A stretch of DNA of 64,000 nt from Sulfurospirillaceae bacterium. Its GTDB lineage: Bacteria; Campylobacterota; Campylobacteria; Campylobacterales; Sulfurospirillaceae. Position numbers and translations under genes: made by a program. Shown piece after piece: positions 1-64,000 of this stretch (positions within the stretch are counted from its first letter, which is position 1; each line of letters opens with the position of its first letter). The DNA lies in NCBI GenBank assembly GCA_033723415.1, contig JAWVXD010000003.1, positions 64,001 through 128,000 of the forward strand, written 5' to 3'. Below the pieces are notes generated by a model, which was given only the letters and a program-made list of their open reading frames with translations, did no database searches and was not told where the DNA came from.

Positions 1-289
1 AAATAAAAATAACAAAGAAAAGAAACAAAATAAGGACAATAGACAGAACAAAAATGATCAACAAAACAAGGATCAACAAAAAAGTCAAAACAGGGATAAG
101 AAAAAGAGTCCGCCTGCACCAAAAAAACAAAATAAAAAGGAAACTAAAGGAAGCATAAAAAAAGCTCCTCCTATAAGTGATATGGAAGAGCGAAAATACA
201 AAAATATGTTAGATAACAGAGGAATAAATACACTAATGCTTCCGATAAAATCAAAAGGAGATGATAATCATGAAGAAAATCCTTGGTAA
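1..289 (+). CDS. 3' end of a BatB/BatC-type (VWA/TPR) protein, partial
   Basis: Frame from nt 2 is open to TAA at 287-289. It has a K/Q/N-rich low-complexity tail ending ...SDMEERKY...EENPW*, typical of Bat TPR proteins, and lies directly upstream of a BatD-like gene. Confidence 0.65.
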   Translation, partial: NKNNKEKKQNKDNRQNKNDQQNKDQQKSQNRDKKKSPPAPKKQNKKETKGSIKKAPPISDMEERKYKNMLDNRGINTLMLPIKSKGDDNHEENPW

Positions 290-1805
290 AATCTTTGCAG
301 TAGCACTTTTTACGACAACACTGTTTGCGGGTGTAAAAGCTTATGTAAATCAAAGTGCGATTTACTCAGGTGACAGTATAAGTTTTACTATAAGCATTGA
401 TGGCCAAAATCCAAAATTTCCAAATATTACACAAATAGGTGCATATAGTGTTTTAGGGGTTTCATCTTCACAAAGTGTTAATATTATAAATGGAGATTAC
501 AAAAGTGTAGTTTCAAAGACGTATGAATTTTCACCTACAAAAAGCATGACAATCCCATCATTTAAAGTAGAAAGTGATGGAAAAACATATAATACGACAC
601 CAATAGAAATAAAAGTTTTAAAGCCTAGTGCATCAAAACCGACTGATGAAGTCTCAATAAGCATGGTTGCTAATAAAAATAAAGTTTATGTTGGTGAACC
701 TATCAAGCTTGCAGTGAAAGTAAAATATAAATTAAATGCAAATATTGATAAAATTTCACTAACTGAGCCAAAGATGGACAATTTTTGGGTGAAAAAAAGC
801 GATAAGCCAGTGCAATCTATGAACGGTGATACTGTCATTCAAACATATAATTATCTTATTTTCCCTCAAAATAGCGGAAATTTTACGATAGATCCAATTA
901 TTGCAAAAATCGGTAAAGTTTCTCGCACAAATACAGGCGGTAGTTTGGGTGGAAATTTTTTCAATGATCCCTTTTTTAATGCATTTAATTCTCAGATCAG
1001 ATGGAAAAAGATCTTTTCAAATGACTTGAATGTTAGTGTAAAGCCGTTGCCGGATAATTTAGAAGTTTACGGTTCGTTTCATATAAATGCTAGTGTTGAT
1101 AAGAGTGAAACTTTTGCAAATAAACCTGTAAATCTAACAATAAAAATAGATGGAACAGGAAATATAGACGATATAAAGAAGTTTTCCGTCAATATGCCGA
1201 ATGTTGTAGAATACTCAGATAATCCAACCGTAAGATCTGGACTAAATGCAGGTCATTATGGTGGAGTTTTTAGCCAAAAGGTGGCTCTTATCGCAGATAA
1301 GGATTTTGTTATTCCCTCTTTAAAATTTACATATTTTGATAAAAATCTAAAGAAGGTAGTCACAAAAGAAACCAAGCCAATATCCATAAAAGTAAAGGGT
1401 GGAGTAAAAGTTGAAGCAGCACCTAAAATAGACACTTTGGATTCTAAAACCAATAATACCAAAGCACCAAGTGTTTCAATTAAAAACAATGTTTCGAATA
1501 ATACAGAGGTTCCTTATCTAAAATATATATTTCTTCTTTTAGGTTTTGTTCTTGGCTGTATAGTGACTTTTCTGTTTGTAGGTAAAAATAGAAAAACAAA
1601 AAAGAAGCAAGAACTTCCTATTATTAAGCAAATCAAAAAAGCTAAAAACAACAAAGAGCTTTTTGATGTTTTATTATCTAGTCAAAAAGATGATCCTTTT
1701 ATACAAAATATTGTCGAAAAATTAGAAGAAAATATTTATAGAAAAGGACAGCACAAGTTTTCAAAGAAAGAGTTAATAGAGCATTTTTTGGAAATTGAAT
1801 TATAA
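270..1805 (+). CDS. batD: BatD family protein
   Basis: Signal peptide MKKILGK..., repeated Ig-like segments (VYVGEPI), C-terminal TM helix. AAGGAG at 255-260 favours ATG 270. Confidence 0.8.
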   Translation: MKKILGKIFAVALFTTTLFAGVKAYVNQSAIYSGDSISFTISIDGQNPKFPNITQIGAYSVLGVSSSQSVNIINGDYKSVVSKTYEFSPTKSMTIPSFKVESDGKTYNTTPIEIKVLKPSASKPTDEVSISMVANKNKVYVGEPIKLAVKVKYKLNANIDKISLTEPKMDNFWVKKSDKPVQSMNGDTVIQTYNYLIFPQNSGNFTIDPIIAKIGKVSRTNTGGSLGGNFFNDPFFNAFNSQIRWKKIFSNDLNVSVKPLPDNLEVYGSFHINASVDKSETFANKPVNLTIKIDGTGNIDDIKKFSVNMPNVVEYSDNPTVRSGLNAGHYGGVFSQKVALIADKDFVIPSLKFTYFDKNLKKVVTKETKPISIKVKGGVKVEAAPKIDTLDSKTNNTKAPSVSIKNNVSNNTEVPYLKYIFLLLGFVLGCIVTFLFVGKNRKTKKKQELPIIKQIKKAKNNKELFDVLLSSQKDDPFIQNIVEKLEENIYRKGQHKFSKKELIEHFLEIEL

Positions 1806-1808
1806 GAT

Positions 1809-1848
1809 TAAGTATCGAATATCAGTAACGAATGATATTTGATACTTA
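1809..1848. terminator. Bidirectional hairpin between convergent batD and rrf2
   Basis: TAAGTATCGAATATCA-8 nt-TGATATTTGATACTTA, 16-bp stem with one G-U pair. Confidence 0.6.
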
Positions 1849-2259
1849 TATTTTTGATCCTTGATGTGCTATGTCAGCCAAACTTGATTCTTGAAAAATC
1901 TTTTGCAATAACAATTTGGGTTTCATCCACTGGTCATGCAAAGCACATTTTTTTACACTATCACAAAAACCTATACCCAAAAGACATTGCTCATTCTCGG
2001 TAGAATCGTGAAATATCTTTAAAATATCATCTATCCTAATATTTGAAGGCTTTTTTTTAAGCTTAAAACCACCTTCTCTGCCTCTAATGGAAATAACTAA
2101 ATCTGCTTTAACAAGTTCAGTCATAATCTTTGTTAAAAATTTGTAAGGAATATGTAGTGTGTCAGATATCTGCGAAGCACTGATAAGAGAGTTTTCCTCT
2201 TGTGCTGCAATATGAGCTAAAATTCTGATCGCATATTGAGAAGTATTGCTTAGCTTCAT
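1846..2259 (-). CDS. Rrf2 family Fe-S transcriptional regulator
   Basis: N-terminus MKLSNTSQYAIR, wing motif SIRGREGGFKL, C-X6-C-X5-C-X2-H cluster motif. Confidence 0.92.
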   Translation of the reverse strand: MKLSNTSQYAIRILAHIAAQEENSLISASQISDTLHIPYKFLTKIMTELVKADLVISIRGREGGFKLKKKPSNIRIDDILKIFHDSTENEQCLLGIGFCDSVKKCALHDQWMKPKLLLQKIFQESSLADIAHQGSKI

Positions 2260-2304
2260 GGATTTTCCTTCTAAAAATATTTAATATTTTACACTAAATT
2301 TATT

Positions 2305-2372
2305 AATTCTACCTTTAAGTAGTAATTAATATTTTTTTGCTATCATTTCAATTACTACTTAAAGGTAGAATT
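2305..2372. promoter_or_regulatory. Perfect 23-bp inverted repeat flanking an extended -10 of the nor promoter; probable paired operators
   Basis: AATTCTACCTTTAAGTAGTAATT (2305-2327) and AATTACTACTTAAAGGTAGAATT (2350-2372). The spacer holds TGCTATCAT (2338-2346). Confidence 0.7.
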
Positions 2373-2388
2373 TAAAATAGGAGTGAGA

Positions 2389-2835
2389 ATGTCTGAGCGT
2401 ATTACTAAAGATATGGCCAGAAATATCTATTTTGGCGGGGGTCTTTTTGCTATTTTGCTATTTGTGGGATTGGCACTTGATACGGTACATCAAATACCCA
2501 AAGCAAGCCATGAAGCGATGATCACAAAATCTGTGATAGCAGGAAAGAAGATTTGGGAAGACAATGATTGTATCGGTTGCCACACAATATTGGGGGAGGG
2601 TGCATACTATGCCCCTGAATTAGGCAATGCTTTTCAACGCTTAGGCAATGGAGACGAAGCGACGTTTAAAGCATATATGCAAGGATGGATGGCAGCACAG
2701 CCGCTTGAAGTGCATAATAGAAGAAAAATGCCTCAATTTCACTTAACACCGAAACAGGTCAATGACCTATCGGATTTTTTAATTTGGACATCCAGAGTCA
2801 ACACTCAAGGTTGGCCAGGAAATATACAAGGATAA
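2389..2835 (+). CDS. norC: Nitric oxide reductase cytochrome c subunit
   Basis: MSERITKDMARNIYFGG N-terminus, one TM helix, CIGCH haem motif, GEGAYYAPEL, MPQF. AGGAG at 2379-2383. Confidence 0.95.
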   Translation: MSERITKDMARNIYFGGGLFAILLFVGLALDTVHQIPKASHEAMITKSVIAGKKIWEDNDCIGCHTILGEGAYYAPELGNAFQRLGNGDEATFKAYMQGWMAAQPLEVHNRRKMPQFHLTPKQVNDLSDFLIWTSRVNTQGWPGNIQG

Positions 2836-4227
<1,392 letters not shown>

Positions 4228-5967
4228 ATGGACGAAAAAGTCGGTAAATATTGGGATAAATTTGTCACCAAAAAAGCGTCGCGTCTTTATGAAAAAAAGC
4301 AAATACTTTTTGAAGATTATGCAAAATTTTTAAAGATATTTTATCACCTCTTAGGAGGTGATAAAGCAAAAGAGCTTCATATTACCGACAAAAGATTTCT
4401 TTTGACCACACGAACGATGTTTGAGAAATTTTCAGGGAAAGGAAAGAGCTTTTTTCTATCGTGGCAAGATGAGAAAGCTCTTTATTTTCCTGCCTCATTG
4501 GCTTTTTTTGATGAAAAAAAACTCAATGCAATGCACTATTATTGGCTATGCGCTATGCTCGCTCTAGTGGATATCACAAACCGGAACATCGCAGAAGAGA
4601 ATACAAAAGCCACCAACTTCCTAATACAAAAATATCCTGGTTTTTTTGATTTTTATAATAAAGCACAAGCAAGCTTGATGATCGATTATCCAGAATTATT
4701 ATCTAGTGATGTGAGCTATCCTCACCCTCTTTGGATCTATCCAAGTGCTTCAAAACCTAAACAATTTCGTGATTATGGTGAAGAAGAGATGGGACGAATG
4801 AATGGGAAAAATGATAAAACAGAAGAATTGAAGATGAAAAAAAGAGCTGAGCGGAACGATAATGAAAAAGAGAGTGACGGTCTTTTGCTGTTTTTGCCAG
4901 AATCAATGATGAGTTTCATGGAACAAATCAACGTAGATCGACAAGAAAATGATAGCTTTGATGAAAATGCGCTTTATAATGCAGAAGATTTAGATGAGAT
5001 AACGCTTGGCAAAAAAGATGCAAATCTTGCTTCAAGAATCAAAATCGATTTGGATATTTCTGCAAATTCTGCTGAAGATTATCCGCTTGGAAAAGGACAT
5101 TTTAGAGATGAGTGGGATCATAAAAAAGAAAGCTATCTCAAAAATTATGTTTGTATCAAACCACAGATATCAATAAATGTCCAACCGATCATACTACCAA
5201 AAAGACTTGAAAAAATGATGAGACAAATCCAAAACGAATTGGATTTGATGGAACTTGATCGTATAAAAATAGATAGTTTATCATATGGAGATGAGATCAA
5301 TTTAGATTCTTGGATCGATTATAAAGGAAACAAGAACCGCTCGAATCATCCTCAGAGGTTTTTTGAAAGCTACAAGAAAAAAACTCGTGATATGGCTACA
5401 TTGCTTCTTGCTGATATCTCGCTCTCAACAGAATCTGGTATCACGCAAGAGATACGCGTGATCGATATGATAAAAGATACTCTGATGGTATTTGCCGAAT
5501 CACTTCAGCGACTAGAAGATCGATTCGGGATCTATGCTTTTTCATCTATTCGTAATAAAAAAGTTCATTTTCATATCATCAAAAATTTTAAAGAAAAGTA
5601 TAACGATATTGTTCGTGGTCGTATCGATGTCATTAAACCGGGCTATTATACACGCTTAGGTGCAGCAATCAGAGAAAGTGCCAAGATTTTAGACAAACAG
5701 CAAAGTGCCAATAAACTACTCTTGATACTGAGTGATGGCAAACCTAACGATTTGGATCGCTACGATGGAAAGTATGGCATCGAAGATACAAAAAAAGCCA
5801 TCGAGGAAGTAAAACAAAAAGGAATCGTTCCTTATTGTATCACGATTGATGTGGAAGCTAGAGAATATCTTCCACATCTTTTTGGAAAAAGTTCATTTTC
5901 TGTGATCCGTGATGCAAAAAAATTACCCAAAGTCTTAACCGAAATCTATATGAATTTAACGAAGTAA
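4228..5967 (+). CDS. norD: NO reductase activation protein (VWA domain)
   Basis: C-terminal VWA with DISLST, YYTRLGAAIR and LSDGKPND; EWD motif. Confidence 0.92.
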   Translation: MDEKVGKYWDKFVTKKASRLYEKKQILFEDYAKFLKIFYHLLGGDKAKELHITDKRFLLTTRTMFEKFSGKGKSFFLSWQDEKALYFPASLAFFDEKKLNAMHYYWLCAMLALVDITNRNIAEENTKATNFLIQKYPGFFDFYNKAQASLMIDYPELLSSDVSYPHPLWIYPSASKPKQFRDYGEEEMGRMNGKNDKTEELKMKKRAERNDNEKESDGLLLFLPESMMSFMEQINVDRQENDSFDENALYNAEDLDEITLGKKDANLASRIKIDLDISANSAEDYPLGKGHFRDEWDHKKESYLKNYVCIKPQISINVQPIILPKRLEKMMRQIQNELDLMELDRIKIDSLSYGDEINLDSWIDYKGNKNRSNHPQRFFESYKKKTRDMATLLLADISLSTESGITQEIRVIDMIKDTLMVFAESLQRLEDRFGIYAFSSIRNKKVHFHIIKNFKEKYNDIVRGRIDVIKPGYYTRLGAAIRESAKILDKQQSANKLLLILSDGKPNDLDRYDGKYGIEDTKKAIEEVKQKGIVPYCITIDVEAREYLPHLFGKSSFSVIRDAKKLPKVLTEIYMNLTK

Positions 5968-5976
5968 AGGAAAGAT

Positions 5977-6753
5977 ATGTCAAAAACTTACTATGTCCCG
6001 CAATCTAACGAAATCGAGTTGTTTGAAGCTGCCGCAGGCATGAATCTACCAGTTTTGATCAAAGGTCCGACAGGATGCGGAAAAACCAGGTTTATCGAAG
6101 CTATGGGAGAGAAACTGGAACGAGATGTCTATACCGTAGTGTGTCATGATGATTTGAGTGCAGCAGATCTTGTAGGTAGGCATTTGATAGATGAGAACGG
6201 TACCTTTTGGCAAGACGGACCTCTGACAAAAGCAGTCAGAAACGGTGGGATCTGTTATCTTGATGAGATCATCGAAGCCAGGAAAGATACGACAGTAGTG
6301 CTTCACTCCTTGGCAGATTATAGACGTGTTTTACCGATAGATCGAACAGGTGAAGTCATAAAAGCGCATCCTGATTTTATGTTGGTGGTATCCTACAATC
6401 CCGGCTATCAAAACGTGCTCAAAGGAATGAAACCTAGCACAAAGCAAAGATTTGTATCGCTTAGTTTCGGTTATCCTAGTCCTGACATTGAAAAAGCCGT
6501 GATTATGAAAGAAAGTGGCGTGAGTGATAAAATTGCTCAAAAACTTGTGAATATTGCCGGAGAGATCCGCCAATTAAGCGAAAGCGATATCCAAGAAGCC
6601 GTCTCGACGAGACTTTTGGTCTATGCAGGAAAACTGATGGTTAAGGGTTTTGATCCGTATCAGGCTTGTGTGCATTCTATCGTGGAATCATTGAGTGATG
6701 AGGATGATGTGTTAGAAGTTTTACATCAGTTGATCTTGTTGCATTTTAAATAA
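5977..6753 (+). CDS. norQ: CbbQ/NirQ/NorQ AAA+ ATPase
   Basis: GPTGCGKT, YLDE, SYNPGYQ, KPSTKQRF. Confidence 0.95.
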   Translation: MSKTYYVPQSNEIELFEAAAGMNLPVLIKGPTGCGKTRFIEAMGEKLERDVYTVVCHDDLSAADLVGRHLIDENGTFWQDGPLTKAVRNGGICYLDEIIEARKDTTVVLHSLADYRRVLPIDRTGEVIKAHPDFMLVVSYNPGYQNVLKGMKPSTKQRFVSLSFGYPSPDIEKAVIMKESGVSDKIAQKLVNIAGEIRQLSESDIQEAVSTRLLVYAGKLMVKGFDPYQACVHSIVESLSDEDDVLEVLHQLILLHFK

Positions 6754-6754
6754 A

Positions 6755-7360
6755 ATGACCGTGCAGCAAGACGTTATTACAAAAGTGCCTTACCCTCCGG
6801 GTGATTTTGCTATTTGGATCGTAATCTATGTCGAATTGGCTACATTTGGCTCTTTTTTTATAGGATATGCCTTTGCAAGACGAGAAAATGTCGAACTTTT
6901 TAATGCATCACAATCGATATTAAATCAAACAGCAGGCTTAATCGATACGCTTCTTTTGATCACGAGCAGTTACTTTATCGTTAAAGCGGTCAATGCCGTG
7001 AAAAACGTAACTTCAACAAATAGTGAAGCAGATCATGTGTGGGCTGCAAGATGGCTGTTAGTTGCTATTGTCTTGGGGCTTTTCTTTTTGATCAATAAGC
7101 TATTGGAATTTTCTGATCTGTTTGAACAAGGTATCGATCTAAATACCAATAAGTTTTTTATGTTTTATTTTATCCTAACAATGTTTCATTTTATGCATGT
7201 CGTTTTAGGTGTCATTATTTTGTTAATTACCCGCGAAAAAACGAAGAAAAACCATTATAGCAGACAAAATTGCAGAGGTATCGAAACGGGTGCTGCTTAT
7301 TGGCATTTGGTAGATTTGTTGTGGATAGTACTTTTCCCACTTGTCTATATCATCCGGTAA
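6755..7360 (+). CDS. norE: Cytochrome c oxidase subunit III-like protein NorE
   Basis: PGD..IW, LT.FHF.HV, YWHLVDLLWIVLFPLVY; located in the nor operon. Confidence 0.88.
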   Translation: MTVQQDVITKVPYPPGDFAIWIVIYVELATFGSFFIGYAFARRENVELFNASQSILNQTAGLIDTLLLITSSYFIVKAVNAVKNVTSTNSEADHVWAARWLLVAIVLGLFFLINKLLEFSDLFEQGIDLNTNKFFMFYFILTMFHFMHVVLGVIILLITREKTKKNHYSRQNCRGIETGAAYWHLVDLLWIVLFPLVYIIR

Positions 7361-7370
7361 AGTGGTGATC

Positions 7371-7625
7371 ATGACAAAAACCGCAGAAAGAATTTGGATT
7401 GTTTTAACGATTTTGACATGGTTTGCCTATCTTCTTGGTGATTTGCAGTTAGTCGGTACATGGATGGTCGAAGCTTTGCTTATATCCACATTTGTTAAAG
7501 GAGGATTGATCATAGATCATTTTATGGGATTAAAAAATGTTCAATATAAGTATCGTCTGGTACCTATTATATGGTTGGTACTGGTCATAAGTTTGGTCGC
7601 AATTTCTTACTATTGGACAATCTAA
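7371..7625 (+). CDS. norF: Cytochrome c oxidase subunit IV-like protein NorF
   Basis: Small 3-TM protein with K..LIIDHFMGLK, following norE. Confidence 0.75.
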   Translation: MTKTAERIWIVLTILTWFAYLLGDLQLVGTWMVEALLISTFVKGGLIIDHFMGLKNVQYKYRLVPIIWLVLVISLVAISYYWTI

Positions 7626-7647
7626 CTATGATCAACATCACATGAGA

Positions 7648-10600
7648 TCAATACTTTGCTAAACCTTTTTTGTATCTTTTCCTATGCAATACCGCATAAA
7701 GGGTAGGGACATAGAGTAAGTTTAACACTGTTCCCCAACCGAGTCCAAAGCCTAGTGATACGGCTAGGGGTTGAAAGATCACGGCTTGTCCTGTTGGAAA
7801 AAATATCAGAGTAGATAAACCCAAAAGAGTTGTGATTGAGGTTAAAAAGATCGGTCTGAGTCTTTTAGCTGATTCTTCAAAGAATTCATCTAGTGTTTTT
7901 GTCTTTCGAAGATAAGTAAGCATCAAAATGCCGTCATTGATGACGACGCCTGCTAGGCCAAGAGCTCCTATGATGGATGGCATACTGAGATTGAGGCCCA
8001 TGATTTGATGTCCTATGATGACTCCTAAAAATGAAAACGGGATAACAGAAGCTATGATAAACGTATCTTTGAAAGAATCGAAAAGGTACAGCAGACTGAG
8101 TATGATGAGCAAGATCGCTACAAATGTCGCACTCATCATGTCAGATCTCAGTTCTGCATTTTTTTGTTTTTCTCCCAGTAATTTTAATCGTATGCCTTCT
8201 TTTTGTATGCTGTTTAGTACAGGTTGTATCTTATCTAATGCTTCTGAGGCAGTTAATATCTTTGGATTTACATTTGCATAAACATAAAATGTTGTTTCTC
8301 CAAAGTCTTTACTGACTTTTTCAAATGATTTACTGATGTTAAAGGTTGCTATGTCGCTTAGCATCACTTTTCTTCCATCGCCTATAGGAATTTTCATATT
8401 TTTTAAAGTGCTGAGTTTATCTTTATCTATGCTTTGTGTTTTTATCTCCAAGAGATCTTTGCTGTCAAGGGCAGTACTTATTTTTTTCTCTAAAAAGAAA
8501 TCAGACAGTATACTCCCAAGAGTTTTCTCACTTAATCCTAACTCCTGTCCATAAGAGTTTAATTTGATCTTGATCTCATCTATACCTATCTTTGCATCAT
8601 CTGATACGGATTTTATACCTTTTAATTTTGAAAGAGACTCTTCTATCTTTGAGATCGCATATTTTGTGTCTTTTGTATTATTTGAAATGATTCCTATCTT
8701 AATATCTGATTTTACGGGACCGGCTCTTCTTTCTGCTACAAACAGCTCTTCGAGTCCTAGTTTCTTTTTAAAACCTTCCTTGTTTAAAAAACTTCTAACT
8801 TCACTTGCTACTTCTTGTGAAGATTTTGTCCTTGTTCTCCCTTCTTTGTCATAATACAAACTTAGGTAAGGAGTGATATATTTATTTACAAAGTCCATAG
8901 GTTTAAGTTTATCTAGCTCTATATTTATATTTGCAACATATGGGTATCTTTCTCCATCTCCTTCGGCATTTGTTCTAAATCCTGCTACTGTAGTGATAGA
9001 ATTTATATTAAATCTCTCTTTGTTTTTATACAATTCTTTAGCTACTTTGTTCGCTTCTTCAAAAGTCTTTTCTATAGGGGTGTTGAGATTCGCTTTTAAG
9101 GAGATCGTCATAAGAGTAGAATCAAACTTTGGAAACATTTGATATCTAGAGTGTTTTATACCAAGTACCGTTAACATAGGAACAAGTATGAGAAATAAAA
9201 AAAGAAAAGTTTTCCTAAAGGTCATGAGCTTGTGAATGACATAGCTATATAGTCTATTTACTTTTTCCCAAGACAAAACTTTTGACTTGTTGTTTAGCAT
9301 ATGTGTTGCATGAAGAGGCAGAAAAATGAATGATTCTATCAAAGAAGCTACAAGTAAAGCAGAAACTGCGATAGGGATGAGTTTCATAAATTCACCCATT
9401 GTCCCGGATAACATAAGTATAGGGATAAAAGAAAAAAGTGTCGTGACTGATGCCATGATAACAGGTTTTGCAACATCTGCAGTTCCTTGAAGAGCCGCTT
9501 CGTAGGGAGAGAATCCTTTTTCTATGTACTGTTGTATACTCTCAGCAACCACTATGGCATCATCTACGAGTATTCCAAGAGCCAGCAAAACTCCTATGAG
9601 TGATATCATATTTATCGTATAACCAAAAAAATGAAAGTATATGATAGCCATTATGATTGATGTAGGAATACCAAGACCAACAATAAAAGCCATCTTTTTA
9701 TTAATTAGTATTGCTAGTAGAAGAGTGACTAGAATCATACTAAAAAGTATATTGGATATGACTATATTTAGTCTATCTCTTATGATTTTACTTCTGTCAT
9801 GTATGATAGAAAAGCTTATATCTTTATTTTTCATCTTGATAGGTTCTAGCATCTTTTCGATATTTTTAGTTGCTTCTAGGGCATTTCCTCCATCAACCTG
9901 AGTTATTGCCAGATTTAAAGAAGGTTTTGTGTCAGTTGTAGAAAGAGTAGTAGCGTCCTCAAATCTCTTTTGGATAGTCGCAACATCACCCAAATATATC
10001 TTCTTAGTGCCTATTTTGATTATGGTCTTTTCCATCTCTTTTGCACTTTTTGCACCATTGTATGTTGAGAGATAAAAATGTTTCCCCAACCCTTCTATCT
10101 TCCCTATAGGAAAGATATAGGAAATATTTGACAATGTTTGAAAAAAAGCACTCTTATCTATGCCTAGGGCATCAAGTTTATTTTCATCGATTTTTACATC
10201 AAAATACATGTCCGAATCCCCGTAAATAGAAACATCGGAGATGTCTTTTACATTGAGAATCTTGGTTTTCAAATCTTTTACAAACTCTTTCAGATGCGGT
10301 AAACTAACCTTATCAGAGGAGACAGAAAGAGTTAGTAAGCTTCTGGAAGTATTTAATACAACAACTTTAGGATCGTTCATATCGCTTGGAAAGTTTTGTT
10401 TTATATCGCTTATAGCATCTTTGATCTTGTTTGAGATATTGTATTTATCATAACCTTTTAAAAGATCTAATGTTATCGAAAAAGAACCAGGTGTGATTAT
10501 GGAGTTCATATCATCAACACCTTCTATCCCTTTGATGGCATCTTCGATCTTTTTTACGGCAATTTTATCTAAAATATCTATAGAAGTTCCGCTGTAACTG

Positions 10601-10749
10601 CCGCTTATCAAGATTTTATCTAAATCAAAAGTCGGAAATATCTCTTTTGGGATCTTTGTGTATGAGTACATCCCCAAAACTATTATGAGCAAGAAAAAAG
10701 TATAGTTCATTCTTGAGTTATCTAGAAAAAATTTAATGATATTTTTCAT
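7648..10749 (-). CDS. RND (AcrB/AcrD/AcrF family) permease
   Basis: 1033 aa, RND topology, GILVDDAIVV, GVVIND, RLRPIFLTSITT. Confidence 0.92.
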   Translation of the reverse strand: MKNIIKFFLDNSRMNYTFFLLIIVLGMYSYTKIPKEIFPTFDLDKILISGSYSGTSIDILDKIAVKKIEDAIKGIEGVDDMNSIITPGSFSITLDLLKGYDKYNISNKIKDAISDIKQNFPSDMNDPKVVVLNTSRSLLTLSVSSDKVSLPHLKEFVKDLKTKILNVKDISDVSIYGDSDMYFDVKIDENKLDALGIDKSAFFQTLSNISYIFPIGKIEGLGKHFYLSTYNGAKSAKEMEKTIIKIGTKKIYLGDVATIQKRFEDATTLSTTDTKPSLNLAITQVDGGNALEATKNIEKMLEPIKMKNKDISFSIIHDRSKIIRDRLNIVISNILFSMILVTLLLAILINKKMAFIVGLGIPTSIIMAIIYFHFFGYTINMISLIGVLLALGILVDDAIVVAESIQQYIEKGFSPYEAALQGTADVAKPVIMASVTTLFSFIPILMLSGTMGEFMKLIPIAVSALLVASLIESFIFLPLHATHMLNNKSKVLSWEKVNRLYSYVIHKLMTFRKTFLFLFLILVPMLTVLGIKHSRYQMFPKFDSTLMTISLKANLNTPIEKTFEEANKVAKELYKNKERFNINSITTVAGFRTNAEGDGERYPYVANINIELDKLKPMDFVNKYITPYLSLYYDKEGRTRTKSSQEVASEVRSFLNKEGFKKKLGLEELFVAERRAGPVKSDIKIGIISNNTKDTKYAISKIEESLSKLKGIKSVSDDAKIGIDEIKIKLNSYGQELGLSEKTLGSILSDFFLEKKISTALDSKDLLEIKTQSIDKDKLSTLKNMKIPIGDGRKVMLSDIATFNISKSFEKVSKDFGETTFYVYANVNPKILTASEALDKIQPVLNSIQKEGIRLKLLGEKQKNAELRSDMMSATFVAILLIILSLLYLFDSFKDTFIIASVIPFSFLGVIIGHQIMGLNLSMPSIIGALGLAGVVINDGILMLTYLRKTKTLDEFFEESAKRLRPIFLTSITTLLGLSTLIFFPTGQAVIFQPLAVSLGFGLGWGTVLNLLYVPTLYAVLHRKRYKKGLAKY

Positions 10750-10812
10750 AATTTGCCTTGAGAGATTTTGTTGTGTGATTTTAGCAAATATTTGTTAATA
10801 GGGTATTAAATC

Positions 10813-10844
10813 GCCTCAAAAATCAATTTTAGGATTTTTGAGGC
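10813..10844. terminator. Hairpin downstream of glycine-zipper gene 1
   Basis: GCCTCAAAAATC-8 nt-GATTTTTGAGGC, 12-bp stem. Confidence 0.6.
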
Positions 10845-10860
10845 ATAGTAATTATAGTGG

Positions 10861-11295
10861 TTATCTATAGTCTCTGTATATCATGACTCTTTCTACTTCA
10901 TGAAATCTATTTCTATTTACATATGCGACTCGCTTCCATCCATGTCTTGGTGTATAGTAAACGACTCTATTCCATCTATGTCTAGGTTCATAATGCACGA
11001 TTCTTCTTTTATATTCTTTTCCATGACTTAGATTTGATCCAACTACCGTGCCTATAACAGCTCCACCGACAGTTGCTACTACTTTTCCGCTTCCACCTCC
11101 TAGTTGATGTCCTAATATGCCTCCGACTACTCCTCCGATAAGAGCACCGACTACTTGATTGTCACGGTTGTTTGATCTATAAACAGTCTTTGTCACAACT
11201 CTGTGTGGCTGATATGTCACATATCTGTTTTCATGAAATGAATCCGCTTGTGATAAGCTAAATATCAAACCGATTGCTAAAAGTATCTTTTTCAT
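10861..11295 (-). CDS. Glycine-zipper 2TM domain secreted protein
   Basis: Signal peptide; GALIGGVVGGILGHQLGGGSGKVVATVGGAVIG. Confidence 0.85.
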   Translation of the reverse strand: MKKILLAIGLIFSLSQADSFHENRYVTYQPHRVVTKTVYRSNNRDNQVVGALIGGVVGGILGHQLGGGSGKVVATVGGAVIGTVVGSNLSHGKEYKRRIVHYEPRHRWNRVVYYTPRHGWKRVAYVNRNRFHEVERVMIYRDYR

Positions 11296-11561
11296 CTCTA
11301 ACTCCTTTGTTATATTTTTGATATTGAAATGATAGAATTTAAAAGTGAAATGATTGTGGATGCTTTTAAGTCACAGATCATAAAACAGTAATAAGTACAA
11401 AATGATATACTCCCTTTTCAATATGTTCTTGCAGAACTACTTATGCATTAAAAAATGATGATTTTACAGATTTTTAATTATTGCGAAAAGCTTATGAAAA
11501 AATAGCAGTTTTATATGGTGTGTCAATTTGAAAAATAATTATGAGCGATATAAAGAAGATA

Positions 11562-11596
11562 ACCTTGCCGTTTTATCATGATAGATTCGGCAAGGT
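11562..11596. terminator. Hairpin downstream of glycine-zipper gene 2
   Basis: ACCTTGCCG...CGGCAAGGT, 9-bp GC-rich stem; no clear U tract. Confidence 0.45.
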
Positions 11597-11640
11597 CCTG
11601 ACTATTTGTAATGATCTAGAAAAGATCGTAGTTGGTCTTA

Positions 11641-12141
11641 TCAGTAAGAAACATTTATGATCAACCTTATATACTGAAGCGGTGAGTCACTGTATTTTAT
11701 AATAGTTTGATTTTTATATTTCGCTATATTTTTATAACCTATGAATTTTTCAGATGTTCCCTCTTTATATCTAGTGACACATCTTCTCTGATTTTGGTAT
11801 GTAGTCTGTGTATTTTGGTTTTCTGAGAGATTTTTACCTACCAATGTACCTATTATCGCTCCACCCACGGTTGCAGCAGTTTTCCCGCTACCTCCTCCTA
11901 CTTGATGTCCCAAAATTCCACCTGCAACACCGCCTATTAAAGCGCCGACATTGTCATTGCCGCTACTTGTACTGACAGGAACTTGTTCGTCCCAGCACTC
12001 TTGATATGGTGTTCTAACCGTTACTGTTCTATATTCTGGGGTACTTTTGATTACTCTTACGCTCTGCTCAAATGATAATGATTCTGCAAATAATGTGGCA
12101 GCTGACGCAAAGACTAAAGCAAAAATTAATAATTTTTTCAT
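11641..12141 (-). CDS. Glycine-zipper 2TM domain protein (YcfJ-like)
   Basis: Signal peptide, PYQECW, GALIGGVAGGILGHQVGGGSGKTAATVGGA, RRC. Confidence 0.85.
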   Translation of the reverse strand: MKKLLIFALVFASAATLFAESLSFEQSVRVIKSTPEYRTVTVRTPYQECWDEQVPVSTSSGNDNVGALIGGVAGGILGHQVGGGSGKTAATVGGAIIGTLVGKNLSENQNTQTTYQNQRRCVTRYKEGTSEKFIGYKNIAKYKNQTIIKYSDSPLQYIRLIINVSY

Positions 12142-12228
12142 ATTTTTCTCCTAAAAGTGAATTGTCATCTATAATTCTACTATATTTTTGTTAATAAACC
12201 TTTTATTCACGTAAACAATTAACGCCGT

Positions 12229-12963
12229 TCAAATAATCGCTAATTTGGCGATTATAGGATTGTGATCAGAAATGTTTTTACTGTTTAATACCTTTGCTTC
12301 TAATAGGTTAAATCCTCTATAAAAAATATGATCCAAATGCTGGGTGAAAAATTTTTTTCTATGTTTATCATCTTCAAAAATGATTTCTTTCAAAGATAAT
12401 TCGTTTGTCATTTCTCTTAAATACGCACTTCTTTTGCTATTCCAAGTGTTAAAATCTCCGGCTAAGATCATCGCCCCTTTATGGGATAGGATATTTGTTT
12501 TGATGTAATCAATTTCATTATAAAAATCACTGTTCTTTACAAAGTTTATAGCATGAACATGAACAATAAGAAGCTTTTGAGAATTATTGAGCTTATGTGT
12601 TGTTATAAGGGAACTCTTGTGAGTCAAATACCTAAATTCTCGTCTTTTACTTAAAAGTGCTAAGTTATCTTCGCAGTGAATTTTAAAGGCACTCAGAACG
12701 CCAAAAATATTCTTCTTTGTTTCCATATTCGGAGACAAAACATACGAATAATCACCGATCTTTATCTCTTTTGTAATGCTTTTCTTAAATTCTTGCAATA
12801 GTAAAATATCTATTTTTTCATCTTTTATGACTTTCTCTAAATAATTTATAAAGATACTGTCATTTGTCAATTTTGCAACATTCCAGCATAAAATTGTAAA
12901 TTCTTTTGCACAAGATATTTCTTGATTCTTTAAAAGTTTTATCTCAAGGTTAGGCTTCATCAT
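12229..12963 (-). CDS. Endonuclease/exonuclease/phosphatase family protein (YafD-like)
   Basis: WNV, LLQE, HAINF, AGDFNTW, LDHIFYRG, SDHNP. Confidence 0.88.
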   Translation of the reverse strand: MMKPNLEIKLLKNQEISCAKEFTILCWNVAKLTNDSIFINYLEKVIKDEKIDILLLQEFKKSITKEIKIGDYSYVLSPNMETKKNIFGVLSAFKIHCEDNLALLSKRREFRYLTHKSSLITTHKLNNSQKLLIVHVHAINFVKNSDFYNEIDYIKTNILSHKGAMILAGDFNTWNSKRSAYLREMTNELSLKEIIFEDDKHRKKFFTQHLDHIFYRGFNLLEAKVLNSKNISDHNPIIAKLAII

Positions 12964-14348
12964 AACTGCGGCGCTACAATTCTCATAAGATTTTCTACGA
13001 TTTTCATCGCATATGATATTTCTTTTACGTCTCTTGAAGAATCAGCTAACAATTCGCTCATCCACTTTTCTATATCTTTTAAAACATCTTTTGAATAAAC
13101 AAATGTAGCTATTTCATAGTTTAAAAACAGGCTTCTATTGTCTAAGTTTACACTCCCTAACATAACACTTTCATAATCAAATAGTATGGCTTTTGCGTGA
13201 ATCATGACACCACTATGCATAGCAACTTCTATACCTGCTTCTTCTAGCTCATGTATGTAGGAATTCCTTGCTAGATCCACTACAAAATGATTTGATTCTT
13301 TTGGTGTGATCAGTTTGATATCGACTCCTTTGTGTTTGGCAATGATAAGTGCTTGTAGAATCGAGGTATCAGGAACAAAATACGGAGTCACGATCCAAAT
13401 ACGTTTTTTTGCACTATATATGGCACAAAGCAAGGCTTCATAAAGTACATCTTTTTCCATATCAGGACCGGAAGGAACTATCTGAATGGAAGTATTACCC
13501 TCACTATTTATTGGAGTATTTTTAAATTCTAGTTTTTCCCCTGAAGCATAAAACCAATCTGATGCAAAAATCTCAAAAAAAAGTTCTGCCGATCTTCCCT
13601 TGACTAAAAATAGCATATCCTTCCATCTCAATTTGTCAATATTGGGACCAAAATATTCACGGGAGATATTGATGCCTCCGCTGATGACTTGTTTGTTATC
13701 AAAAATATATATCTTTCTATGGTTTCTTAAGTTGATATAGTTACGAAAAGGCATCTGAAATATCGGCATGAAAAAATGGATTTGTATGCCTGCTTTTTTC
13801 ATCTCTCTTAAGTGATATGTCGAGAAATAAAGTTTCCATGATCCAAGGGTGTCAACGAGTATTTTGATCGTCACTCCTTCGTTCGCTTTTTTTATCAACT
13901 CATCTATGATTATTTTTGTTATTTCATCATATTTGAAAACATAAGTTGATAGAAAGATGGATTCTTTTGCACTCTTTATGCATTCTATAAATATTTCATA
14001 TGCTTTTATGGGGTCACTGTATAATTTAAAATATTCATTGTTACAAGTGTCAGCGATATTATAATTTCTTAAAATTTCACTTATAGGATTTAAGGTTTTA
14101 TGTTCATATTTATGTTTTTTTAGATGCATATTGGTTTTGGTATAACTTTTCTTATGTTTCCTAAAACCAAATATAAAGTAAAGTACGACTGCTATATAAG
14201 GCACTAAAATGATAAAGAGCAGCCAAGCTATCATACTCGCAGATGATCTTCTTCTATAGATCATATGTATGAATGTGAACATGATGAGTATCTCACCAAA
14301 AACTATTAAACTATGATATAAAATAATATGTGTTATATCTAAATCCAA
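12960..14348 (-). CDS. cls: Cardiolipin synthase (PLD superfamily)
   Basis: Two N-terminal TM helices and two HKD motifs (RNHRKIYIFD, HAKAILFD); TPYFVP, SGPD. Confidence 0.88.
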   Translation of the reverse strand: MDLDITHIILYHSLIVFGEILIMFTFIHMIYRRRSSASMIAWLLFIILVPYIAVVLYFIFGFRKHKKSYTKTNMHLKKHKYEHKTLNPISEILRNYNIADTCNNEYFKLYSDPIKAYEIFIECIKSAKESIFLSTYVFKYDEITKIIIDELIKKANEGVTIKILVDTLGSWKLYFSTYHLREMKKAGIQIHFFMPIFQMPFRNYINLRNHRKIYIFDNKQVISGGINISREYFGPNIDKLRWKDMLFLVKGRSAELFFEIFASDWFYASGEKLEFKNTPINSEGNTSIQIVPSGPDMEKDVLYEALLCAIYSAKKRIWIVTPYFVPDTSILQALIIAKHKGVDIKLITPKESNHFVVDLARNSYIHELEEAGIEVAMHSGVMIHAKAILFDYESVMLGSVNLDNRSLFLNYEIATFVYSKDVLKDIEKWMSELLADSSRDVKEISYAMKIVENLMRIVAPQL

Positions 14349-14433
14349 AAATACATCCTACGATTTTTTTATATTTTACACTTATTAAAAAGAAAATCTG
14401 ATAAAATTATAAAAAATATTGAGGAATAAGTTT

Positions 14434-15309
14434 TTGAAACATCTTATAAATTCACAAGACTTTACTTTAGAAGAGATAGATGAGCTTTTTATAAGAGCTA
14501 GAGAATTCTTGGATAATAAGCAAAGAGAGATCCTTAAAGGACGTATGATCATAACTATTTTCTTCGAAAATTCCACTAGGACAAGAAGTAGTTTTGAAAT
14601 TGCAGCTAAAAGATTAGGTGCAAGCGTAGTTAGTCTAGATGTATCTCATAGTTCGTCCAGCAAAGGTGAAACACTCTTTGATACGGCGGCAAATCTAGAT
14701 GCTATGGGACCGGATGCGATCGTAGTTAGACACAAAAGTGCCGGTGTTCCTCACATACTTTCAAAACATGTCTATTGTCCTATTATCAATGGAGGAGACG
14801 GCTCACATGCTCATCCGACACAGGCATTGCTTGATTTTTTTACCATAAGAGAACATTTTAATGATGATATCGTAGGTAAAAAGATAGCGATCGTAGGAGA
14901 TATAAAAAATTCCAGAGTAGCAAATAGTAACATTGAGTTATTGAGCAGGGCAGGTTTGGAAGTTATCTTGGTAGCGCCGCCGCATTTTTTGCCAAAAACA
15001 AATTTGAGAATATCTCATAGTATAAAAGATATAGTAGATGAGGTTGATATCATCATGAGTCTTAGAACTCAAACTGAGAGACATACAAATCAAATCTATG
15101 CATCCCTAAAGGATTATGCCGAAGATTTTTGTATAACACAAGAATTATTGGGAGATAGAGATATCTTGCTTTTACATCCAGGTCCTGTACATAGAAATGT
15201 AGATATTGATGACATCATGATGAAAGATCCAAGATGTAAAGTTTTGGAACAGGTAAAAAATGGAGTTGCCGTGAGAATGGCAGTTTTGGAAAAGCTGATA
15301 GATAGATAA
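14434..15309 (+). CDS. pyrB: Aspartate carbamoyltransferase catalytic subunit
   Basis: [27 protein letters not shown] at 14434 after GAGGA is preferred to the ORF-track start. Confidence 0.96.
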
Positions 15310-15398
15310 GATATATTGCTACTATTCTGAAGCTGTAGTATAATTTTATTTTACAGATTAAAATTTTGTGTATGAGTAAGTATAAATAGGAGTATTTG

Positions 15399-15851
15399 AT
15401 GTTAAAAGAGATATTAGGTGAAGAAGAATATTGTGATATGATGAGAATTCACTTACAGGACATGATTGATTATCTTCTCTCTAGAGGTATCAATTTTTCT
15501 ATTTTACTGAATGTTGAAAATGTAAAATTTGACCCGCCTCTTCCTGATGAGATTGTAAATACTTTCAAGCCAATGACCATGTTCATCATAGCCGGTTATA
15601 CTTTTGAAAGTACTATCTTAGAAAGCGATAAACTTGTATTTGAAGCAGGCTTTGGACCAAATAATTTCGGTTCATTTGTAAGTGTGCCTCTTCTTTCAAT
15701 ATTGCAAATAATAGTAGAAGAAACACCGATTTTCATAAATTTAAGTATAACTTCAAAAGAACAAGAAATGAAACAAAAAGAAGTAGGGGTTAAAAAATCT
15801 ATGGAAGCTTTGCTTTCTAACCCCGAGAATAAAAAATTATTTAAAAAATAA
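15399..15851 (+). CDS. Conserved hypothetical protein
   Basis: AGGAG at 15388-15392; globular acidic ORF (GYTFES, FEAGFG). Confidence 0.75.
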   Translation: MLKEILGEEEYCDMMRIHLQDMIDYLLSRGINFSILLNVENVKFDPPLPDEIVNTFKPMTMFIIAGYTFESTILESDKLVFEAGFGPNNFGSFVSVPLLSILQIIVEETPIFINLSITSKEQEMKQKEVGVKKSMEALLSNPENKKLFKK

Positions 15852-16751
15852 TCATACTCTTTTTTTGTGCATCAAATAAGTGATTATAGAATCAATGACC
15901 GCATCATGTTTTCTATCTTTTAAATGTGCAATATAAAGTATTCTAGCTAGTTTATAGCCTTTGATTCTTGCACAGTGTAGTTGACCGCTTTCAAGCTCAT
16001 CTCTGATAATGTGTTTTGAGATGATTGATACTGTAGGTATATGATCTACTTCAGTTTTTAATATCATTTGTTTTACCGCAGTTGAACTCGTTACTATACT
16101 TTTCATATTGAATGATTTACAATCAATACCCATAGCATCAAATGCTTCTTGTACCAGCTTTCTAGTGTGTGAATTTTCTTCTCTACAAATCCAGCGGAAA
16201 GTATATAGTTCTTCAGGTTTGACAACCTTAGGAATAGGAGATTTACTTACTAAAAACAGTTCATCTTCCATCCACTCTCTGAAGATAATATCATCATTGA
16301 ACAATGGTGCCTCAAGTACGGCAAGATCAACTTTTTTGTCCAATAATTCTTCTGTAATATACTCTGAATCATCAACTTTCAACATGATTTCTCGTTTGAT
16401 CTCTTCTTGAAGTTTATTAAAAAAGTTTGGAAGGATGTAGTTTCCTATCATGAAAGAAGCACCTATGATAAAGGCAATATCTTTATCTATGAGTTTTATC
16501 ATCTCTTTTTCAGAGTTATTGATTGCTTTTTCAAGTTTGATTGCTATTTTGTGTAGTTCTTCACCTGTTTTTGTTAGTCTGATCCCATTTTTCTTTCTAT
16601 CTACTATTCGGTCTTCAATGTAATCTTCTAAAAGTTTTATTTGTTGAGTTACTGCCGGCTGGCTAATACCAAGCTTTTTAGAAGCTTTCGAAAAGCTCTT
16701 CTCTCTTACTACGGTTAAAAAAGTTTCAAGTTTTGTAAAATCTTTTAACAT
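15852..16751 (-). CDS. LysR family transcriptional regulator
   Basis: SFSKASKKLGISQPAVTQQIKLLE helix-turn-helix, then a substrate-binding domain. Confidence 0.93.
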   Translation of the reverse strand: MLKDFTKLETFLTVVREKSFSKASKKLGISQPAVTQQIKLLEDYIEDRIVDRKKNGIRLTKTGEELHKIAIKLEKAINNSEKEMIKLIDKDIAFIIGASFMIGNYILPNFFNKLQEEIKREIMLKVDDSEYITEELLDKKVDLAVLEAPLFNDDIIFREWMEDELFLVSKSPIPKVVKPEELYTFRWICREENSHTRKLVQEAFDAMGIDCKSFNMKSIVTSSTAVKQMILKTEVDHIPTVSIISKHIIRDELESGQLHCARIKGYKLARILYIAHLKDRKHDAVIDSIITYLMHKKRV

Positions 16752-16916
16752 ATATTCTCCTTAAATGATAACTATTATTTATTATTTTTTTAGATTATAA
16801 CTAAAATTGATGATATATACAATAGTTAAATATTAATAACTGATGATTTGTTTGTACGATTAGCTTTTTTTAGATATAATAAATACATACATATATAAAT
16901 ATAAAATTGGATAAAT

Positions 16917-18959
16917 ATGCAAGATATATTGAAAGAATTAAATAAAGAGCAGGAATCTGCAGCAACACACATTGATGGTCCTCTTCTTATTTTGGCAGGA
17001 GCCGGAAGCGGCAAGACAAAAACGATTACAACGAGAGTAGCTTATCTTATCTCACTTGGAATCGATCCTGCAAACATACTCACTCTCACATTTACAAATA
17101 AAGCGGCAAGTGAGATGAGAGATCGTGCACTTACTATGATAGGTCAAGTTAGATATCCTCCTATGCTTTGTACTTTCCATAAATTTGGACTTTTATTCTT
17201 AAAATTCAATATAAATAAGCTTGGAAGAAGCAATAATTTTGTCGTGATCGATACTGATGACAAAAAAAGGATTATAAAAAGTTTTGGTTCAGATCTTCCG
17301 ATTTCTCTTGTAGCCAGTGAGATATCACGTTATAAAAACTCACTAATTTCACCAAAAGATGTTTTCGATAAAGCAGAGCAAAAGAATTATAAAGCAATAG
17401 CAAAGTTATACGAGCAATACGAAAATTATATTTCCAGTAATAATTTAGTGGATTTTGATGATTTACTAGCACTTACATATAAGATCTTGGATACGGATGA
17501 GGAGCTTTGTGCGCAGACAAGTGAACGATACAAGTACATAATGGTAGATGAATACCAAGATACGAATGAACTACAATATAAACTTTTGAGAAAACTTTGC
17601 TCAAATCATGAAAATCTTTGTGTTGTCGGTGATGATGATCAAAGCATTTACGGTTGGAGAGGGGCAAATATAAAAAATATATTGGAGTTTCATAAATCGT
17701 TTGACGATGTGAAAATTACAAAGCTTGAGACAAACTACAGATCGACCAATCAGATACTAAAAGCTGCCAATGAACTTATCGATCACAATAGAGAGAGAAT
17801 AGGTAAAAAACTAGAAAGTGTTTTGGGAGATGGAAAAGATATTGAATTTATCGAATCACCGGATGAAAACTATGAATCTAAAAATATAGCCGCAAAGATT
17901 AAAAAACTTATAAACAGCGGAGTAGATCCAAAGAATATAGCAGTGCTTTATCGAATAAATGCTTTGAGTAGATCTTTGGAAGAGGGATTAAATAAAGAAG
18001 GCATCTCTTACAATATGGTCGGAGGCGTTAAGTTTTATGAGAGAACCGAGATTAAAGATCTAATCAGTTATCTCAGAATAATAACAAATGAAAATGATGA
18101 TTTTTCTATGAAAAGAGTTATCAACAAGCCAAAAAGAGGACTGGGAAAAGTCACTATAGATAAGTTATTTAGATTGGCATATGAAAATAAGATGTCTCTT
18201 TATGAGTATATTGTGACTCATGAAGATGAAGTGAAAAAGATCACAAGTGCTAAAAGTTTCATAGCCTTAGAAGAATTTATTCATAATATCCAAAAGTTAA
18301 AAGAGATAAGTACAAATAGTACGTATGATTTTATTTATGAGCTCGAAAATGCTATAAAGATACGAGAATATTACTCTATGATGCCAGATGCAATAGAGAG
18401 AGTATCAAATATAGATGAATTTTATGGTCTCTTTAGGGATTATATTAAACAAAATCCGGAAATGAGCGCTGAGGACTTTTTGAATGATTTGGCCTTACAA
18501 AGTGACCAAGATCATATAGATAACGAAAATATATCAATAATGAGCGTTCACGCAAGTAAAGGTTTGGAATTTGAATATCTTTTTGTTATTGGACTAGAAG
18601 AAGGATTTTTTCCTCTCATAGGCGATGGAAGCGATATAGAAGAAGAGAGAAGACTTGGCTATGTTGCGATAACTCGTGCAAAAAAAGAGTTGGTCCTAAG
18701 CTTTGTGAACAGTAGATTTTATAAGGGAAGAAGAACAGAGCTAAATAAAAGCAGATTTTTAAAAGAATCGGGTATCTGTAAAGGCAGTTTGGTGCTTGAG
18801 AGGACAACGTCTTTTAAAAAAGGCGATCTGGTCAAGCATAAGATATTTGGAATAGGGCGTATTTTTGAGATCAGCAAGGTAAAAAGAGAGTTTAAATTGA
18901 AGATAAATTTTAGCGGAACCAAAAGAGATATATTGGCTTCATTTATAGAAAAGATATGA
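16917..18959 (+). CDS. uvrD: UvrD/Rep/PcrA family DNA helicase
   Basis: LILAGAGSGKT, VDEYQDTN, VGDDDQSIYGWRGA, HASKGLEF, EEERRLGYVAITRAK. Confidence 0.93.
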   Translation: MQDILKELNKEQESAATHIDGPLLILAGAGSGKTKTITTRVAYLISLGIDPANILTLTFTNKAASEMRDRALTMIGQVRYPPMLCTFHKFGLLFLKFNINKLGRSNNFVVIDTDDKKRIIKSFGSDLPISLVASEISRYKNSLISPKDVFDKAEQKNYKAIAKLYEQYENYISSNNLVDFDDLLALTYKILDTDEELCAQTSERYKYIMVDEYQDTNELQYKLLRKLCSNHENLCVVGDDDQSIYGWRGANIKNILEFHKSFDDVKITKLETNYRSTNQILKAANELIDHNRERIGKKLESVLGDGKDIEFIESPDENYESKNIAAKIKKLINSGVDPKNIAVLYRINALSRSLEEGLNKEGISYNMVGGVKFYERTEIKDLISYLRIITNENDDFSMKRVINKPKRGLGKVTIDKLFRLAYENKMSLYEYIVTHEDEVKKITSAKSFIALEEFIHNIQKLKEISTNSTYDFIYELENAIKIREYYSMMPDAIERVSNIDEFYGLFRDYIKQNPEMSAEDFLNDLALQSDQDHIDNENISIMSVHASKGLEFEYLFVIGLEEGFFPLIGDGSDIEEERRLGYVAITRAKKELVLSFVNSRFYKGRRTELNKSRFLKESGICKGSLVLERTTSFKKGDLVKHKIFGIGRIFEISKVKREFKLKINFSGTKRDILASFIEKI

Positions 18960-19777
18960 ATAGACTTTTCGTTGCGTATAAGCCGGAAGGGATTTCTTCA
19001 AACTTTTTTTTAAAAAAGATAAAAAAGAAATACAAAGTAAAGAAAGCCGGTTTTTCAGGAACTCTTGACCCGTTTGCAGGTGGCGTTTTAATCATGGCGT
19101 TTGGACAATTTACAAAGTTATTTAGATTCTTAGATAAAGCTCCGAAAACATACAGAGCGACTCTCTGGATAGGTGCTGATAGTCCCACGTTAGATATTGA
19201 AAAGATACAAGAAGTCAAAGAACTTATGCCATTTGCTATGGATTCTATCGATCTTGTTGCAAAGAGTTTTATAGGAGATATAGAGTACTATCCACCTAAA
19301 TATAGCGCTAAAATGATAGATGGTAGAAGAGCTTATGAATTAGCAAGAAAAGATAGTGATTTTGAGCTCAAAAAGATCAAAAGTACGATTTACGATTTTA
19401 AGGTACTTCATTATTTTCATCCTTTTTTGACTTTTGAGATAAGTATCAGTGAAGGCGGATATATAAGAAGTATAGGACATATTTTTGCTAAAAAATTAGG
19501 ATTCGAAGGCTCTCTTAGCTCATTAACTAGACTTAGTGAGGGAAAATTTGTATATGAGAATGAAAAAGAATTGAATCCTCTGGATTTTATTAGTATTGAC
19601 GAAAACGTATATCTTGGCGATATGGAAGATATAGAGTTGGGAAGAAAATTAGATAAAAGTGCGTTTAAGAGACAAGAAAACGGTATCTACAAGATAGTAG
19701 ATAATAATCACTTGGCTCTCATTGAATTAAAAGATAATGAGGTTGAGTATGTATTAAATAAGGTAAAATTGTGTTAA
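18956..19777 (+). CDS. truB: tRNA pseudouridine(55) synthase
   Basis: GFSGTLDPFA, PPKYSAK, GGYIRS. Confidence 0.93.
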   Translation: MNRLFVAYKPEGISSNFFLKKIKKKYKVKKAGFSGTLDPFAGGVLIMAFGQFTKLFRFLDKAPKTYRATLWIGADSPTLDIEKIQEVKELMPFAMDSIDLVAKSFIGDIEYYPPKYSAKMIDGRRAYELARKDSDFELKKIKSTIYDFKVLHYFHPFLTFEISISEGGYIRSIGHIFAKKLGFEGSLSSLTRLSEGKFVYENEKELNPLDFISIDENVYLGDMEDIELGRKLDKSAFKRQENGIYKIVDNNHLALIELKDNEVEYVLNKVKLC

Positions 19778-20001
19778 TACTATCAAGGAAAGTAGGAGAA
19801 TCAATACTCCTAGACGATAAGATTTCCATAACAGTCGTAGAGGTTTCCAAAGGCATTGTAAGACTTGGGATAGATGCTCCAAAAGAAGTTTTGATTTTAA
19901 GAAAAGAGCTTGAAGAAGCAGTTAAAGAGAGCAATATAAAAGCTGTGCAAAATATCAATTTATCGGATCTTAGCTTACTAAGTCAGAAATTAAAAAAATG
20001 A
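19771..20001 (+). CDS. csrA: Carbon storage regulator CsrA
   Basis: MLILSRKVGESI...VRLGIDAPKEV.ILR.E; GTG start. Confidence 0.95.
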   Translation: MLILSRKVGESILLDDKISITVVEVSKGIVRLGIDAPKEVLILRKELEEAVKESNIKAVQNINLSDLSLLSQKLKK

Positions 20002-20777
20002 AATATAAAGCATATGCAAAAGTAAATATTTTTCTCAAGATCGTAGGAATACGAGGAAATTATCATGAGATAAAATCAAGATTTATGCTTGTTGCAAATC
20101 TATTTGACGAACTATCTTTTGTAAAAAAGAAAACAAAAGAGAAATTTGAACTTCATGGAGATTTTGGATGTGAACTGTCTAAAAATACAATATACAAGGC
20201 TTATATAGCACTTTGTGAAGCAGGATTTGCTAAAGAATTAGATAAATTATTTGATTCATATGCTGTTTCAGTGGAAAAAAACATACCTTCTTTTGCAGGA
20301 CTTGGCGGTGGGAGTAGTGATGCTGCTGCATTTATGCATATGATTGTCGATCATACGAATTTAGACTTAAACGATGAAGAACTTGCGAAGATAGGTCTCA
20401 AAGTCGGTGCAGATGTCCCATTTTTTATATACAATTTTAAAAGTGCAAATGTCAGCGGTATCGGAGAAATTGTAGAAAAATTTGAAGAAGTTCCTCTTGA
20501 ACTGGAAGTCTTTACACCTGATATAAAGTGCGATACGGCAGAAGTTTATAAGACATTTAGAGAAAATTGTACAATTGATTTAGAATTATCTGATAAAATG
20601 TTTAGAACAAAAAGCAAAGTTTTGTTGGAAACTTATAAAGATAAAGAACTTAATGATCTTTTGGGACCGGCTTTGCAGATAAGCAAAAAATTAGAAGACT
20701 ATAGAAGAAAAAATTGGTTTTTTAGCGGTAGCGGAAGTAGTTTTTTTAGATTAAAAGAAACGGATAAAAATGGGTGA
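19998..20777 (+). CDS. ispE: 4-diphosphocytidyl-2-C-methyl-D-erythritol kinase
   Basis: AKVNIFL, GLGGGSSDAA, GADVPFF, SGSGS. Confidence 0.95.
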   Translation: MKYKAYAKVNIFLKIVGIRGNYHEIKSRFMLVANLFDELSFVKKKTKEKFELHGDFGCELSKNTIYKAYIALCEAGFAKELDKLFDSYAVSVEKNIPSFAGLGGGSSDAAAFMHMIVDHTNLDLNDEELAKIGLKVGADVPFFIYNFKSANVSGIGEIVEKFEEVPLELEVFTPDIKCDTAEVYKTFRENCTIDLELSDKMFRTKSKVLLETYKDKELNDLLGPALQISKKLEDYRRKNWFFSGSGSSFFRLKETDKNG

Positions 20778-21225
20778 AACGATAGCAAGAAATAAAAAAG
20801 CATATCATGATTATGAGATATTAGAAAAATATGAAGCCGGAATTGAGCTAAAGGGCAGTGAAGTAAAAGCTATAAGATTAGGTAGAGTAAATCTCAAAGA
20901 TTCATTTGTGAAGATTATAAAAGGTGAGCCTTTCCTTTTTGGTATGCATGTTTCACATATGCAAAGTGTCAATATTCATTTTGCACCTGATGAACGAAGA
21001 GAGAGAAAACTTCTATTGCATAAAAGAGAGATTCAAAAGTTAGAGCAAAAAGTGAAAAAAGACGGTTTGACCATAGTCGCACTTAGCATCTATTTTAATT
21101 CAAAAAATCTTGCTAAGCTCCAGATTGCACTAGTGCGAGGGAAAGCACTGCATGACAAGAGAGAAGCTCTTAAAGAAAAAGATGCTAAAAGGGAAGCAGC
21201 CCGTGCTGTGAAAGATTTTGGATAG
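20770..21225 (+). CDS. smpB: SsrA-binding protein
   Basis: NKKAYHDY, EAGIELKGSEVK, RKLLLHK, HDKRE. Confidence 0.97.
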   Translation: MGETIARNKKAYHDYEILEKYEAGIELKGSEVKAIRLGRVNLKDSFVKIIKGEPFLFGMHVSHMQSVNIHFAPDERRERKLLLHKREIQKLEQKVKKDGLTIVALSIYFNSKNLAKLQIALVRGKALHDKREALKEKDAKREAARAVKDFG

Positions 21226-21234
21226 GATATAAAA

Positions 21235-21543
21235 ATGGCTAAAATGAATGAAGAATTTGAAAGTGACTTTGCAGAAAAATTAGAGATAAAAGAGCCAAAA
21301 TTATATAAGGTAAGATTGTTAAATGACGATTTTACAAGTATGGATTTTGTTATAATGGTTTTGATGGAGCTGTTTCATCTAAGCAGCAACAAAGCTGCTG
21401 CAATCATGTATAAGATTCACGAAGAAGGTTCAGCTGTTTGTGGAGTTTTCACTTATGAAATAGCTGAAACAAAAGTAGCTCAGGTTCATGCACTGGCAAA
21501 AGAACATAATTTTCCACTAAGAGCTACTATGGAAGAGGAGTAA
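21235..21543 (+). CDS. clpS: Clp protease adaptor
   Basis: LLNDDFTSMDFV, IAETK, FPL. Confidence 0.95.
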   Translation: MAKMNEEFESDFAEKLEIKEPKLYKVRLLNDDFTSMDFVIMVLMELFHLSSNKAAAIMYKIHEEGSAVCGVFTYEIAETKVAQVHALAKEHNFPLRATMEEE

Positions 21544-21547
21544 GACA

Positions 21548-23731
21548 ATGGTAAGTCAAGAATTAAATATGCTTTTTAGCGATGCCTTAAAGTTTGTCAA
21601 AGAACATAAATATGAATATATAACGATAGAGCATCTATTTTTTTCAATGTTACAAAATGAATCTATACTTGAAGTCTTGAAAAAATGTAATGCCGATGTC
21701 GATGAAATGTCAAATTCTTTAAGAAAATATTTCGGTATGTATTCTCCTATCGTTGTAACTAAAGAAGACTATGAGCCGTTTGAGAGCGTTGCACTATCAC
21801 GTGTTATAGAAAATATGATGCTACACTCTAAATCAAGTGGAAAAATGGAAGCAAGTGTTTATGATCTTTTGGTTTCTATCTTTCAAGAAGAGAACTCTTT
21901 TAGTGCGTTATTATTGGAAAAACAAGGTATTAGTCGGCTAGATGTATTGGAAGCGATTACAAGCTTGACTTCGCCTGAGATGAAAGATGAGGAACAAGAA
22001 GATAACGTACTCAAAAAATATTGTCTAAATTTGACGTCTTTGGCAAAACAAAACAAACTAGATCCTTTGATCGGACGGATAGATGAATGTGATAGAGTGA
22101 TTCAAGTTTTATGCAGAAGAAAGAAAAATAATCCGCTATTGGTTGGGGAGCCAGGAGTCGGTAAAACCGCCGTAGTTGAAGGACTTGCTCAGATGATAGT
22201 CGAGCAAAAAGTTCCTAAAATTTTGGCAAATGCTTCCTTATATGCACTTGACATGGGCTCTTTATTATCCGGTACCAAGTACAGAGGAGATTTTGAAAAA
22301 AGACTAAAAGAGATACTAAACGAACTTGAAAAAGAGGAAAATTCTATACTTTTTATAGATGAAATCCACACTATAGTCGGTGCAGGAGCTACAAGTGGGG
22401 GTTCTATGGATCTATCCAATCTACTCAAACCTTCTTTAGCAAGCGGCAAGATGAAGTGTATCGGGGCTACGACTTATGGTGAATTTAGAAATTTCTTTGA
22501 CAAAGATCGAGCATTGAGCCGAAGATTTTCAAAGATCGACATAGATGAACCAAGTATAGAAGATAGCTATAAAATACTTTTAGGACTTAAAGAGAAATAT
22601 GAAAAACACCATGGGGTAAAGTATCCGCCTGCTGTTTTGAAAACAACGGTAGAGCTTGCAAAAAAATATATAAATGATAGATTTCTCCCAGATTCTGCGA
22701 TAGATCTCGTAGATGAAGTCGGAGCATCTTTTCACCTGCTAAAGAGAAAACGAAGAAGTGTCAGTATTAATGACATTGAAAATATTTTGGAAAAAATAGC
22801 TCATATGCCTAATCGTCATGTCAATGCGGATGAAGGTGAGGTGATCGCTGGTTTGGAAAAAAATCTAAAATCAAAAGTTTTTGGACAAGATGCCGCAATT
22901 CATGCTCTAGTCAAAGCTATCAAAAGATCTCGTGCAGGACTTGGGAATGCAGAAGCTCCTATCGGAGCATTTTTATTTGCTGGACCTACCGGGGTCGGTA
23001 AAACTGAAGTGGCAAAACAATTGGCAGATCAGCTTGGAGTGAATTTTGAGCGATATGATATGAGTGAATATATGGAAAAGCACACCGTCAGTAGACTCAT
23101 AGGCGCACCTCCAGGATATGTTGGATTTGAAGATGGCGGACAGTTAACGGAGAGTATTAAAAAACATCCATATTCTGTTTTACTTTTAGATGAGATCGAA
23201 AAAGCGCATCCAGATCTTTTAAATGTACTATTGCAGATTTTTGATGGAGCTGTTTTGACAGATAACAATGGCATCAAGACTGATTTTAGAAATGTTATCA
23301 TCATCATGACCTCAAATCTTGGTTCAAAAGAGGGTGTTCATGTCGGATTTCAAAAAGAAGAGTCATTTAAAGCTGATAGCGCCATAAAAGATTTCTTTGC
23401 TCCTGAATTCAGAAATAGATTGGATGATATTATACATTTTAGACCGCTAAGCGAAGATATCATGATAAGCATAGTACAAAAAATGATAGATGAATTAGAG
23501 AACCAGCTAAAAGATAAAAAGATAAAAATAGTATTGACGTTGGCTGCAAAAAAATATTTGGCAAAAGAGGGTTACAGTTCTGATATGGGTGCTCGCGTCA
23601 TGCGAAGAGTCATACAAGAGAAGATAAAGACTCCTCTAAGCGATGAGATACTTTTTGGTAAGCTCAAAAATGGCGGAACCGTTAGTATTGACTACAAAAA
23701 GCAAAACTTGACTTTTAAATATGAGCATTGA
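21548..23731 (+). CDS. clpA: ATP-dependent Clp protease ATP-binding subunit ClpA
   Basis: Two AAA modules (GEPGVGKT, GPTGVGKT), no middle domain, follows clpS. Confidence 0.95.
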   Translation: MVSQELNMLFSDALKFVKEHKYEYITIEHLFFSMLQNESILEVLKKCNADVDEMSNSLRKYFGMYSPIVVTKEDYEPFESVALSRVIENMMLHSKSSGKMEASVYDLLVSIFQEENSFSALLLEKQGISRLDVLEAITSLTSPEMKDEEQEDNVLKKYCLNLTSLAKQNKLDPLIGRIDECDRVIQVLCRRKKNNPLLVGEPGVGKTAVVEGLAQMIVEQKVPKILANASLYALDMGSLLSGTKYRGDFEKRLKEILNELEKEENSILFIDEIHTIVGAGATSGGSMDLSNLLKPSLASGKMKCIGATTYGEFRNFFDKDRALSRRFSKIDIDEPSIEDSYKILLGLKEKYEKHHGVKYPPAVLKTTVELAKKYINDRFLPDSAIDLVDEVGASFHLLKRKRRSVSINDIENILEKIAHMPNRHVNADEGEVIAGLEKNLKSKVFGQDAAIHALVKAIKRSRAGLGNAEAPIGAFLFAGPTGVGKTEVAKQLADQLGVNFERYDMSEYMEKHTVSRLIGAPPGYVGFEDGGQLTESIKKHPYSVLLLDEIEKAHPDLLNVLLQIFDGAVLTDNNGIKTDFRNVIIIMTSNLGSKEGVHVGFQKEESFKADSAIKDFFAPEFRNRLDDIIHFRPLSEDIMISIVQKMIDELENQLKDKKIKIVLTLAAKKYLAKEGYSSDMGARVMRRVIQEKIKTPLSDEILFGKLKNGGTVSIDYKKQNLTFKYEH

Positions 23732-23734
23732 TAA

Positions 23735-24421
23735 TTGAGTGAAGATAAATATATACCAAAGTTAAATGCCTTTTCATACATCTTCCCAAATCCGACAGAG
23801 GCTCATAAAACAGGACTTCTTGCTTGGGGTGGGGATTTAAATAAAGATAGAGTCTTAAGTGCTTATGCCCAGGGAATTTTCCCTTGGTATAATGAAACAG
23901 ATCCCATTCTCTGGTGGTCACCGGATCCTAGACTTGTCCTTTTCCCTAAAGATATAAAAATTTCCAAAAGCCTCAAAAAAAATTTGAAAAAATTTGAAAT
24001 CAGATATGATACTAATTTTGACCAAGTAATACGCTCTTGTAGAATGACAAGAGTCGAAAACGGAGACAAAAGCTGGATAAATGACGACCTTGTAGATCTT
24101 TTTAATATTTTACATGAAGAGAAATTTGCGCATAGTGTTGAAACTTATTATGATGGCGAGTTGGTCGGTGGATTATATGGATTGTACTTAGGAGGGATGT
24201 TTTGCGGAGAATCGATGTTTAGTGTAAGATCGGATGCTTCAAAGGCGGCATTGGTTGGATTATGTAATAAGATAGTTGAGTTGGGCGGAGATTTTATAGA
24301 TTGTCAAATTCCGACCGAGCATTTAAAATCTTTAGGAGCAAAAGAAGTGAAACGAGAGGTTTTTTTAAATTTGACAAGAGAATCATTGGAAACTAAAAGT
24401 TATTTTGGGAGTTGGTCATGA
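23735..24421 (+). CDS. aat: Leucyl/phenylalanyl-tRNA--protein transferase
   Basis: GIFPW, WWSPDPR, GESMFS, DCQ.PT.HL.SLGA. Confidence 0.95.
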   Translation: MSEDKYIPKLNAFSYIFPNPTEAHKTGLLAWGGDLNKDRVLSAYAQGIFPWYNETDPILWWSPDPRLVLFPKDIKISKSLKKNLKKFEIRYDTNFDQVIRSCRMTRVENGDKSWINDDLVDLFNILHEEKFAHSVETYYDGELVGGLYGLYLGGMFCGESMFSVRSDASKAALVGLCNKIVELGGDFIDCQIPTEHLKSLGAKEVKREVFLNLTRESLETKSYFGSWS

Positions 24422-25314
24422 TAGAACAGATCGCTCCCGTATTTTTATTTGTTTTAATAGGATATATCTTTAAAGTACTCAAAGAGGATATCTCTCATGA
24501 ATTGACAGAATTTGTTATATATTTTTCGCTTCCGGCTCTTGCTCTCTCAAAAATAAGACATCTTGAGTTTAACGACATTATTTTTAAAGTTATCGCTATC
24601 AGTTATGCAGCTATGTTTATAGCTTTTGTACTCTCTTTGATTGTCGGAAAGCTTTTAAAACTCTCAAAAAAAGATTTGGCTACCTTTATGATCGTTTCTA
24701 TTTTTGGAAACACGTCTTTTGTCGGATTTTCTTATATAGAGTCTTTGTATTCTATGAAAGAAGTTGTATATGCACTTGTTTATGATCAGCTCGGATCATT
24801 TGTGGCGCTTTTGACTTTTGGTGTTGCGATCATATCTTGGGGTGCAGACAAAAAAGAAGGATACAGTACCAGTGTATTAAAGCAAATATTTCTATCTCCT
24901 CCACTTATAGCTATAGTAGTGGCAGTCTATTTTCACGGGGTACATTTTCCTCATTATTTAGAAGGTATTTTGGATAAACTTCAAGCTACGTTGATACCGC
25001 TTGTTACCATTATCGTCGGTATGAAATTAGAACTAAAGTCCTTAGGTAGTTACTTCAAGGAAAATGTTTTGGCTCTTTTTATCAAAATGTTCTTGACTCC
25101 ATTGGCTATGCTTGGTCTCATGTATGTATTTTTGGATATGCATAAAACCTGGTCGAAAGTGACGTTCTTAGAGATCGCAATGCCACCGATGACCATGGCT
25201 ACAGTGTACGCTATCAAAGGCGGATTAAATAAAAATCTAGCGATAAATGCGCTGGCTCTTGGAATACTGGTATCATTTGTAAGCATTGTAGCTTGGAATA
25301 TGTTGATAAGTTAA
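24418..25314 (+). CDS. AEC (auxin efflux carrier) family transporter
   Basis: About 10 TM helices, LPAL, FGNT.FVG, AMP motifs. Confidence 0.85.
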   Translation: MIEQIAPVFLFVLIGYIFKVLKEDISHELTEFVIYFSLPALALSKIRHLEFNDIIFKVIAISYAAMFIAFVLSLIVGKLLKLSKKDLATFMIVSIFGNTSFVGFSYIESLYSMKEVVYALVYDQLGSFVALLTFGVAIISWGADKKEGYSTSVLKQIFLSPPLIAIVVAVYFHGVHFPHYLEGILDKLQATLIPLVTIIVGMKLELKSLGSYFKENVLALFIKMFLTPLAMLGLMYVFLDMHKTWSKVTFLEIAMPPMTMATVYAIKGGLNKNLAINALALGILVSFVSIVAWNMLIS

Positions 25315-25322
25315 AAAACAAT

Positions 25323-25775
25323 ATGAGATTATTTGTAGATGGGGATGCATTCCCAAATATTCTAAAACCTATACTATTTCGAGCTATACAAAGGCTTAGT
25401 CTGGAAACATTTGTTGTTTCAAATAAACGTGTCGATATCGGAAAATCAGATCATATCCAATACATCATAGTCGAAGCAGGAGCAGATGAGGCAGATCATA
25501 AGATTGTAGAAATGGCGCTTGATGGAGATTTGGTTATAACAGCAGATATTCCTCTGGCAGATAGGATTATCAGTAAAAATGCACATGCAATCGATCATAG
25601 AGGTGAGCTCTACAGTGTAGATAATATAAAACAATATTTAGCTATGAGAAACCTGATGCAAGAGATAAGAGACTGTGGTGAGAAAACAAGAGGCCCTGCA
25701 CCTTTTGGTAGTAAAGATGCACATGAATTTGCAAATCAATTAAATGCTTTTTTTACTAGAAAGAAAGTGCTATAA
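25323..25775 (+). CDS. YaiI/YqxD family protein (UPF0178)
   Basis: FVDGDA.P, ADEAD, DLVITADIPLA. Confidence 0.9.
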   Translation: MRLFVDGDAFPNILKPILFRAIQRLSLETFVVSNKRVDIGKSDHIQYIIVEAGADEADHKIVEMALDGDLVITADIPLADRIISKNAHAIDHRGELYSVDNIKQYLAMRNLMQEIRDCGEKTRGPAPFGSKDAHEFANQLNAFFTRKKVL

Positions 25776-25780
25776 AAGAG

Positions 25781-26581
25781 CTATTTTACGAAGGCAGCAC
25801 TCATATATCCCACAACATTATTTTTGTCTCCGCTCGTGTCAGCACTTGTTCTATAATCTAGGAGTATAGATCTTAATCCTTTCTGTTTTGCACAAATAAG
25901 CATTGCCTCAACTCCTGTTCTTCCACATGCTTCACATCCTTGATGAAGTTTAGAAATATCTAGTTGTTCTACTGCATCAAGACAAATATTATCTAGTATA
26001 TTCGCCTTTTTGATGTCGTAATAATGGCTTAGATCTGTACTTATGACGACTAAGTTACGAGGATCGTCTAGTATAAAATCTATAATCTCTGCTAATTCTG
26101 AGGGAATTTGTTTCCCATATACCAATTCTACAACTGATGTGTTTGGAAGATAGTGTTTGATAAAAGGCATTTGGACTTCAGTACTGTGTTCAAAATGAGC
26201 ATCGGGATGGAGATATAAGTTAAATTTTGTTTTTAATTCATTTATTAACGTTTCATCAATCGGGAGATCACCAAAAGGTGTTTCATAGCGCTCATAATCA
26301 GAAATACTGATTCCATTTATATATGCATGATGACTAGGCCCTATGACTACTACACATCTTGCTTCACTGTTCTTTAGTACTCTATAAGCTATATTAGCCG
26401 TAAATCCAGAGTATATATAGCCAGCATGCGGAACGATTATAGCTTTGGGCTTTATATCTAATAATTTGAGTTCATCTATATTCTCATCCAATATTTTGTT
26501 GTAATTTGTAAACATGTCATCGATCTCATGAGAATTGTTTGGATAGAACTGTCCGGCTACAACTGTTTTTCTGATAGTCAT
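25781..26581 (-). CDS. amrB: AmmeMemoRadiSam system protein B (MEMO1 family)
   Basis: VAGQFYP, PHAGYIYSG, GPSHH, EHSTEVQ, STDLSHY, ACG, VVGY. Confidence 0.92.
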   Translation of the reverse strand: MTIRKTVVAGQFYPNNSHEIDDMFTNYNKILDENIDELKLLDIKPKAIIVPHAGYIYSGFTANIAYRVLKNSEARCVVVIGPSHHAYINGISISDYERYETPFGDLPIDETLINELKTKFNLYLHPDAHFEHSTEVQMPFIKHYLPNTSVVELVYGKQIPSELAEIIDFILDDPRNLVVISTDLSHYYDIKKANILDNICLDAVEQLDISKLHQGCEACGRTGVEAMLICAKQKGLRSILLDYRTSADTSGDKNNVVGYMSAAFVK

Positions 26582-26662
26582 ATCAAACTCCTTATTACAT
26601 AAATAGTTTTCTAATCAGCTTTATTTTATCACTAAAAATGAATTCATGCAAAGTTGTAGAAG

Positions 26663-27655
26663 TTATTTCCAAATACCTTCTATAACTCTATTGCAGTTTG
26701 GGCATTTATCAGCATTCATATCATTTTGTATAATACTAAATCCTTCTCTTTCAATCAAAAGAGTACCACAATCTGGGCAATATGTATTTGCATGTGTTGG
26801 AACATTTCCCATATAAACATAATACAGTCCAGCTTCTTTTGCGATCTTACTAGCGCGCTCAAGTGTTCTTATAGTTGTATATTGATGATCTTGCATCTTA
26901 TAATCAGGGTGAAATGCGCTTAGGTGCCAAGGAACATGAGCTCCTAGATCATTGGCTATAAATGAAGCCATTTCTCTTAAATCGTTATCCGAGTCATTGT
27001 CTCCTTCTATCAAAAGAGTCGTGACTTCTACCCAAATTCCTAATGATACCATTTTCCTAAGTGTGCTTTTAACAGCTTCAAGTCCACCTTTTAGAACTTT
27101 TTTGTAGTAGCCCTCATCCCAGCTTTTAAGATCTACATTGGCAGCTTCACACCAAGCTCTCATATCTTCAACTACTTCTGGAGATTCAAACCCGTTTGTA
27201 ACAAATATATTTTTGATTCCTTGTTCTCTAGCGAGTGTTCCTATATCTTTTGCATAAGGATAAAAAATAGTAGGTTCATTGTATGTGTATGCAATAGAAC
27301 TTACATCATTTTCTATAGCCAATTCTACCATTCTTTTTGGACTTATATTGATGCTTTCATCTATTTTGTGCTCTTGAGAAATCTCCCAGTTTTGGCAAAA
27401 TGGACATTTAAAGTTGCATCCAACAGTACCAAAAGATAGAGCTTTGGTGCCGGCTAACATATGAAATATAGGTTTTTTTTCTATCGGGTCTATATGAAGG
27501 GCACTAGGATGCCCGTAAACCAGTGTTTTTAATACTCCATTTTCATTTTTATTGACACCGCAAATGCCGACACTGTCAAGCTTGATTTTACAATAATGCT
27601 GACATAGCATACAGATAATTCTATCTTTTCCTTCTATTTCTTGATAGTATTTCAT
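26663..27655 (-). CDS. amrS: AmmeMemoRadiSam system radical SAM enzyme
   Basis: DPIEKKP, GCNFKCPFCQNWEISQ, YTYNEP, and N- and C-terminal Cys pairs. Confidence 0.93.
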   Translation of the reverse strand: MKYYQEIEGKDRIICMLCQHYCKIKLDSVGICGVNKNENGVLKTLVYGHPSALHIDPIEKKPIFHMLAGTKALSFGTVGCNFKCPFCQNWEISQEHKIDESINISPKRMVELAIENDVSSIAYTYNEPTIFYPYAKDIGTLAREQGIKNIFVTNGFESPEVVEDMRAWCEAANVDLKSWDEGYYKKVLKGGLEAVKSTLRKMVSLGIWVEVTTLLIEGDNDSDNDLREMASFIANDLGAHVPWHLSAFHPDYKMQDHQYTTIRTLERASKIAKEAGLYYVYMGNVPTHANTYCPDCGTLLIEREGFSIIQNDMNADKCPNCNRVIEGIWK

Positions 27656-27751
27656 TTAGTTACCCTCAGTAATAAACTTTATGTATCTTGACCACATATC
27701 AAAATGTGATCTACTATTTGTGAGACAAGATTATGATAACTAATATATTTC

Positions 27752-28270
27752 TTAACGACGACGTTTAAAATTATCTTGATCTCCGTCTCTTTCTAGTCTT
27801 TGCATCCTATCTTCATATCTTTTTATAGCTGTTTGGATCTCAAATGCAAAGTCGTTTCCTATGATGTACTCATCTTTATCTTTAAAAAGACGAGTATAAT
27901 GATTTCTTGCAGCTTCGTTTTCCAGAGCACTTTCCAAAGTCTTGAATTTACCATGGGTTAAGCTTTCTAGGGTCATAGGAACATCTGTAAGTTCTCTATA
28001 TAATTCATGGTAAAAATCAAAAGGAATATAAGAAATCACATTTGACATTCTAAGCTGGCCGTTTACCTCTTTAAAGTGATACATAGTGATTTTTGCCAAT
28101 TTTCTATCATAGGTACTATAAGTTTTCGATGACATGAAATTTGTAATAGCAATATTGTCTTTTGGCAAAACAGCACTATTGATAGTCTTAGGATTTATCT
28201 GATAAGAGCATCCTGCTAAAACAAAGACACTTAGTAAAGTCAACAATGTATATTTGAAATATTTTTGCAT
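27752..28270 (-). CDS. Hypothetical lipoprotein
   Basis: Lipobox VLAGC; GGAGG ribosome site upstream on the minus strand. Confidence 0.7.
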   Translation of the reverse strand: MQKYFKYTLLTLLSVFVLAGCSYQINPKTINSAVLPKDNIAITNFMSSKTYSTYDRKLAKITMYHFKEVNGQLRMSNVISYIPFDFYHELYRELTDVPMTLESLTHGKFKTLESALENEAARNHYTRLFKDKDEYIIGNDFAFEIQTAIKRYEDRMQRLERDGDQDNFKRRR

Positions 28271-28438
28271 GATACACCTCCATTTTGATAACTAAATTTT
28301 AGCACTTTTTTGATAATAGAGATAATTTTTTGCAAATATTAACATTTATGTTCCCCTTAGATTATAATATTAACTGATATAATTAATACTTTGTTTTATA
28401 AAATATTATTATGATATAAAAAAACAAGGAGTTGATTT

Positions 28439-28864
28439 ATGAAGAAGTTGATTAGAAATATATTTTTGATGTTAGCACTGTCTTTTGCGAGCGTTTATGC
28501 CAATAGCAGTGTTATCCATAAAGTTGTTATACAGGTGAGTACCAATGATGTTAAGATGCAAAATATAGCGTTGAACAATGCCGTAAATTTGCAAAAATAT
28601 TATGGTATGGATAATGTAGTGGTTGAGGTTGTCGCTTATGGTCCAGGACTTAGTATTCTTACGAATAAAAGCAAATTTTCTAAAAGAGTTTCTAGCCTTG
28701 CTATGAGTGATATAAGATTTTCAGCTTGTCACAATACAATGCTTAAAATAAAGAAAAAAACTGGTAAATTACCACATTTGAGTGAGGGTGTAAAAATAGT
28801 ACCGGCAGGTGTTGTGCGCATTGCTGAACTAGAAGAACAAGGCTATGCTTACATTAGACCTTAA
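28439..28864 (+). CDS. Exported DsrE/DsrF-like family protein
   Basis: Signal peptide; VEVVAYGPGL, ACHNT, VPAGV, QGYAYIRP. Confidence 0.85.
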   Translation: MKKLIRNIFLMLALSFASVYANSSVIHKVVIQVSTNDVKMQNIALNNAVNLQKYYGMDNVVVEVVAYGPGLSILTNKSKFSKRVSSLAMSDIRFSACHNTMLKIKKKTGKLPHLSEGVKIVPAGVVRIAELEEQGYAYIRP

Positions 28865-28941
28865 AAATATCAATTAAGTGTATTAATCCACAAGTAAAAT
28901 ATGTAAACATTACAGAGCAACATTGTCTTTTGAAAAACACA

Positions 28942-28979
28942 TTTTTTGCCTCTTTTTTGCCTCTTTTTTCTTTTATACT
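28942..28979 (+). promoter_or_regulatory. Tandem 11-bp direct repeat upstream of a -10 box; putative response-regulator site
   Basis: TTTTTTGCCTC at 28942-28952 and 28953-28963; TATACT at 28974-28979. Confidence 0.55.
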
Positions 28980-29008
28980 GTTGTAAAATTTATGAAAAAG
29001 GACATAAA

Positions 29009-31396
29009 ATGAAGATTACAAGAAGAGGGTTTTTGAAAGGAAGTGTTGCTGCTACAGCTGTGTTGAGTACAAATTCAGTAAGTGCAACTGAATTATTCTC
29101 ACCTGTGAAAAAAATTCCCAATGCTAGTCATTTTGGAGCATTTTATGCATTTGTTCAAGACGGAAAGATCTTAGATATCGTTCCGCAAGAACCAGATGAT
29201 AGACCTGGTATGATGAAGGCATTAGTCGATAGAAATTATTCTAATTCCAGAGTCAAATATCCTTATGTAAGAAAATCTTTTTTAGAAGGAAAGGCAAATC
29301 ACAAAGAATACAGAGGGAATGATGAATTTATAAGAGTGAGCTGGGATAAAGCTTTAGATCTTGTTACAAGAGAACTTAAAAAAACACATAGAGATAATAT
29401 ATATAACGGTACGACAGATGGATGGGCTCATCCTGGTTTAGTCAATTATTGTCCAACAATAGCAGGTAGGTTTTTTAATATTGTCAAAGGAGGATCTGTT
29501 AATTCAGACGGAGATTATAGTGTTGGTGCTGCACTTCGTACCAATCCTACGATAGTAGGTGATATAGAGGTATATTCACTTCAAACTACACATGAACAGA
29601 TTTTGGCAAATACCAAAGTGTATGTTATGTGGGGAGCTGATCTGTTTAAAGACAATAAAATTGATTTTGCCGTGGCAAATCGTAAAAATGATGAGTACTT
29701 CTTAAAATATAAAAAATCCAATATCAAATTTATATCTATCGATCCTATTAAGACGCAAACTGCAAAAATGTTTGATGCAGAGTGTATTGCTATTCGTCCA
29801 AATACTGATGTTGCACTCATGCTTGGTATGATGCATCATCTTTATAAAACAAAAAAATATGATAAAAAATTTATAGATAAGTATACTGATGGATTTGAGC
29901 AATTTGTTCCGTATTTAACTGGTAAGACAGATGGTATTGCAAAAACTCCGGAATGGGCTGAAAAAATAACGGAAATATCTGCTAGTAAGATTAAAGAGTT
30001 AGCGGATTTATTTGTCTCTACTAGAACATTTATTGCCGGAAACTGGGCATTACAGAGAGCTCATCATGGTGAACAGGCACAATGGGGGATTATTACTTTA
30101 GCTTCCATGATAGGACAAATCGGGCTTCCAGGAGGAGGATTCGGCTTTTCTATGCATTATGGCGGCGGCGGACAAGCAGCTGCAGGTAAAGCAGGACCCG
30201 GAGGATTCTCTCAAGGTAGAAACAGAGTCAGTGCTATCATACCAGCCTCAAGGATTAACGAAACACTTTTGCATCCAGGTAAAGAAATTGATTTTACAGG
30301 AGAAAAAATCAAACTTCCAAAAATAAAATTGATGTATGTTGCAGGAGCAAATAATGTCGGTCATCAACAAAATGTCAACGAGTTGATAGAAGGATTAAAA
30401 ACATTAGATACTTTGATTGTTCAAGATCCATGGTGGACACCTACCGCAAAAATGGCAGATATTGTTCTCCCTTCTACGACAACACTGGAGAGAGATGATA
30501 TAAGTTTGTTGAGCGGTAGTTATTCCGGAGATAAGATTTATGCCATGAGAAAAGTAGTTGATAATCCTTATGAAGCAAAGGATGATTATGAAATTTACTC
30601 GCTATTGGCAAAAAGATTCAGTCAGAAAAAATATGACAAATTTACCGGCGGCAAAACTGCAATGGAACACATAAAATCTTTTTATGCACAATCCGATGCT
30701 GCAAAAACTACTACATTTGAAGAATTTTGGGAAAAAGGTTATGTGAAATATGATATCCCAAAAGAAGCATACAAATATGTAAGACATAGCTCTTTTAGAA
30801 AAGATCCTCTAAGAAATCCATTAAAAACAGAGAGTGGAAAGATTCAAATTTTTTCTAAAAAATTTGCCAGTTTTGGGTATAAAGATTTTAAGGGCCATGT
30901 TACTTGGTTTGAACCGGCAGAATATCTTGGAAGTAAAGATGTTGAAACATATCCTCTTCATCTACTCTCTCCACATGCTACATATAGAAAACATTCACAG
31001 TTGGATAATGTCTGGATAGCAGAATTATATAAGATTAAAGGTAGAGAACCTATTAGAATAAATCCAAAAGACGCAAAGAAATATGGGGTAAGCAACGGTG
31101 ATCTAGTGGAAGTATATAATGCTCGTGGAAAACTATTAGCCGGTGCAGTAGTTACTGATGATATTAGAGAAGGAGTTGTCGCTATTGAAGAAGGAGCTTG
31201 GTATAGTCCAGAAAATTCTGCAATTAAAAAGAGTAGAGGAAACAGCGGTAATGTTAACGTATTGACATCTTCTAGGCCTACCTCGCAAATGTCACAATCT
31301 TGTACGGCCAATACAACACTGGTGGCTATTAGAAAAGCAGAAGGCGTCATAACACCAAATCAAGCTCATTTGATGCCTAAAGTAGCAAAAATTTAG
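29009..31396 (+). CDS. Tat-exported molybdopterin S-/N-oxide reductase (TorA/TorZ/BisC family)
   Basis: MKITRRGFLK Tat signal; GDYS Mo-Ser ligand; QRAHHGEQ, GQIGLPGGG, HSQL; no N-terminal Fe-S motif. Confidence 0.9.
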   Translation: MKITRRGFLKGSVAATAVLSTNSVSATELFSPVKKIPNASHFGAFYAFVQDGKILDIVPQEPDDRPGMMKALVDRNYSNSRVKYPYVRKSFLEGKANHKEYRGNDEFIRVSWDKALDLVTRELKKTHRDNIYNGTTDGWAHPGLVNYCPTIAGRFFNIVKGGSVNSDGDYSVGAALRTNPTIVGDIEVYSLQTTHEQILANTKVYVMWGADLFKDNKIDFAVANRKNDEYFLKYKKSNIKFISIDPIKTQTAKMFDAECIAIRPNTDVALMLGMMHHLYKTKKYDKKFIDKYTDGFEQFVPYLTGKTDGIAKTPEWAEKITEISASKIKELADLFVSTRTFIAGNWALQRAHHGEQAQWGIITLASMIGQIGLPGGGFGFSMHYGGGGQAAAGKAGPGGFSQGRNRVSAIIPASRINETLLHPGKEIDFTGEKIKLPKIKLMYVAGANNVGHQQNVNELIEGLKTLDTLIVQDPWWTPTAKMADIVLPSTTTLERDDISLLSGSYSGDKIYAMRKVVDNPYEAKDDYEIYSLLAKRFSQKKYDKFTGGKTAMEHIKSFYAQSDAAKTTTFEEFWEKGYVKYDIPKEAYKYVRHSSFRKDPLRNPLKTESGKIQIFSKKFASFGYKDFKGHVTWFEPAEYLGSKDVETYPLHLLSPHATYRKHSQLDNVWIAELYKIKGREPIRINPKDAKKYGVSNGDLVEVYNARGKLLAGAVVTDDIREGVVAIEEGAWYSPENSAIKKSRGNSGNVNVLTSSRPTSQMSQSCTANTTLVAIRKAEGVITPNQAHLMPKVAKI

Positions 31397-31418
31397 ATTA
31401 TTAAGAAGGAGATACAAT

Positions 31419-31976
31419 ATGAAATTTTTTTATATGATAATCATGATATGTTGCTTCTTTGGAGCAAATATGCAAGCAGAATCATATATATATACAAATG
31501 GGAAAGCATCGCTTTCCCTCCCAAGTAAAGGTGTAACCCTATATAATGGTGTTCCCGTACAAATCATATCCAAACAGGGAAATAACGTAAAAATTAAAAT
31601 TAAAGGATTTGTTGCAAAAAATGATACGACAAAACTGTATGCAACTACAAATAGAAGTCTTTTATTGGCAAGTGTAAAAAATAAAAAAAATTTGATTAAG
31701 GTTTCTAAAGGGGAAGGGATTCTAGTAATTAATGTTCCAAAGAATATTTTGACTGATGATATGGATGAAGCGTGGGAAACAAACTCTGATCTTTTTTATG
31801 ATAAGTGTACTAAATGTCACCATGCAAAGGTTATTAAAAACCATACTATGATGGAATGGGAAGCTATATTCGGCAGTATGAAACAAAAAGCAAAGACTTC
31901 AAATAAGCAAAATAAACTTATCATAAGATTTTTAAAAGCATTTGCAAAAGATGGAATACTCACAGAAAGTAATTAG
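31419..31976 (+). CDS. Monohaem cytochrome c, probable electron partner of the molybdoenzyme
   Basis: Signal peptide and a single C-terminal CTKCH motif followed by a Met candidate ligand. Confidence 0.8.
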   Translation: MKFFYMIIMICCFFGANMQAESYIYTNGKASLSLPSKGVTLYNGVPVQIISKQGNNVKIKIKGFVAKNDTTKLYATTNRSLLLASVKNKKNLIKVSKGEGILVINVPKNILTDDMDEAWETNSDLFYDKCTKCHHAKVIKNHTMMEWEAIFGSMKQKAKTSNKQNKLIIRFLKAFAKDGILTESN

Positions 31977-32001
31977 TGTTTATAAACACTAATTACTTTC
32001 T
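31964..32001. repeat. Perfect 38-bp palindrome over the cytochrome stop codon
   Basis: AGAAAGTAATTAGTGTTTA|TAAACACTAATTACTTTCT. Confidence 0.85.
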
Positions 32002-32064
32002 ATACTTTTCAATAAAGAAAAAAAATTGTAAAATTTCTTAGCTAATTGATGCAAGGAGGATACT

Positions 32065-32757
32065 TTGAATAATCTCTTACTCGAAAAACTTAAAACCTTG
32101 CGGATACTATATATTGAAGATGAAGAGGGCATAAGAAAAAAAGTCTCGGATGCTTTACGTTATTATAGCAAAGAGGTTATAGAAGCATCAGATGGTAAGA
32201 CAGGCTTGAAATTATATATGGAAAAAGATCCTGATATTATCTTTACAGATATTCTCATGCCTGAAATGAATGGAATTGAACTTATAAAAATAATACGGAA
32301 AAAAAATAATCAAATTCCAATAGTCATTACAACTGCTCATACCGATATGGAATACTTATTAAGTGCTATTGAACTACATTTAGAACAATACATAATAAAA
32401 CCTATCAATTTAAAAGATTTAAAGAATTCTTTGCAAAAATGTATTGAAGTTATATTGAAAAATAGATCATTTATTAAAAAATTACCTAGTGGATTTAGTT
32501 ATGATTTTGACCACAAGGTACTTATGTATGATCATAAAGAGATAAAGTTAAGTAAAAAAGAAATTTTATTTTTTGAACTTTTGATACAAAACAGTCATAG
32601 AATAGTGACATATCAAGAACTACAAAATTATATATGGAAAGATGATGTTATGAGTGAAGATGCACTGAAATCTCTTGTGCGAAATATCAGACAAAAATTT
32701 CCGAAAGGTTATATTAAAAATCTCTCCGGTATAGGATATAGAATTCTCGATGATTAA
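32065..32757 (+). CDS. OmpR-family response regulator
   Basis: IEDE, TDILMP, IIKP receiver motifs; winged-helix end GIGYR; TTG start after GGAGG. Confidence 0.9.
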   Translation: MNNLLLEKLKTLRILYIEDEEGIRKKVSDALRYYSKEVIEASDGKTGLKLYMEKDPDIIFTDILMPEMNGIELIKIIRKKNNQIPIVITTAHTDMEYLLSAIELHLEQYIIKPINLKDLKNSLQKCIEVILKNRSFIKKLPSGFSYDFDHKVLMYDHKEIKLSKKEILFFELLIQNSHRIVTYQELQNYIWKDDVMSEDALKSLVRNIRQKFPKGYIKNLSGIGYRILDD

Positions 32758-34456
32758 ATATCTAAGGATAAGATATAAATTTTTGCTTTTAGCGGTACTA
32801 GGGGTTGCCGCTATTATTTTGATGTCGCTATTAACACAAAATATCTTGGAAGAAGGACTCAAAAAAGTCAAAGAAGTTTTTGAAAACTCACAAAAAGTAC
32901 AGAATATCCAACAAGATTTTATTGCACCTCTTTTTAAGCTTAGAGAAGAAACTTTGTCTTTGATCGTTGTTCCTGATAGTGAATATAAAAGAGAGATTGA
33001 ACTGAATATTACGCCACTTATTGAACATTTGAATTACTCCTTTTCATTGTTAGATGGGCATATAAACAATATCTGGAAGAACTATAGAGATCTTATATTT
33101 GTAGCAGACGGCTATAAAAATTACAAAAAATTTGTATATATATCTGATGGTTATATGAAAGAAGATTACAGAAAAGGTGCATTTATGCATACAAAATATG
33201 TTGAAAGGAAGCAATTTTATATTCTTATTTCAAAGCTCAAAGAATTACAAACTATTCAAATGGAAAATTCATATGACACATTTATGAATGCAAAAAAAAG
33301 TTTTGCCAAAAAACAAATTATTATTATATCAGGAGTTCTAGTTGTCATTATTTTAACACTTTTATTTGGATTTTTGATTGCTAGAAATATAGTGTTTTCT
33401 CTGGAAATCGTTCAAAACGGGCTTAAAAAGTTTTTTGATTTACTGGGTAGAAATATTGATAAAGACAAACAAATCAAAATTCAGTTAGAAAATCGTGATG
33501 AATTTGGAGAAATGGCAAAGGTTATTAATCAAAATGTTGAAATTTTGAGAGAAAAATTAAAAAAAGACATATCTCTTATAGAAGATGCAACAAGCGTTTT
33601 TAGTGATTTGAAAAAAGGTCTATTAGAAAGAAGATTAAAAGAAAATGCCAGTTCGAGTGAGCTAAATATACTTAAAATCGTCATGAATGAAATGCTAGAT
33701 AATTTAGAATATAGAATAGACCATGAGATCAAAGAACGAACTAAGCAAGGACAACTTCTAATACAGCAAAGTAAGCTCGCTTCTATGGGAAGTATGATAG
33801 GTAATATCGCTCATCAATGGAGACAACCATTGAGCGAAATCAATGCAATTTTACTCAATATGCAAGTAAAAAAAGAATATAATGATCTAGATAATGATAC
33901 ATTTAAAGAAAGTATAGAGGAGTGTGATCTTATCTTATCACATATGTCAAATACTATCAACGATTTTCAGAATTTTTTTAAGCCTTCAAAAGAAAAAACT
34001 AAATTTAGTCTACAAGAAGCCTGTAGAAATGCAAGTTTTATTATCGAATCATCACTCAAGTACAATAATATTAAATTTAATATAGATATCAAAAACGATT
34101 ATCAAGTTTTTGGATATCCAAGAGAATTTTCTCAAGCAGTTTTAAATATTTTATCAAATGCAAAAGATGCTCTCTTGGAGAGAGGAATTAAAGATCCATA
34201 TATAACGTTAACATTAAAAAAGGGAAAACAATATGCTCTTGTTAAAATTGAAGATAATGCAGGAGGAATTAATGAAGATGTTATTGAAAGGATATTTGAA
34301 CCGTATTATACGACTAAACATGCCAGACAAGGTACAGGAATAGGACTTTATATGAGTAAGATAATTATAGAAGAAAATATGAACGGATATATATATGCTC
34401 AAAATAAGAATGAAGGAGCTTTATTTATAATAAAATTAGCTATCAATTCTCATTAG
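32750..34456 (+). CDS. Membrane sensor histidine kinase
   Basis: Two TM helices, HAMP region, IAHQWRQPL H-box, NILSNAKDA, DNAGG, GTGIGLY. Confidence 0.92.
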   Translation: MIKYLRIRYKFLLLAVLGVAAIILMSLLTQNILEEGLKKVKEVFENSQKVQNIQQDFIAPLFKLREETLSLIVVPDSEYKREIELNITPLIEHLNYSFSLLDGHINNIWKNYRDLIFVADGYKNYKKFVYISDGYMKEDYRKGAFMHTKYVERKQFYILISKLKELQTIQMENSYDTFMNAKKSFAKKQIIIISGVLVVIILTLLFGFLIARNIVFSLEIVQNGLKKFFDLLGRNIDKDKQIKIQLENRDEFGEMAKVINQNVEILREKLKKDISLIEDATSVFSDLKKGLLERRLKENASSSELNILKIVMNEMLDNLEYRIDHEIKERTKQGQLLIQQSKLASMGSMIGNIAHQWRQPLSEINAILLNMQVKKEYNDLDNDTFKESIEECDLILSHMSNTINDFQNFFKPSKEKTKFSLQEACRNASFIIESSLKYNNIKFNIDIKNDYQVFGYPREFSQAVLNILSNAKDALLERGIKDPYITLTLKKGKQYALVKIEDNAGGINEDVIERIFEPYYTTKHARQGTGIGLYMSKIIIEENMNGYIYAQNKNEGALFIIKLAINSH

Positions 34457-34484
34457 ATTATTAATCATACATTTATATAAAAAT

Positions 34485-34702
34485 TGTATAATTCAAGCTA
34501 ATTTAGGGAACATAGGTGAGCGTAATGCTCCAAATTCAAACTTTTTAATTTTATTTTTTGGTTTTAAAAACCTCTTCAAAGAAATGGAAAACAAAAGGAT
34601 GGAAAACAAGTTTGTAGAGTTGATGAGAGATCGTGTTTTAGCGATATATCATCAAAGTTTTTGTGTAAGCAAAAATGCATCTGTAAACAGGAAAACAAAG
34701 AA
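34485..34702 (+). promoter_or_regulatory. metK promoter and ~200-nt structured leader (candidate cis-regulatory RNA)
   Basis: TATAAT at 34487-34492; predicted three-way junction at 34610-34688; GGAAAACAA x4. No match to a riboswitch class I recognise. Confidence 0.5.
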
Positions 34703-35941
34703 ATGGAAAACAAAATGCAAAACAAAACTCAACATTATTTATTTACCAGTGAAGTTGTCAGTCCAGGACATCCTGATAAGTGTGCGGATATTATAGCTGA
34801 CAGTATTGTCGATAAACTTATTATCGAAGACAAAAATTCTAGAGTTGCCAGTGAAGTATTCTTGGCTGGAAAACATATTATCATAGGTGGAGAAGTTACT
34901 ACTAAAGCAAAGATGACTGCTAAAGATTATCAAAAGATAGTCAAAGAAGCACTTATTAAAATTGGTTATGACGGTAAATCTTCTTTTACAAAAGAGCAAT
35001 GCCTTTACCCTGATGAAGTGGAGGTTCAAGTACTTTTAAACCATCAATCACCTGATATCAATCAAGGAGTCGATCAGACAAGCGGAGAGATAGGAGCAGG
35101 AGATCAGGGCATTATGTTTGGCTTTGCTTCAAATGAAACAGCTGATTTTATGCCATCAGCCATTATGTACGCTAGAATGTTGTGTGACAAAGTGTATAAT
35201 TATGCACTTAAACACAATCATAAACTAGGTGTTGATATCAAAACACAAGTTACTATGGATTATGGTACAAAAGAAAATTTTGAAAATTGTCAGCCTCAGA
35301 AAATTCATACTATAGTGGTTTCTGCACCATCAGTGGAAAATATGCCTATTGAAGAAGTTCGAGCATTGATCAAAGGTCTTATCGACGATACAGGTCTTCC
35401 GACTGATCTTTATGATCCAAATGACACTATTATTCATATAAATCCGACTGGAAGATATGTAAATCACAGTTCTCTTCATGACTCTGGTTTGACAGGTAGA
35501 AAACTTATAGTAGATAGTTTTGGCGGTTATTCTCCTATAGGCGGTGGAGCACAATCTAGCAAAGATTATACAAAAGTAGATAGAAGCGGTCTTTATGCGG
35601 CACGCTGGATAGCAAAACACATAGTAGCCAGTGGACTTGCAAAAAAATGTTCAGTTCAACTTTCATACGCTATTGGTGTTGCAAAACCGGTATCTGTAAG
35701 CGTAGATACATTTGGAACTTATACGCTTGTGAGTGATGATATCCTTTCTAACTTTGTTATGGATACTTTTAGCTTGACTCCAAAATGGATCACAAATAAA
35801 TTTAAATTAGATCATCCAAGTAGTGAAACTTTTCTTTATGCAGATGTAGCAGCACGTGGTCAGGTCGGACAGAGTGATTACCCATGGGAAAAATTAGATT
35901 CATTGGATCTTTTTGAAACTTTAAAGAACATATACAGTTAG
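34703..35941 (+). CDS. metK: S-adenosylmethionine synthetase
   Basis: LFTSEVVSPGHPDK, GAGDQG, GLTGRK, GGGAQSSKD. Start is ATG 34703 or 34715. Confidence 0.97.
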   Translation: MENKMQNKTQHYLFTSEVVSPGHPDKCADIIADSIVDKLIIEDKNSRVASEVFLAGKHIIIGGEVTTKAKMTAKDYQKIVKEALIKIGYDGKSSFTKEQCLYPDEVEVQVLLNHQSPDINQGVDQTSGEIGAGDQGIMFGFASNETADFMPSAIMYARMLCDKVYNYALKHNHKLGVDIKTQVTMDYGTKENFENCQPQKIHTIVVSAPSVENMPIEEVRALIKGLIDDTGLPTDLYDPNDTIIHINPTGRYVNHSSLHDSGLTGRKLIVDSFGGYSPIGGGAQSSKDYTKVDRSGLYAARWIAKHIVASGLAKKCSVQLSYAIGVAKPVSVSVDTFGTYTLVSDDILSNFVMDTFSLTPKWITNKFKLDHPSSETFLYADVAARGQVGQSDYPWEKLDSLDLFETLKNIYS

Positions 35942-35955
35942 TTTATAATTAAGAC

Positions 35956-35987
35956 GTAAAAGTGTGTGAATAATCACACACTTTTAC
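35956..35987. terminator. Bidirectional terminator between metK and the M20 gene
   Basis: GTAAAAGTGTGTGA-ATAA-TCACACACTTTTAC, perfect 14-bp stem. Confidence 0.8.
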
Positions 35988-35991
35988 TTGA

Positions 35992-37149
35992 TTATTTAAT
36001 CTTTGTTTCAAAAACTCTAAGCAGTGAGACGGTTAAGATTATAAATCTCTCAATAATAGAATCTTTTTCGATAAATTCATTTCTACTGTGATCATCTGCT
36101 CCTATTGGACCAAAACCATCAAGTACCGGAGTATTTACATTTGCTATTGCATTTGCATCAGAAACACCTCCTCGAAATTCTCTCCCGAATTTTACATTAT
36201 ATCCTTCTATGATATTTTTAAGATCTTCGTAAAAGGAGAGATTGAGTGTCGATTCTTCCATGCTCCCTCTACCGCTGGTAATCTCTAACTTACTTGTGAC
36301 ACCGTCAACAAAGTTCATAGAATCAATCTCGGCAAGTTTTTGTTTTATATTTTTTTCATCATCACTATTTGTAAAGCGAATATCTATAGTTGCTTTTGCA
36401 TAGTCACTTATAGTGTTCGGTCCTACTCCTCCTGAAATCTTGCCGACATTAGCAGATATTTGTGTGTTTGTATCATTAATATTTTCGATTTCAATTATCT
36501 TGTGTGCAAGTTCTAAAATCGCACTTTTTTTCCCTGCAATTTTAAAGGCCGCATGTCCGGCTTCTCCAAAACATTCTAGAGAAGCTCCGATTTTGCCTTT
36601 TCTTCCTGTTACTATTTCACCGTTATGTCCAGCTCCCTCTAAAACAAAAGCTGCAGCTGATCTTTTTGCCTCTGTTTCAATATAAGGCTTTGAGAAAGGT
36701 GAACCGATCTCTTCGTCAGAATTAAAGAAAAAAGTTACCGGTATCTTTTTTAGTAGATTTTTATGTTCCAAAAACTTCAAAGTCATAATACCGATAAGAA
36801 GACCGCCCTTCATATCAAATACACCAGGACCCTTTATGATACCATCACTCTCTGTATAATCTAAAAAACCGGCATCTTGAGGAAATACAGTATCCATATG
36901 TCCACATAGCATTATCTGTGTGTTTTTAGTTTTGACAGCAGGAGTACTGGCTCTAAGTAGATTCCCGTACGTATCACTTTCGATAGTCTGATAATCAAAA
37001 GAAGTTCCAAGATAAGACTTTATCGTATCTAGTACTTTGTCTATACCTGCTTTATTGTAACTATAACTGTTGATCTCGATAATCTTTTTAAAGAGCATGA
37101 AGAATTCATCTTCATGCTCACTAAAGTATTGTTTTAGCTCATTTTCCAT
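35992..37149 (-). CDS. M20 family metallopeptidase (carboxypeptidase G2-like), cytoplasmic
   Basis: GHMDTVF, GPGVFDMKGG, DEEIGS, GRKG, GGVSDAN, DGFGP...HS.NE; no signal peptide. Confidence 0.9.
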   Translation of the reverse strand: MENELKQYFSEHEDEFFMLFKKIIEINSYSYNKAGIDKVLDTIKSYLGTSFDYQTIESDTYGNLLRASTPAVKTKNTQIMLCGHMDTVFPQDAGFLDYTESDGIIKGPGVFDMKGGLLIGIMTLKFLEHKNLLKKIPVTFFFNSDEEIGSPFSKPYIETEAKRSAAAFVLEGAGHNGEIVTGRKGKIGASLECFGEAGHAAFKIAGKKSAILELAHKIIEIENINDTNTQISANVGKISGGVGPNTISDYAKATIDIRFTNSDDEKNIKQKLAEIDSMNFVDGVTSKLEITSGRGSMEESTLNLSFYEDLKNIIEGYNVKFGREFRGGVSDANAIANVNTPVLDGFGPIGADDHSRNEFIEKDSIIERFIILTVSLLRVFETKIK

Positions 37150-37158
37150 GTATGAGTC

Positions 37159-38742
37159 TTATCTATATTTTTCAAATGCAAATGGTTGATTATACTCTTC
37201 CATCGTCATGTCTGGATAATCTACTTCTTCTCCGCTCCACGGTTTTTTCAGTTTTAGATTTCCATTTTCTGCATGTACTACGTTGTCTCTGTGAAGAGGG
37301 ATCTTACCGCCGGCAGTTGCTAGGTATCTAGGTATCGCATCACCAGAGATATTTCCATACATACTCTCAACTATATCTCTACCGACAGAAACAGGTACTC
37401 TCATGTGTGCAAACTCAGGATTTCTAAAGCTACAGTTGAACAAGTAGTAAGGTCTGATGTAAGACTCTTGCAATGCTTCACATAGTTTCCACATTTTGTT
37501 TCTTGTGTCGTTAATACCTCTAAGGAATACTGCTTGATTTAAGATAGCACTTGTCACTTTGCTAAGCTTTCTAAATGCTTCATGTGATTCAGGTGTCAAC
37601 TCTTGTGCTGAGTTGATCTGCGTTACAAATCTAAGTGGTTTGATATCGTTACTTTTTTCACAGATCTCCAAAAATTTATCATCGATTCTTTGTGGTGTCA
37701 TGATAGGGATTCTGCTTCCCAATCTTTTGATCTTGACATGAGGAATCTTGTCTAATTCATTTAATAAGTATTCGATTTTTTTATTTGATAAAGCCAGTGC
37801 ATCACCGCCTGTAATAAGAACGTCTCTGATATTTTCATCATTTCTTATGTAATTTAGTGCTTCTTCATAAGTATTATTTGAACTAACCCAGTCTTTATCC
37901 GATATATGTGCAATTCTCAAACAGTGTGTACAAAACATAGCACACATATTTGTAGCTTTTATAGTTAAGACTCTTGGATAAAATTGGTCTATCAATCTTG
38001 CAGGTGAGTGATCACTTGCAACAGGTTCAAGTTCTATACCATTGTTATCGACCATATCTCCGGTAGGTACACTTTGGAGTAAAATAGGGTCATTTATTTG
38101 GTTTGGCATTATTAAACTTGCGTAGTATGGAGAGATTCTCATCCTAAAAACTTTAGATACTCTTTGGATATCTTCTATAAGTTTTTGAGGAATATCTATG
38201 ATGCTCGCAAGTTGTTCAGGAGACGTTATAGCATATTTTATTTGTCCTGCATAAGAATCCCAGACTTCATCTGTCATTCCTAGTTTCTTCTGTATTTTTC
38301 TTCTGTTCTCTAACATTTGTTCATGTAAGTCAAAACCGCTTGGTGCGTCATCTTTGTTATTATCCAAGTAATCTTTGACTCTTGCGTTTGCTTTTTCAAC
38401 TATCGGCAGTGCTGAATATACTCTACCTCCAACTGACACGCGGTGTTCATCTGTATTTTTATGTTTCATTGCCATCAAATACAGTTCATCTTTGTCAATA
38501 CCGATGTCTTCAGGAGTCGCACCGAATTTTTCTCTTATAGTTTTTAGTTTATTGAATAGTTGAACCATCGGATTGGTTAATTTTTGTGAAGTTTTACTGA
38601 TTTCCAGCCACTCTTTTACTTCGTCAATATCTTTTTGACTTACTTCTTTTTTATCGTTTGAAGGTTCATATAAAAGCTCGAATAATTTTATATCAAATTT
38701 ATCAAGTTTCTCTAGATCCTCATTGCTAACAGCACATTCCAT
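37159..38742 (-). CDS. KamA/Eam family radical-SAM, PLP-dependent aminomutase-like enzyme (atypical)
   Basis: SPYY, CAMFCTHC.R, RDVLITGGD, R.GSR, PQRI, NQAV, RPYY, and GGKIP (PLP Lys); long N-terminal extension. Confidence 0.88.
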   Translation of the reverse strand: MECAVSNEDLEKLDKFDIKLFELLYEPSNDKKEVSQKDIDEVKEWLEISKTSQKLTNPMVQLFNKLKTIREKFGATPEDIGIDKDELYLMAMKHKNTDEHRVSVGGRVYSALPIVEKANARVKDYLDNNKDDAPSGFDLHEQMLENRRKIQKKLGMTDEVWDSYAGQIKYAITSPEQLASIIDIPQKLIEDIQRVSKVFRMRISPYYASLIMPNQINDPILLQSVPTGDMVDNNGIELEPVASDHSPARLIDQFYPRVLTIKATNMCAMFCTHCLRIAHISDKDWVSSNNTYEEALNYIRNDENIRDVLITGGDALALSNKKIEYLLNELDKIPHVKIKRLGSRIPIMTPQRIDDKFLEICEKSNDIKPLRFVTQINSAQELTPESHEAFRKLSKVTSAILNQAVFLRGINDTRNKMWKLCEALQESYIRPYYLFNCSFRNPEFAHMRVPVSVGRDIVESMYGNISGDAIPRYLATAGGKIPLHRDNVVHAENGNLKLKKPWSGEEVDYPDMTMEEYNQPFAFEKYR

Positions 38743-38792
38743 CTTATATCCTTTTAAATTTTGTTATTTCGTTATATCTTTAAATATAACAT

Positions 38793-40193
38793 TTAATTAG
38801 GGCAATCTATTGATCTATCAATCGTAGATGAGATCATTTCTTTGCCAATAGCTATACCGTGATTTATATCTTTAAAATTTTTGCCGAGTGCTACGACTCG
38901 TGCTAAAAATGAACCTTTGTTTACAATAAAATTTTGTCCTACGTGTTCTAGTATCATATGCTCCTTATCTATTTGGTTTTCCATTATTTTTTTAAATATT
39001 TCTAATTCATCACTTCTATGTACAAGGCCGCTATTTGTTTTTGATGTAGCTTCAAGTTTATAGTTATATGTTTCCCAAAAAATATCTTGATTGTTAAAAT
39101 CAGGTTCTATCATGTTTGGGGCTTTTTTATTTTGTGTTACGGCATAAAACTCAATCTCCGGCAAATTTGGAGCATTTTCTGGAAGTATGCAGTTTAATGT
39201 GCAGCAAAATTCCATAGTAGTACCTTGTTTCCTGGGATTTGTTTCTATAAAAAACACTTCATCTTTATCTGTTACGATAAAATCGCATCCAAAGATACCT
39301 CTATATCCAAGTTTTGCCATTTTTTTACCTATTTCTCTTGTTTGTCTTATAATTTCTTCTTTCACACTTAAAGAGACACGTGAAGGGAAAGCTGAACCCT
39401 TGAATTTTGTACCGTCTATTGTCTGATCTGCGATTCCTGCAACGTATATATCTTCTTCATTTATCGCTACGCAAAGAGTTGTCGGATCACATACGTGAGG
39501 TATGAATTTAGTTATTAAAAATTGGTCATCTTTATTTTTGCCAAATTTTTGAGTTATACTATCAATATCTTTAGCGATCAAGCTGTTTACTCCGGCTGCG
39601 CTTTTTTCAAGTGAGATAAAAATACCGTTGTTATCTTCAAAAGATTTGAGTAGCAAAGCCGATTTTTTTGTCAATTCTTCAAATCCGTTTGCAATTTCAT
39701 AAGGAGCCATAGGGACTATATTAGAAAAGATTTCATAAAGAGCAATTTTATTGCTTAATAACGATACTATCTTTTCATCCGGACCTATTACTCTGATTCC
39801 ACTTTTTTGATCCAATGTCATATGACGATTGGACTCGAACATATAAATAAAAAGTTCTTTTTGCTTTCTCAAAATTGTGTCTGTTAGATCATTTATGTAT
39901 TCGCTGTTGGAAACATCTCGCATAAAAAGATCATTGCTCTTTCTTTTATTCTCTCTATCTTTGATTTTATTGACGACTATTATGTTTTCGAAATTATAAT
40001 TGTCAAATACATCCGGAACTATCGTTATACACTCTATATTTGCTTTATCTATATGGTAAATCTTTGAAATTGCCTCTTTGGCAAAATTGCCTATTCCAAA
40101 TGCCTTTATCTCTGTTATAAACAAAAAATAATATTTATTTTCATCATATGTAAAATTTGTAAACCTAATATCGCTATGCATTGGTTTGCTCAT
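38793..40193 (-). CDS. ATP-grasp domain ligase
   Basis: NK..Y, SAAG loop, FLITKFI, GYRGIFGCDF, FIETNPRKQGTT. Confidence 0.85.
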   Translation of the reverse strand: MSKPMHSDIRFTNFTYDENKYYFLFITEIKAFGIGNFAKEAISKIYHIDKANIECITIVPDVFDNYNFENIIVVNKIKDRENKRKSNDLFMRDVSNSEYINDLTDTILRKQKELFIYMFESNRHMTLDQKSGIRVIGPDEKIVSLLSNKIALYEIFSNIVPMAPYEIANGFEELTKKSALLLKSFEDNNGIFISLEKSAAGVNSLIAKDIDSITQKFGKNKDDQFLITKFIPHVCDPTTLCVAINEEDIYVAGIADQTIDGTKFKGSAFPSRVSLSVKEEIIRQTREIGKKMAKLGYRGIFGCDFIVTDKDEVFFIETNPRKQGTTMEFCCTLNCILPENAPNLPEIEFYAVTQNKKAPNMIEPDFNNQDIFWETYNYKLEATSKTNSGLVHRSDELEIFKKIMENQIDKEHMILEHVGQNFIVNKGSFLARVVALGKNFKDINHGIAIGKEMISSTIDRSIDCPN

Positions 40194-40843
40194 TGTTTTT
40201 CTATCTCCCTTAACAATATGATTTTTGTTCCTGTCTCAAAATAATGCTCTCTAATCACTTCTTCTATCTGTTTCTTATTCCTGGATTTTACTGCATCAAC
40301 AATCTTTTGATGCCTATTTGTGATCTCATCTAAGGTATATAACTTTGTCCAATTTCTAAAAAAAAGTATTTGAGATAATTTGTTTATTCTTTCCAGTGTT
40401 TCAAGAAAGACAAAGTTTTTTGCATATTTGAGATAATGTTTATGAAATAGTTCACCTATTTTTACTACTTTTTTTGAGTCATTTACCGATTTGCTCATTA
40501 GAAAGACATAATGCTGTAAAAGGTCCATATCTTCTTGCGTAGCATAAAGAGCAAAGTTTGATGCAAGAAAACCTTCAACGACACCTTTTGCTTCATATGT
40601 GTCAAAAATATCTTTTGAAGTTATCTCTTTTACAAAAACGCCTTTTCTTTCCACATGTTCTAATATTCCGATTGATACAAGTTGTGCAAGAGCTTCTCTT
40701 ACAGGAGCACGACTTACTTTTAATTTATTGGCTAGATGTGCTTCTCTTATTTGCATTTTCTTTTTATATTCTTCATTTACAATGGCATCATATACATAGT
40801 CTACGATCTTATCTCGAAGTGGTTTTTTGTGTAAATCTGACAT
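40190..40843 (-). CDS. GntR (FadR/FCD) family regulator
   Basis: E..LA..L.VSRAPVREAL helix-turn-helix; FH and H..I in the FCD domain; stop overlaps the next ATG. Confidence 0.93.
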   Translation of the reverse strand: MSDLHKKPLRDKIVDYVYDAIVNEEYKKKMQIREAHLANKLKVSRAPVREALAQLVSIGILEHVERKGVFVKEITSKDIFDTYEAKGVVEGFLASNFALYATQEDMDLLQHYVFLMSKSVNDSKKVVKIGELFHKHYLKYAKNFVFLETLERINKLSQILFFRNWTKLYTLDEITNRHQKIVDAVKSRNKKQIEEVIREHYFETGTKIILLREIEKQ

Positions 40844-40860
40844 CGCTATTTTTCCTTATA

Positions 40861-40894
40861 ATTGTCGACAATATTTATTGAATTGTCGACAATT
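40861..40894. promoter_or_regulatory. Two palindromic operators ATTGTCGACAAT
   Basis: 40861-40872 and 40882-40893 (the latter extends to AATTGTCGACAATT); centres 21 bp apart; adjacent to minus-strand TATAAT at 40892-40897. Confidence 0.8.
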
Positions 40895-41054
40895 ATATAA
40901 GAATTAACTTTATTCTTAACTTAAACTTTATTTTTAAATTATTAGTATTGCTCAATAATTTTTTCTAAAATTTCATATTTTTTAAAAAATAAGCAATAAA
41001 TGTAACAAATTGTAACCAAATATCAAATAACATGTGGTTTTAACTAAAAGTTTA

Positions 41055-41083
41055 TTGACATAAAACAAAAATAATACTTTAAT
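41055..41083 (+). promoter_or_regulatory. Sigma70-like promoter of the TAXI operon
   Basis: TTGACA-N17-TTTAAT. Confidence 0.55.
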
Positions 41084-41125
41084 AAAAACTGAATCTTCGT
41101 ATGATTTAAATAAACCTTAAAGGAG

Positions 41126-42091
41126 TTGAAATTGAGGAAATCTTTACTTATAGCGGCCAGTGTTTTGGTTGCAATACCGGCAGTGGTAAGTGCTACGCAA
41201 TTTATTACGATTGGTACAGGCGGCGTTACAGGTGTTTATTATCCAACTGGGGGTGCAATTTGCCGAATGGTAGACAAATCAAAAGCAAAGACACATATTA
41301 GATGTGCAGTCCAATCTACTGCAGGTTCTGTCTTCAATGTGAATTCTGTTAAATCAGGTGATCTAGATTTTGGTATCGCTCAAAGTGATGTGGTATATCA
41401 AGCTTACCATGGACAGGGAATATTCAAAGGAAAAGCGCATAAAAACTTGAGAACTCTTATGACGATTTATCCTGAATTGCTCACTTTAGTTGTTAGAAAA
41501 GACTCAGGTATTAAAAATATAAAAGATATTGAAGGGAAAAGAATAAATATAGGAAATCCTGGAAGTGGGCAAAGAAATTCAACAGATCTACTTTTTAAAG
41601 AAACATCTCTTAGCAAAAGTGGATTAAAAGAAGCAAAAGAGTTAAAAGCTGCAGAAATGCCTGATGCTCTTAAAGATGGTCATATAGACGGTTATTTCTA
41701 TATGGTAGGTCATCCAACTTCAAATATTAAAGATGCGGCAAATTCAGTTGATATAGATTTAATTAATATTACGTCTAAGACTCTACCTGGATTGACAAAA
41801 TTCTTGAAAAAACATCCTTATTATGCAATGGGAACTATTCCAAAAGATATGTATAAAGGTGTTGATCATGATACAAGAACTTTCGGTGTTAAAGCAACAT
41901 TGGTAACAAATGCTAAAACAAGCGATAAAGTTGTTTTGGCGGTTATGAAAGCTGTACTTGATAATTTTGCAGCATTTAAAAAACTTCACCCAGCATATAA
42001 AAATATAACAAAGAAAAGTTTACTTGAAGGGTTGGGAGCTCCTTTGCATCCAGCAGCTAAAGCATATTTCAAAAAACTTGGTATTTTGTAA
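41126..42091 (+). CDS. TAXI family TRAP transporter solute-binding protein
   Basis: IGTGGVTGVYYP.G, STAGSV.N, AQSD, GNPGSG, PLHPAA..YF. Confidence 0.94.
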   Translation: MKLRKSLLIAASVLVAIPAVVSATQFITIGTGGVTGVYYPTGGAICRMVDKSKAKTHIRCAVQSTAGSVFNVNSVKSGDLDFGIAQSDVVYQAYHGQGIFKGKAHKNLRTLMTIYPELLTLVVRKDSGIKNIKDIEGKRINIGNPGSGQRNSTDLLFKETSLSKSGLKEAKELKAAEMPDALKDGHIDGYFYMVGHPTSNIKDAANSVDIDLINITSKTLPGLTKFLKKHPYYAMGTIPKDMYKGVDHDTRTFGVKATLVTNAKTSDKVVLAVMKAVLDNFAAFKKLHPAYKNITKKSLLEGLGAPLHPAAKAYFKKLGIL

Positions 42092-42111
42092 AAATACTTT
42101 TGATTCTTCAA

Positions 42112-42136
42112 ATTGCCCTGCCTTTAGCGGGGCAAT
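42112..42136 (+). other. Intercistronic hairpin after the TAXI binding-protein gene
   Basis: ATTGCCCTGC-CTTTA-GCGGGGCAAT with no U tract; possibly stabilises the upstream mRNA. Confidence 0.5.
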
Positions 42137-42211
42137 AAATTAAGGATATCTCTAAAATACAGGAAGGGAATATTTTATAGATGTCCTAAAGATAATCTAC
42201 AAGGATAAAAC

Positions 42212-44380
42212 TTGAAAGAGAAAATTGATAAGGATGAATATTTAGAAGATATTCAAGATAAAAACAAAAAAGAATTCGATGAACTATCTGAGCTTGATGA
42301 AAGTAGTATCCCAAGTGAAGATCATATGACTGCCGAAGAGAAATTGATAAGTGAGCTTGAGGGACAAAGGGTATTTCAAAAAGGTACATATAAATATAAA
42401 TTTATAACAATAGTTGCATTTACTTGGTCATTGTTTCAGCTATTTATAGTTATGAATCCAATCAATAGTGTATTTTTGCGCTCAATTCACTTGGCTTTTG
42501 CCGTTGTTTTGGCATTTACACTTTATCCGATCATAAAAAAACCACATTTAAGAAATACAATAACTTGGTATGATTTGTTATTTGCAGCTATCGGTGTTGC
42601 TGCTGTATTATATCAATCTTATGAATATAGTGCGTTGGCTATGCGTTCAGGCTCTTGGACACAAACGGATGTAGTCATGGGAATGTTGGCAGTAGTTGTG
42701 GTATTGGAGACTGCAAGAAGAGTTATGGGTTTACCGCTATCTGTTGTTGCCATAGTGTTTTTGGTGTATGATTATTTTGGGCCGTATATGCCTGATATAA
42801 TTGCACATAAAGCCGCGAATTTCTTTCAGCTGGCTGGACAAATGTCTTTAACTTCTGAAGGGATTTATGGTGTACCTCTAGGAGTCAGTGCTTCCTATGT
42901 CTTTTTATTTGTTCTTTTTGGTTCCCTTCTAGATCGTGCAGGAGGGGGCGAATATTTTATAAAGCTTGCATATACTTTATTGGGAAGATATGATGGAGGC
43001 CCTGCAAAAGCTTCTGTTGCAGCCTCAGGTCTTATGGGTATGATCTCAGGTTCTTCTATAGCAAATACTGTTACGGTTGGAACCTTCACTATCCCTCTTA
43101 TGAAAAGATTGGGATTTTCATCAAATAAAGCAGCAGCTGTTGAAGTATCAGCATCTGTTAACGGTCAACTCATGCCTCCTATTATGGGTGCTGCAGCATT
43201 TATTATGGCGGAATTTTTAGGACTTAGCTATAGAGATGTTGTCTTTGCAGCATTTCTTCCTGCTTTTGTTTGTTATTTTTCTCTATTTTATATCGTTCAT
43301 TTAGAAGCAAAAAAAGCCGGTATAAAAGGGGAAGATCCATCCAAACTGGGACGAGCATGGCCTATTTTTATAAAAGGGCTACACTATTTAGTTCCTATAT
43401 TTTTTCTTATGTATACGCTAATAGTACTTAGACAATCGGCTCAAAGTGCTGCATTTAACGCAATCATATTTATGATGCTGATCATGGTTTTACAAAAGCC
43501 ACTAAGAGCAATATTAAATAAAGAAAAAATAACACGTAGTATTTTGATGGAAGGTTTTACAGACATCGGTCAAGGTATGATAAACGGTGCAAAAGGCATG
43601 ATACCTATAGCTGCCGCAACAGCCGTTGCAGGTATTATTGTGGGTTCTGTTACATTGACAGGTATCGGGTTGATCTTGGTTGATGTTATAGATCAGTTAT
43701 CACATGGATATATTATTCTGGTCTTGCTATTGACTGCTATCACTTCGTTGATATTAGGAATGGGGCTTCCAACGACTGCAAACTATATCGTTATGGCTTC
43801 TTTGACGGCTCCTGTTATAATGCAATTATCAGCTCAAAACGGATATGTCATCCCTATGCTTGCCGCTCATATGTTTGTATTTTATTTTGGTATTTTAGCA
43901 GATGATACGCCACCTGTGGGATTAGCGGCATATGCCGCTGCAGGGATAGCAAAGGCAGATCCTGTCAAAACAGGTTTGCAGGGATTCTTTTATGACATAA
44001 GAACAGGACTTTTACCGTTTATGTTCTTTTTTAATAACAAACTTCTGATGATAGATCATGTCGACAAATTAGATCCTGATGATTCTACAAAGTGGGTATG
44101 GATATCAAATCCTTTGGAAATAGGAGCTATTTTTCTTGCCGCCCTTCTTGGAATGTTTGCTTTTACATCAGCAACGCAAGGATGGATGCTTACCAAGATT
44201 AGCACAGTAGAAAGATTACTTCTTATATCTGTCATACCTTTTGCAATGCAGCCTCAACTTATGGTAAATCATCTGGATTTACCAAATGAATATGTCAGTT
44301 ATATTGTCGCTCTATTGATTTTTGTAGCTGTGTATATGATCCAAAAAGTAAAAGTTAAAAAAGAAGTTATTGCAAGTTGA
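42212..44380 (+). CDS. TRAP transporter 4TM/12TM fused permease (TAXI-associated)
   Basis: GGPAKA, SGSSIAN, GQLMPPIMGAAAF, GMGLPTTANY, DTPPVGLAAYAAAGIA. Confidence 0.94.
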   Translation: MKEKIDKDEYLEDIQDKNKKEFDELSELDESSIPSEDHMTAEEKLISELEGQRVFQKGTYKYKFITIVAFTWSLFQLFIVMNPINSVFLRSIHLAFAVVLAFTLYPIIKKPHLRNTITWYDLLFAAIGVAAVLYQSYEYSALAMRSGSWTQTDVVMGMLAVVVVLETARRVMGLPLSVVAIVFLVYDYFGPYMPDIIAHKAANFFQLAGQMSLTSEGIYGVPLGVSASYVFLFVLFGSLLDRAGGGEYFIKLAYTLLGRYDGGPAKASVAASGLMGMISGSSIANTVTVGTFTIPLMKRLGFSSNKAAAVEVSASVNGQLMPPIMGAAAFIMAEFLGLSYRDVVFAAFLPAFVCYFSLFYIVHLEAKKAGIKGEDPSKLGRAWPIFIKGLHYLVPIFFLMYTLIVLRQSAQSAAFNAIIFMMLIMVLQKPLRAILNKEKITRSILMEGFTDIGQGMINGAKGMIPIAAATAVAGIIVGSVTLTGIGLILVDVIDQLSHGYIILVLLLTAITSLILGMGLPTTANYIVMASLTAPVIMQLSAQNGYVIPMLAAHMFVFYFGILADDTPPVGLAAYAAAGIAKADPVKTGLQGFFYDIRTGLLPFMFFFNNKLLMIDHVDKLDPDDSTKWVWISNPLEIGAIFLAALLGMFAFTSATQGWMLTKISTVERLLLISVIPFAMQPQLMVNHLDLPNEYVSYIVALLIFVAVYMIQKVKVKKEVIAS

Positions 44381-44388
44381 CTAAAACT

Positions 44389-44423
44389 AGAAATGAGTGA
44401 TTGAATCGCTCATTTCTTTTCTT
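44389..44423 (+). terminator. Rho-independent terminator of the TAXI operon
   Basis: AGAAATGAGTGAT-TGA-ATCGCTCATTTCT followed by TTTCTT. Confidence 0.75.
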
Positions 44424-44441
44424 ATATCTAAATATCTGACA

Positions 44442-45713
44442 TTATATACCGATCGCCTCGCTTATTCCTCCGTTTGCACTGTGATATATGATTGTATGAT
44501 ACTTCCTAGAATAAAATTTTAAAAGAAGATTTTGTAAAGTCGGTTCAGTAGAAGGAGTGAACCAGGCATTGTTACTGATCGCGACCATTCGTTTTGGGTT
44601 ATTTTCGAAGAGTTCGTCCGTTGTGGCTTCAAAACATATAGCATTTCTAAATTTTTCCCCTTTGATATTAAAATCATGCGGTTTTTTTGCATTCGCAAAA
44701 TCACTTGAAGAGTTAAAAAATATACGATTGATAAACTTACCTAAGAATGAAGGTAAAGGAATCTCTTCACCAAAAGGGACAAGTACGACTTTGTTCGCTA
44801 TCTCTACATTTCCGTTTTGAAAAAAGTAAGTAGAGTTATATATTTTGTCATCCTTATACGACAACGCACCTGTTATAATGTCTATCCTTTTTGAAAGTGA
44901 TTCAAGTTTTACGAGTTCCTCAGGTGACATATCCAGATATATCGGGAAAGCCGTTTCCGGCAAAATGATCAAATCAAATTGGTTTTTTATAGCTTGTTCT
45001 ATTTGATAATAATTATTTTCCAAAATCTCGTTTTCATACTTGGGATCCCATTTGTCCTTTTGGTTAAGATGCATAGATACGGTTTTTATACGCAGAGTAT
45101 TATTATCAGCTTTGTGTGGCTGATTATATGTTGCTAAAAGTAAAAAAATCAAAGATAAAACTTTGTACCATCGTTTGAGCTTTACAAGCAGTAATATTGC
45201 GATCAAAAATGATATATATGTCATCATCAAGGGATTGAAATAAGAGTTCGACAAAGATAGTTCAAGTTTTAGCCAATTGAAACCAAAAGGATGAATAAAA
45301 CTTATCGCAAAAACTAGAAAAGTTTTGATATAGATATTGTTCTCAAAAGCTCCAACAATCCTAAAAATTATCCCGTATATGAGACCTATGCCTAAGATCA
45401 CAATAGGAATCAGATAAGCTAAATGATAGTAAATAAAACTAAAAGAAATCCAATAAAACCATAAGATCCCAATAAAAAAACCTATCCAAAAAAATTCATA
45501 ACGATTGCTTTTTAGAAGTAGATAAAATCCTAATATCGCGATTAGCGAATAGGCGGGTTTAGACTCGAAATTCAAATATGTTAAAAAAATAAAAATTGAT
45601 AAACAAAAAGCTACGGCAAAGCCTTTTATTATATAAGAAGTGGTAAAATGACCACTTACAAAATTTTTATTAAAGGATTTACATGCAAGGCGGTACAAGT
45701 ATGTTAACTTCAT
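44442..45713 (-). CDS. lnt: Apolipoprotein N-acyltransferase (start uncertain)
   Basis: TM region, then PFGFNW, LPETA, K..LVPFGE, ICFE, SNNAWF, HSAN. Confidence 0.9.
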   Translation of the reverse strand: MKLTYLYRLACKSFNKNFVSGHFTTSYIIKGFAVAFCLSIFIFLTYLNFESKPAYSLIAILGFYLLLKSNRYEFFWIGFFIGILWFYWISFSFIYYHLAYLIPIVILGIGLIYGIIFRIVGAFENNIYIKTFLVFAISFIHPFGFNWLKLELSLSNSYFNPLMMTYISFLIAILLLVKLKRWYKVLSLIFLLLATYNQPHKADNNTLRIKTVSMHLNQKDKWDPKYENEILENNYYQIEQAIKNQFDLIILPETAFPIYLDMSPEELVKLESLSKRIDIITGALSYKDDKIYNSTYFFQNGNVEIANKVVLVPFGEEIPLPSFLGKFINRIFFNSSSDFANAKKPHDFNIKGEKFRNAICFEATTDELFENNPKRMVAISNNAWFTPSTEPTLQNLLLKFYSRKYHTIIYHSANGGISEAIGI

Positions 45714-45955
45714 TACTTCCATTAGTCGTTCTTTTTGCGATTTTTTACTTCTTGGTTATAAGACCACAGCAGAAGCAGGCAAAACAACACAAAGAGATGA
45801 TCGAAGGTCTCAAAAAAGGAGACAAAGTCATAACTAGCGGAGGACTTATCTGTGAAGTTGTTAAACCTGAGGAGAATTTTATCAAAGTTTCACTTAATGA
45901 GAGTGTAATCGTTAAAATCTCAAAAGAATATATAGCGAAAAAAATAGATGAATAA
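45683..45955 (+). CDS. yajC: Preprotein translocase subunit YajC
   Basis: FYFLVIRPQQK, L.KGDKVITSGG. Confidence 0.95.
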   Translation: MQGGTSMLTSLLPLVVLFAIFYFLVIRPQQKQAKQHKEMIEGLKKGDKVITSGGLICEVVKPEENFIKVSLNESVIVKISKEYIAKKIDE

Positions 45956-47528
45956 GGGTGGATTAAATTACCGCTTGGTGATTTTTTTCATTGCAATAAT
46001 CTTCGGAGTGGGTTTTACTATGCCTACTCTGTTGCAAACTAAAAGTGGAGCAAAAATTGCCTTAGGATTGGATCTTCAAGGTGGGCTTCATATGCTTTTA
46101 GGCGTAAAAACCGATGAAGCAATTAAATCAAAAATGAAATCAATCGCATCAAGCGTAAAATTCTTTACGGATAATAATGACATAATTATAAATGATTTGA
46201 GAGTAAATAACGATCTAGTCACATTTACTCTTTTAGACGGGGATGAAGAAAAGAACTTAGATACAATGCTTGGCAAGATACAAGGATTGCAAGTCAAAAA
46301 AGACAAATTATCTTATACCCTGAGCCTTAGTGCAAAAGAAAAAATTGCCACTAAGAAATTTGCAGTTTCTCAAGCAGTTGAGACTATTCGTAACAGAATA
46401 GATCAGTTTGGATTGTCTGAACCGAATGTTGCAAAACAAGGTGAAGATAAGATACTTGTTGAGCTTCCAGGGATCAAAACGATAGAGCAAGAACAAAGAG
46501 CCAGAGCGTTGATAGCAAAAGCTGCTCACCTACAGCTAATGGCAGTGGATGAGAAAAAAGCCGATCAAGCTCAAAGTATGAGTGAAGATGAAGCTAGAGC
46601 TTACGGAGATGTTATCTTCCCTGATTCTACAAACCCTCAAAGAAAATATATAGTAAAAAGTGTTCCTATACTTGATGGTAGTATGCTAACTGACGCAAAG
46701 GTCGGCTTTAGTCAAATGAACCAGCCTGTTATCAACTTTACTCTCAACAGTGAAGGTGCCAAGATATTTGGTGATTATACTGCTAAAAATGTTGGAAATC
46801 ACTTAGCTATCGTTTTGGATAACGTTGTTTACTCTGCTCCGGTGATTCGTGAGAGAATAGGCGGCGGCAGCGGACAGATCAGTGGCGGCTTCAGTGTCAA
46901 AGAAGCACATGACGTGGCAATTGCTCTTAGAAGCGGGGCACTTTTGGCTCCTGTTACATTGTTGGAGAAAAGAAGTGTCGGACCAAGCCTAGGGGCTGAT
47001 AGTATCAAAGCAAGCCTTATCTCTTTGGTAGTAGGTTTTGTATTGGTTGTCTTGTTCATGATCATGTATTATGGCATGGCAGGTGTTATCGCTGATATTG
47101 CTTTGATAGTCAATCTATTCCTGGTGGTAGCGATTATGGCACTCTTTGGAGCTACGCTGACGCTTCCTGGTATGGCAGGTATCGTTCTGACGGTTGGTAT
47201 GGCCGTGGATTCAAACGTTATTATAAACGAACGGATTCGTGAGCTGTTTCGTGAAGGTGCCGGAGTTACCAGAGCCGTTGAAAAAGGTTATGAAAACGCT
47301 ATGAGCGCTATTTTGGATTCAAATATTACTACACTGATCGCAGCTGTCGTACTATATGCGTATGGGACTGGACCTATTAAAGGATTTGCAGTTACTATGA
47401 GTATTGGTATTATTGCATCTATGTTGACGGCGATCTTGGGAACTCATGGAATATATCAATATCTTATGCCATATATAGAAAAAAGTAAAAGCCTGCCATT
47501 TTGGTTTGGTGTAAAAAAAGGTAGATAA
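45948..47528 (+). CDS. secD: Protein translocase subunit SecD
   Basis: LGLDLQGG, LRSGAL, GMAVDSN, GPIKGFA. Confidence 0.97.
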   Translation: MNKGGLNYRLVIFFIAIIFGVGFTMPTLLQTKSGAKIALGLDLQGGLHMLLGVKTDEAIKSKMKSIASSVKFFTDNNDIIINDLRVNNDLVTFTLLDGDEEKNLDTMLGKIQGLQVKKDKLSYTLSLSAKEKIATKKFAVSQAVETIRNRIDQFGLSEPNVAKQGEDKILVELPGIKTIEQEQRARALIAKAAHLQLMAVDEKKADQAQSMSEDEARAYGDVIFPDSTNPQRKYIVKSVPILDGSMLTDAKVGFSQMNQPVINFTLNSEGAKIFGDYTAKNVGNHLAIVLDNVVYSAPVIRERIGGGSGQISGGFSVKEAHDVAIALRSGALLAPVTLLEKRSVGPSLGADSIKASLISLVVGFVLVVLFMIMYYGMAGVIADIALIVNLFLVVAIMALFGATLTLPGMAGIVLTVGMAVDSNVIINERIRELFREGAGVTRAVEKGYENAMSAILDSNITTLIAAVVLYAYGTGPIKGFAVTMSIGIIASMLTAILGTHGIYQYLMPYIEKSKSLPFWFGVKKGR

Positions 47529-48499
47529 TGCAAGTATTTTCAAAAGATAAAATTTATGATTTTATGGGTAAAAGCAATATTTTTATAGGTATATCGATCA
47601 TATTTATGTTATCATCATATTTCTTTTTATATACAAAAGGATTAAATTACGGTATCGACTTTGCAGGAGGTACCGTTGTTCAAGTTAGATATGACAAAAC
47701 AGCTCCGATAGATAAGATGAGAGAAAGTTTATCTAAAGATAAGGCTTTTGCAAATGCATCTATAACACAATTTGGTTCACCAAAAGAAGTAATTATCCGT
47801 TTTTCTACATCTAGCGGCAGTGTTAGTACAGATGCCGGCGATAAAATGAAAAAGATACTCAAAGGTACCGGTAATTTTGAGATAAGACGTGTTGATATAG
47901 TCGGTCCAAAAGTTGGAGGGGAACTCCGGCAAAAGGGTATGATGGCATTAGTTATGTCTATCATTGCCATCTTGGCATATGTTGCATTCAGATTTGATTG
48001 GCGTTTTGCCGTTGCATCTGTTGTGGCTTTGGTTCATGACGTGACTATTGCTATGGGGGCCGTTTCTCTCTTTCACGTGGATGTGAATTTGGATGTTTTG
48101 GCGGCTATCTTGACGCTCATGGGGTATTCTCTAAATGATACGATCATTGTATTTGACCGTATTCGTGAGACGATCGGTGAAACAAAAGATTTAGATCTTT
48201 TTACAGTTATCAATGATGCTGTTTCTAAGACTTTATCTAGAACATTGCTTACTTCGTTGACAGTATTTTTTGTTATATTGACACTTTATGCACTAGGCGG
48301 AGAAATTATCAGTAGTTTTAGTTTTACATTGTTAGTAGGGGTTGTCGTAGGAACTTACAGTTCAGTTTTCGTAGCTTCTCCTTTGCTGAAATGGCTAGGA
48401 TTTAACTTGAAACAATACAAAGAAAAAGAAGCCTTAAAGCTCAAGCAAAAATTAGAACGAGAAAAAACGAGAGCAATGTACGAAAAAGGCATGCTCTAA
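47528..48499 (+). CDS. secF: Protein translocase subunit SecF
   Basis: GIDFAGG, GYSLNDTIIVFDRIRE, GTYSS. Confidence 0.97.
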   Translation: MQVFSKDKIYDFMGKSNIFIGISIIFMLSSYFFLYTKGLNYGIDFAGGTVVQVRYDKTAPIDKMRESLSKDKAFANASITQFGSPKEVIIRFSTSSGSVSTDAGDKMKKILKGTGNFEIRRVDIVGPKVGGELRQKGMMALVMSIIAILAYVAFRFDWRFAVASVVALVHDVTIAMGAVSLFHVDVNLDVLAAILTLMGYSLNDTIIVFDRIRETIGETKDLDLFTVINDAVSKTLSRTLLTSLTVFFVILTLYALGGEIISSFSFTLLVGVVVGTYSSVFVASPLLKWLGFNLKQYKEKEALKLKQKLEREKTRAMYEKGML

Positions 48500-48552
48500 C
48501 GAGCAGGCCTTTAATGCAAAAAATAATTCTAAGTATATAATTTTATGGAGAG

Positions 48553-51006
48553 ATGATGGAATATAATGTTTCGCAGATAGAGAAAAAATGGCAACAATAT
48601 TGGAGTGAGCATAACTCTTTTGAGCCAGAGAATGATTTTGCAAAAGAAAAAAAATATATTTTAAGTATGTTCCCATACCCAAGTGGCAAAATCCATATGG
48701 GTCATGTTCGAAATTACAGTATTGGGGATGCTATTGCGAGGCATCATAGAAAAAACGGGTACAATGTTTTACATCCTATCGGTTGGGATTCATTCGGTAT
48801 GCCTGCTGAGAATGCAGCTATCAAGAACAACACTCATCCAAAAAAATGGACTTATGAAAATATAGATTATATGAGAAAGGAGCTTAGTTCTCTAGGCTTT
48901 TCTTTCTCTCAAAAAAGAGAATTTGCAACCAGTGATCCGCTTTATACAAAACACGAGCAAAAGATATTTATTGAAATGTTCAAGCAAGGTTTGGTTTATC
49001 AAAAAAGTGCCAATTTAAATTGGTGTGATACTTGCCAGACAGTGCTTGCCAATGAGCAGGTCGAAGATGGGAAATGCTGGAGATGCGATAATGATGTAGC
49101 TCAAAAAGAAATGGCAGGTTATTATCTAAAAATAACGCAATATGCACAAGAGCTGCTTGATGATCTACAAGATCTAAAAGACGGATGGCCTCATCAGGTT
49201 TTGACCATGCAAGAAAACTGGATAGGAAGAAGCGAAGGATTGGAATTTGATTTTCATTTGAGTGAAGAATCAATCGCTAAACTTGGTAAAAATTTTGAAA
49301 AATTTAAAGTTTTTACGACTAGACCTGATACGATTTTTGGGATCAGCTATTCTGCTTTGGCACCAGAACATGATATAGTGAAATATTTAGTCCAAAACAG
49401 ACTTTTGGATGATAACAAGATTGAAGCAATAAAAGAGATGCAGTCTTTGAGTTCCAGAGAAAAATCAATGGCAGAGAAAAGAGGGCTGTACTTGGACTTA
49501 GATGTTATACATCCTCTTACAAAGAAAAAAGTGCCTCTTTGGGTAGCAAATTTTGTACTAATCGAATATGGCGGCGGTGCTGTTATGGCAGTTCCGGCAC
49601 ATGACGAGCGAGATTTTGAATTTGCGACAAAATATAACTTGCCTATAAGACAAAGTATCAGAAGTGATAAAGAAGAATATGACGGAAGTCGGGCTACAAC
49701 AGAATACGGTTATCTTGTCGACTCTGAAGATTTTACAGGTCTAAGCTCCGTTGAGGCAAAACAAAAGATCATCGAATATTTTGAAAAAAACTCTTTAGGT
49801 AAGAAAGTTGTAAACTATAAACTTAGAGATTGGGGAATCAGCAGACAGAGATACTGGGGTGCTCCTATCCCGATGGTACACTGTTCAAAATGCGGGTTAG
49901 TGCCTGAATCTGATGAAAATCTACCGATAAAGTTACCTGATGATATTCAAATCACAGGGGAGGGAAATCCTCTTTATCGACATCCGACTTGGAAGCATAC
50001 GACTTGTCCAAAATGCGGAGACGATGCTACACGTGAAACTGATACTATGGATACCTTCTTTCAATCAAGTTGGTATTTTTTAAGATACACTACTGATCCT
50101 TCACTCTGGGAAGATGAAGCATTTGATAAGAAGAGCAGTGATTATTGGATGAATGTAGATCAGTATATCGGAGGTATCGAACACGCAATACTTCATCTTT
50201 TATATTCCAGATTTTTTACAAAAGTTTTAAGAGATATGGGAAAAGTGTCTTGTGATGAGCCTTTTGCAAATCTTTTAACACAAGGTATGGTTTTGAAAGA
50301 CGGTTCAAAGATGAGTAAATCAAAAGGCAATACTGTAGACCCGGATGATATTATACAAAAATATGGAGCAGATACGGCAAGACTTTTCATATTATTTGCT
50401 GCACCTCCTGTAAAAGAATTGGAATGGAATGATAATGCCGTAGAAGGTGCATTTAAATTCATAAAAAGATTTGTATCTAAGACAGAACTTGCACAAAAGT
50501 GTGAATCAATACCTGAAATCGAGCATGCTAAATTATCAAAAGAAGCGAAACTTGCCAGAAAAAAAGTTTATGAAGCTCTCAAAAAATCTAATGAAGTTTT
50601 TAGTAGCGCATATGCTTTCAATACTCTAATAGCTGCTTGTATGGAAGCTTTAAATGCCTTAAATGCGCAGGATGACACGAAAATTTGGACTGAGGGATAT
50701 TTTATACTTTCAAATATATTAGAACCAATTATTCCTCATGTTTGCTGGGAAATAAGCTCACAGTTATTTAATTTGAAAAATTTTGATAAAATAGAGTTGT
50801 TAGAAGAAGTATTTGAAGTTGACAGTATGATTATAGCAATTACGATAAATGGTAAAAAAAGAGCCGAAATAGAGGTTAGTGTCGACATGCAGTCTGATAT
50901 GATTATCAAAGAAGCAAAAATAGTTGCTGAAAAATGGTTGGCAGATAAACAGATAATTAAAGAAATATTAGTTCCAAAAAAATTGGTTAATTTGGTTGTA
51001 AAATAA
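48553..51006 (+). CDS. leuS: Leucine--tRNA ligase
   Basis: MFPYPSG.IHMGH, FTTRPDT editing domain, KMSKS. Confidence 0.97.
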
Positions 51007-51007
51007 T

Positions 51008-51505
51008 ATGAGATACTTAAGTGTTTTATTGATTTTTTTATTTCTAGGATGTGGGTATAAGCCTAGTTCGTATTATACAAAAAAAGTATTGGGCGATAAT
51101 ATCCATGTAAATGTGACTATAAGCAGAAAAGATCCAAAAAATAGCGTTCTTGTAAAAGACGCTATAAACGAGGCAGTGGTTGGAAGATTTGGCGGAAGAT
51201 TGTCAAGTAAAGAAAAGGCTGATTCTAATCTTCTTATCGGCATAGAATCCGTAACATTTACTCCAACTGTTTATGACAAAAACGGGTATGTTATAGCGTA
51301 TAAAACAAGTGTTGTTTTGAATACTACATATGAAACCAAGACTCATGGTAAAAAGAGTTTTAGTGCTACGGGAGAGTATGATTTCCCTATAGAAGCAAAC
51401 AGTGTAATATCAGATACTAAAAGATTTGACGCAATTAAATTTGCCTCCCTTGATGCGGTTAATGAGATAATATCCAAAATATCTATAATCGGTAGCATGC
51501 AGTAG
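51008..51505 (+). CDS. lptE: LPS assembly lipoprotein LptE
   Basis: Lipobox LGCGY; position directly after leuS. Confidence 0.8.
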   Translation: MRYLSVLLIFLFLGCGYKPSSYYTKKVLGDNIHVNVTISRKDPKNSVLVKDAINEAVVGRFGGRLSSKEKADSNLLIGIESVTFTPTVYDKNGYVIAYKTSVVLNTTYETKTHGKKSFSATGEYDFPIEANSVISDTKRFDAIKFASLDAVNEIISKISIIGSMQ

Positions 51506-51521
51506 AGTAAAAAGGTAAATT

Positions 51522-53069
51522 ATGGCTAGTTCGATAAATGATATTATCAAAGAAAGTATTGAACAACTAAGACTTGAAAATTTAAACTTAACACCTGATA
51601 ATTACTATAATGTTTTTTGCAAGGTTGCAAAGAAAAAAGGCTTAATAGTTGAAGATTGTCAAAAAATTGATAAATTTTCAAAAAAACTAGATGAAAAGAA
51701 TCAATCTGATCTTAAGAAATTTAAAGTTTCAACAATAGATGAATTGATGTCTTTTCTTATAGCAAAGATTAATCGAGCAAATGAAAATGATAGTACAAAG
51801 ATAATAAACTCTTTGGTAATACTCTCAAAAAGGGTTCTGCAAGCGACTACTCTCTTACATGACAAAGGTGCTAGAGAATTGGCCAACAGTTCTCTCTCAA
51901 GACTTGATTTTAGCCAAAATTTAAAATCTATTGATGCTATAAAAGATAAGTGGTTTGAATTTATAACAAAATATGATGATAGCTATTTAAAAGAATTGGA
52001 TGCTTTTGGAAGTATTCATAAAGATGATCTCCAAAAAATGGTCACTGATATTAGACATATTCTTCAAAAAGATGACGATAACTCTATCTACAATAATATA
52101 GCTCCACTAATTATTGCCAGCCTTATGCCTTCCATAGCATCAGGTATGAATGATGAACTTGCAGATATATCTTATACACTGAGGAATGATCCATCATCTC
52201 TTGGTACAAATGCCGTACAGCAGGATATAAAACGATTTATTAATAAAAGAATAGAACTTGATAAAGAAGAGATAAAGATTAAAATATCTGCACTTGATAC
52301 ATTATTGGACGAAATCAACAAAAGAATATTAAATCTTATCGACAGCAATGAGATCAGCAATGAGCAAGTAAAGTTAATCAAAAAAAATCTTTTGGGTATA
52401 AATTTTTCCAAAGACAGCTTCGGCTCAATTCAGGAAAAATTAGTAACAATAGCGACCTCTTTAGAGAATGAAACAAAAAATCTAAATGAAAAAATGAAAA
52501 ATAATCAAGAAACGATCAAAAAGCTTCACAGTAAAGTCAAAAATCTGGAAGGAGCCTTGATCGCTGCTAAAAAAGAGATGCAAGAAGATTTTATAACTCA
52601 TACGGCAACCAAAAGAGCCTTGGAAAATGAGCTTAGAAGAGCAGAAGACTCATATGAAAGATACAAGATAGATTATTCTCTTTGTTTTGTAGATATAGAT
52701 CATTTTAAAGTTGTGAACGATACCTATGGTCATGAAGCAGGTGATGTTATTTTGTCAAATATTGGTAGGCTGCTTAAGAAATATATCAGACAGTCTGATT
52801 TTGTAGGTAGATACGGTGGCGAAGAATTCTTGGTTATACTGCCTAGTATTGGATTAGAACAGGCTTTTCATTTTGCAAATAAAATCCGAAATATTATAGA
52901 ATCTTTTAAATTTTTATATAAAAATGAAAGAATCACTATAACAGCCAGCTTCGGCATTGCGCAAAGAAGTAGAAGCAAGACATTAAAAGAAGCTATAGAA
53001 CATGCCGATAGAATGCTTTATGAAGCAAAAAATGCCGGAAGAAATAAAGTTTTACCAAGTTTTTTATGA
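51522..53069 (+). CDS. Diguanylate cyclase (GGDEF) with helical N-terminus
   Basis: DIDHFK.VND.YGH..GD, RQSD inhibitory site, GGEEF. Confidence 0.9.
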   Translation: MASSINDIIKESIEQLRLENLNLTPDNYYNVFCKVAKKKGLIVEDCQKIDKFSKKLDEKNQSDLKKFKVSTIDELMSFLIAKINRANENDSTKIINSLVILSKRVLQATTLLHDKGARELANSSLSRLDFSQNLKSIDAIKDKWFEFITKYDDSYLKELDAFGSIHKDDLQKMVTDIRHILQKDDDNSIYNNIAPLIIASLMPSIASGMNDELADISYTLRNDPSSLGTNAVQQDIKRFINKRIELDKEEIKIKISALDTLLDEINKRILNLIDSNEISNEQVKLIKKNLLGINFSKDSFGSIQEKLVTIATSLENETKNLNEKMKNNQETIKKLHSKVKNLEGALIAAKKEMQEDFITHTATKRALENELRRAEDSYERYKIDYSLCFVDIDHFKVVNDTYGHEAGDVILSNIGRLLKKYIRQSDFVGRYGGEEFLVILPSIGLEQAFHFANKIRNIIESFKFLYKNERITITASFGIAQRSRSKTLKEAIEHADRMLYEAKNAGRNKVLPSFL

Positions 53070-54220
53070 GATTGATACCTTTTCTGGAGCAAAAACCGCT
53101 CTATTATGATGTTATAGACTATAGTAGAATGCCAAAAGCATATGAGTGCATAAAACAGTATATAAAACTTCCAAAGATCATACATGTTGTAGGAACTAAC
53201 GGTAAAGGTAGTACGGGAAGATTTTTGGCAAATATTTTGTTAAATAAGGGTATTTCGGTAGGGCATTATACTTCACCTCATATTTTCAAATTCAATGAAC
53301 GAATATGGGTAAATGGCAAAAATATAGATGATAAAACTTTAGAAGATGCTCACATTAAACTACAAAAAATCTTGCCTGAAAATTTTATTGAAACATTGTC
53401 TTATTTTGAGTATACGACTTTTTTGGCAATGTTGGTATTTTCCGATGAGTGTGAATATGTAGTCTTAGAAGCAGGACTTGGAGGAGAACATGATGCTACC
53501 AATGTTTTCCCGAAAATACTTAGTATTGTTACTCCCATAGGATATGATCATCAATCTTTTTTAGGTAATAGCATCGAAGAAATAGCTACTACAAAGTTAA
53601 ACAGTATAACTAAAGAAGCGGTAATTTCAAGGCAATATGAAGAAATAGTTTATGATTATGCCAAAAAAATAGCCACTGAAAAATCTGCAAAGTTATACTT
53701 TGTTGAAAATATTTTGTTAGAATACGAGAGCGAGATGATTGCAACATATGTAAAAGACAATAATTTGCCCGGTTTTCAAAAGATCAACCTGCAAACCGCA
53801 TATTGTGCCGCCAAAATATTAGGTTTTGATGATAATATTGATATTGCAAATCTTGGTATGATGGAAGGCAGGTGTCAAAAGGTAGCTAAAAATGTCACTA
53901 TTGACGTAGGACACAATAAGATGGCTGCACTTGCTATGGTAAAGTATTTCAATAATAAAAAAGTAAATTTGGTGTACAATAGCTTTAAAGATAAAGAGTT
54001 TAAAGACATTTTGCACATATTATTTCCTATAGTCAAGAGAGTGGAATTGTTATATATGGAAAATCCTCGCAAAATGGCAACTGAAGAGATCATAAAAATT
54101 TGTAAAGATGCAAATGTTGATATCACTGATTTTAAAAATATTAAAGATGATGAAGAATACTTGGTATTTGGGTCTTTTGTTGTTGTAGAAAAATTTATGA
54201 AAGGATTGCGTGAAAGATAA
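53066..54220 (+). CDS. folC: Folylpolyglutamate/dihydrofolate synthase
   Basis: GTNGKGS, TSPH, LEAGLGG..DATN, DVGHN. Confidence 0.93.
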   Translation: MRLIPFLEQKPLYYDVIDYSRMPKAYECIKQYIKLPKIIHVVGTNGKGSTGRFLANILLNKGISVGHYTSPHIFKFNERIWVNGKNIDDKTLEDAHIKLQKILPENFIETLSYFEYTTFLAMLVFSDECEYVVLEAGLGGEHDATNVFPKILSIVTPIGYDHQSFLGNSIEEIATTKLNSITKEAVISRQYEEIVYDYAKKIATEKSAKLYFVENILLEYESEMIATYVKDNNLPGFQKINLQTAYCAAKILGFDDNIDIANLGMMEGRCQKVAKNVTIDVGHNKMAALAMVKYFNNKKVNLVYNSFKDKEFKDILHILFPIVKRVELLYMENPRKMATEEIIKICKDANVDITDFKNIKDDEEYLVFGSFVVVEKFMKGLRER

Positions 54221-55127
54221 ATTTACTATAACAATTTCGGACATAAATGGATCCAAACATTATGAATTGCATCAAAAGACAAAAAAAATAATTGTGTATT
54301 TCTTTTTATTTGTAACATTGATGATGATTGCTGGGTCATGCTATATATATTTCCTCTCTCATGAGGTTATCTCTCTTGAGGGTAAAAAACATATTATTGT
54401 TCAGGAATATTCAAAACTTGAACAAAATAATCAAAAGTTGCAAGATGAGATTTCAAAAAAGACACAAGAATATGGTGAAATAAAAGATAAAATAAACGAT
54501 ATAGAAGAGTTAGTGGGTTTGACTCCAAACAAAAAAGAAAAAATCAGCGATAGATTAGATAATTTAACATTTACCACAAAACAGCAACAGATTATTTTTC
54601 AAAATATACCGAGTGGCTATCCAATTCCATTCAAAGGTATCACTGCAAAATTTGGCTGGAGAATTCATCCAATTTTACATACCAAAGAATTCCATAAAGG
54701 AATAGATCTGAAGGCAGCAATGGGTACTCCGATTCATGCGCCTGCTGATGGAGTTGTTGAATATGCAGGTTTTCATAAGAGCAGCGGTTTTGGAAATCTG
54801 GTTATGATAGATCACAATTTTGGTTTTAAGACAATATATGGACATTTACGTAAAAAAATGGTTGTAAAAGCAGGAGAATTTGTAAAAAAAGGGCAGATTA
54901 TTGGATATACTGGAGATAGTGGATTATCGACAGGACCTCACTTGCATTATGAAGTGAGATTTATCTCAAGACCGTTAAACCCTTATAATTTTTTAGTTTG
55001 GAATAACAGTGATTTTAAAAATATATTTAAAAAGGAGGCAAGAGTATCATGGGAATCCTTAATAAACATGATCAACCAGAAGTTTCATCTTCAGAAACTA
55101 CAACTATCTCGAGTGGCGCAAAAGTAG
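54210..55127 (+). CDS. M23 family peptidase (cell-shape, Csd1-like)
   Basis: TM helix, coiled coil, HKGID, YGHL, STGPHLHYE. Confidence 0.9.
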   Translation: MKDKFTITISDINGSKHYELHQKTKKIIVYFFLFVTLMMIAGSCYIYFLSHEVISLEGKKHIIVQEYSKLEQNNQKLQDEISKKTQEYGEIKDKINDIEELVGLTPNKKEKISDRLDNLTFTTKQQQIIFQNIPSGYPIPFKGITAKFGWRIHPILHTKEFHKGIDLKAAMGTPIHAPADGVVEYAGFHKSSGFGNLVMIDHNFGFKTIYGHLRKKMVVKAGEFVKKGQIIGYTGDSGLSTGPHLHYEVRFISRPLNPYNFLVWNNSDFKNIFKKEARVSWESLINMINQKFHLQKLQLSRVAQK

Positions 55128-55504
55128 AAGGTACATTCGATTGTAATTCTAGATTGCACATAGACGGAGAGATCAGAGGTGAGGTAATATCAAAAAGTGT
55201 TGTTACCATAGGTAAAACCGGTAAGTTCTTTGGCAAAATGCAAGCCAATAGGCTTATATTAAACGGTTTTTTAAATGGAGATGTTGACTGTGAAAGTGCT
55301 GAATTACTAAGTGGATCTGTTTTTGAGGGAAAAATTACTTCAAGGGAACTAATCATAGAAGCAAAAGTTCATTTCTTCGCTGAAAGTGTTATGAAAAAAG
55401 ATAAAGAAGATAAAGAAGAAAAATTATTAGAATTAGACGAACCATTGCAAATCGATATTTTTGAAGAAAGGAAAGTAGACACTGATACAAGCGACTTGTT
55501 ATGA
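55049..55504 (+). CDS. Bactofilin (polymer-forming cytoskeletal protein, CcmA-like)
   Basis: TTI..G..V.G, LHIDG.I.G beta-helix repeats; follows and overlaps the M23 gene. Confidence 0.9.
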   Translation: MGILNKHDQPEVSSSETTTISSGAKVEGTFDCNSRLHIDGEIRGEVISKSVVTIGKTGKFFGKMQANRLILNGFLNGDVDCESAELLSGSVFEGKITSRELIIEAKVHFFAESVMKKDKEDKEEKLLELDEPLQIDIFEERKVDTDTSDLL

Positions 55505-58466
55505 ATATTTCATAAACACGAATGACGGAACTTCCCTTCTTTGCGTAAAAGATGATAAAGAGGCTGATCTTGCTGCCCAAGCACTTAGACTAGCTGGCAA
55601 AAAGACATATGTCTTGCCTGATATGAGGATTAGCTTCGGTGATGATCTGCTTCCTTTTTCATCAGAGATCAAAGAATTATTAAATGTACTAAATCATTAC
55701 TATAAAGATAAATCAACAAAAAAAATAATAATAGCTCCTATTAGAACTATCCTGACACCGTTGCCGGATGAGCAGTTGCTTCAAACAAAAGTTATTGAAT
55801 TTGCATCAAAGATAAATATAGAGCAATTCAAAAATGAACTTTTTCATTGGGGATACAGGATTGCCGATGTTGTTGAAGAAGCAGGTGAAGTATCATTTCG
55901 AGGAGATATTATAGATCTATTTCCTCCAAATTTTGAAAAACCTATCAGAATTTCTCTCTTTGATGATGAAGTTGAAAGTATAAGAATATTTGAGTGTGAA
56001 ACTCAAAAAAGTGAAAAAGAAGAACTGGAAAAAATAGAAATATTCCCATCCCTTTTTGCATTAGATGAAGAGAAGTACCAACTGATAAATAAAAAGATAG
56101 AAACTATAGACAGTGACAGTTTTGAAAAAGATATCCACTCTTTAGGTTTTTGGGCAATCGAAGATTATAGTCATGATTATTTGGAGATGTTTAACATAAA
56201 ATTTGCACATGATCTAAAAAGCGAGATCGAAGAGATTTCTCTTTTTGACAAAACTATTGAAGAGAGATTATCCAAAATTCCAACATTGCCTGAGCCAAAA
56301 ATATACAGACCAATAGAGATGTCTTCTGTATCTAATTTCCTAGAGTTTCATAAAAATAAAAAGAAAACAATATTAGCGAGAAGTGAAGTATTATTAAAAC
56401 ATGCAGGACTTGAGCTCTCTAGTGTCAGATTTAAAGAGAGTCCGCTCATAGTCAATATCATGAGTGACGATGAGATAATCATATCTTTAAATAAAAAAAC
56501 AAAAACAAAAAGAGTCCGAAAGACAAATATATTACTTGATGAGCTAAAAATAGGCGATTATATCGTCCATGAAAACTATGGTATCGGTATCTTTAAAGGT
56601 TTGAAAAACCGCACCGTTTTGGGAGCCACCCGAGATTTTGTAGAGATAGCTTATCAGGGAGAAGATAAACTCCTTCTTCCTGTTGAAAATTTAGATACTA
56701 TAGATAGATATATAGCAAGCAGCGGCACCTTGGCAGTAGTAGATAAATTAGGTAAGGGTAGTTTTCAAAAACTAAAAGCCAAAACAAAAGAGAAACTTTT
56801 TGCCATAGCAAAAGAGATAATCGAAACAGCGGCAAAGCGAGAGATGATAGATGCTCTTAGAATAGATACGTCCAAAGTTGAGATCAATAAATTTCAAGAA
56901 GATTCAGGGTTTGTTTACACAAAAGACCAGAAAACCTGTATAGAAGAGATATACGGTGATCTTCAAAGCGGCAAGATCATGGATCGTTTACTTAGCGGTG
57001 ATGTTGGTTTTGGTAAGACTGAAGTAGCAATGAACGCAATGTTTGCAACAGCCATGAGTGGCTTTCAGGCGATTTTAATCGCTCCTACCACACTTCTTTC
57101 TTCTCAGCATTTTGTTAGTCTGAATGAGCGATTTAAAAGATATGGGATTAGAGTTGAAAAATTAGACAGATTTACGCCTACAAATCAAAAAAATGCGATC
57201 ATAAAAGATTTAAAAGAGGGTAAATTATTAATTTGCGTTGGAACACATACTCTTCTTGATAAACAGCTCCATAATCCGGCTCTTATAGTTATAGATGAAG
57301 AACATAAATTTGGTGTTAGTCAAAAAGAAAAACTAAAAAATATGAGAGAAAATATACATATCCTATCCATGAGTGCAACTCCTATACCTAGAAGCCTTAA
57401 TATGGCTCTTAGCTCGATCAAACAATATTCAAAGCTTTTAACACCGCCGGCTGATAGGGAAGATGTGAGGACCTTCGTGAAAGAGTATGAAGGTAAAGTC
57501 ATTAAAGAGGCGATTTTGAGGGAGATAAGACGAGGCGGGCAGATATTTTTTGTTCATAATCGAATCTCATCTATAGAAGAAAAAAAGAAAGAACTATTGA
57601 AGCTTATTCCAAATCTTAAGATTTTGATTTTGCATTCAAAAGTTTCACCTGCCGTAAGTGAAAAAGAGATGTTGCGGTTTCAAGAGGGTGAATATGATCT
57701 TCTACTAAGTACATCTATTATAGAATCAGGTATACATATACCAAATGTCAATACTATCATGATAGATGCAGCGGATAACTTTGGTATGGCAGATCTACAT
57801 CAGCTTAGAGGAAGGGTAGGGAGATCAAAAAGACAAGGATATTGTTATTTCTTAGTAAAAGACAAAGAAAAATTAAGTGATGATTCAAGAAAGAGATTGG
57901 TTTCGCTAGAGTCAAATTCATATCTTGGAAGCGGCTCGGTTTTGGCTTATCATGACCTTGAGATCAGGGGTGGAGGAAACTTGGTAGGAGAGGCACAAAG
58001 CGGACATATAAAAAATATCGGTTATTCTTTGTACCTGAAAATGCTTGAAGATGCGATCAATTCTCTTTTAAATAAAACTACTACGGAAGATAGAGATATA
58101 GATATAAAATTAAGCGTCAATGCTTATATCAACAGCGATTATATTAGTGAAGACAGAGTAAGGTTGGAGCTTTATAGAAGACTTAGTAAATGTGAAAGCA
58201 TCAGTGATATATATGATATCGAAGAAGAAATGGTGGATAGGTTTGGTAAAATCGATATAATAACAAAACAGTTCATCGATGTCATAACTATAAAGATATT
58301 AGCATCAATAAGCGGTATCAAATATATATCAAATTATGATCAAAATATTACTATAAAAGATAAACTTGATCAAAAAATATTGATAAAATCAAGAAGTAAA
58401 GATGATGATGATATCTTGGATACAGTGCTTAAATATTTAAGAAAAGGATTGGTCAAACATGATTGA
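55482..58466 (+). CDS. mfd: Transcription-repair coupling factor (probable CTG start)
   Basis: GDVGFGKT, DEEH, SATPIPR, QLRGRVGR, DLEIRGGG. The frame is open from 55479. Confidence 0.93.
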   Translation: MIQATCYEYFINTNDGTSLLCVKDDKEADLAAQALRLAGKKTYVLPDMRISFGDDLLPFSSEIKELLNVLNHYYKDKSTKKIIIAPIRTILTPLPDEQLLQTKVIEFASKINIEQFKNELFHWGYRIADVVEEAGEVSFRGDIIDLFPPNFEKPIRISLFDDEVESIRIFECETQKSEKEELEKIEIFPSLFALDEEKYQLINKKIETIDSDSFEKDIHSLGFWAIEDYSHDYLEMFNIKFAHDLKSEIEEISLFDKTIEERLSKIPTLPEPKIYRPIEMSSVSNFLEFHKNKKKTILARSEVLLKHAGLELSSVRFKESPLIVNIMSDDEIIISLNKKTKTKRVRKTNILLDELKIGDYIVHENYGIGIFKGLKNRTVLGATRDFVEIAYQGEDKLLLPVENLDTIDRYIASSGTLAVVDKLGKGSFQKLKAKTKEKLFAIAKEIIETAAKREMIDALRIDTSKVEINKFQEDSGFVYTKDQKTCIEEIYGDLQSGKIMDRLLSGDVGFGKTEVAMNAMFATAMSGFQAILIAPTTLLSSQHFVSLNERFKRYGIRVEKLDRFTPTNQKNAIIKDLKEGKLLICVGTHTLLDKQLHNPALIVIDEEHKFGVSQKEKLKNMRENIHILSMSATPIPRSLNMALSSIKQYSKLLTPPADREDVRTFVKEYEGKVIKEAILREIRRGGQIFFVHNRISSIEEKKKELLKLIPNLKILILHSKVSPAVSEKEMLRFQEGEYDLLLSTSIIESGIHIPNVNTIMIDAADNFGMADLHQLRGRVGRSKRQGYCYFLVKDKEKLSDDSRKRLVSLESNSYLGSGSVLAYHDLEIRGGGNLVGEAQSGHIKNIGYSLYLKMLEDAINSLLNKTTTEDRDIDIKLSVNAYINSDYISEDRVRLELYRRLSKCESISDIYDIEEEMVDRFGKIDIITKQFIDVITIKILASISGIKYISNYDQNITIKDKLDQKILIKSRSKDDDDILDTVLKYLRKGLVKHD

Positions 58467-59220
58467 TTGGACAAATAATTATGCTGCCATTTGGCGCCAT
58501 AGAAAAAATGAGCTTAAAGCCATAGTTGATCTAGACCCCATATCTTTACAAGATCTAGTTGGTATGGACGCACAAAAAGATCAGATCCTAAAAAACACGG
58601 AAGCATTTATTTTGGGTGAACCTGCTAACAATGTCCTACTTTGGGGAGCTAGAGGAACTGGTAAATCTTCATTGGTCAAAGCTGTGTTTAATCATTATAA
58701 AAAAGATGGACTCAGGATTATAGAGTTCTCAAAGGAAGATCTCAAAAGTTTGCCTGAGATCATAGACGACATAAGAGACCTGCCGTATAAATTTATAATA
58801 TTTTGTGATGATCTCTCTTTTGAGAGCGGTGATAACAGTTATACTGGATTGAAACCTATACTGGAAGGCTCTATCGAGCTTCCTCCTAAAAATACACTCA
58901 TTTATGCAACGTCAAACAGAAGGCATCTAATCAAAGAGCTTCATGAAGACAATGAAGGTGTAAAAGTGACACATGACGAGATACATTATGGCGACAGTGT
59001 GGAAGAAAAAATCTCTCTTTCAGATAGATTTGGTTTGTGGATCTCTTTTTATCAAGGCAATTTAGAACAGTATTTGGAGATCGTAGATTCATACTTCAAA
59101 AGCTTTAAAGGGGACAAAGAGGAGTTGCATAAGCAAGCTAAAATATTTGCAACCTACAGAGCTTCAAGAAGCGGCAGAACAGCAAAACAATTTTATAATT
59201 ATTTTTCGAGATTGATATGA
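58459..59220 (+). CDS. DUF815-type AAA+ ATP-binding protein
   Basis: LLWGARGTGKSS, FCDDLSFE, YATSNRRHL, SLSDRFG, RSGRTA.QF. Confidence 0.88.
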   Translation: MIDWTNNYAAIWRHRKNELKAIVDLDPISLQDLVGMDAQKDQILKNTEAFILGEPANNVLLWGARGTGKSSLVKAVFNHYKKDGLRIIEFSKEDLKSLPEIIDDIRDLPYKFIIFCDDLSFESGDNSYTGLKPILEGSIELPPKNTLIYATSNRRHLIKELHEDNEGVKVTHDEIHYGDSVEEKISLSDRFGLWISFYQGNLEQYLEIVDSYFKSFKGDKEELHKQAKIFATYRASRSGRTAKQFYNYFSRLI

Positions 59221-59882
59221 CAAATAGTTTTGAATTACTGGAGCTTCTAAAAAAAGCAGGATATCTAAAATCTCAAAGAGATAGACTTTGGTGGCCCAAT
59301 AGCGGAACTTTTGAAGTCGTAGTAGGTGCGATTTTGACACAACAGACAAAATGGGAAAAAGTTGAAAAAAGTCTAGAAAATCTGAAAGTTGCTGATGTTT
59401 TAAGTCTGGAAGCTTTGGCAAATATTGATGGGCGTGAATTATCTGTTTTAATCAAACCAAGCGGTTTTTATAATACAAAGGCAAAAAATATTTTAAATCT
59501 GTGTAAAAACATGTATAATGAATATAAGACTTTTGAAGATTTCACTAATAATGTGCAAAGAGATTGGTTGTTGTCTCAAAAAGGCGTAGGAGAGGAGAGT
59601 GCCGATTCTATTCTTTGTTATGGATGTATGAGGGATGAATTTGTAGTAGATAGTTACACGGCAAGATTGCTTGATGCTTTTGGATTTGGGTTTGAGAGTT
59701 ACGGAGATTTAAAAGAGTGGATGATAGAGGGGATAGTGTCAAATATACAAAAAGTATATGAATTATATGCAAGTGAACCTCCTTTGTATGAAATTTATGC
59801 GAGATTTCATGGTAAAATTGTAGAATATTGTAAAGAGAACAGTAAAGGTAAAATAATCCAGATAGAAGGACTAAAAAGTTGA
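59217..59882 (+). CDS. HhH-GPD glycosylase (3-methyladenine DNA glycosylase-like)
   Basis: WWP, GAILTQ, KGVGEESAD, VVD.Y, HG.IV; no Fe-S motif. Confidence 0.85.
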   Translation: MTNSFELLELLKKAGYLKSQRDRLWWPNSGTFEVVVGAILTQQTKWEKVEKSLENLKVADVLSLEALANIDGRELSVLIKPSGFYNTKAKNILNLCKNMYNEYKTFEDFTNNVQRDWLLSQKGVGEESADSILCYGCMRDEFVVDSYTARLLDAFGFGFESYGDLKEWMIEGIVSNIQKVYELYASEPPLYEIYARFHGKIVEYCKENSKGKIIQIEGLKS

Positions 59883-59889
59883 GGATATT

Positions 59890-60888
59890 ATGGATATTTC
59901 AAAAAGTGAAGCACTTAAAAATATAACTGTAAAGCAGAAAAATCCAAAATCTGAAACAAAAAACATTGCTAAACATGTAGCTGAAAAAGCAACTTCTCCA
60001 ACAGAGAAAGAGATAAAAAACTTCTCCGTTAAAACTCTTTTAGATTCTTTATTTAAAGATTTAAGTTCCGGTACAAAATCCAAAAGTGAAGTCTTAAGCA
60101 CTTTAAAACAATTAGACATATCATTAAATATAAAAGATACAGTTGCTGATCTAAAAGCATTGATACAGTTAATAAAATCTGATGAATCAATACTAAAATC
60201 AGATATAAAATTGGATGAAATGTTACTTGATATCAAAAATCTGACTTCTGATAATTTACGAGCACATATAGAAAAATCAGGTGTTTTTTTTGAGTCTAAG
60301 TTAGCAGAGATAAGCTTTCATGAGAAAATAAACAATATTGATCTACCGGCTCTAGTGCGACTAAAAGATGAAGTTTTTAGTGACGTTAAATCCGTACTTT
60401 TAACGATACAAGATAAATTAAATAATACTAATAAGCCAGAGGCAAAAGAGGCTTTGGTTCATGTAGACAAAATTCTTACAAATATATATTATTATCAATT
60501 ACTCTCATTTAGCGCAAATGTAAATATATCATATCTTCCTTTGCTTTGGACAGAATTAGAAGACGGTAGAATCCAGCTCAAAAAATTGAAACAAAGTAAA
60601 TATTTTTGTGAGATAAATCTCAAGCTGAAAAGATATGGCAAAATTGATCTTTTACTTATGTTATCTGATGATAAATATGTAGATATATCATTTTTTGCGG
60701 AAGATGAAAATCTACTACAACTATTAAATCAAAATATTCAGGCGTTACAAAATGGTATATCTAAAATAGGACTTATCTCATTAAACATGTATATCTTTGA
60801 TTATTTGAAAGGTGACAAGGCCAAAAAAGATACAAAAGCATTTGCAGACTCTTTACAGACGGGTGAGGGGATTAACATACATGTCTGA
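59890..60888 (+). CDS. FliK-like flagellar hook-length control protein (C-terminal domain)
   Basis: SG.FFE.KL, YQLLS, YLP..W..LE.G, FCEINL.L..YG; adjacent to a FlhB C-terminal-like gene. Confidence 0.6.
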   Translation: MDISKSEALKNITVKQKNPKSETKNIAKHVAEKATSPTEKEIKNFSVKTLLDSLFKDLSSGTKSKSEVLSTLKQLDISLNIKDTVADLKALIQLIKSDESILKSDIKLDEMLLDIKNLTSDNLRAHIEKSGVFFESKLAEISFHEKINNIDLPALVRLKDEVFSDVKSVLLTIQDKLNNTNKPEAKEALVHVDKILTNIYYYQLLSFSANVNISYLPLLWTELEDGRIQLKKLKQSKYFCEINLKLKRYGKIDLLLMLSDDKYVDISFFAEDENLLQLLNQNIQALQNGISKIGLISLNMYIFDYLKGDKAKKDTKAFADSLQTGEGINIHV

Positions 60889-61147
60889 GAAAATCAAAAA
60901 AGCAGTCGTTCTAAAATATAATGAAGGAAAAGAAGCTGCTCCAAAAGTCACGGCAAAAGGAAGAGGAGAAGTTGCTAAAAATATCATCAAGATAGCAGAA
61001 GAGTACAATCTACCTATAAAAAAAGATGAGGATCTGGTAGAGCTTTTAAGCAAGGTGGAGATAGACAAGGAAATCCCGGAGAATCTTTACAAGGCAGTTG
61101 CTGAAGTATTTAGTTTCTTATACAAGATCACAAATAAAAACCAGTAG
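60881..61147 (+). CDS. FlhB C-terminal-like (EscU/YscU/HrcU family) protein
   Basis: KAV.L.Y....APKV.AKG.G, IP..LY.AVAE; ATG at 60881. Confidence 0.88.
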   Translation: MSEKIKKAVVLKYNEGKEAAPKVTAKGRGEVAKNIIKIAEEYNLPIKKDEDLVELLSKVEIDKEIPENLYKAVAEVFSFLYKITNKNQ

Positions 61148-61152
61148 AGTTT

Positions 61153-62793
61153 TTATCCTTCCCAAGCCTCATTTGCGATCTTTTTGGTTTCTTTTTGTAT
61201 CTCTTTCAAATGCTCTTCATCAATAAAACTTTCTGCATATATCTTATATATAGGCTCAGTACCTGAGGGGCGGATAGCAAACCAGCCATTATCCGTTACA
61301 ACCTTAAGACCTCCGATTGAAGCATTATTTCCTGGTGCTTTTGTAAGAATTGAGACAATCGGCTCACCTGCAAGAACTTTTGTTTTGATATCTTCAGGTA
61401 GAAGATTTTTGAGTATTTTTCTCTGTTTTTCATCTGCAGGGGCATCGATTCTATTGTATAGAGGATCTCCAAATTTTTCTGTAAGTTCTATATAATGCTC
61501 ACCAGGATCTTTTTGGGTGACTGCTAGGATTTCAGCTGCTAAAAGTGTCATGATGATGCCGTCTTTATCGGTTGTCCATACCGTACCGTCTTTCCTTAAA
61601 AAACTTGCTCCCGCACTCTCTTCACCACCAAAATAGATTTTGCCGCTCGTGAGTCCATCAACAAACCATTTGAAACCGACCGGTACTTCGATGACTTTTT
61701 TATCCAAGCTTTCTGCCACGCGGTCGATCATGGAACTGCTGACCAATGTTTTACCGATACCCAGATTTGCATCCCAAAGCGGTCGATTTTGCGCGAGGTA
61801 ATTGATAGCTACGCTGAGGTAATGATTGGGATTCATCAGCCCCATACTTTTGGTGACGATACCGTGGCGATCAAAATCCGTGTCATTTCCAAAAGCGATG
61901 TCAAATTTGTCTTTCATATCAATGAGTCCTGCCATCGCATAAGGTGACGAGCAATCCATGCGAATCTTGCCGTCTTTATCACAATGCATAAAAGAAAAAG
62001 TAGAATCAAGATGATCGTTAAAGATTTCCATATTGAGTCCATAATGTTCTTTGATCGCTTGATAGTATGCCATGCCGGCACCGCCCATAGCATCGGCTCC
62101 TATCAAAATACCAGATTGTGAGATTGCTTCCATATCTATTATATTTTCCAGATTTTGGACATAAGGCGTGATATAATCATATTGTGTGATACGGTTGCTT
62201 TTCAGAGCAACTTCAAATTCGACTTTCAAAACTTCACTTAGACCATGTTCTAAAATTTCATTGGCCCTTTTTTCAATCCAGTCCGTCACATCCGTGTCAG
62301 CCGGTCCGCCATGAGGAGGATTATATTTAAAACCACCATCACTTGGGGGATTGTGTGATGGTGTGATGACTATACCGTCACATTGTTGCTTCGTATTTTG
62401 GTTGTGTGTGAGAATGGCATGTGAGATCACGGGTGTGGGCGTGTAGCCAAAATCTTTTGCCATATAAACCGTGACTTTGTTTGCCGTAAGTACTTCTAGT
62501 GCCGTGATTTGAGCAGGATACGAGAGGGCGTGGGTATCCATACCGATAAATAAAATCCCTTCTATCCCTTTATGTTTTCGGTAATCACACACTGCTTGCG
62601 TGACGGCTAAGATGTGCGCCTCGTTAAAGCTGCTCGCAAGCGAAGAGCCTCGATGCCCTGAAGTCCCAAAACTGATCCTTTGTGCTTCAATCTTCGGATC
62701 AGGAGTCTTAGTGTAGTACTCACTGATCAGTTTTGGAATATTACAGAGCGATGATTTCGGTGCCAATTTCCCGGCATTTGGATGAAGACTCAT
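61153..62793 (-). CDS. pgm: Phosphoglucomutase (alpha-D-glucose-1,6-bisphosphate-dependent)
   Basis: FGTSGHRG, ITPSHNPP, DTDFDR, GEESAG, RPSGTE. Confidence 0.95.
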   Translation of the reverse strand: MSLHPNAGKLAPKSSLCNIPKLISEYYTKTPDPKIEAQRISFGTSGHRGSSLASSFNEAHILAVTQAVCDYRKHKGIEGILFIGMDTHALSYPAQITALEVLTANKVTVYMAKDFGYTPTPVISHAILTHNQNTKQQCDGIVITPSHNPPSDGGFKYNPPHGGPADTDVTDWIEKRANEILEHGLSEVLKVEFEVALKSNRITQYDYITPYVQNLENIIDMEAISQSGILIGADAMGGAGMAYYQAIKEHYGLNMEIFNDHLDSTFSFMHCDKDGKIRMDCSSPYAMAGLIDMKDKFDIAFGNDTDFDRHGIVTKSMGLMNPNHYLSVAINYLAQNRPLWDANLGIGKTLVSSSMIDRVAESLDKKVIEVPVGFKWFVDGLTSGKIYFGGEESAGASFLRKDGTVWTTDKDGIIMTLLAAEILAVTQKDPGEHYIELTEKFGDPLYNRIDAPADEKQRKILKNLLPEDIKTKVLAGEPIVSILTKAPGNNASIGGLKVVTDNGWFAIRPSGTEPIYKIYAESFIDEEHLKEIQKETKKIANEAWEG

Positions 62794-62802
62794 AGCATTT
62801 AC

Positions 62803-64000
62803 CTAATAATTAAACATTTTGTCATAATATTCCGTTGCTTGTCTGCGTGAATCAAACTCAACTTCGATCTCCGTCATCGCACTTTTCATGATCTCAAGCC
62901 ATGTGTTTGGCTCTTTATAATAAGTCGGGATGATCTTATCTTCCAATATATCCATCATATGTTTATTGTCAAGTTTATCTTGCTCTTCAATCGGCAATTT
63001 ATAATCAACCGCAGGTATCGTAAACGCATTTTTGCCGTCTCTTGCAAATTCAGGATGCCAGCCGTCATCGATCGAGAAGTGGATCGATCCGTTCATACTC
63101 GCAGCCATACCGCTTGTACCGCTTGCTTCTCTGGTGATCCTTGGCGTATTGAGCCAAACATCGCTTCCTTGTTTTAGCATTTTTGAAAGGGTGAGTTCAT
63201 ACCCTACTAAAACCGCCATATTTTTATAGTGATGACTGATATTGACCAGTTCGTTAAAGATGTCGATCGCGCCGTAGTCGGTTGGATAAGGCTTGCCAGC
63301 CCAGATGATTTGTACCGGCATATCCACGCGTTTCATCAATTTTACAAAGCGTTCAAAATCGTACTTCAAAAGTCCCGGTCTTTTGTACTCTGCAAAGCGT
63401 CTTGCCCAGACGATGGTGAGGATCTCAGGGTCAAACATCTTTCCGGTTTGATCGGCTACGACATCAAAAAGTATCTTCTTGAGGTGTTTTTTTCTCGCAA
63501 TGATCTCATAATCTTCGTGTTCATCCAGATTTCGCGTGAGCGTCTTGTCGCTCCAGTATTTTTTGTTTTGTGAGTTGGTGATGGAGATGATCTCGCATCT
63601 GCCTTCCACATGCGACCACATCTCGTTTGAGACTTTCGCGTGGATCTTGGATACGGCATTGGCGATCTTGGCACTTCTTAGCGCGCCTACGGTCAAGCTA
63701 AAATTATCATCATGTTCGTAGCCGCTGATTTTGCGTACAGTCTCTAAATCCAAACCGTTAAAAAATCCCATCTCATGTAAAAAGTTGATATTGTGCTCTT
63801 CATTACCTGCTTTTTCAGGCGTATGGGTGGTAAAAACGACTTGTTTTTTGATCGCTTCTACGTCTGGATTTTGATTGTAGAGTTCGTAAACCAAAGGCAG
63901 GGCATGTCCTTCATTCATATGATAGATGTCGATATTTTGTTTTAGGGCATCTAAAACTTTTACGCCTCCGATTCCCAAGACAATCTCTTGTGCGACTCTT
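62803..64000 (-). CDS. glgP: Alpha-glucan phosphorylase family protein (GT35), 5' part outside the window
   Basis: QEIVLGIGG, HMNEGH, FTTHTP, ARRFAEYKR, EASGTSGM. The frame continues past 64000. Confidence 0.85.
   Translation of the reverse strand, partial: RVAQEIVLGIGGVKVLDALKQNIDIYHMNEGHALPLVYELYNQNPDVEAIKKQVVFTTHTPEKAGNEEHNINFLHEMGFFNGLDLETVRKISGYEHDDNFSLTVGALRSAKIANAVSKIHAKVSNEMWSHVEGRCEIISITNSQNKKYWSDKTLTRNLDEHEDYEIIARKKHLKKILFDVVADQTGKMFDPEILTIVWARRFAEYKRPGLLKYDFERFVKLMKRVDMPVQIIWAGKPYPTDYGAIDIFNELVNISHHYKNMAVLVGYELTLSKMLKQGSDVWLNTPRITREASGTSGMAASMNGSIHFSIDDGWHPEFARDGKNAFTIPAVDYKLPIEEQDKLDNKHMMDILEDKIIPTYYKEPNTWLEIMKSAMTEIEVEFDSRRQATEYYDKMFNY

Follow-up and report, generated by a model that had tools for sequence, protein, structure and literature searches.

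A conserved ligase-aminomutase gene pair in a Sulfurospirillaceae bacterium and its possible role in beta-glutamate salvage

What would a cell achieve by placing a KamA-family aminomutase between an ATP-grasp ligase and an M20 peptidase, opposite a TAXI importer? The block that raises this question lies in a 64,000-nucleotide stretch of a Sulfurospirillaceae bacterium genome (the window, i.e., the whole stretch of DNA that was analysed), where four genes follow one another on the minus strand: the GntR/FCD regulator gene gntR (40190-40843; PF00392 and PF07729), a BesA/LdmS-like ATP-grasp amide ligase of 466 aa with Met5 as a possible start (38793-40193; PF02655), a long KamA-family radical-SAM/PLP 2,3-aminomutase of 527 aa (37159-38742; passing TIGR00238), and a carboxypeptidase-G2-like M20 metallo-hydrolase of 385 aa (35992-37149; Pfam M20). 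The gntR and ligase genes overlap by 4 nt (ATGA), the subsequent intergenic gaps are 50 nt and then 9 nt, and the coordinates and sequence confirmed all ORFs, the overlap, and both gaps of the tight cluster described in an initial reading made without database searches (the sequence-only reading). Encoded divergently on the plus strand are a TAXI-TRAP solute-binding protein (41126-42091) and a TAXI fused permease with DctM and DUF3394 Pfam domains (42212-44380), which exceed the TIGR02122 and TIGR02123 cut-offs, respectively (650 against 321 for the permease), as expected of the claimed TAXI transporter. The block also has the terminator claimed for either end: a bidirectional terminator-like hairpin in the interval between metK and the M20 gene (35956-35987; 14-bp stem, T-rich tails on both strands) and a plus-strand one 3' of the permease gene (44389-44417; 13-bp stem and T run). 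GC content (33.9% versus 34.5%) did not indicate recent transfer, and the neighboring metK was considered as a SAM-supply gene and rejected, as its position reflects the native gene order. No published description of this gene set was found among the titles and abstract openings surveyed.

Across genomes, the ligase and aminomutase form the fixed core of the block. Of 80 loci anchored on the ligase (eight of them truncated), 67 had the two genes side by side, and the three loci with a lone ligase had the mutase elsewhere in the same genome. Among 251 Desulfobacterota genomes, the identical five carried both and none carried just one, and in locus L225 the two are fused in a single ORF of 922 aa; a 926-aa fusion at L190 was discarded as an ORF-calling artefact. 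The adjacency and shared genomes uphold the claimed co-conservation for this pair, whereas the proposed four-gene set stood only in its ligase/aminomutase part, the M20 gene being swapped elsewhere for a probable cyclotransferase gene or missing. A search of a plasmid collection returned no ligase match, and a ligase-mutase complex prediction scored 0.00, which gives no verdict and was weighed neither for nor against.

The aminomutase, the only KamA-family gene product of this genome, was called atypical from the outset, and the comparisons agree. It scored above the cut-off of the KamA family (TIGR00238; 243.6 versus 199.2) and below that of every equivalog, i.e., the glutamate model Eam (TIGR04368; 337 bits versus 650, still the best-scoring equivalog), the lysine model (TIGR03820; 271 bits versus 525.4), the arginine model (TIGR04468; 244 bits versus 600), and EpmB (TIGR03821; 193 versus 369). 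Its top fold match was KamA/AblA (PDB 2A5H), with which it shares the fold, the cluster motif, and equivalents of Arg134 and PLP Lys337: C267/C271/C274 (CxxxCxxC) and R276 were kept in 150 of 150 sequences and K480 in 147 (three gaps), and we take these to be the cluster cysteines, the substrate-carboxylate arginine, and the PLP lysine. In contrast to KamA/AblA, the PLP loop is three residues shorter and the specificity aspartates D293 and D330 are replaced by S438 (147/150) and T476 (144/150), positions that in Eam are presumably Lys and Asn; K262, R440, and R472 are invariant. With Eam (TIGR04368) the protein shares the Asn before the motif Cys and the Gln at LAM H230, and it was sister to Eam-like proteins (SH-aLRT 97, on a very long branch of 4.66) in a quick tree that had no clade test and included no characterised Eam sequence. 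It differs from Eam in having Ser/Thr for Lys/Asn, in an N-terminus of about 100 extra residues, and in its link to a ligase. An archaeal glutamate 2,3-aminomutase (GAM) was reportedly described by Tunckanat et al. in 2022. The predicted structure was not used for pocket geometry, as pLDDT was under 50 over the active-site segments. Of the usual KamA partners, neither AblB nor EpmA genes lie in the block, and a genome-wide profile search gave no EpmA above cut-off; unlike the AblA-AblB osmolyte pathway the block has no acetyltransferase. On these sequence grounds, we consider that the aminomutase is a member of an unstudied KamA subfamily without a characterised member.

Two related operons bear on its substrate. 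A sister operon has the same gene order with an Eam-like enzyme, whose mutase retains Lys at LAM position 293 in all 120 homologues; because this lysine fits free glutamate, the change from Lys to Ser does not prove a capped substrate, and the role of the lost Lys could simply have passed to invariant R440 or K262. The second is a glutamine-synthetase-like (GS-like)/aminomutase pair fronted by an orthologous GntR and the same operator. In alignment, the GS-like enzyme lacks an Arg that we assume to bind the glutamate alpha-carboxylate, a loss that suits a beta-glutamate substrate.

The ligase has the full three-domain ATP-grasp fold (fold search, Z about 25; model pLDDT 92) and an E317-x-N319-x-R321 metal motif invariant in 36 sequences, the two features by which ATP-grasp amide ligases were judged. 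Its best sequence matches were BesA (PDB 8YI6; E 5e-9) and LdmS (PDB 7R8P; E 4e-4), the nearest sequences, yet only about 100 residues align, its scores against their NCBIfam equivalogs were 29 and 35 bits versus cut-offs of 750 and 475, and neither is paired with an aminomutase. BesA carries the name propargylglycine-glutamate ligase and uses alpha-glutamate. The fold search gave no substrate and was dropped for that purpose, because Z scores were tied among PurT, PurK, biotin carboxylase, and L-amino-acid ligases. The ldmS gene shares an operon with an M20 carboxypeptidase, the link between the two being left unresolved in the part of PMC9486568 drawn on here; this hmrA/ldmS operon resembles our block in having an M20 carboxypeptidase near an ATP-grasp ligase, but HmrA is of the M20D type.

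As for the release step, the M20 protein best matched carboxypeptidase G2 in the PDB (E 1e-15) and fell under every NCBIfam cut-off; all 95 sequences compared share H84, D112, E146/E147, E171, H354, and R294, which supply the two-metal ligands, catalytic Glu pair, and lid Arg of a carboxypeptidase-G2-like enzyme. In two locus sets with room after the mutase (54 and 69 loci, tblastn), the 3' slot held M20 in 31/54 and 58/69 loci, a cyclotransferase-like gene in 8/54 and 6/69 (14 in total), and no release gene in 15/54 and 5/69, and M20 and the cyclotransferase-like gene never occurred in one locus. The replacement gene, which lies outside the window, is a probable gamma-glutamylcyclotransferase, an assignment of moderate confidence based on its YGSL loop and LD-x-x-E-x-GY catalytic Glu motifs, with an Atlas score of 0.95, sub-cut-off Pfam matches in 9/12, an hhalign probability of 2.5%, and no PDB match. 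Cyclotransferases act only on gamma-glutamyl amides whose alpha-amine is free and would therefore destroy the intermediate in a synthesis-by-carrier scheme. In three relatives that lack the module, lone cyclotransferase-like genes were considered as counter-evidence and rejected; they adjoin prs, the site occupied by the full cluster in Sulfurospirillum, and so were read as remnants. Of 38 selected genomes, 28 yielded no cluster-type M20. GGT was present in 13/13 Desulfofustis-type genomes tested, 12 of them without M20 (an association confounded by kinship), and pxpA in 5/5 genomes tested, while four MAGs (G089, G090, G094, and G095; completeness not given) had no M20, GGT, or cyclotransferase-like match.

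The importer points in the same glutamyl direction. The binding protein keeps the VcGluP contacts V44, Y45, S75, Q93, E125, G156, Y200, and M201, so that all direct ligand contacts are those of the glutamate-specific VcGluP (PDB 8S4J; PMC11574862, in part), whereas the water-mediated positions differ (S40G, H123Y, D157Q). Judged by these contacts, its pocket is of the glutamate/glutamine type, and they cannot tell Glu, Gln, and beta-Glu apart; the portion of PMC11574862 drawn on here contains no mention of beta-glutamate binding by VcGluP. The Y-S-Q-E-G glutamate contacts were kept in 51 of 56 locus-linked TAXI proteins, the Y45 contact being common to 78% of TAXI proteins.

Between importer and enzymes lie the two perfect operators of the sequence-only reading, TTGTCGACAA palindromes located at 40862-40871 and 40883-40892 (21 nt apart, start to start). 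The whole 2.43-Mb genome has three perfect copies, the third within an ORF. With one mismatch allowed, five occur in the window, a count reached by 6 of 100 shuffles and thus not above chance, and the call as probable GntR operators therefore rests on conservation: of 31 loci with a gntR gene, drawn from three phyla, 22 had a match to the motif in the 160 nt upstream of that gene. The GntR/FCD protein, whose H134, H178, H200, and R177 are conserved across 31 orthologues, is probably an autoregulated repressor. Catabolic genes induced by their substrate are usually laid out in this way, with an FCD repressor whose operators separate the enzyme genes from a divergently transcribed importer.

Taken together, the chemistry points to glutamyl amides, which narrows the amino-acid identity that had been left wide open, and the proposed logic of ligation, rearrangement, and release fits the core pairing and exchangeable release gene. 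The reading we favor, tentatively and as something short of probable, is an ATP-driven salvage of beta-glutamate to L-glutamate, for which we infer substrates, the partner X, order, and direction. The TAXI transporter would import beta-glutamate or a close glutamyl compound, releasing GntR from both operators; the ligase would join one beta-glutamate carboxyl in an amide to an amine partner X (L-glutamate being the likeliest); the aminomutase would then shift the amino group of the capped substrate from C3 to C2 to give a gamma-glutamyl amide; and M20 would free glutamate, other species using a cyclotransferase (yielding 5-oxoproline) or GGT. Capping would render the conversion one-way and keep the mutase from draining the free glutamate pool. 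The bolder claim is more doubtful still: that this is the first dedicated beta-glutamate consumption pathway, with a mutase acting on the amide-capped substrate only (beta-Glu-Glu to gamma-Glu-Glu) under an ATP ratchet, and with the GS-like/aminomutase pair offering another way to the same end (beta-Glu to beta-Gln to Gln). Beta-glutamate is a major osmolyte of archaea, which release it into seawater and sediment.

The suggested LysX/LysK logic survives as a loose analogy, because no carrier-protein gene recurred among the neighbor families examined, where ORFs under 90-100 aa were not called; the ligase is also of family PF02655, not RimK as in LysW-type pathways. PuuA/PuuD, BtrJ/BtrG, and LysX/LysK all form an amide with ATP, modify it, and release it, as predicted here, but what sets the present case apart is the predicted modification, a radical 2,3-amino shift that probably takes place on the glutamyl unit itself. 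By analogy, gamma-glutamyl capping appears to be the closer parallel.

Salvage is supported by the joint travel and fusion of ligase and mutase, the Eam-like sister and its operon, the alternation of M20 and cyclotransferase in one slot, the retained TAXI glutamate contacts, GGT in all Desulfofustis-type genomes tested, pxpA in all five genomes examined for it, and the shared GntR/operator of the GS-like pair. Beta-glutamate is also available at sea, at 730 mM in Nitrosopumilus maritimus and increasing with depth (PMC8269262, in part), and the titles and abstract openings surveyed gave no microbial route for its consumption. The salvage reading is weakened by the loci and four MAGs without a release gene, the kinship behind the GGT association, the moderate confidence of the cyclotransferase assignment, the sister mutase Lys, the scarcity of ectC elsewhere, the commonness of Y45, and the use of alpha-glutamate by BesA.

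Several of these weaknesses favor the main alternative, itself rather unlikely: synthesis of an undescribed compatible solute. Here beta-glutamate would be the mutase product, or gamma-Glu-X its substrate; the ligase would build an accumulating dipeptide (such as gamma-Glu-beta-Glu or beta-Glu-X), TAXI would supply glutamate, and the optional hydrolase would do no more than recycle the solute. The core without a hydrolase and the retained Eam lysine agree with it, a cyclotransferase could also cleave gamma-Glu-beta-Glu, and vent, marine, and halophilic taxa appear among the record titles (unquantified). Beta-amino acids are well established as solutes and show little turnover, beta-glutamate being nearly static inside methanogens (PMC1224877, in part). 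This genome carries ectC, which speaks against the need for another solute, but only 1 of 23 other module-bearing genomes does (22 lack it), so that most of them may yet require a way of making a solute, and the argument that ectoine leaves no room for solute synthesis was rejected. Further against it are the repressor-importer layout typical of catabolism, the GS-like enzyme that suits beta-glutamate, and the neighbor families scanned, among which osmotic-stress genes did not recur.

It is quite unlikely that the gamma-glutamyl group instead serves only to tag and protect (by BtrJ/BtrG or Puu logic) another amino compound with a second amine, e.g., a diamino acid, which the mutase rearranges and the hydrolase detags. 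An ATP-grasp ligase paired with a cyclotransferase matches the butirosin BtrJ/BtrG pairing, an acylated side-chain amine would agree with the loss of both LAM aspartates, and K262, R440, and R472 could bind the tag carboxylate; however, the mutase groups with Eam-like and not lysine-type enzymes, importer and M20 are glutamate-type, and no gene for diamino-acid synthesis or use recurred among neighbors. A reversed carrier cycle, leading from Glu by way of gamma-Glu-X to beta-Glu-X, from which M20 would free beta-glutamate as the osmolyte, agrees with gene order and a BesA-like gamma-glutamyl ligase, but appears improbable, as canonical Eam forms beta-glutamate without ATP, the cyclotransferase in 14 loci would remove the intermediate, and loci lacking a hydrolase would have no means of freeing the product. 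Another mutase substrate (glutamine, 2-aminoadipate, or a sulfonated amino acid) or loosely related functions would suit the long branch, extended N-terminus, unique S/T signature, and uncharacterised subfamily, but has a low probability, since strict co-occurrence and fusion exclude unrelated functions and all accessory genes suggest glutamyl chemistry.

Cultured, non-pathogenic carriers exist (Desulfofustis glycolicus, Desulfopila aestuarii, and Deferribacter abyssi), and both salvage and solute synthesis are therefore directly testable. If solute synthesis is true, the genes would encode a new compatible solute. If beta-glutamate salvage is true, it would add a radical-SAM aminomutase acting on a dipeptide, and the genes would identify beta-glutamate consumers and mark a flow of carbon and nitrogen through anoxic marine habitats that has so far gone unmeasured.

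The six genes described in the sequence-only reading were all found again in the window with the same spacing, as were the two palindromes (40862-40892) and both terminator-like hairpins (35956-35987 and 44389-44417). M20 peptidase (35992-37149), aminomutase (37159-38742), ATP-grasp ligase (38793-40193) and gntR (40190-40843) lie on the minus strand, and the TAXI binding protein (41126-42091) and fused permease (42212-44380) on the plus strand. The 8.4-kb block sits between metK and lnt and, because six of the 11 metK loci from the genus, that of the one-contig genome G013 among them, have lnt within 1.5 kb of metK, gene order indicates that it is an insertion there. Upstream of metK, 28946-34456 carries a Tat-exported DMSO/TMAO-reductase-like molybdoenzyme, a two-component pair and a 185-aa CxxCH protein without a Pfam match; the minus-strand trio at 25781-28270 (Memo-like gene, radical-SAM gene and 172-aa ORF without a Pfam match) resembles an AmmeMemoRadiSam cluster.

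The co-conservation expected of a ligate-rearrange-release pathway held for ligase and mutase but not for M20 and TAXI, which occur in only some loci. Among the best 80 of 209 ligase-anchored genome loci, the mutase was next to the ligase in 67, farther off in the same locus in two, without room in eight and absent from three, whose genomes all carry it at another site; among the best 80 of 314 mutase-anchored metagenome loci, the ligase was present in 72, without room in five and absent from three, the two sets sharing some contigs and including related, non-independent loci. Five of 251 Desulfobacterota genomes (an even sample, centre included) have the ligase family, and these are the genomes with the top mutase scores (three long-type, two like glutamate 2,3-aminomutase, Eam), while 149 others with weaker KamA matches are without it. 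In one of the two Eam-like cases, ligase and mutase are fused in a single 922-aa ORF with M20 behind it (L225:1891-4659, on G234:C76), near glnA and glnE; the other runs ligase, mutase, M20, with TAXI nearby. At L224:11834-14862 (sister-type) and L189:2547-5477 (long-type), enoyl-CoA hydratase and ADP-forming acyl-CoA synthetase genes directly precede the ligase, a possible link to glutaconyl-CoA metabolism.

The module is rare and patchy, spanning Campylobacterota, Desulfobacterota, Deferribacterota and SAR324. The nearest related loci in the same best 80 of 209 are Sulfurospirillum and other Campylobacterota records, and 3 of 301 genomes of the phylum match, counting the window's own and one fragment. 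G010 alone among 13 same-genus genomes has the ligase; the sister genus has it whole in seven of nine and as a fragment in one. A decayed copy (L296, G021:C78:1-600) holds ligase, mutase and cyclotransferase-like fragments within about 600 nt, and lone cyclotransferase-like genes next to prs in three ligase-less same-genus genomes (L289, L293, L295) are probably cluster remnants.

Every protein of the block falls in a known superfamily, and equivalog tests assigned none of the three enzymes. Searches of the open-access literature turned up no description of beta-glutamate catabolism or of these genes as a set; related background is found in the accessible parts of PMC1224877, 10.1101/2025.11.21.689712, PMC10702137, PMC10639138 and PMC5488096. 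The ligase has the full ATP-grasp fold with its metal motif intact, and BesA and LdmS are the solved proteins closest to it in sequence; ldmS is co-transcribed with an M20 peptidase whose purpose is left open in the accessible part of PMC9486568. No named function was found among the roughly 122 clusters of ligase relatives (50% identity) scoring under 1e-30.

The aminomutase passes the KamA family model only. Aligned to lysine 2,3-aminomutase (LAM, PDB 2A5H), from which equivalent positions were counted, it keeps the cluster cysteines, Arg134 and Lys337, has S438 and T476 for Asp293 and Asp330, and has a PLP loop three residues shorter, the functional roles of the LAM residues being those we take them to have. 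K262, R440 and R472 are invariant across all ungapped sequences of 150 aminomutases. We take the Eam signature at LAM 293/330 to be Lys/Asn; in the Eam-like sister group, position 293 is Lys throughout (120 of 120) and position 330 is Thr in all 112 pattern-matched sequences. The 12 members of this group tested against TIGR04368 score 573-633, all short of the 650 cut-off. In a quick tree without a characterised Eam, the long subfamily, itself on a very long branch, is joined to the Eam-like proteins with SH-aLRT 97. L309, L311 and L314 carry two different non-canonical KamA-family genes in tandem.

Behind the mutase, in loci with at least 700 nt past it (54 ligase-anchored and 69 mutase-anchored, from the best 80 of each), stood M20 in 31 and 58, a 165-aa gene in eight and six, neither in 15 and five, and both together in none. 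In the linked M20 proteins every metal ligand and the lid Arg are conserved, and these proteins cluster with sister-operon M20s (support 0.92). The 165-aa protein resembles gamma-glutamylcyclotransferases by Atlas (0.95), motifs and sub-cut-off Pfam matches in 9 of 12; hhalign and PDB searches gave no confirmation. Across 38 genomes, mostly chosen for an M20-less locus, a cluster-type M20 occurred somewhere in 10, only a distant one in six and none in 22 (E 1e-30). GGT was present in 13 of 13 Desulfofustis-type genomes tested versus 3 of 17 others. By the specificities of these enzymes, the sole compound class cleavable by a carboxypeptidase G2-like enzyme, a cyclotransferase and GGT alike would be a gamma-glutamyl amide of glutamate.

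TAXI genes accompany the module, in several arrangements, in 30 of the best 80 ligase-anchored and 25 of the best 80 mutase-anchored loci; of the loci that span at least 15 kb, 18 of 38 and 9 of 17 have a TAXI or permease gene. The window's genome has five TAXI genes over the cut-off, so by simple arithmetic chance closeness within 9 kb is about 4%. Of 56 linked binding proteins, 51 keep the contacts of the glutamate-specific VcGluP, taken from the accessible part of PMC11574862. The window's binding protein and permease are 61% and 81% identical to a paralogous system (L233, G000:C7:9619-12831), and because the former is closer to this paralogue than to most module-linked proteins, TAXI may have been recruited separately. 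L056, L057, L084, L092 and L189 have a second TAXI-like binding protein within or next to the module; it is divergent (20-27% identity) and its pocket differs.

What these findings have in common is a 2,3-amino shift linked to chemistry on glutamyl amides. We tentatively favour salvage of beta-glutamate, whose import would induce the operon, since a repressor-importer layout suits substrate induction. The 2,3-amino shift would yield a gamma-glutamyl amide then open to the cyclotransferase, which could act after the shift only on such a product. The glutamate/beta-glutamate equilibrium favours the beta isomer, which ATP capping would overcome, a further reason for the preference. As to supply, the accessible part of PMC8269262 reports that beta-glutamate stands at 730 mM in N. 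maritimus and is enriched at depth. Synthesis of a dipeptide solute, rather unlikely in itself, stays close because the sister mutase retains a lysine compatible with free glutamate, some genomes yielded no hydrolase (four showed no M20, no GGT and no cyclotransferase-like gene) and ectC is missing from 22 of 23 other carriers tested, all counting against salvage, although the window's own genome does have ectC. A protecting-tag scheme is improbable, and carrier-driven beta-glutamate synthesis and another substrate for the mutase are, equally, slightly more so.

Regulation appears to tie the module to a second enzyme pair. The predicted operator precedes gntR in 22 of 31 gntR-bearing loci. At L308, a 357-aa aminomutase (Glu at LAM 293) and a glutamine synthetase (GS)-like gene stand behind an orthologous GntR that has all 39 conserved positions in common and the same operator, so two ligase-plus-mutase cassettes appear to answer to a single effector. 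In seven loci this pair is located within the ligase-mutase operon or next to it. The GS-like enzyme keeps what we take to be the ammonia-site residues, with one presumed glutamate-site Arg moved. The 357-aa subfamily (YCEPAP) occurs in 14 of 401 Desulfobacterota genomes, and was noted at L029, L035, L057, L084, L092, L138, L167 and L303-L316, often beside the Arg-swapped GS-like gene and sometimes with glnH/glnQ, one of which it adjoins in 2 of 14 loci; it is a candidate glutamine/beta-glutamine aminomutase. The ligase-mutase module itself is a real, conserved and uncharacterised pathway.
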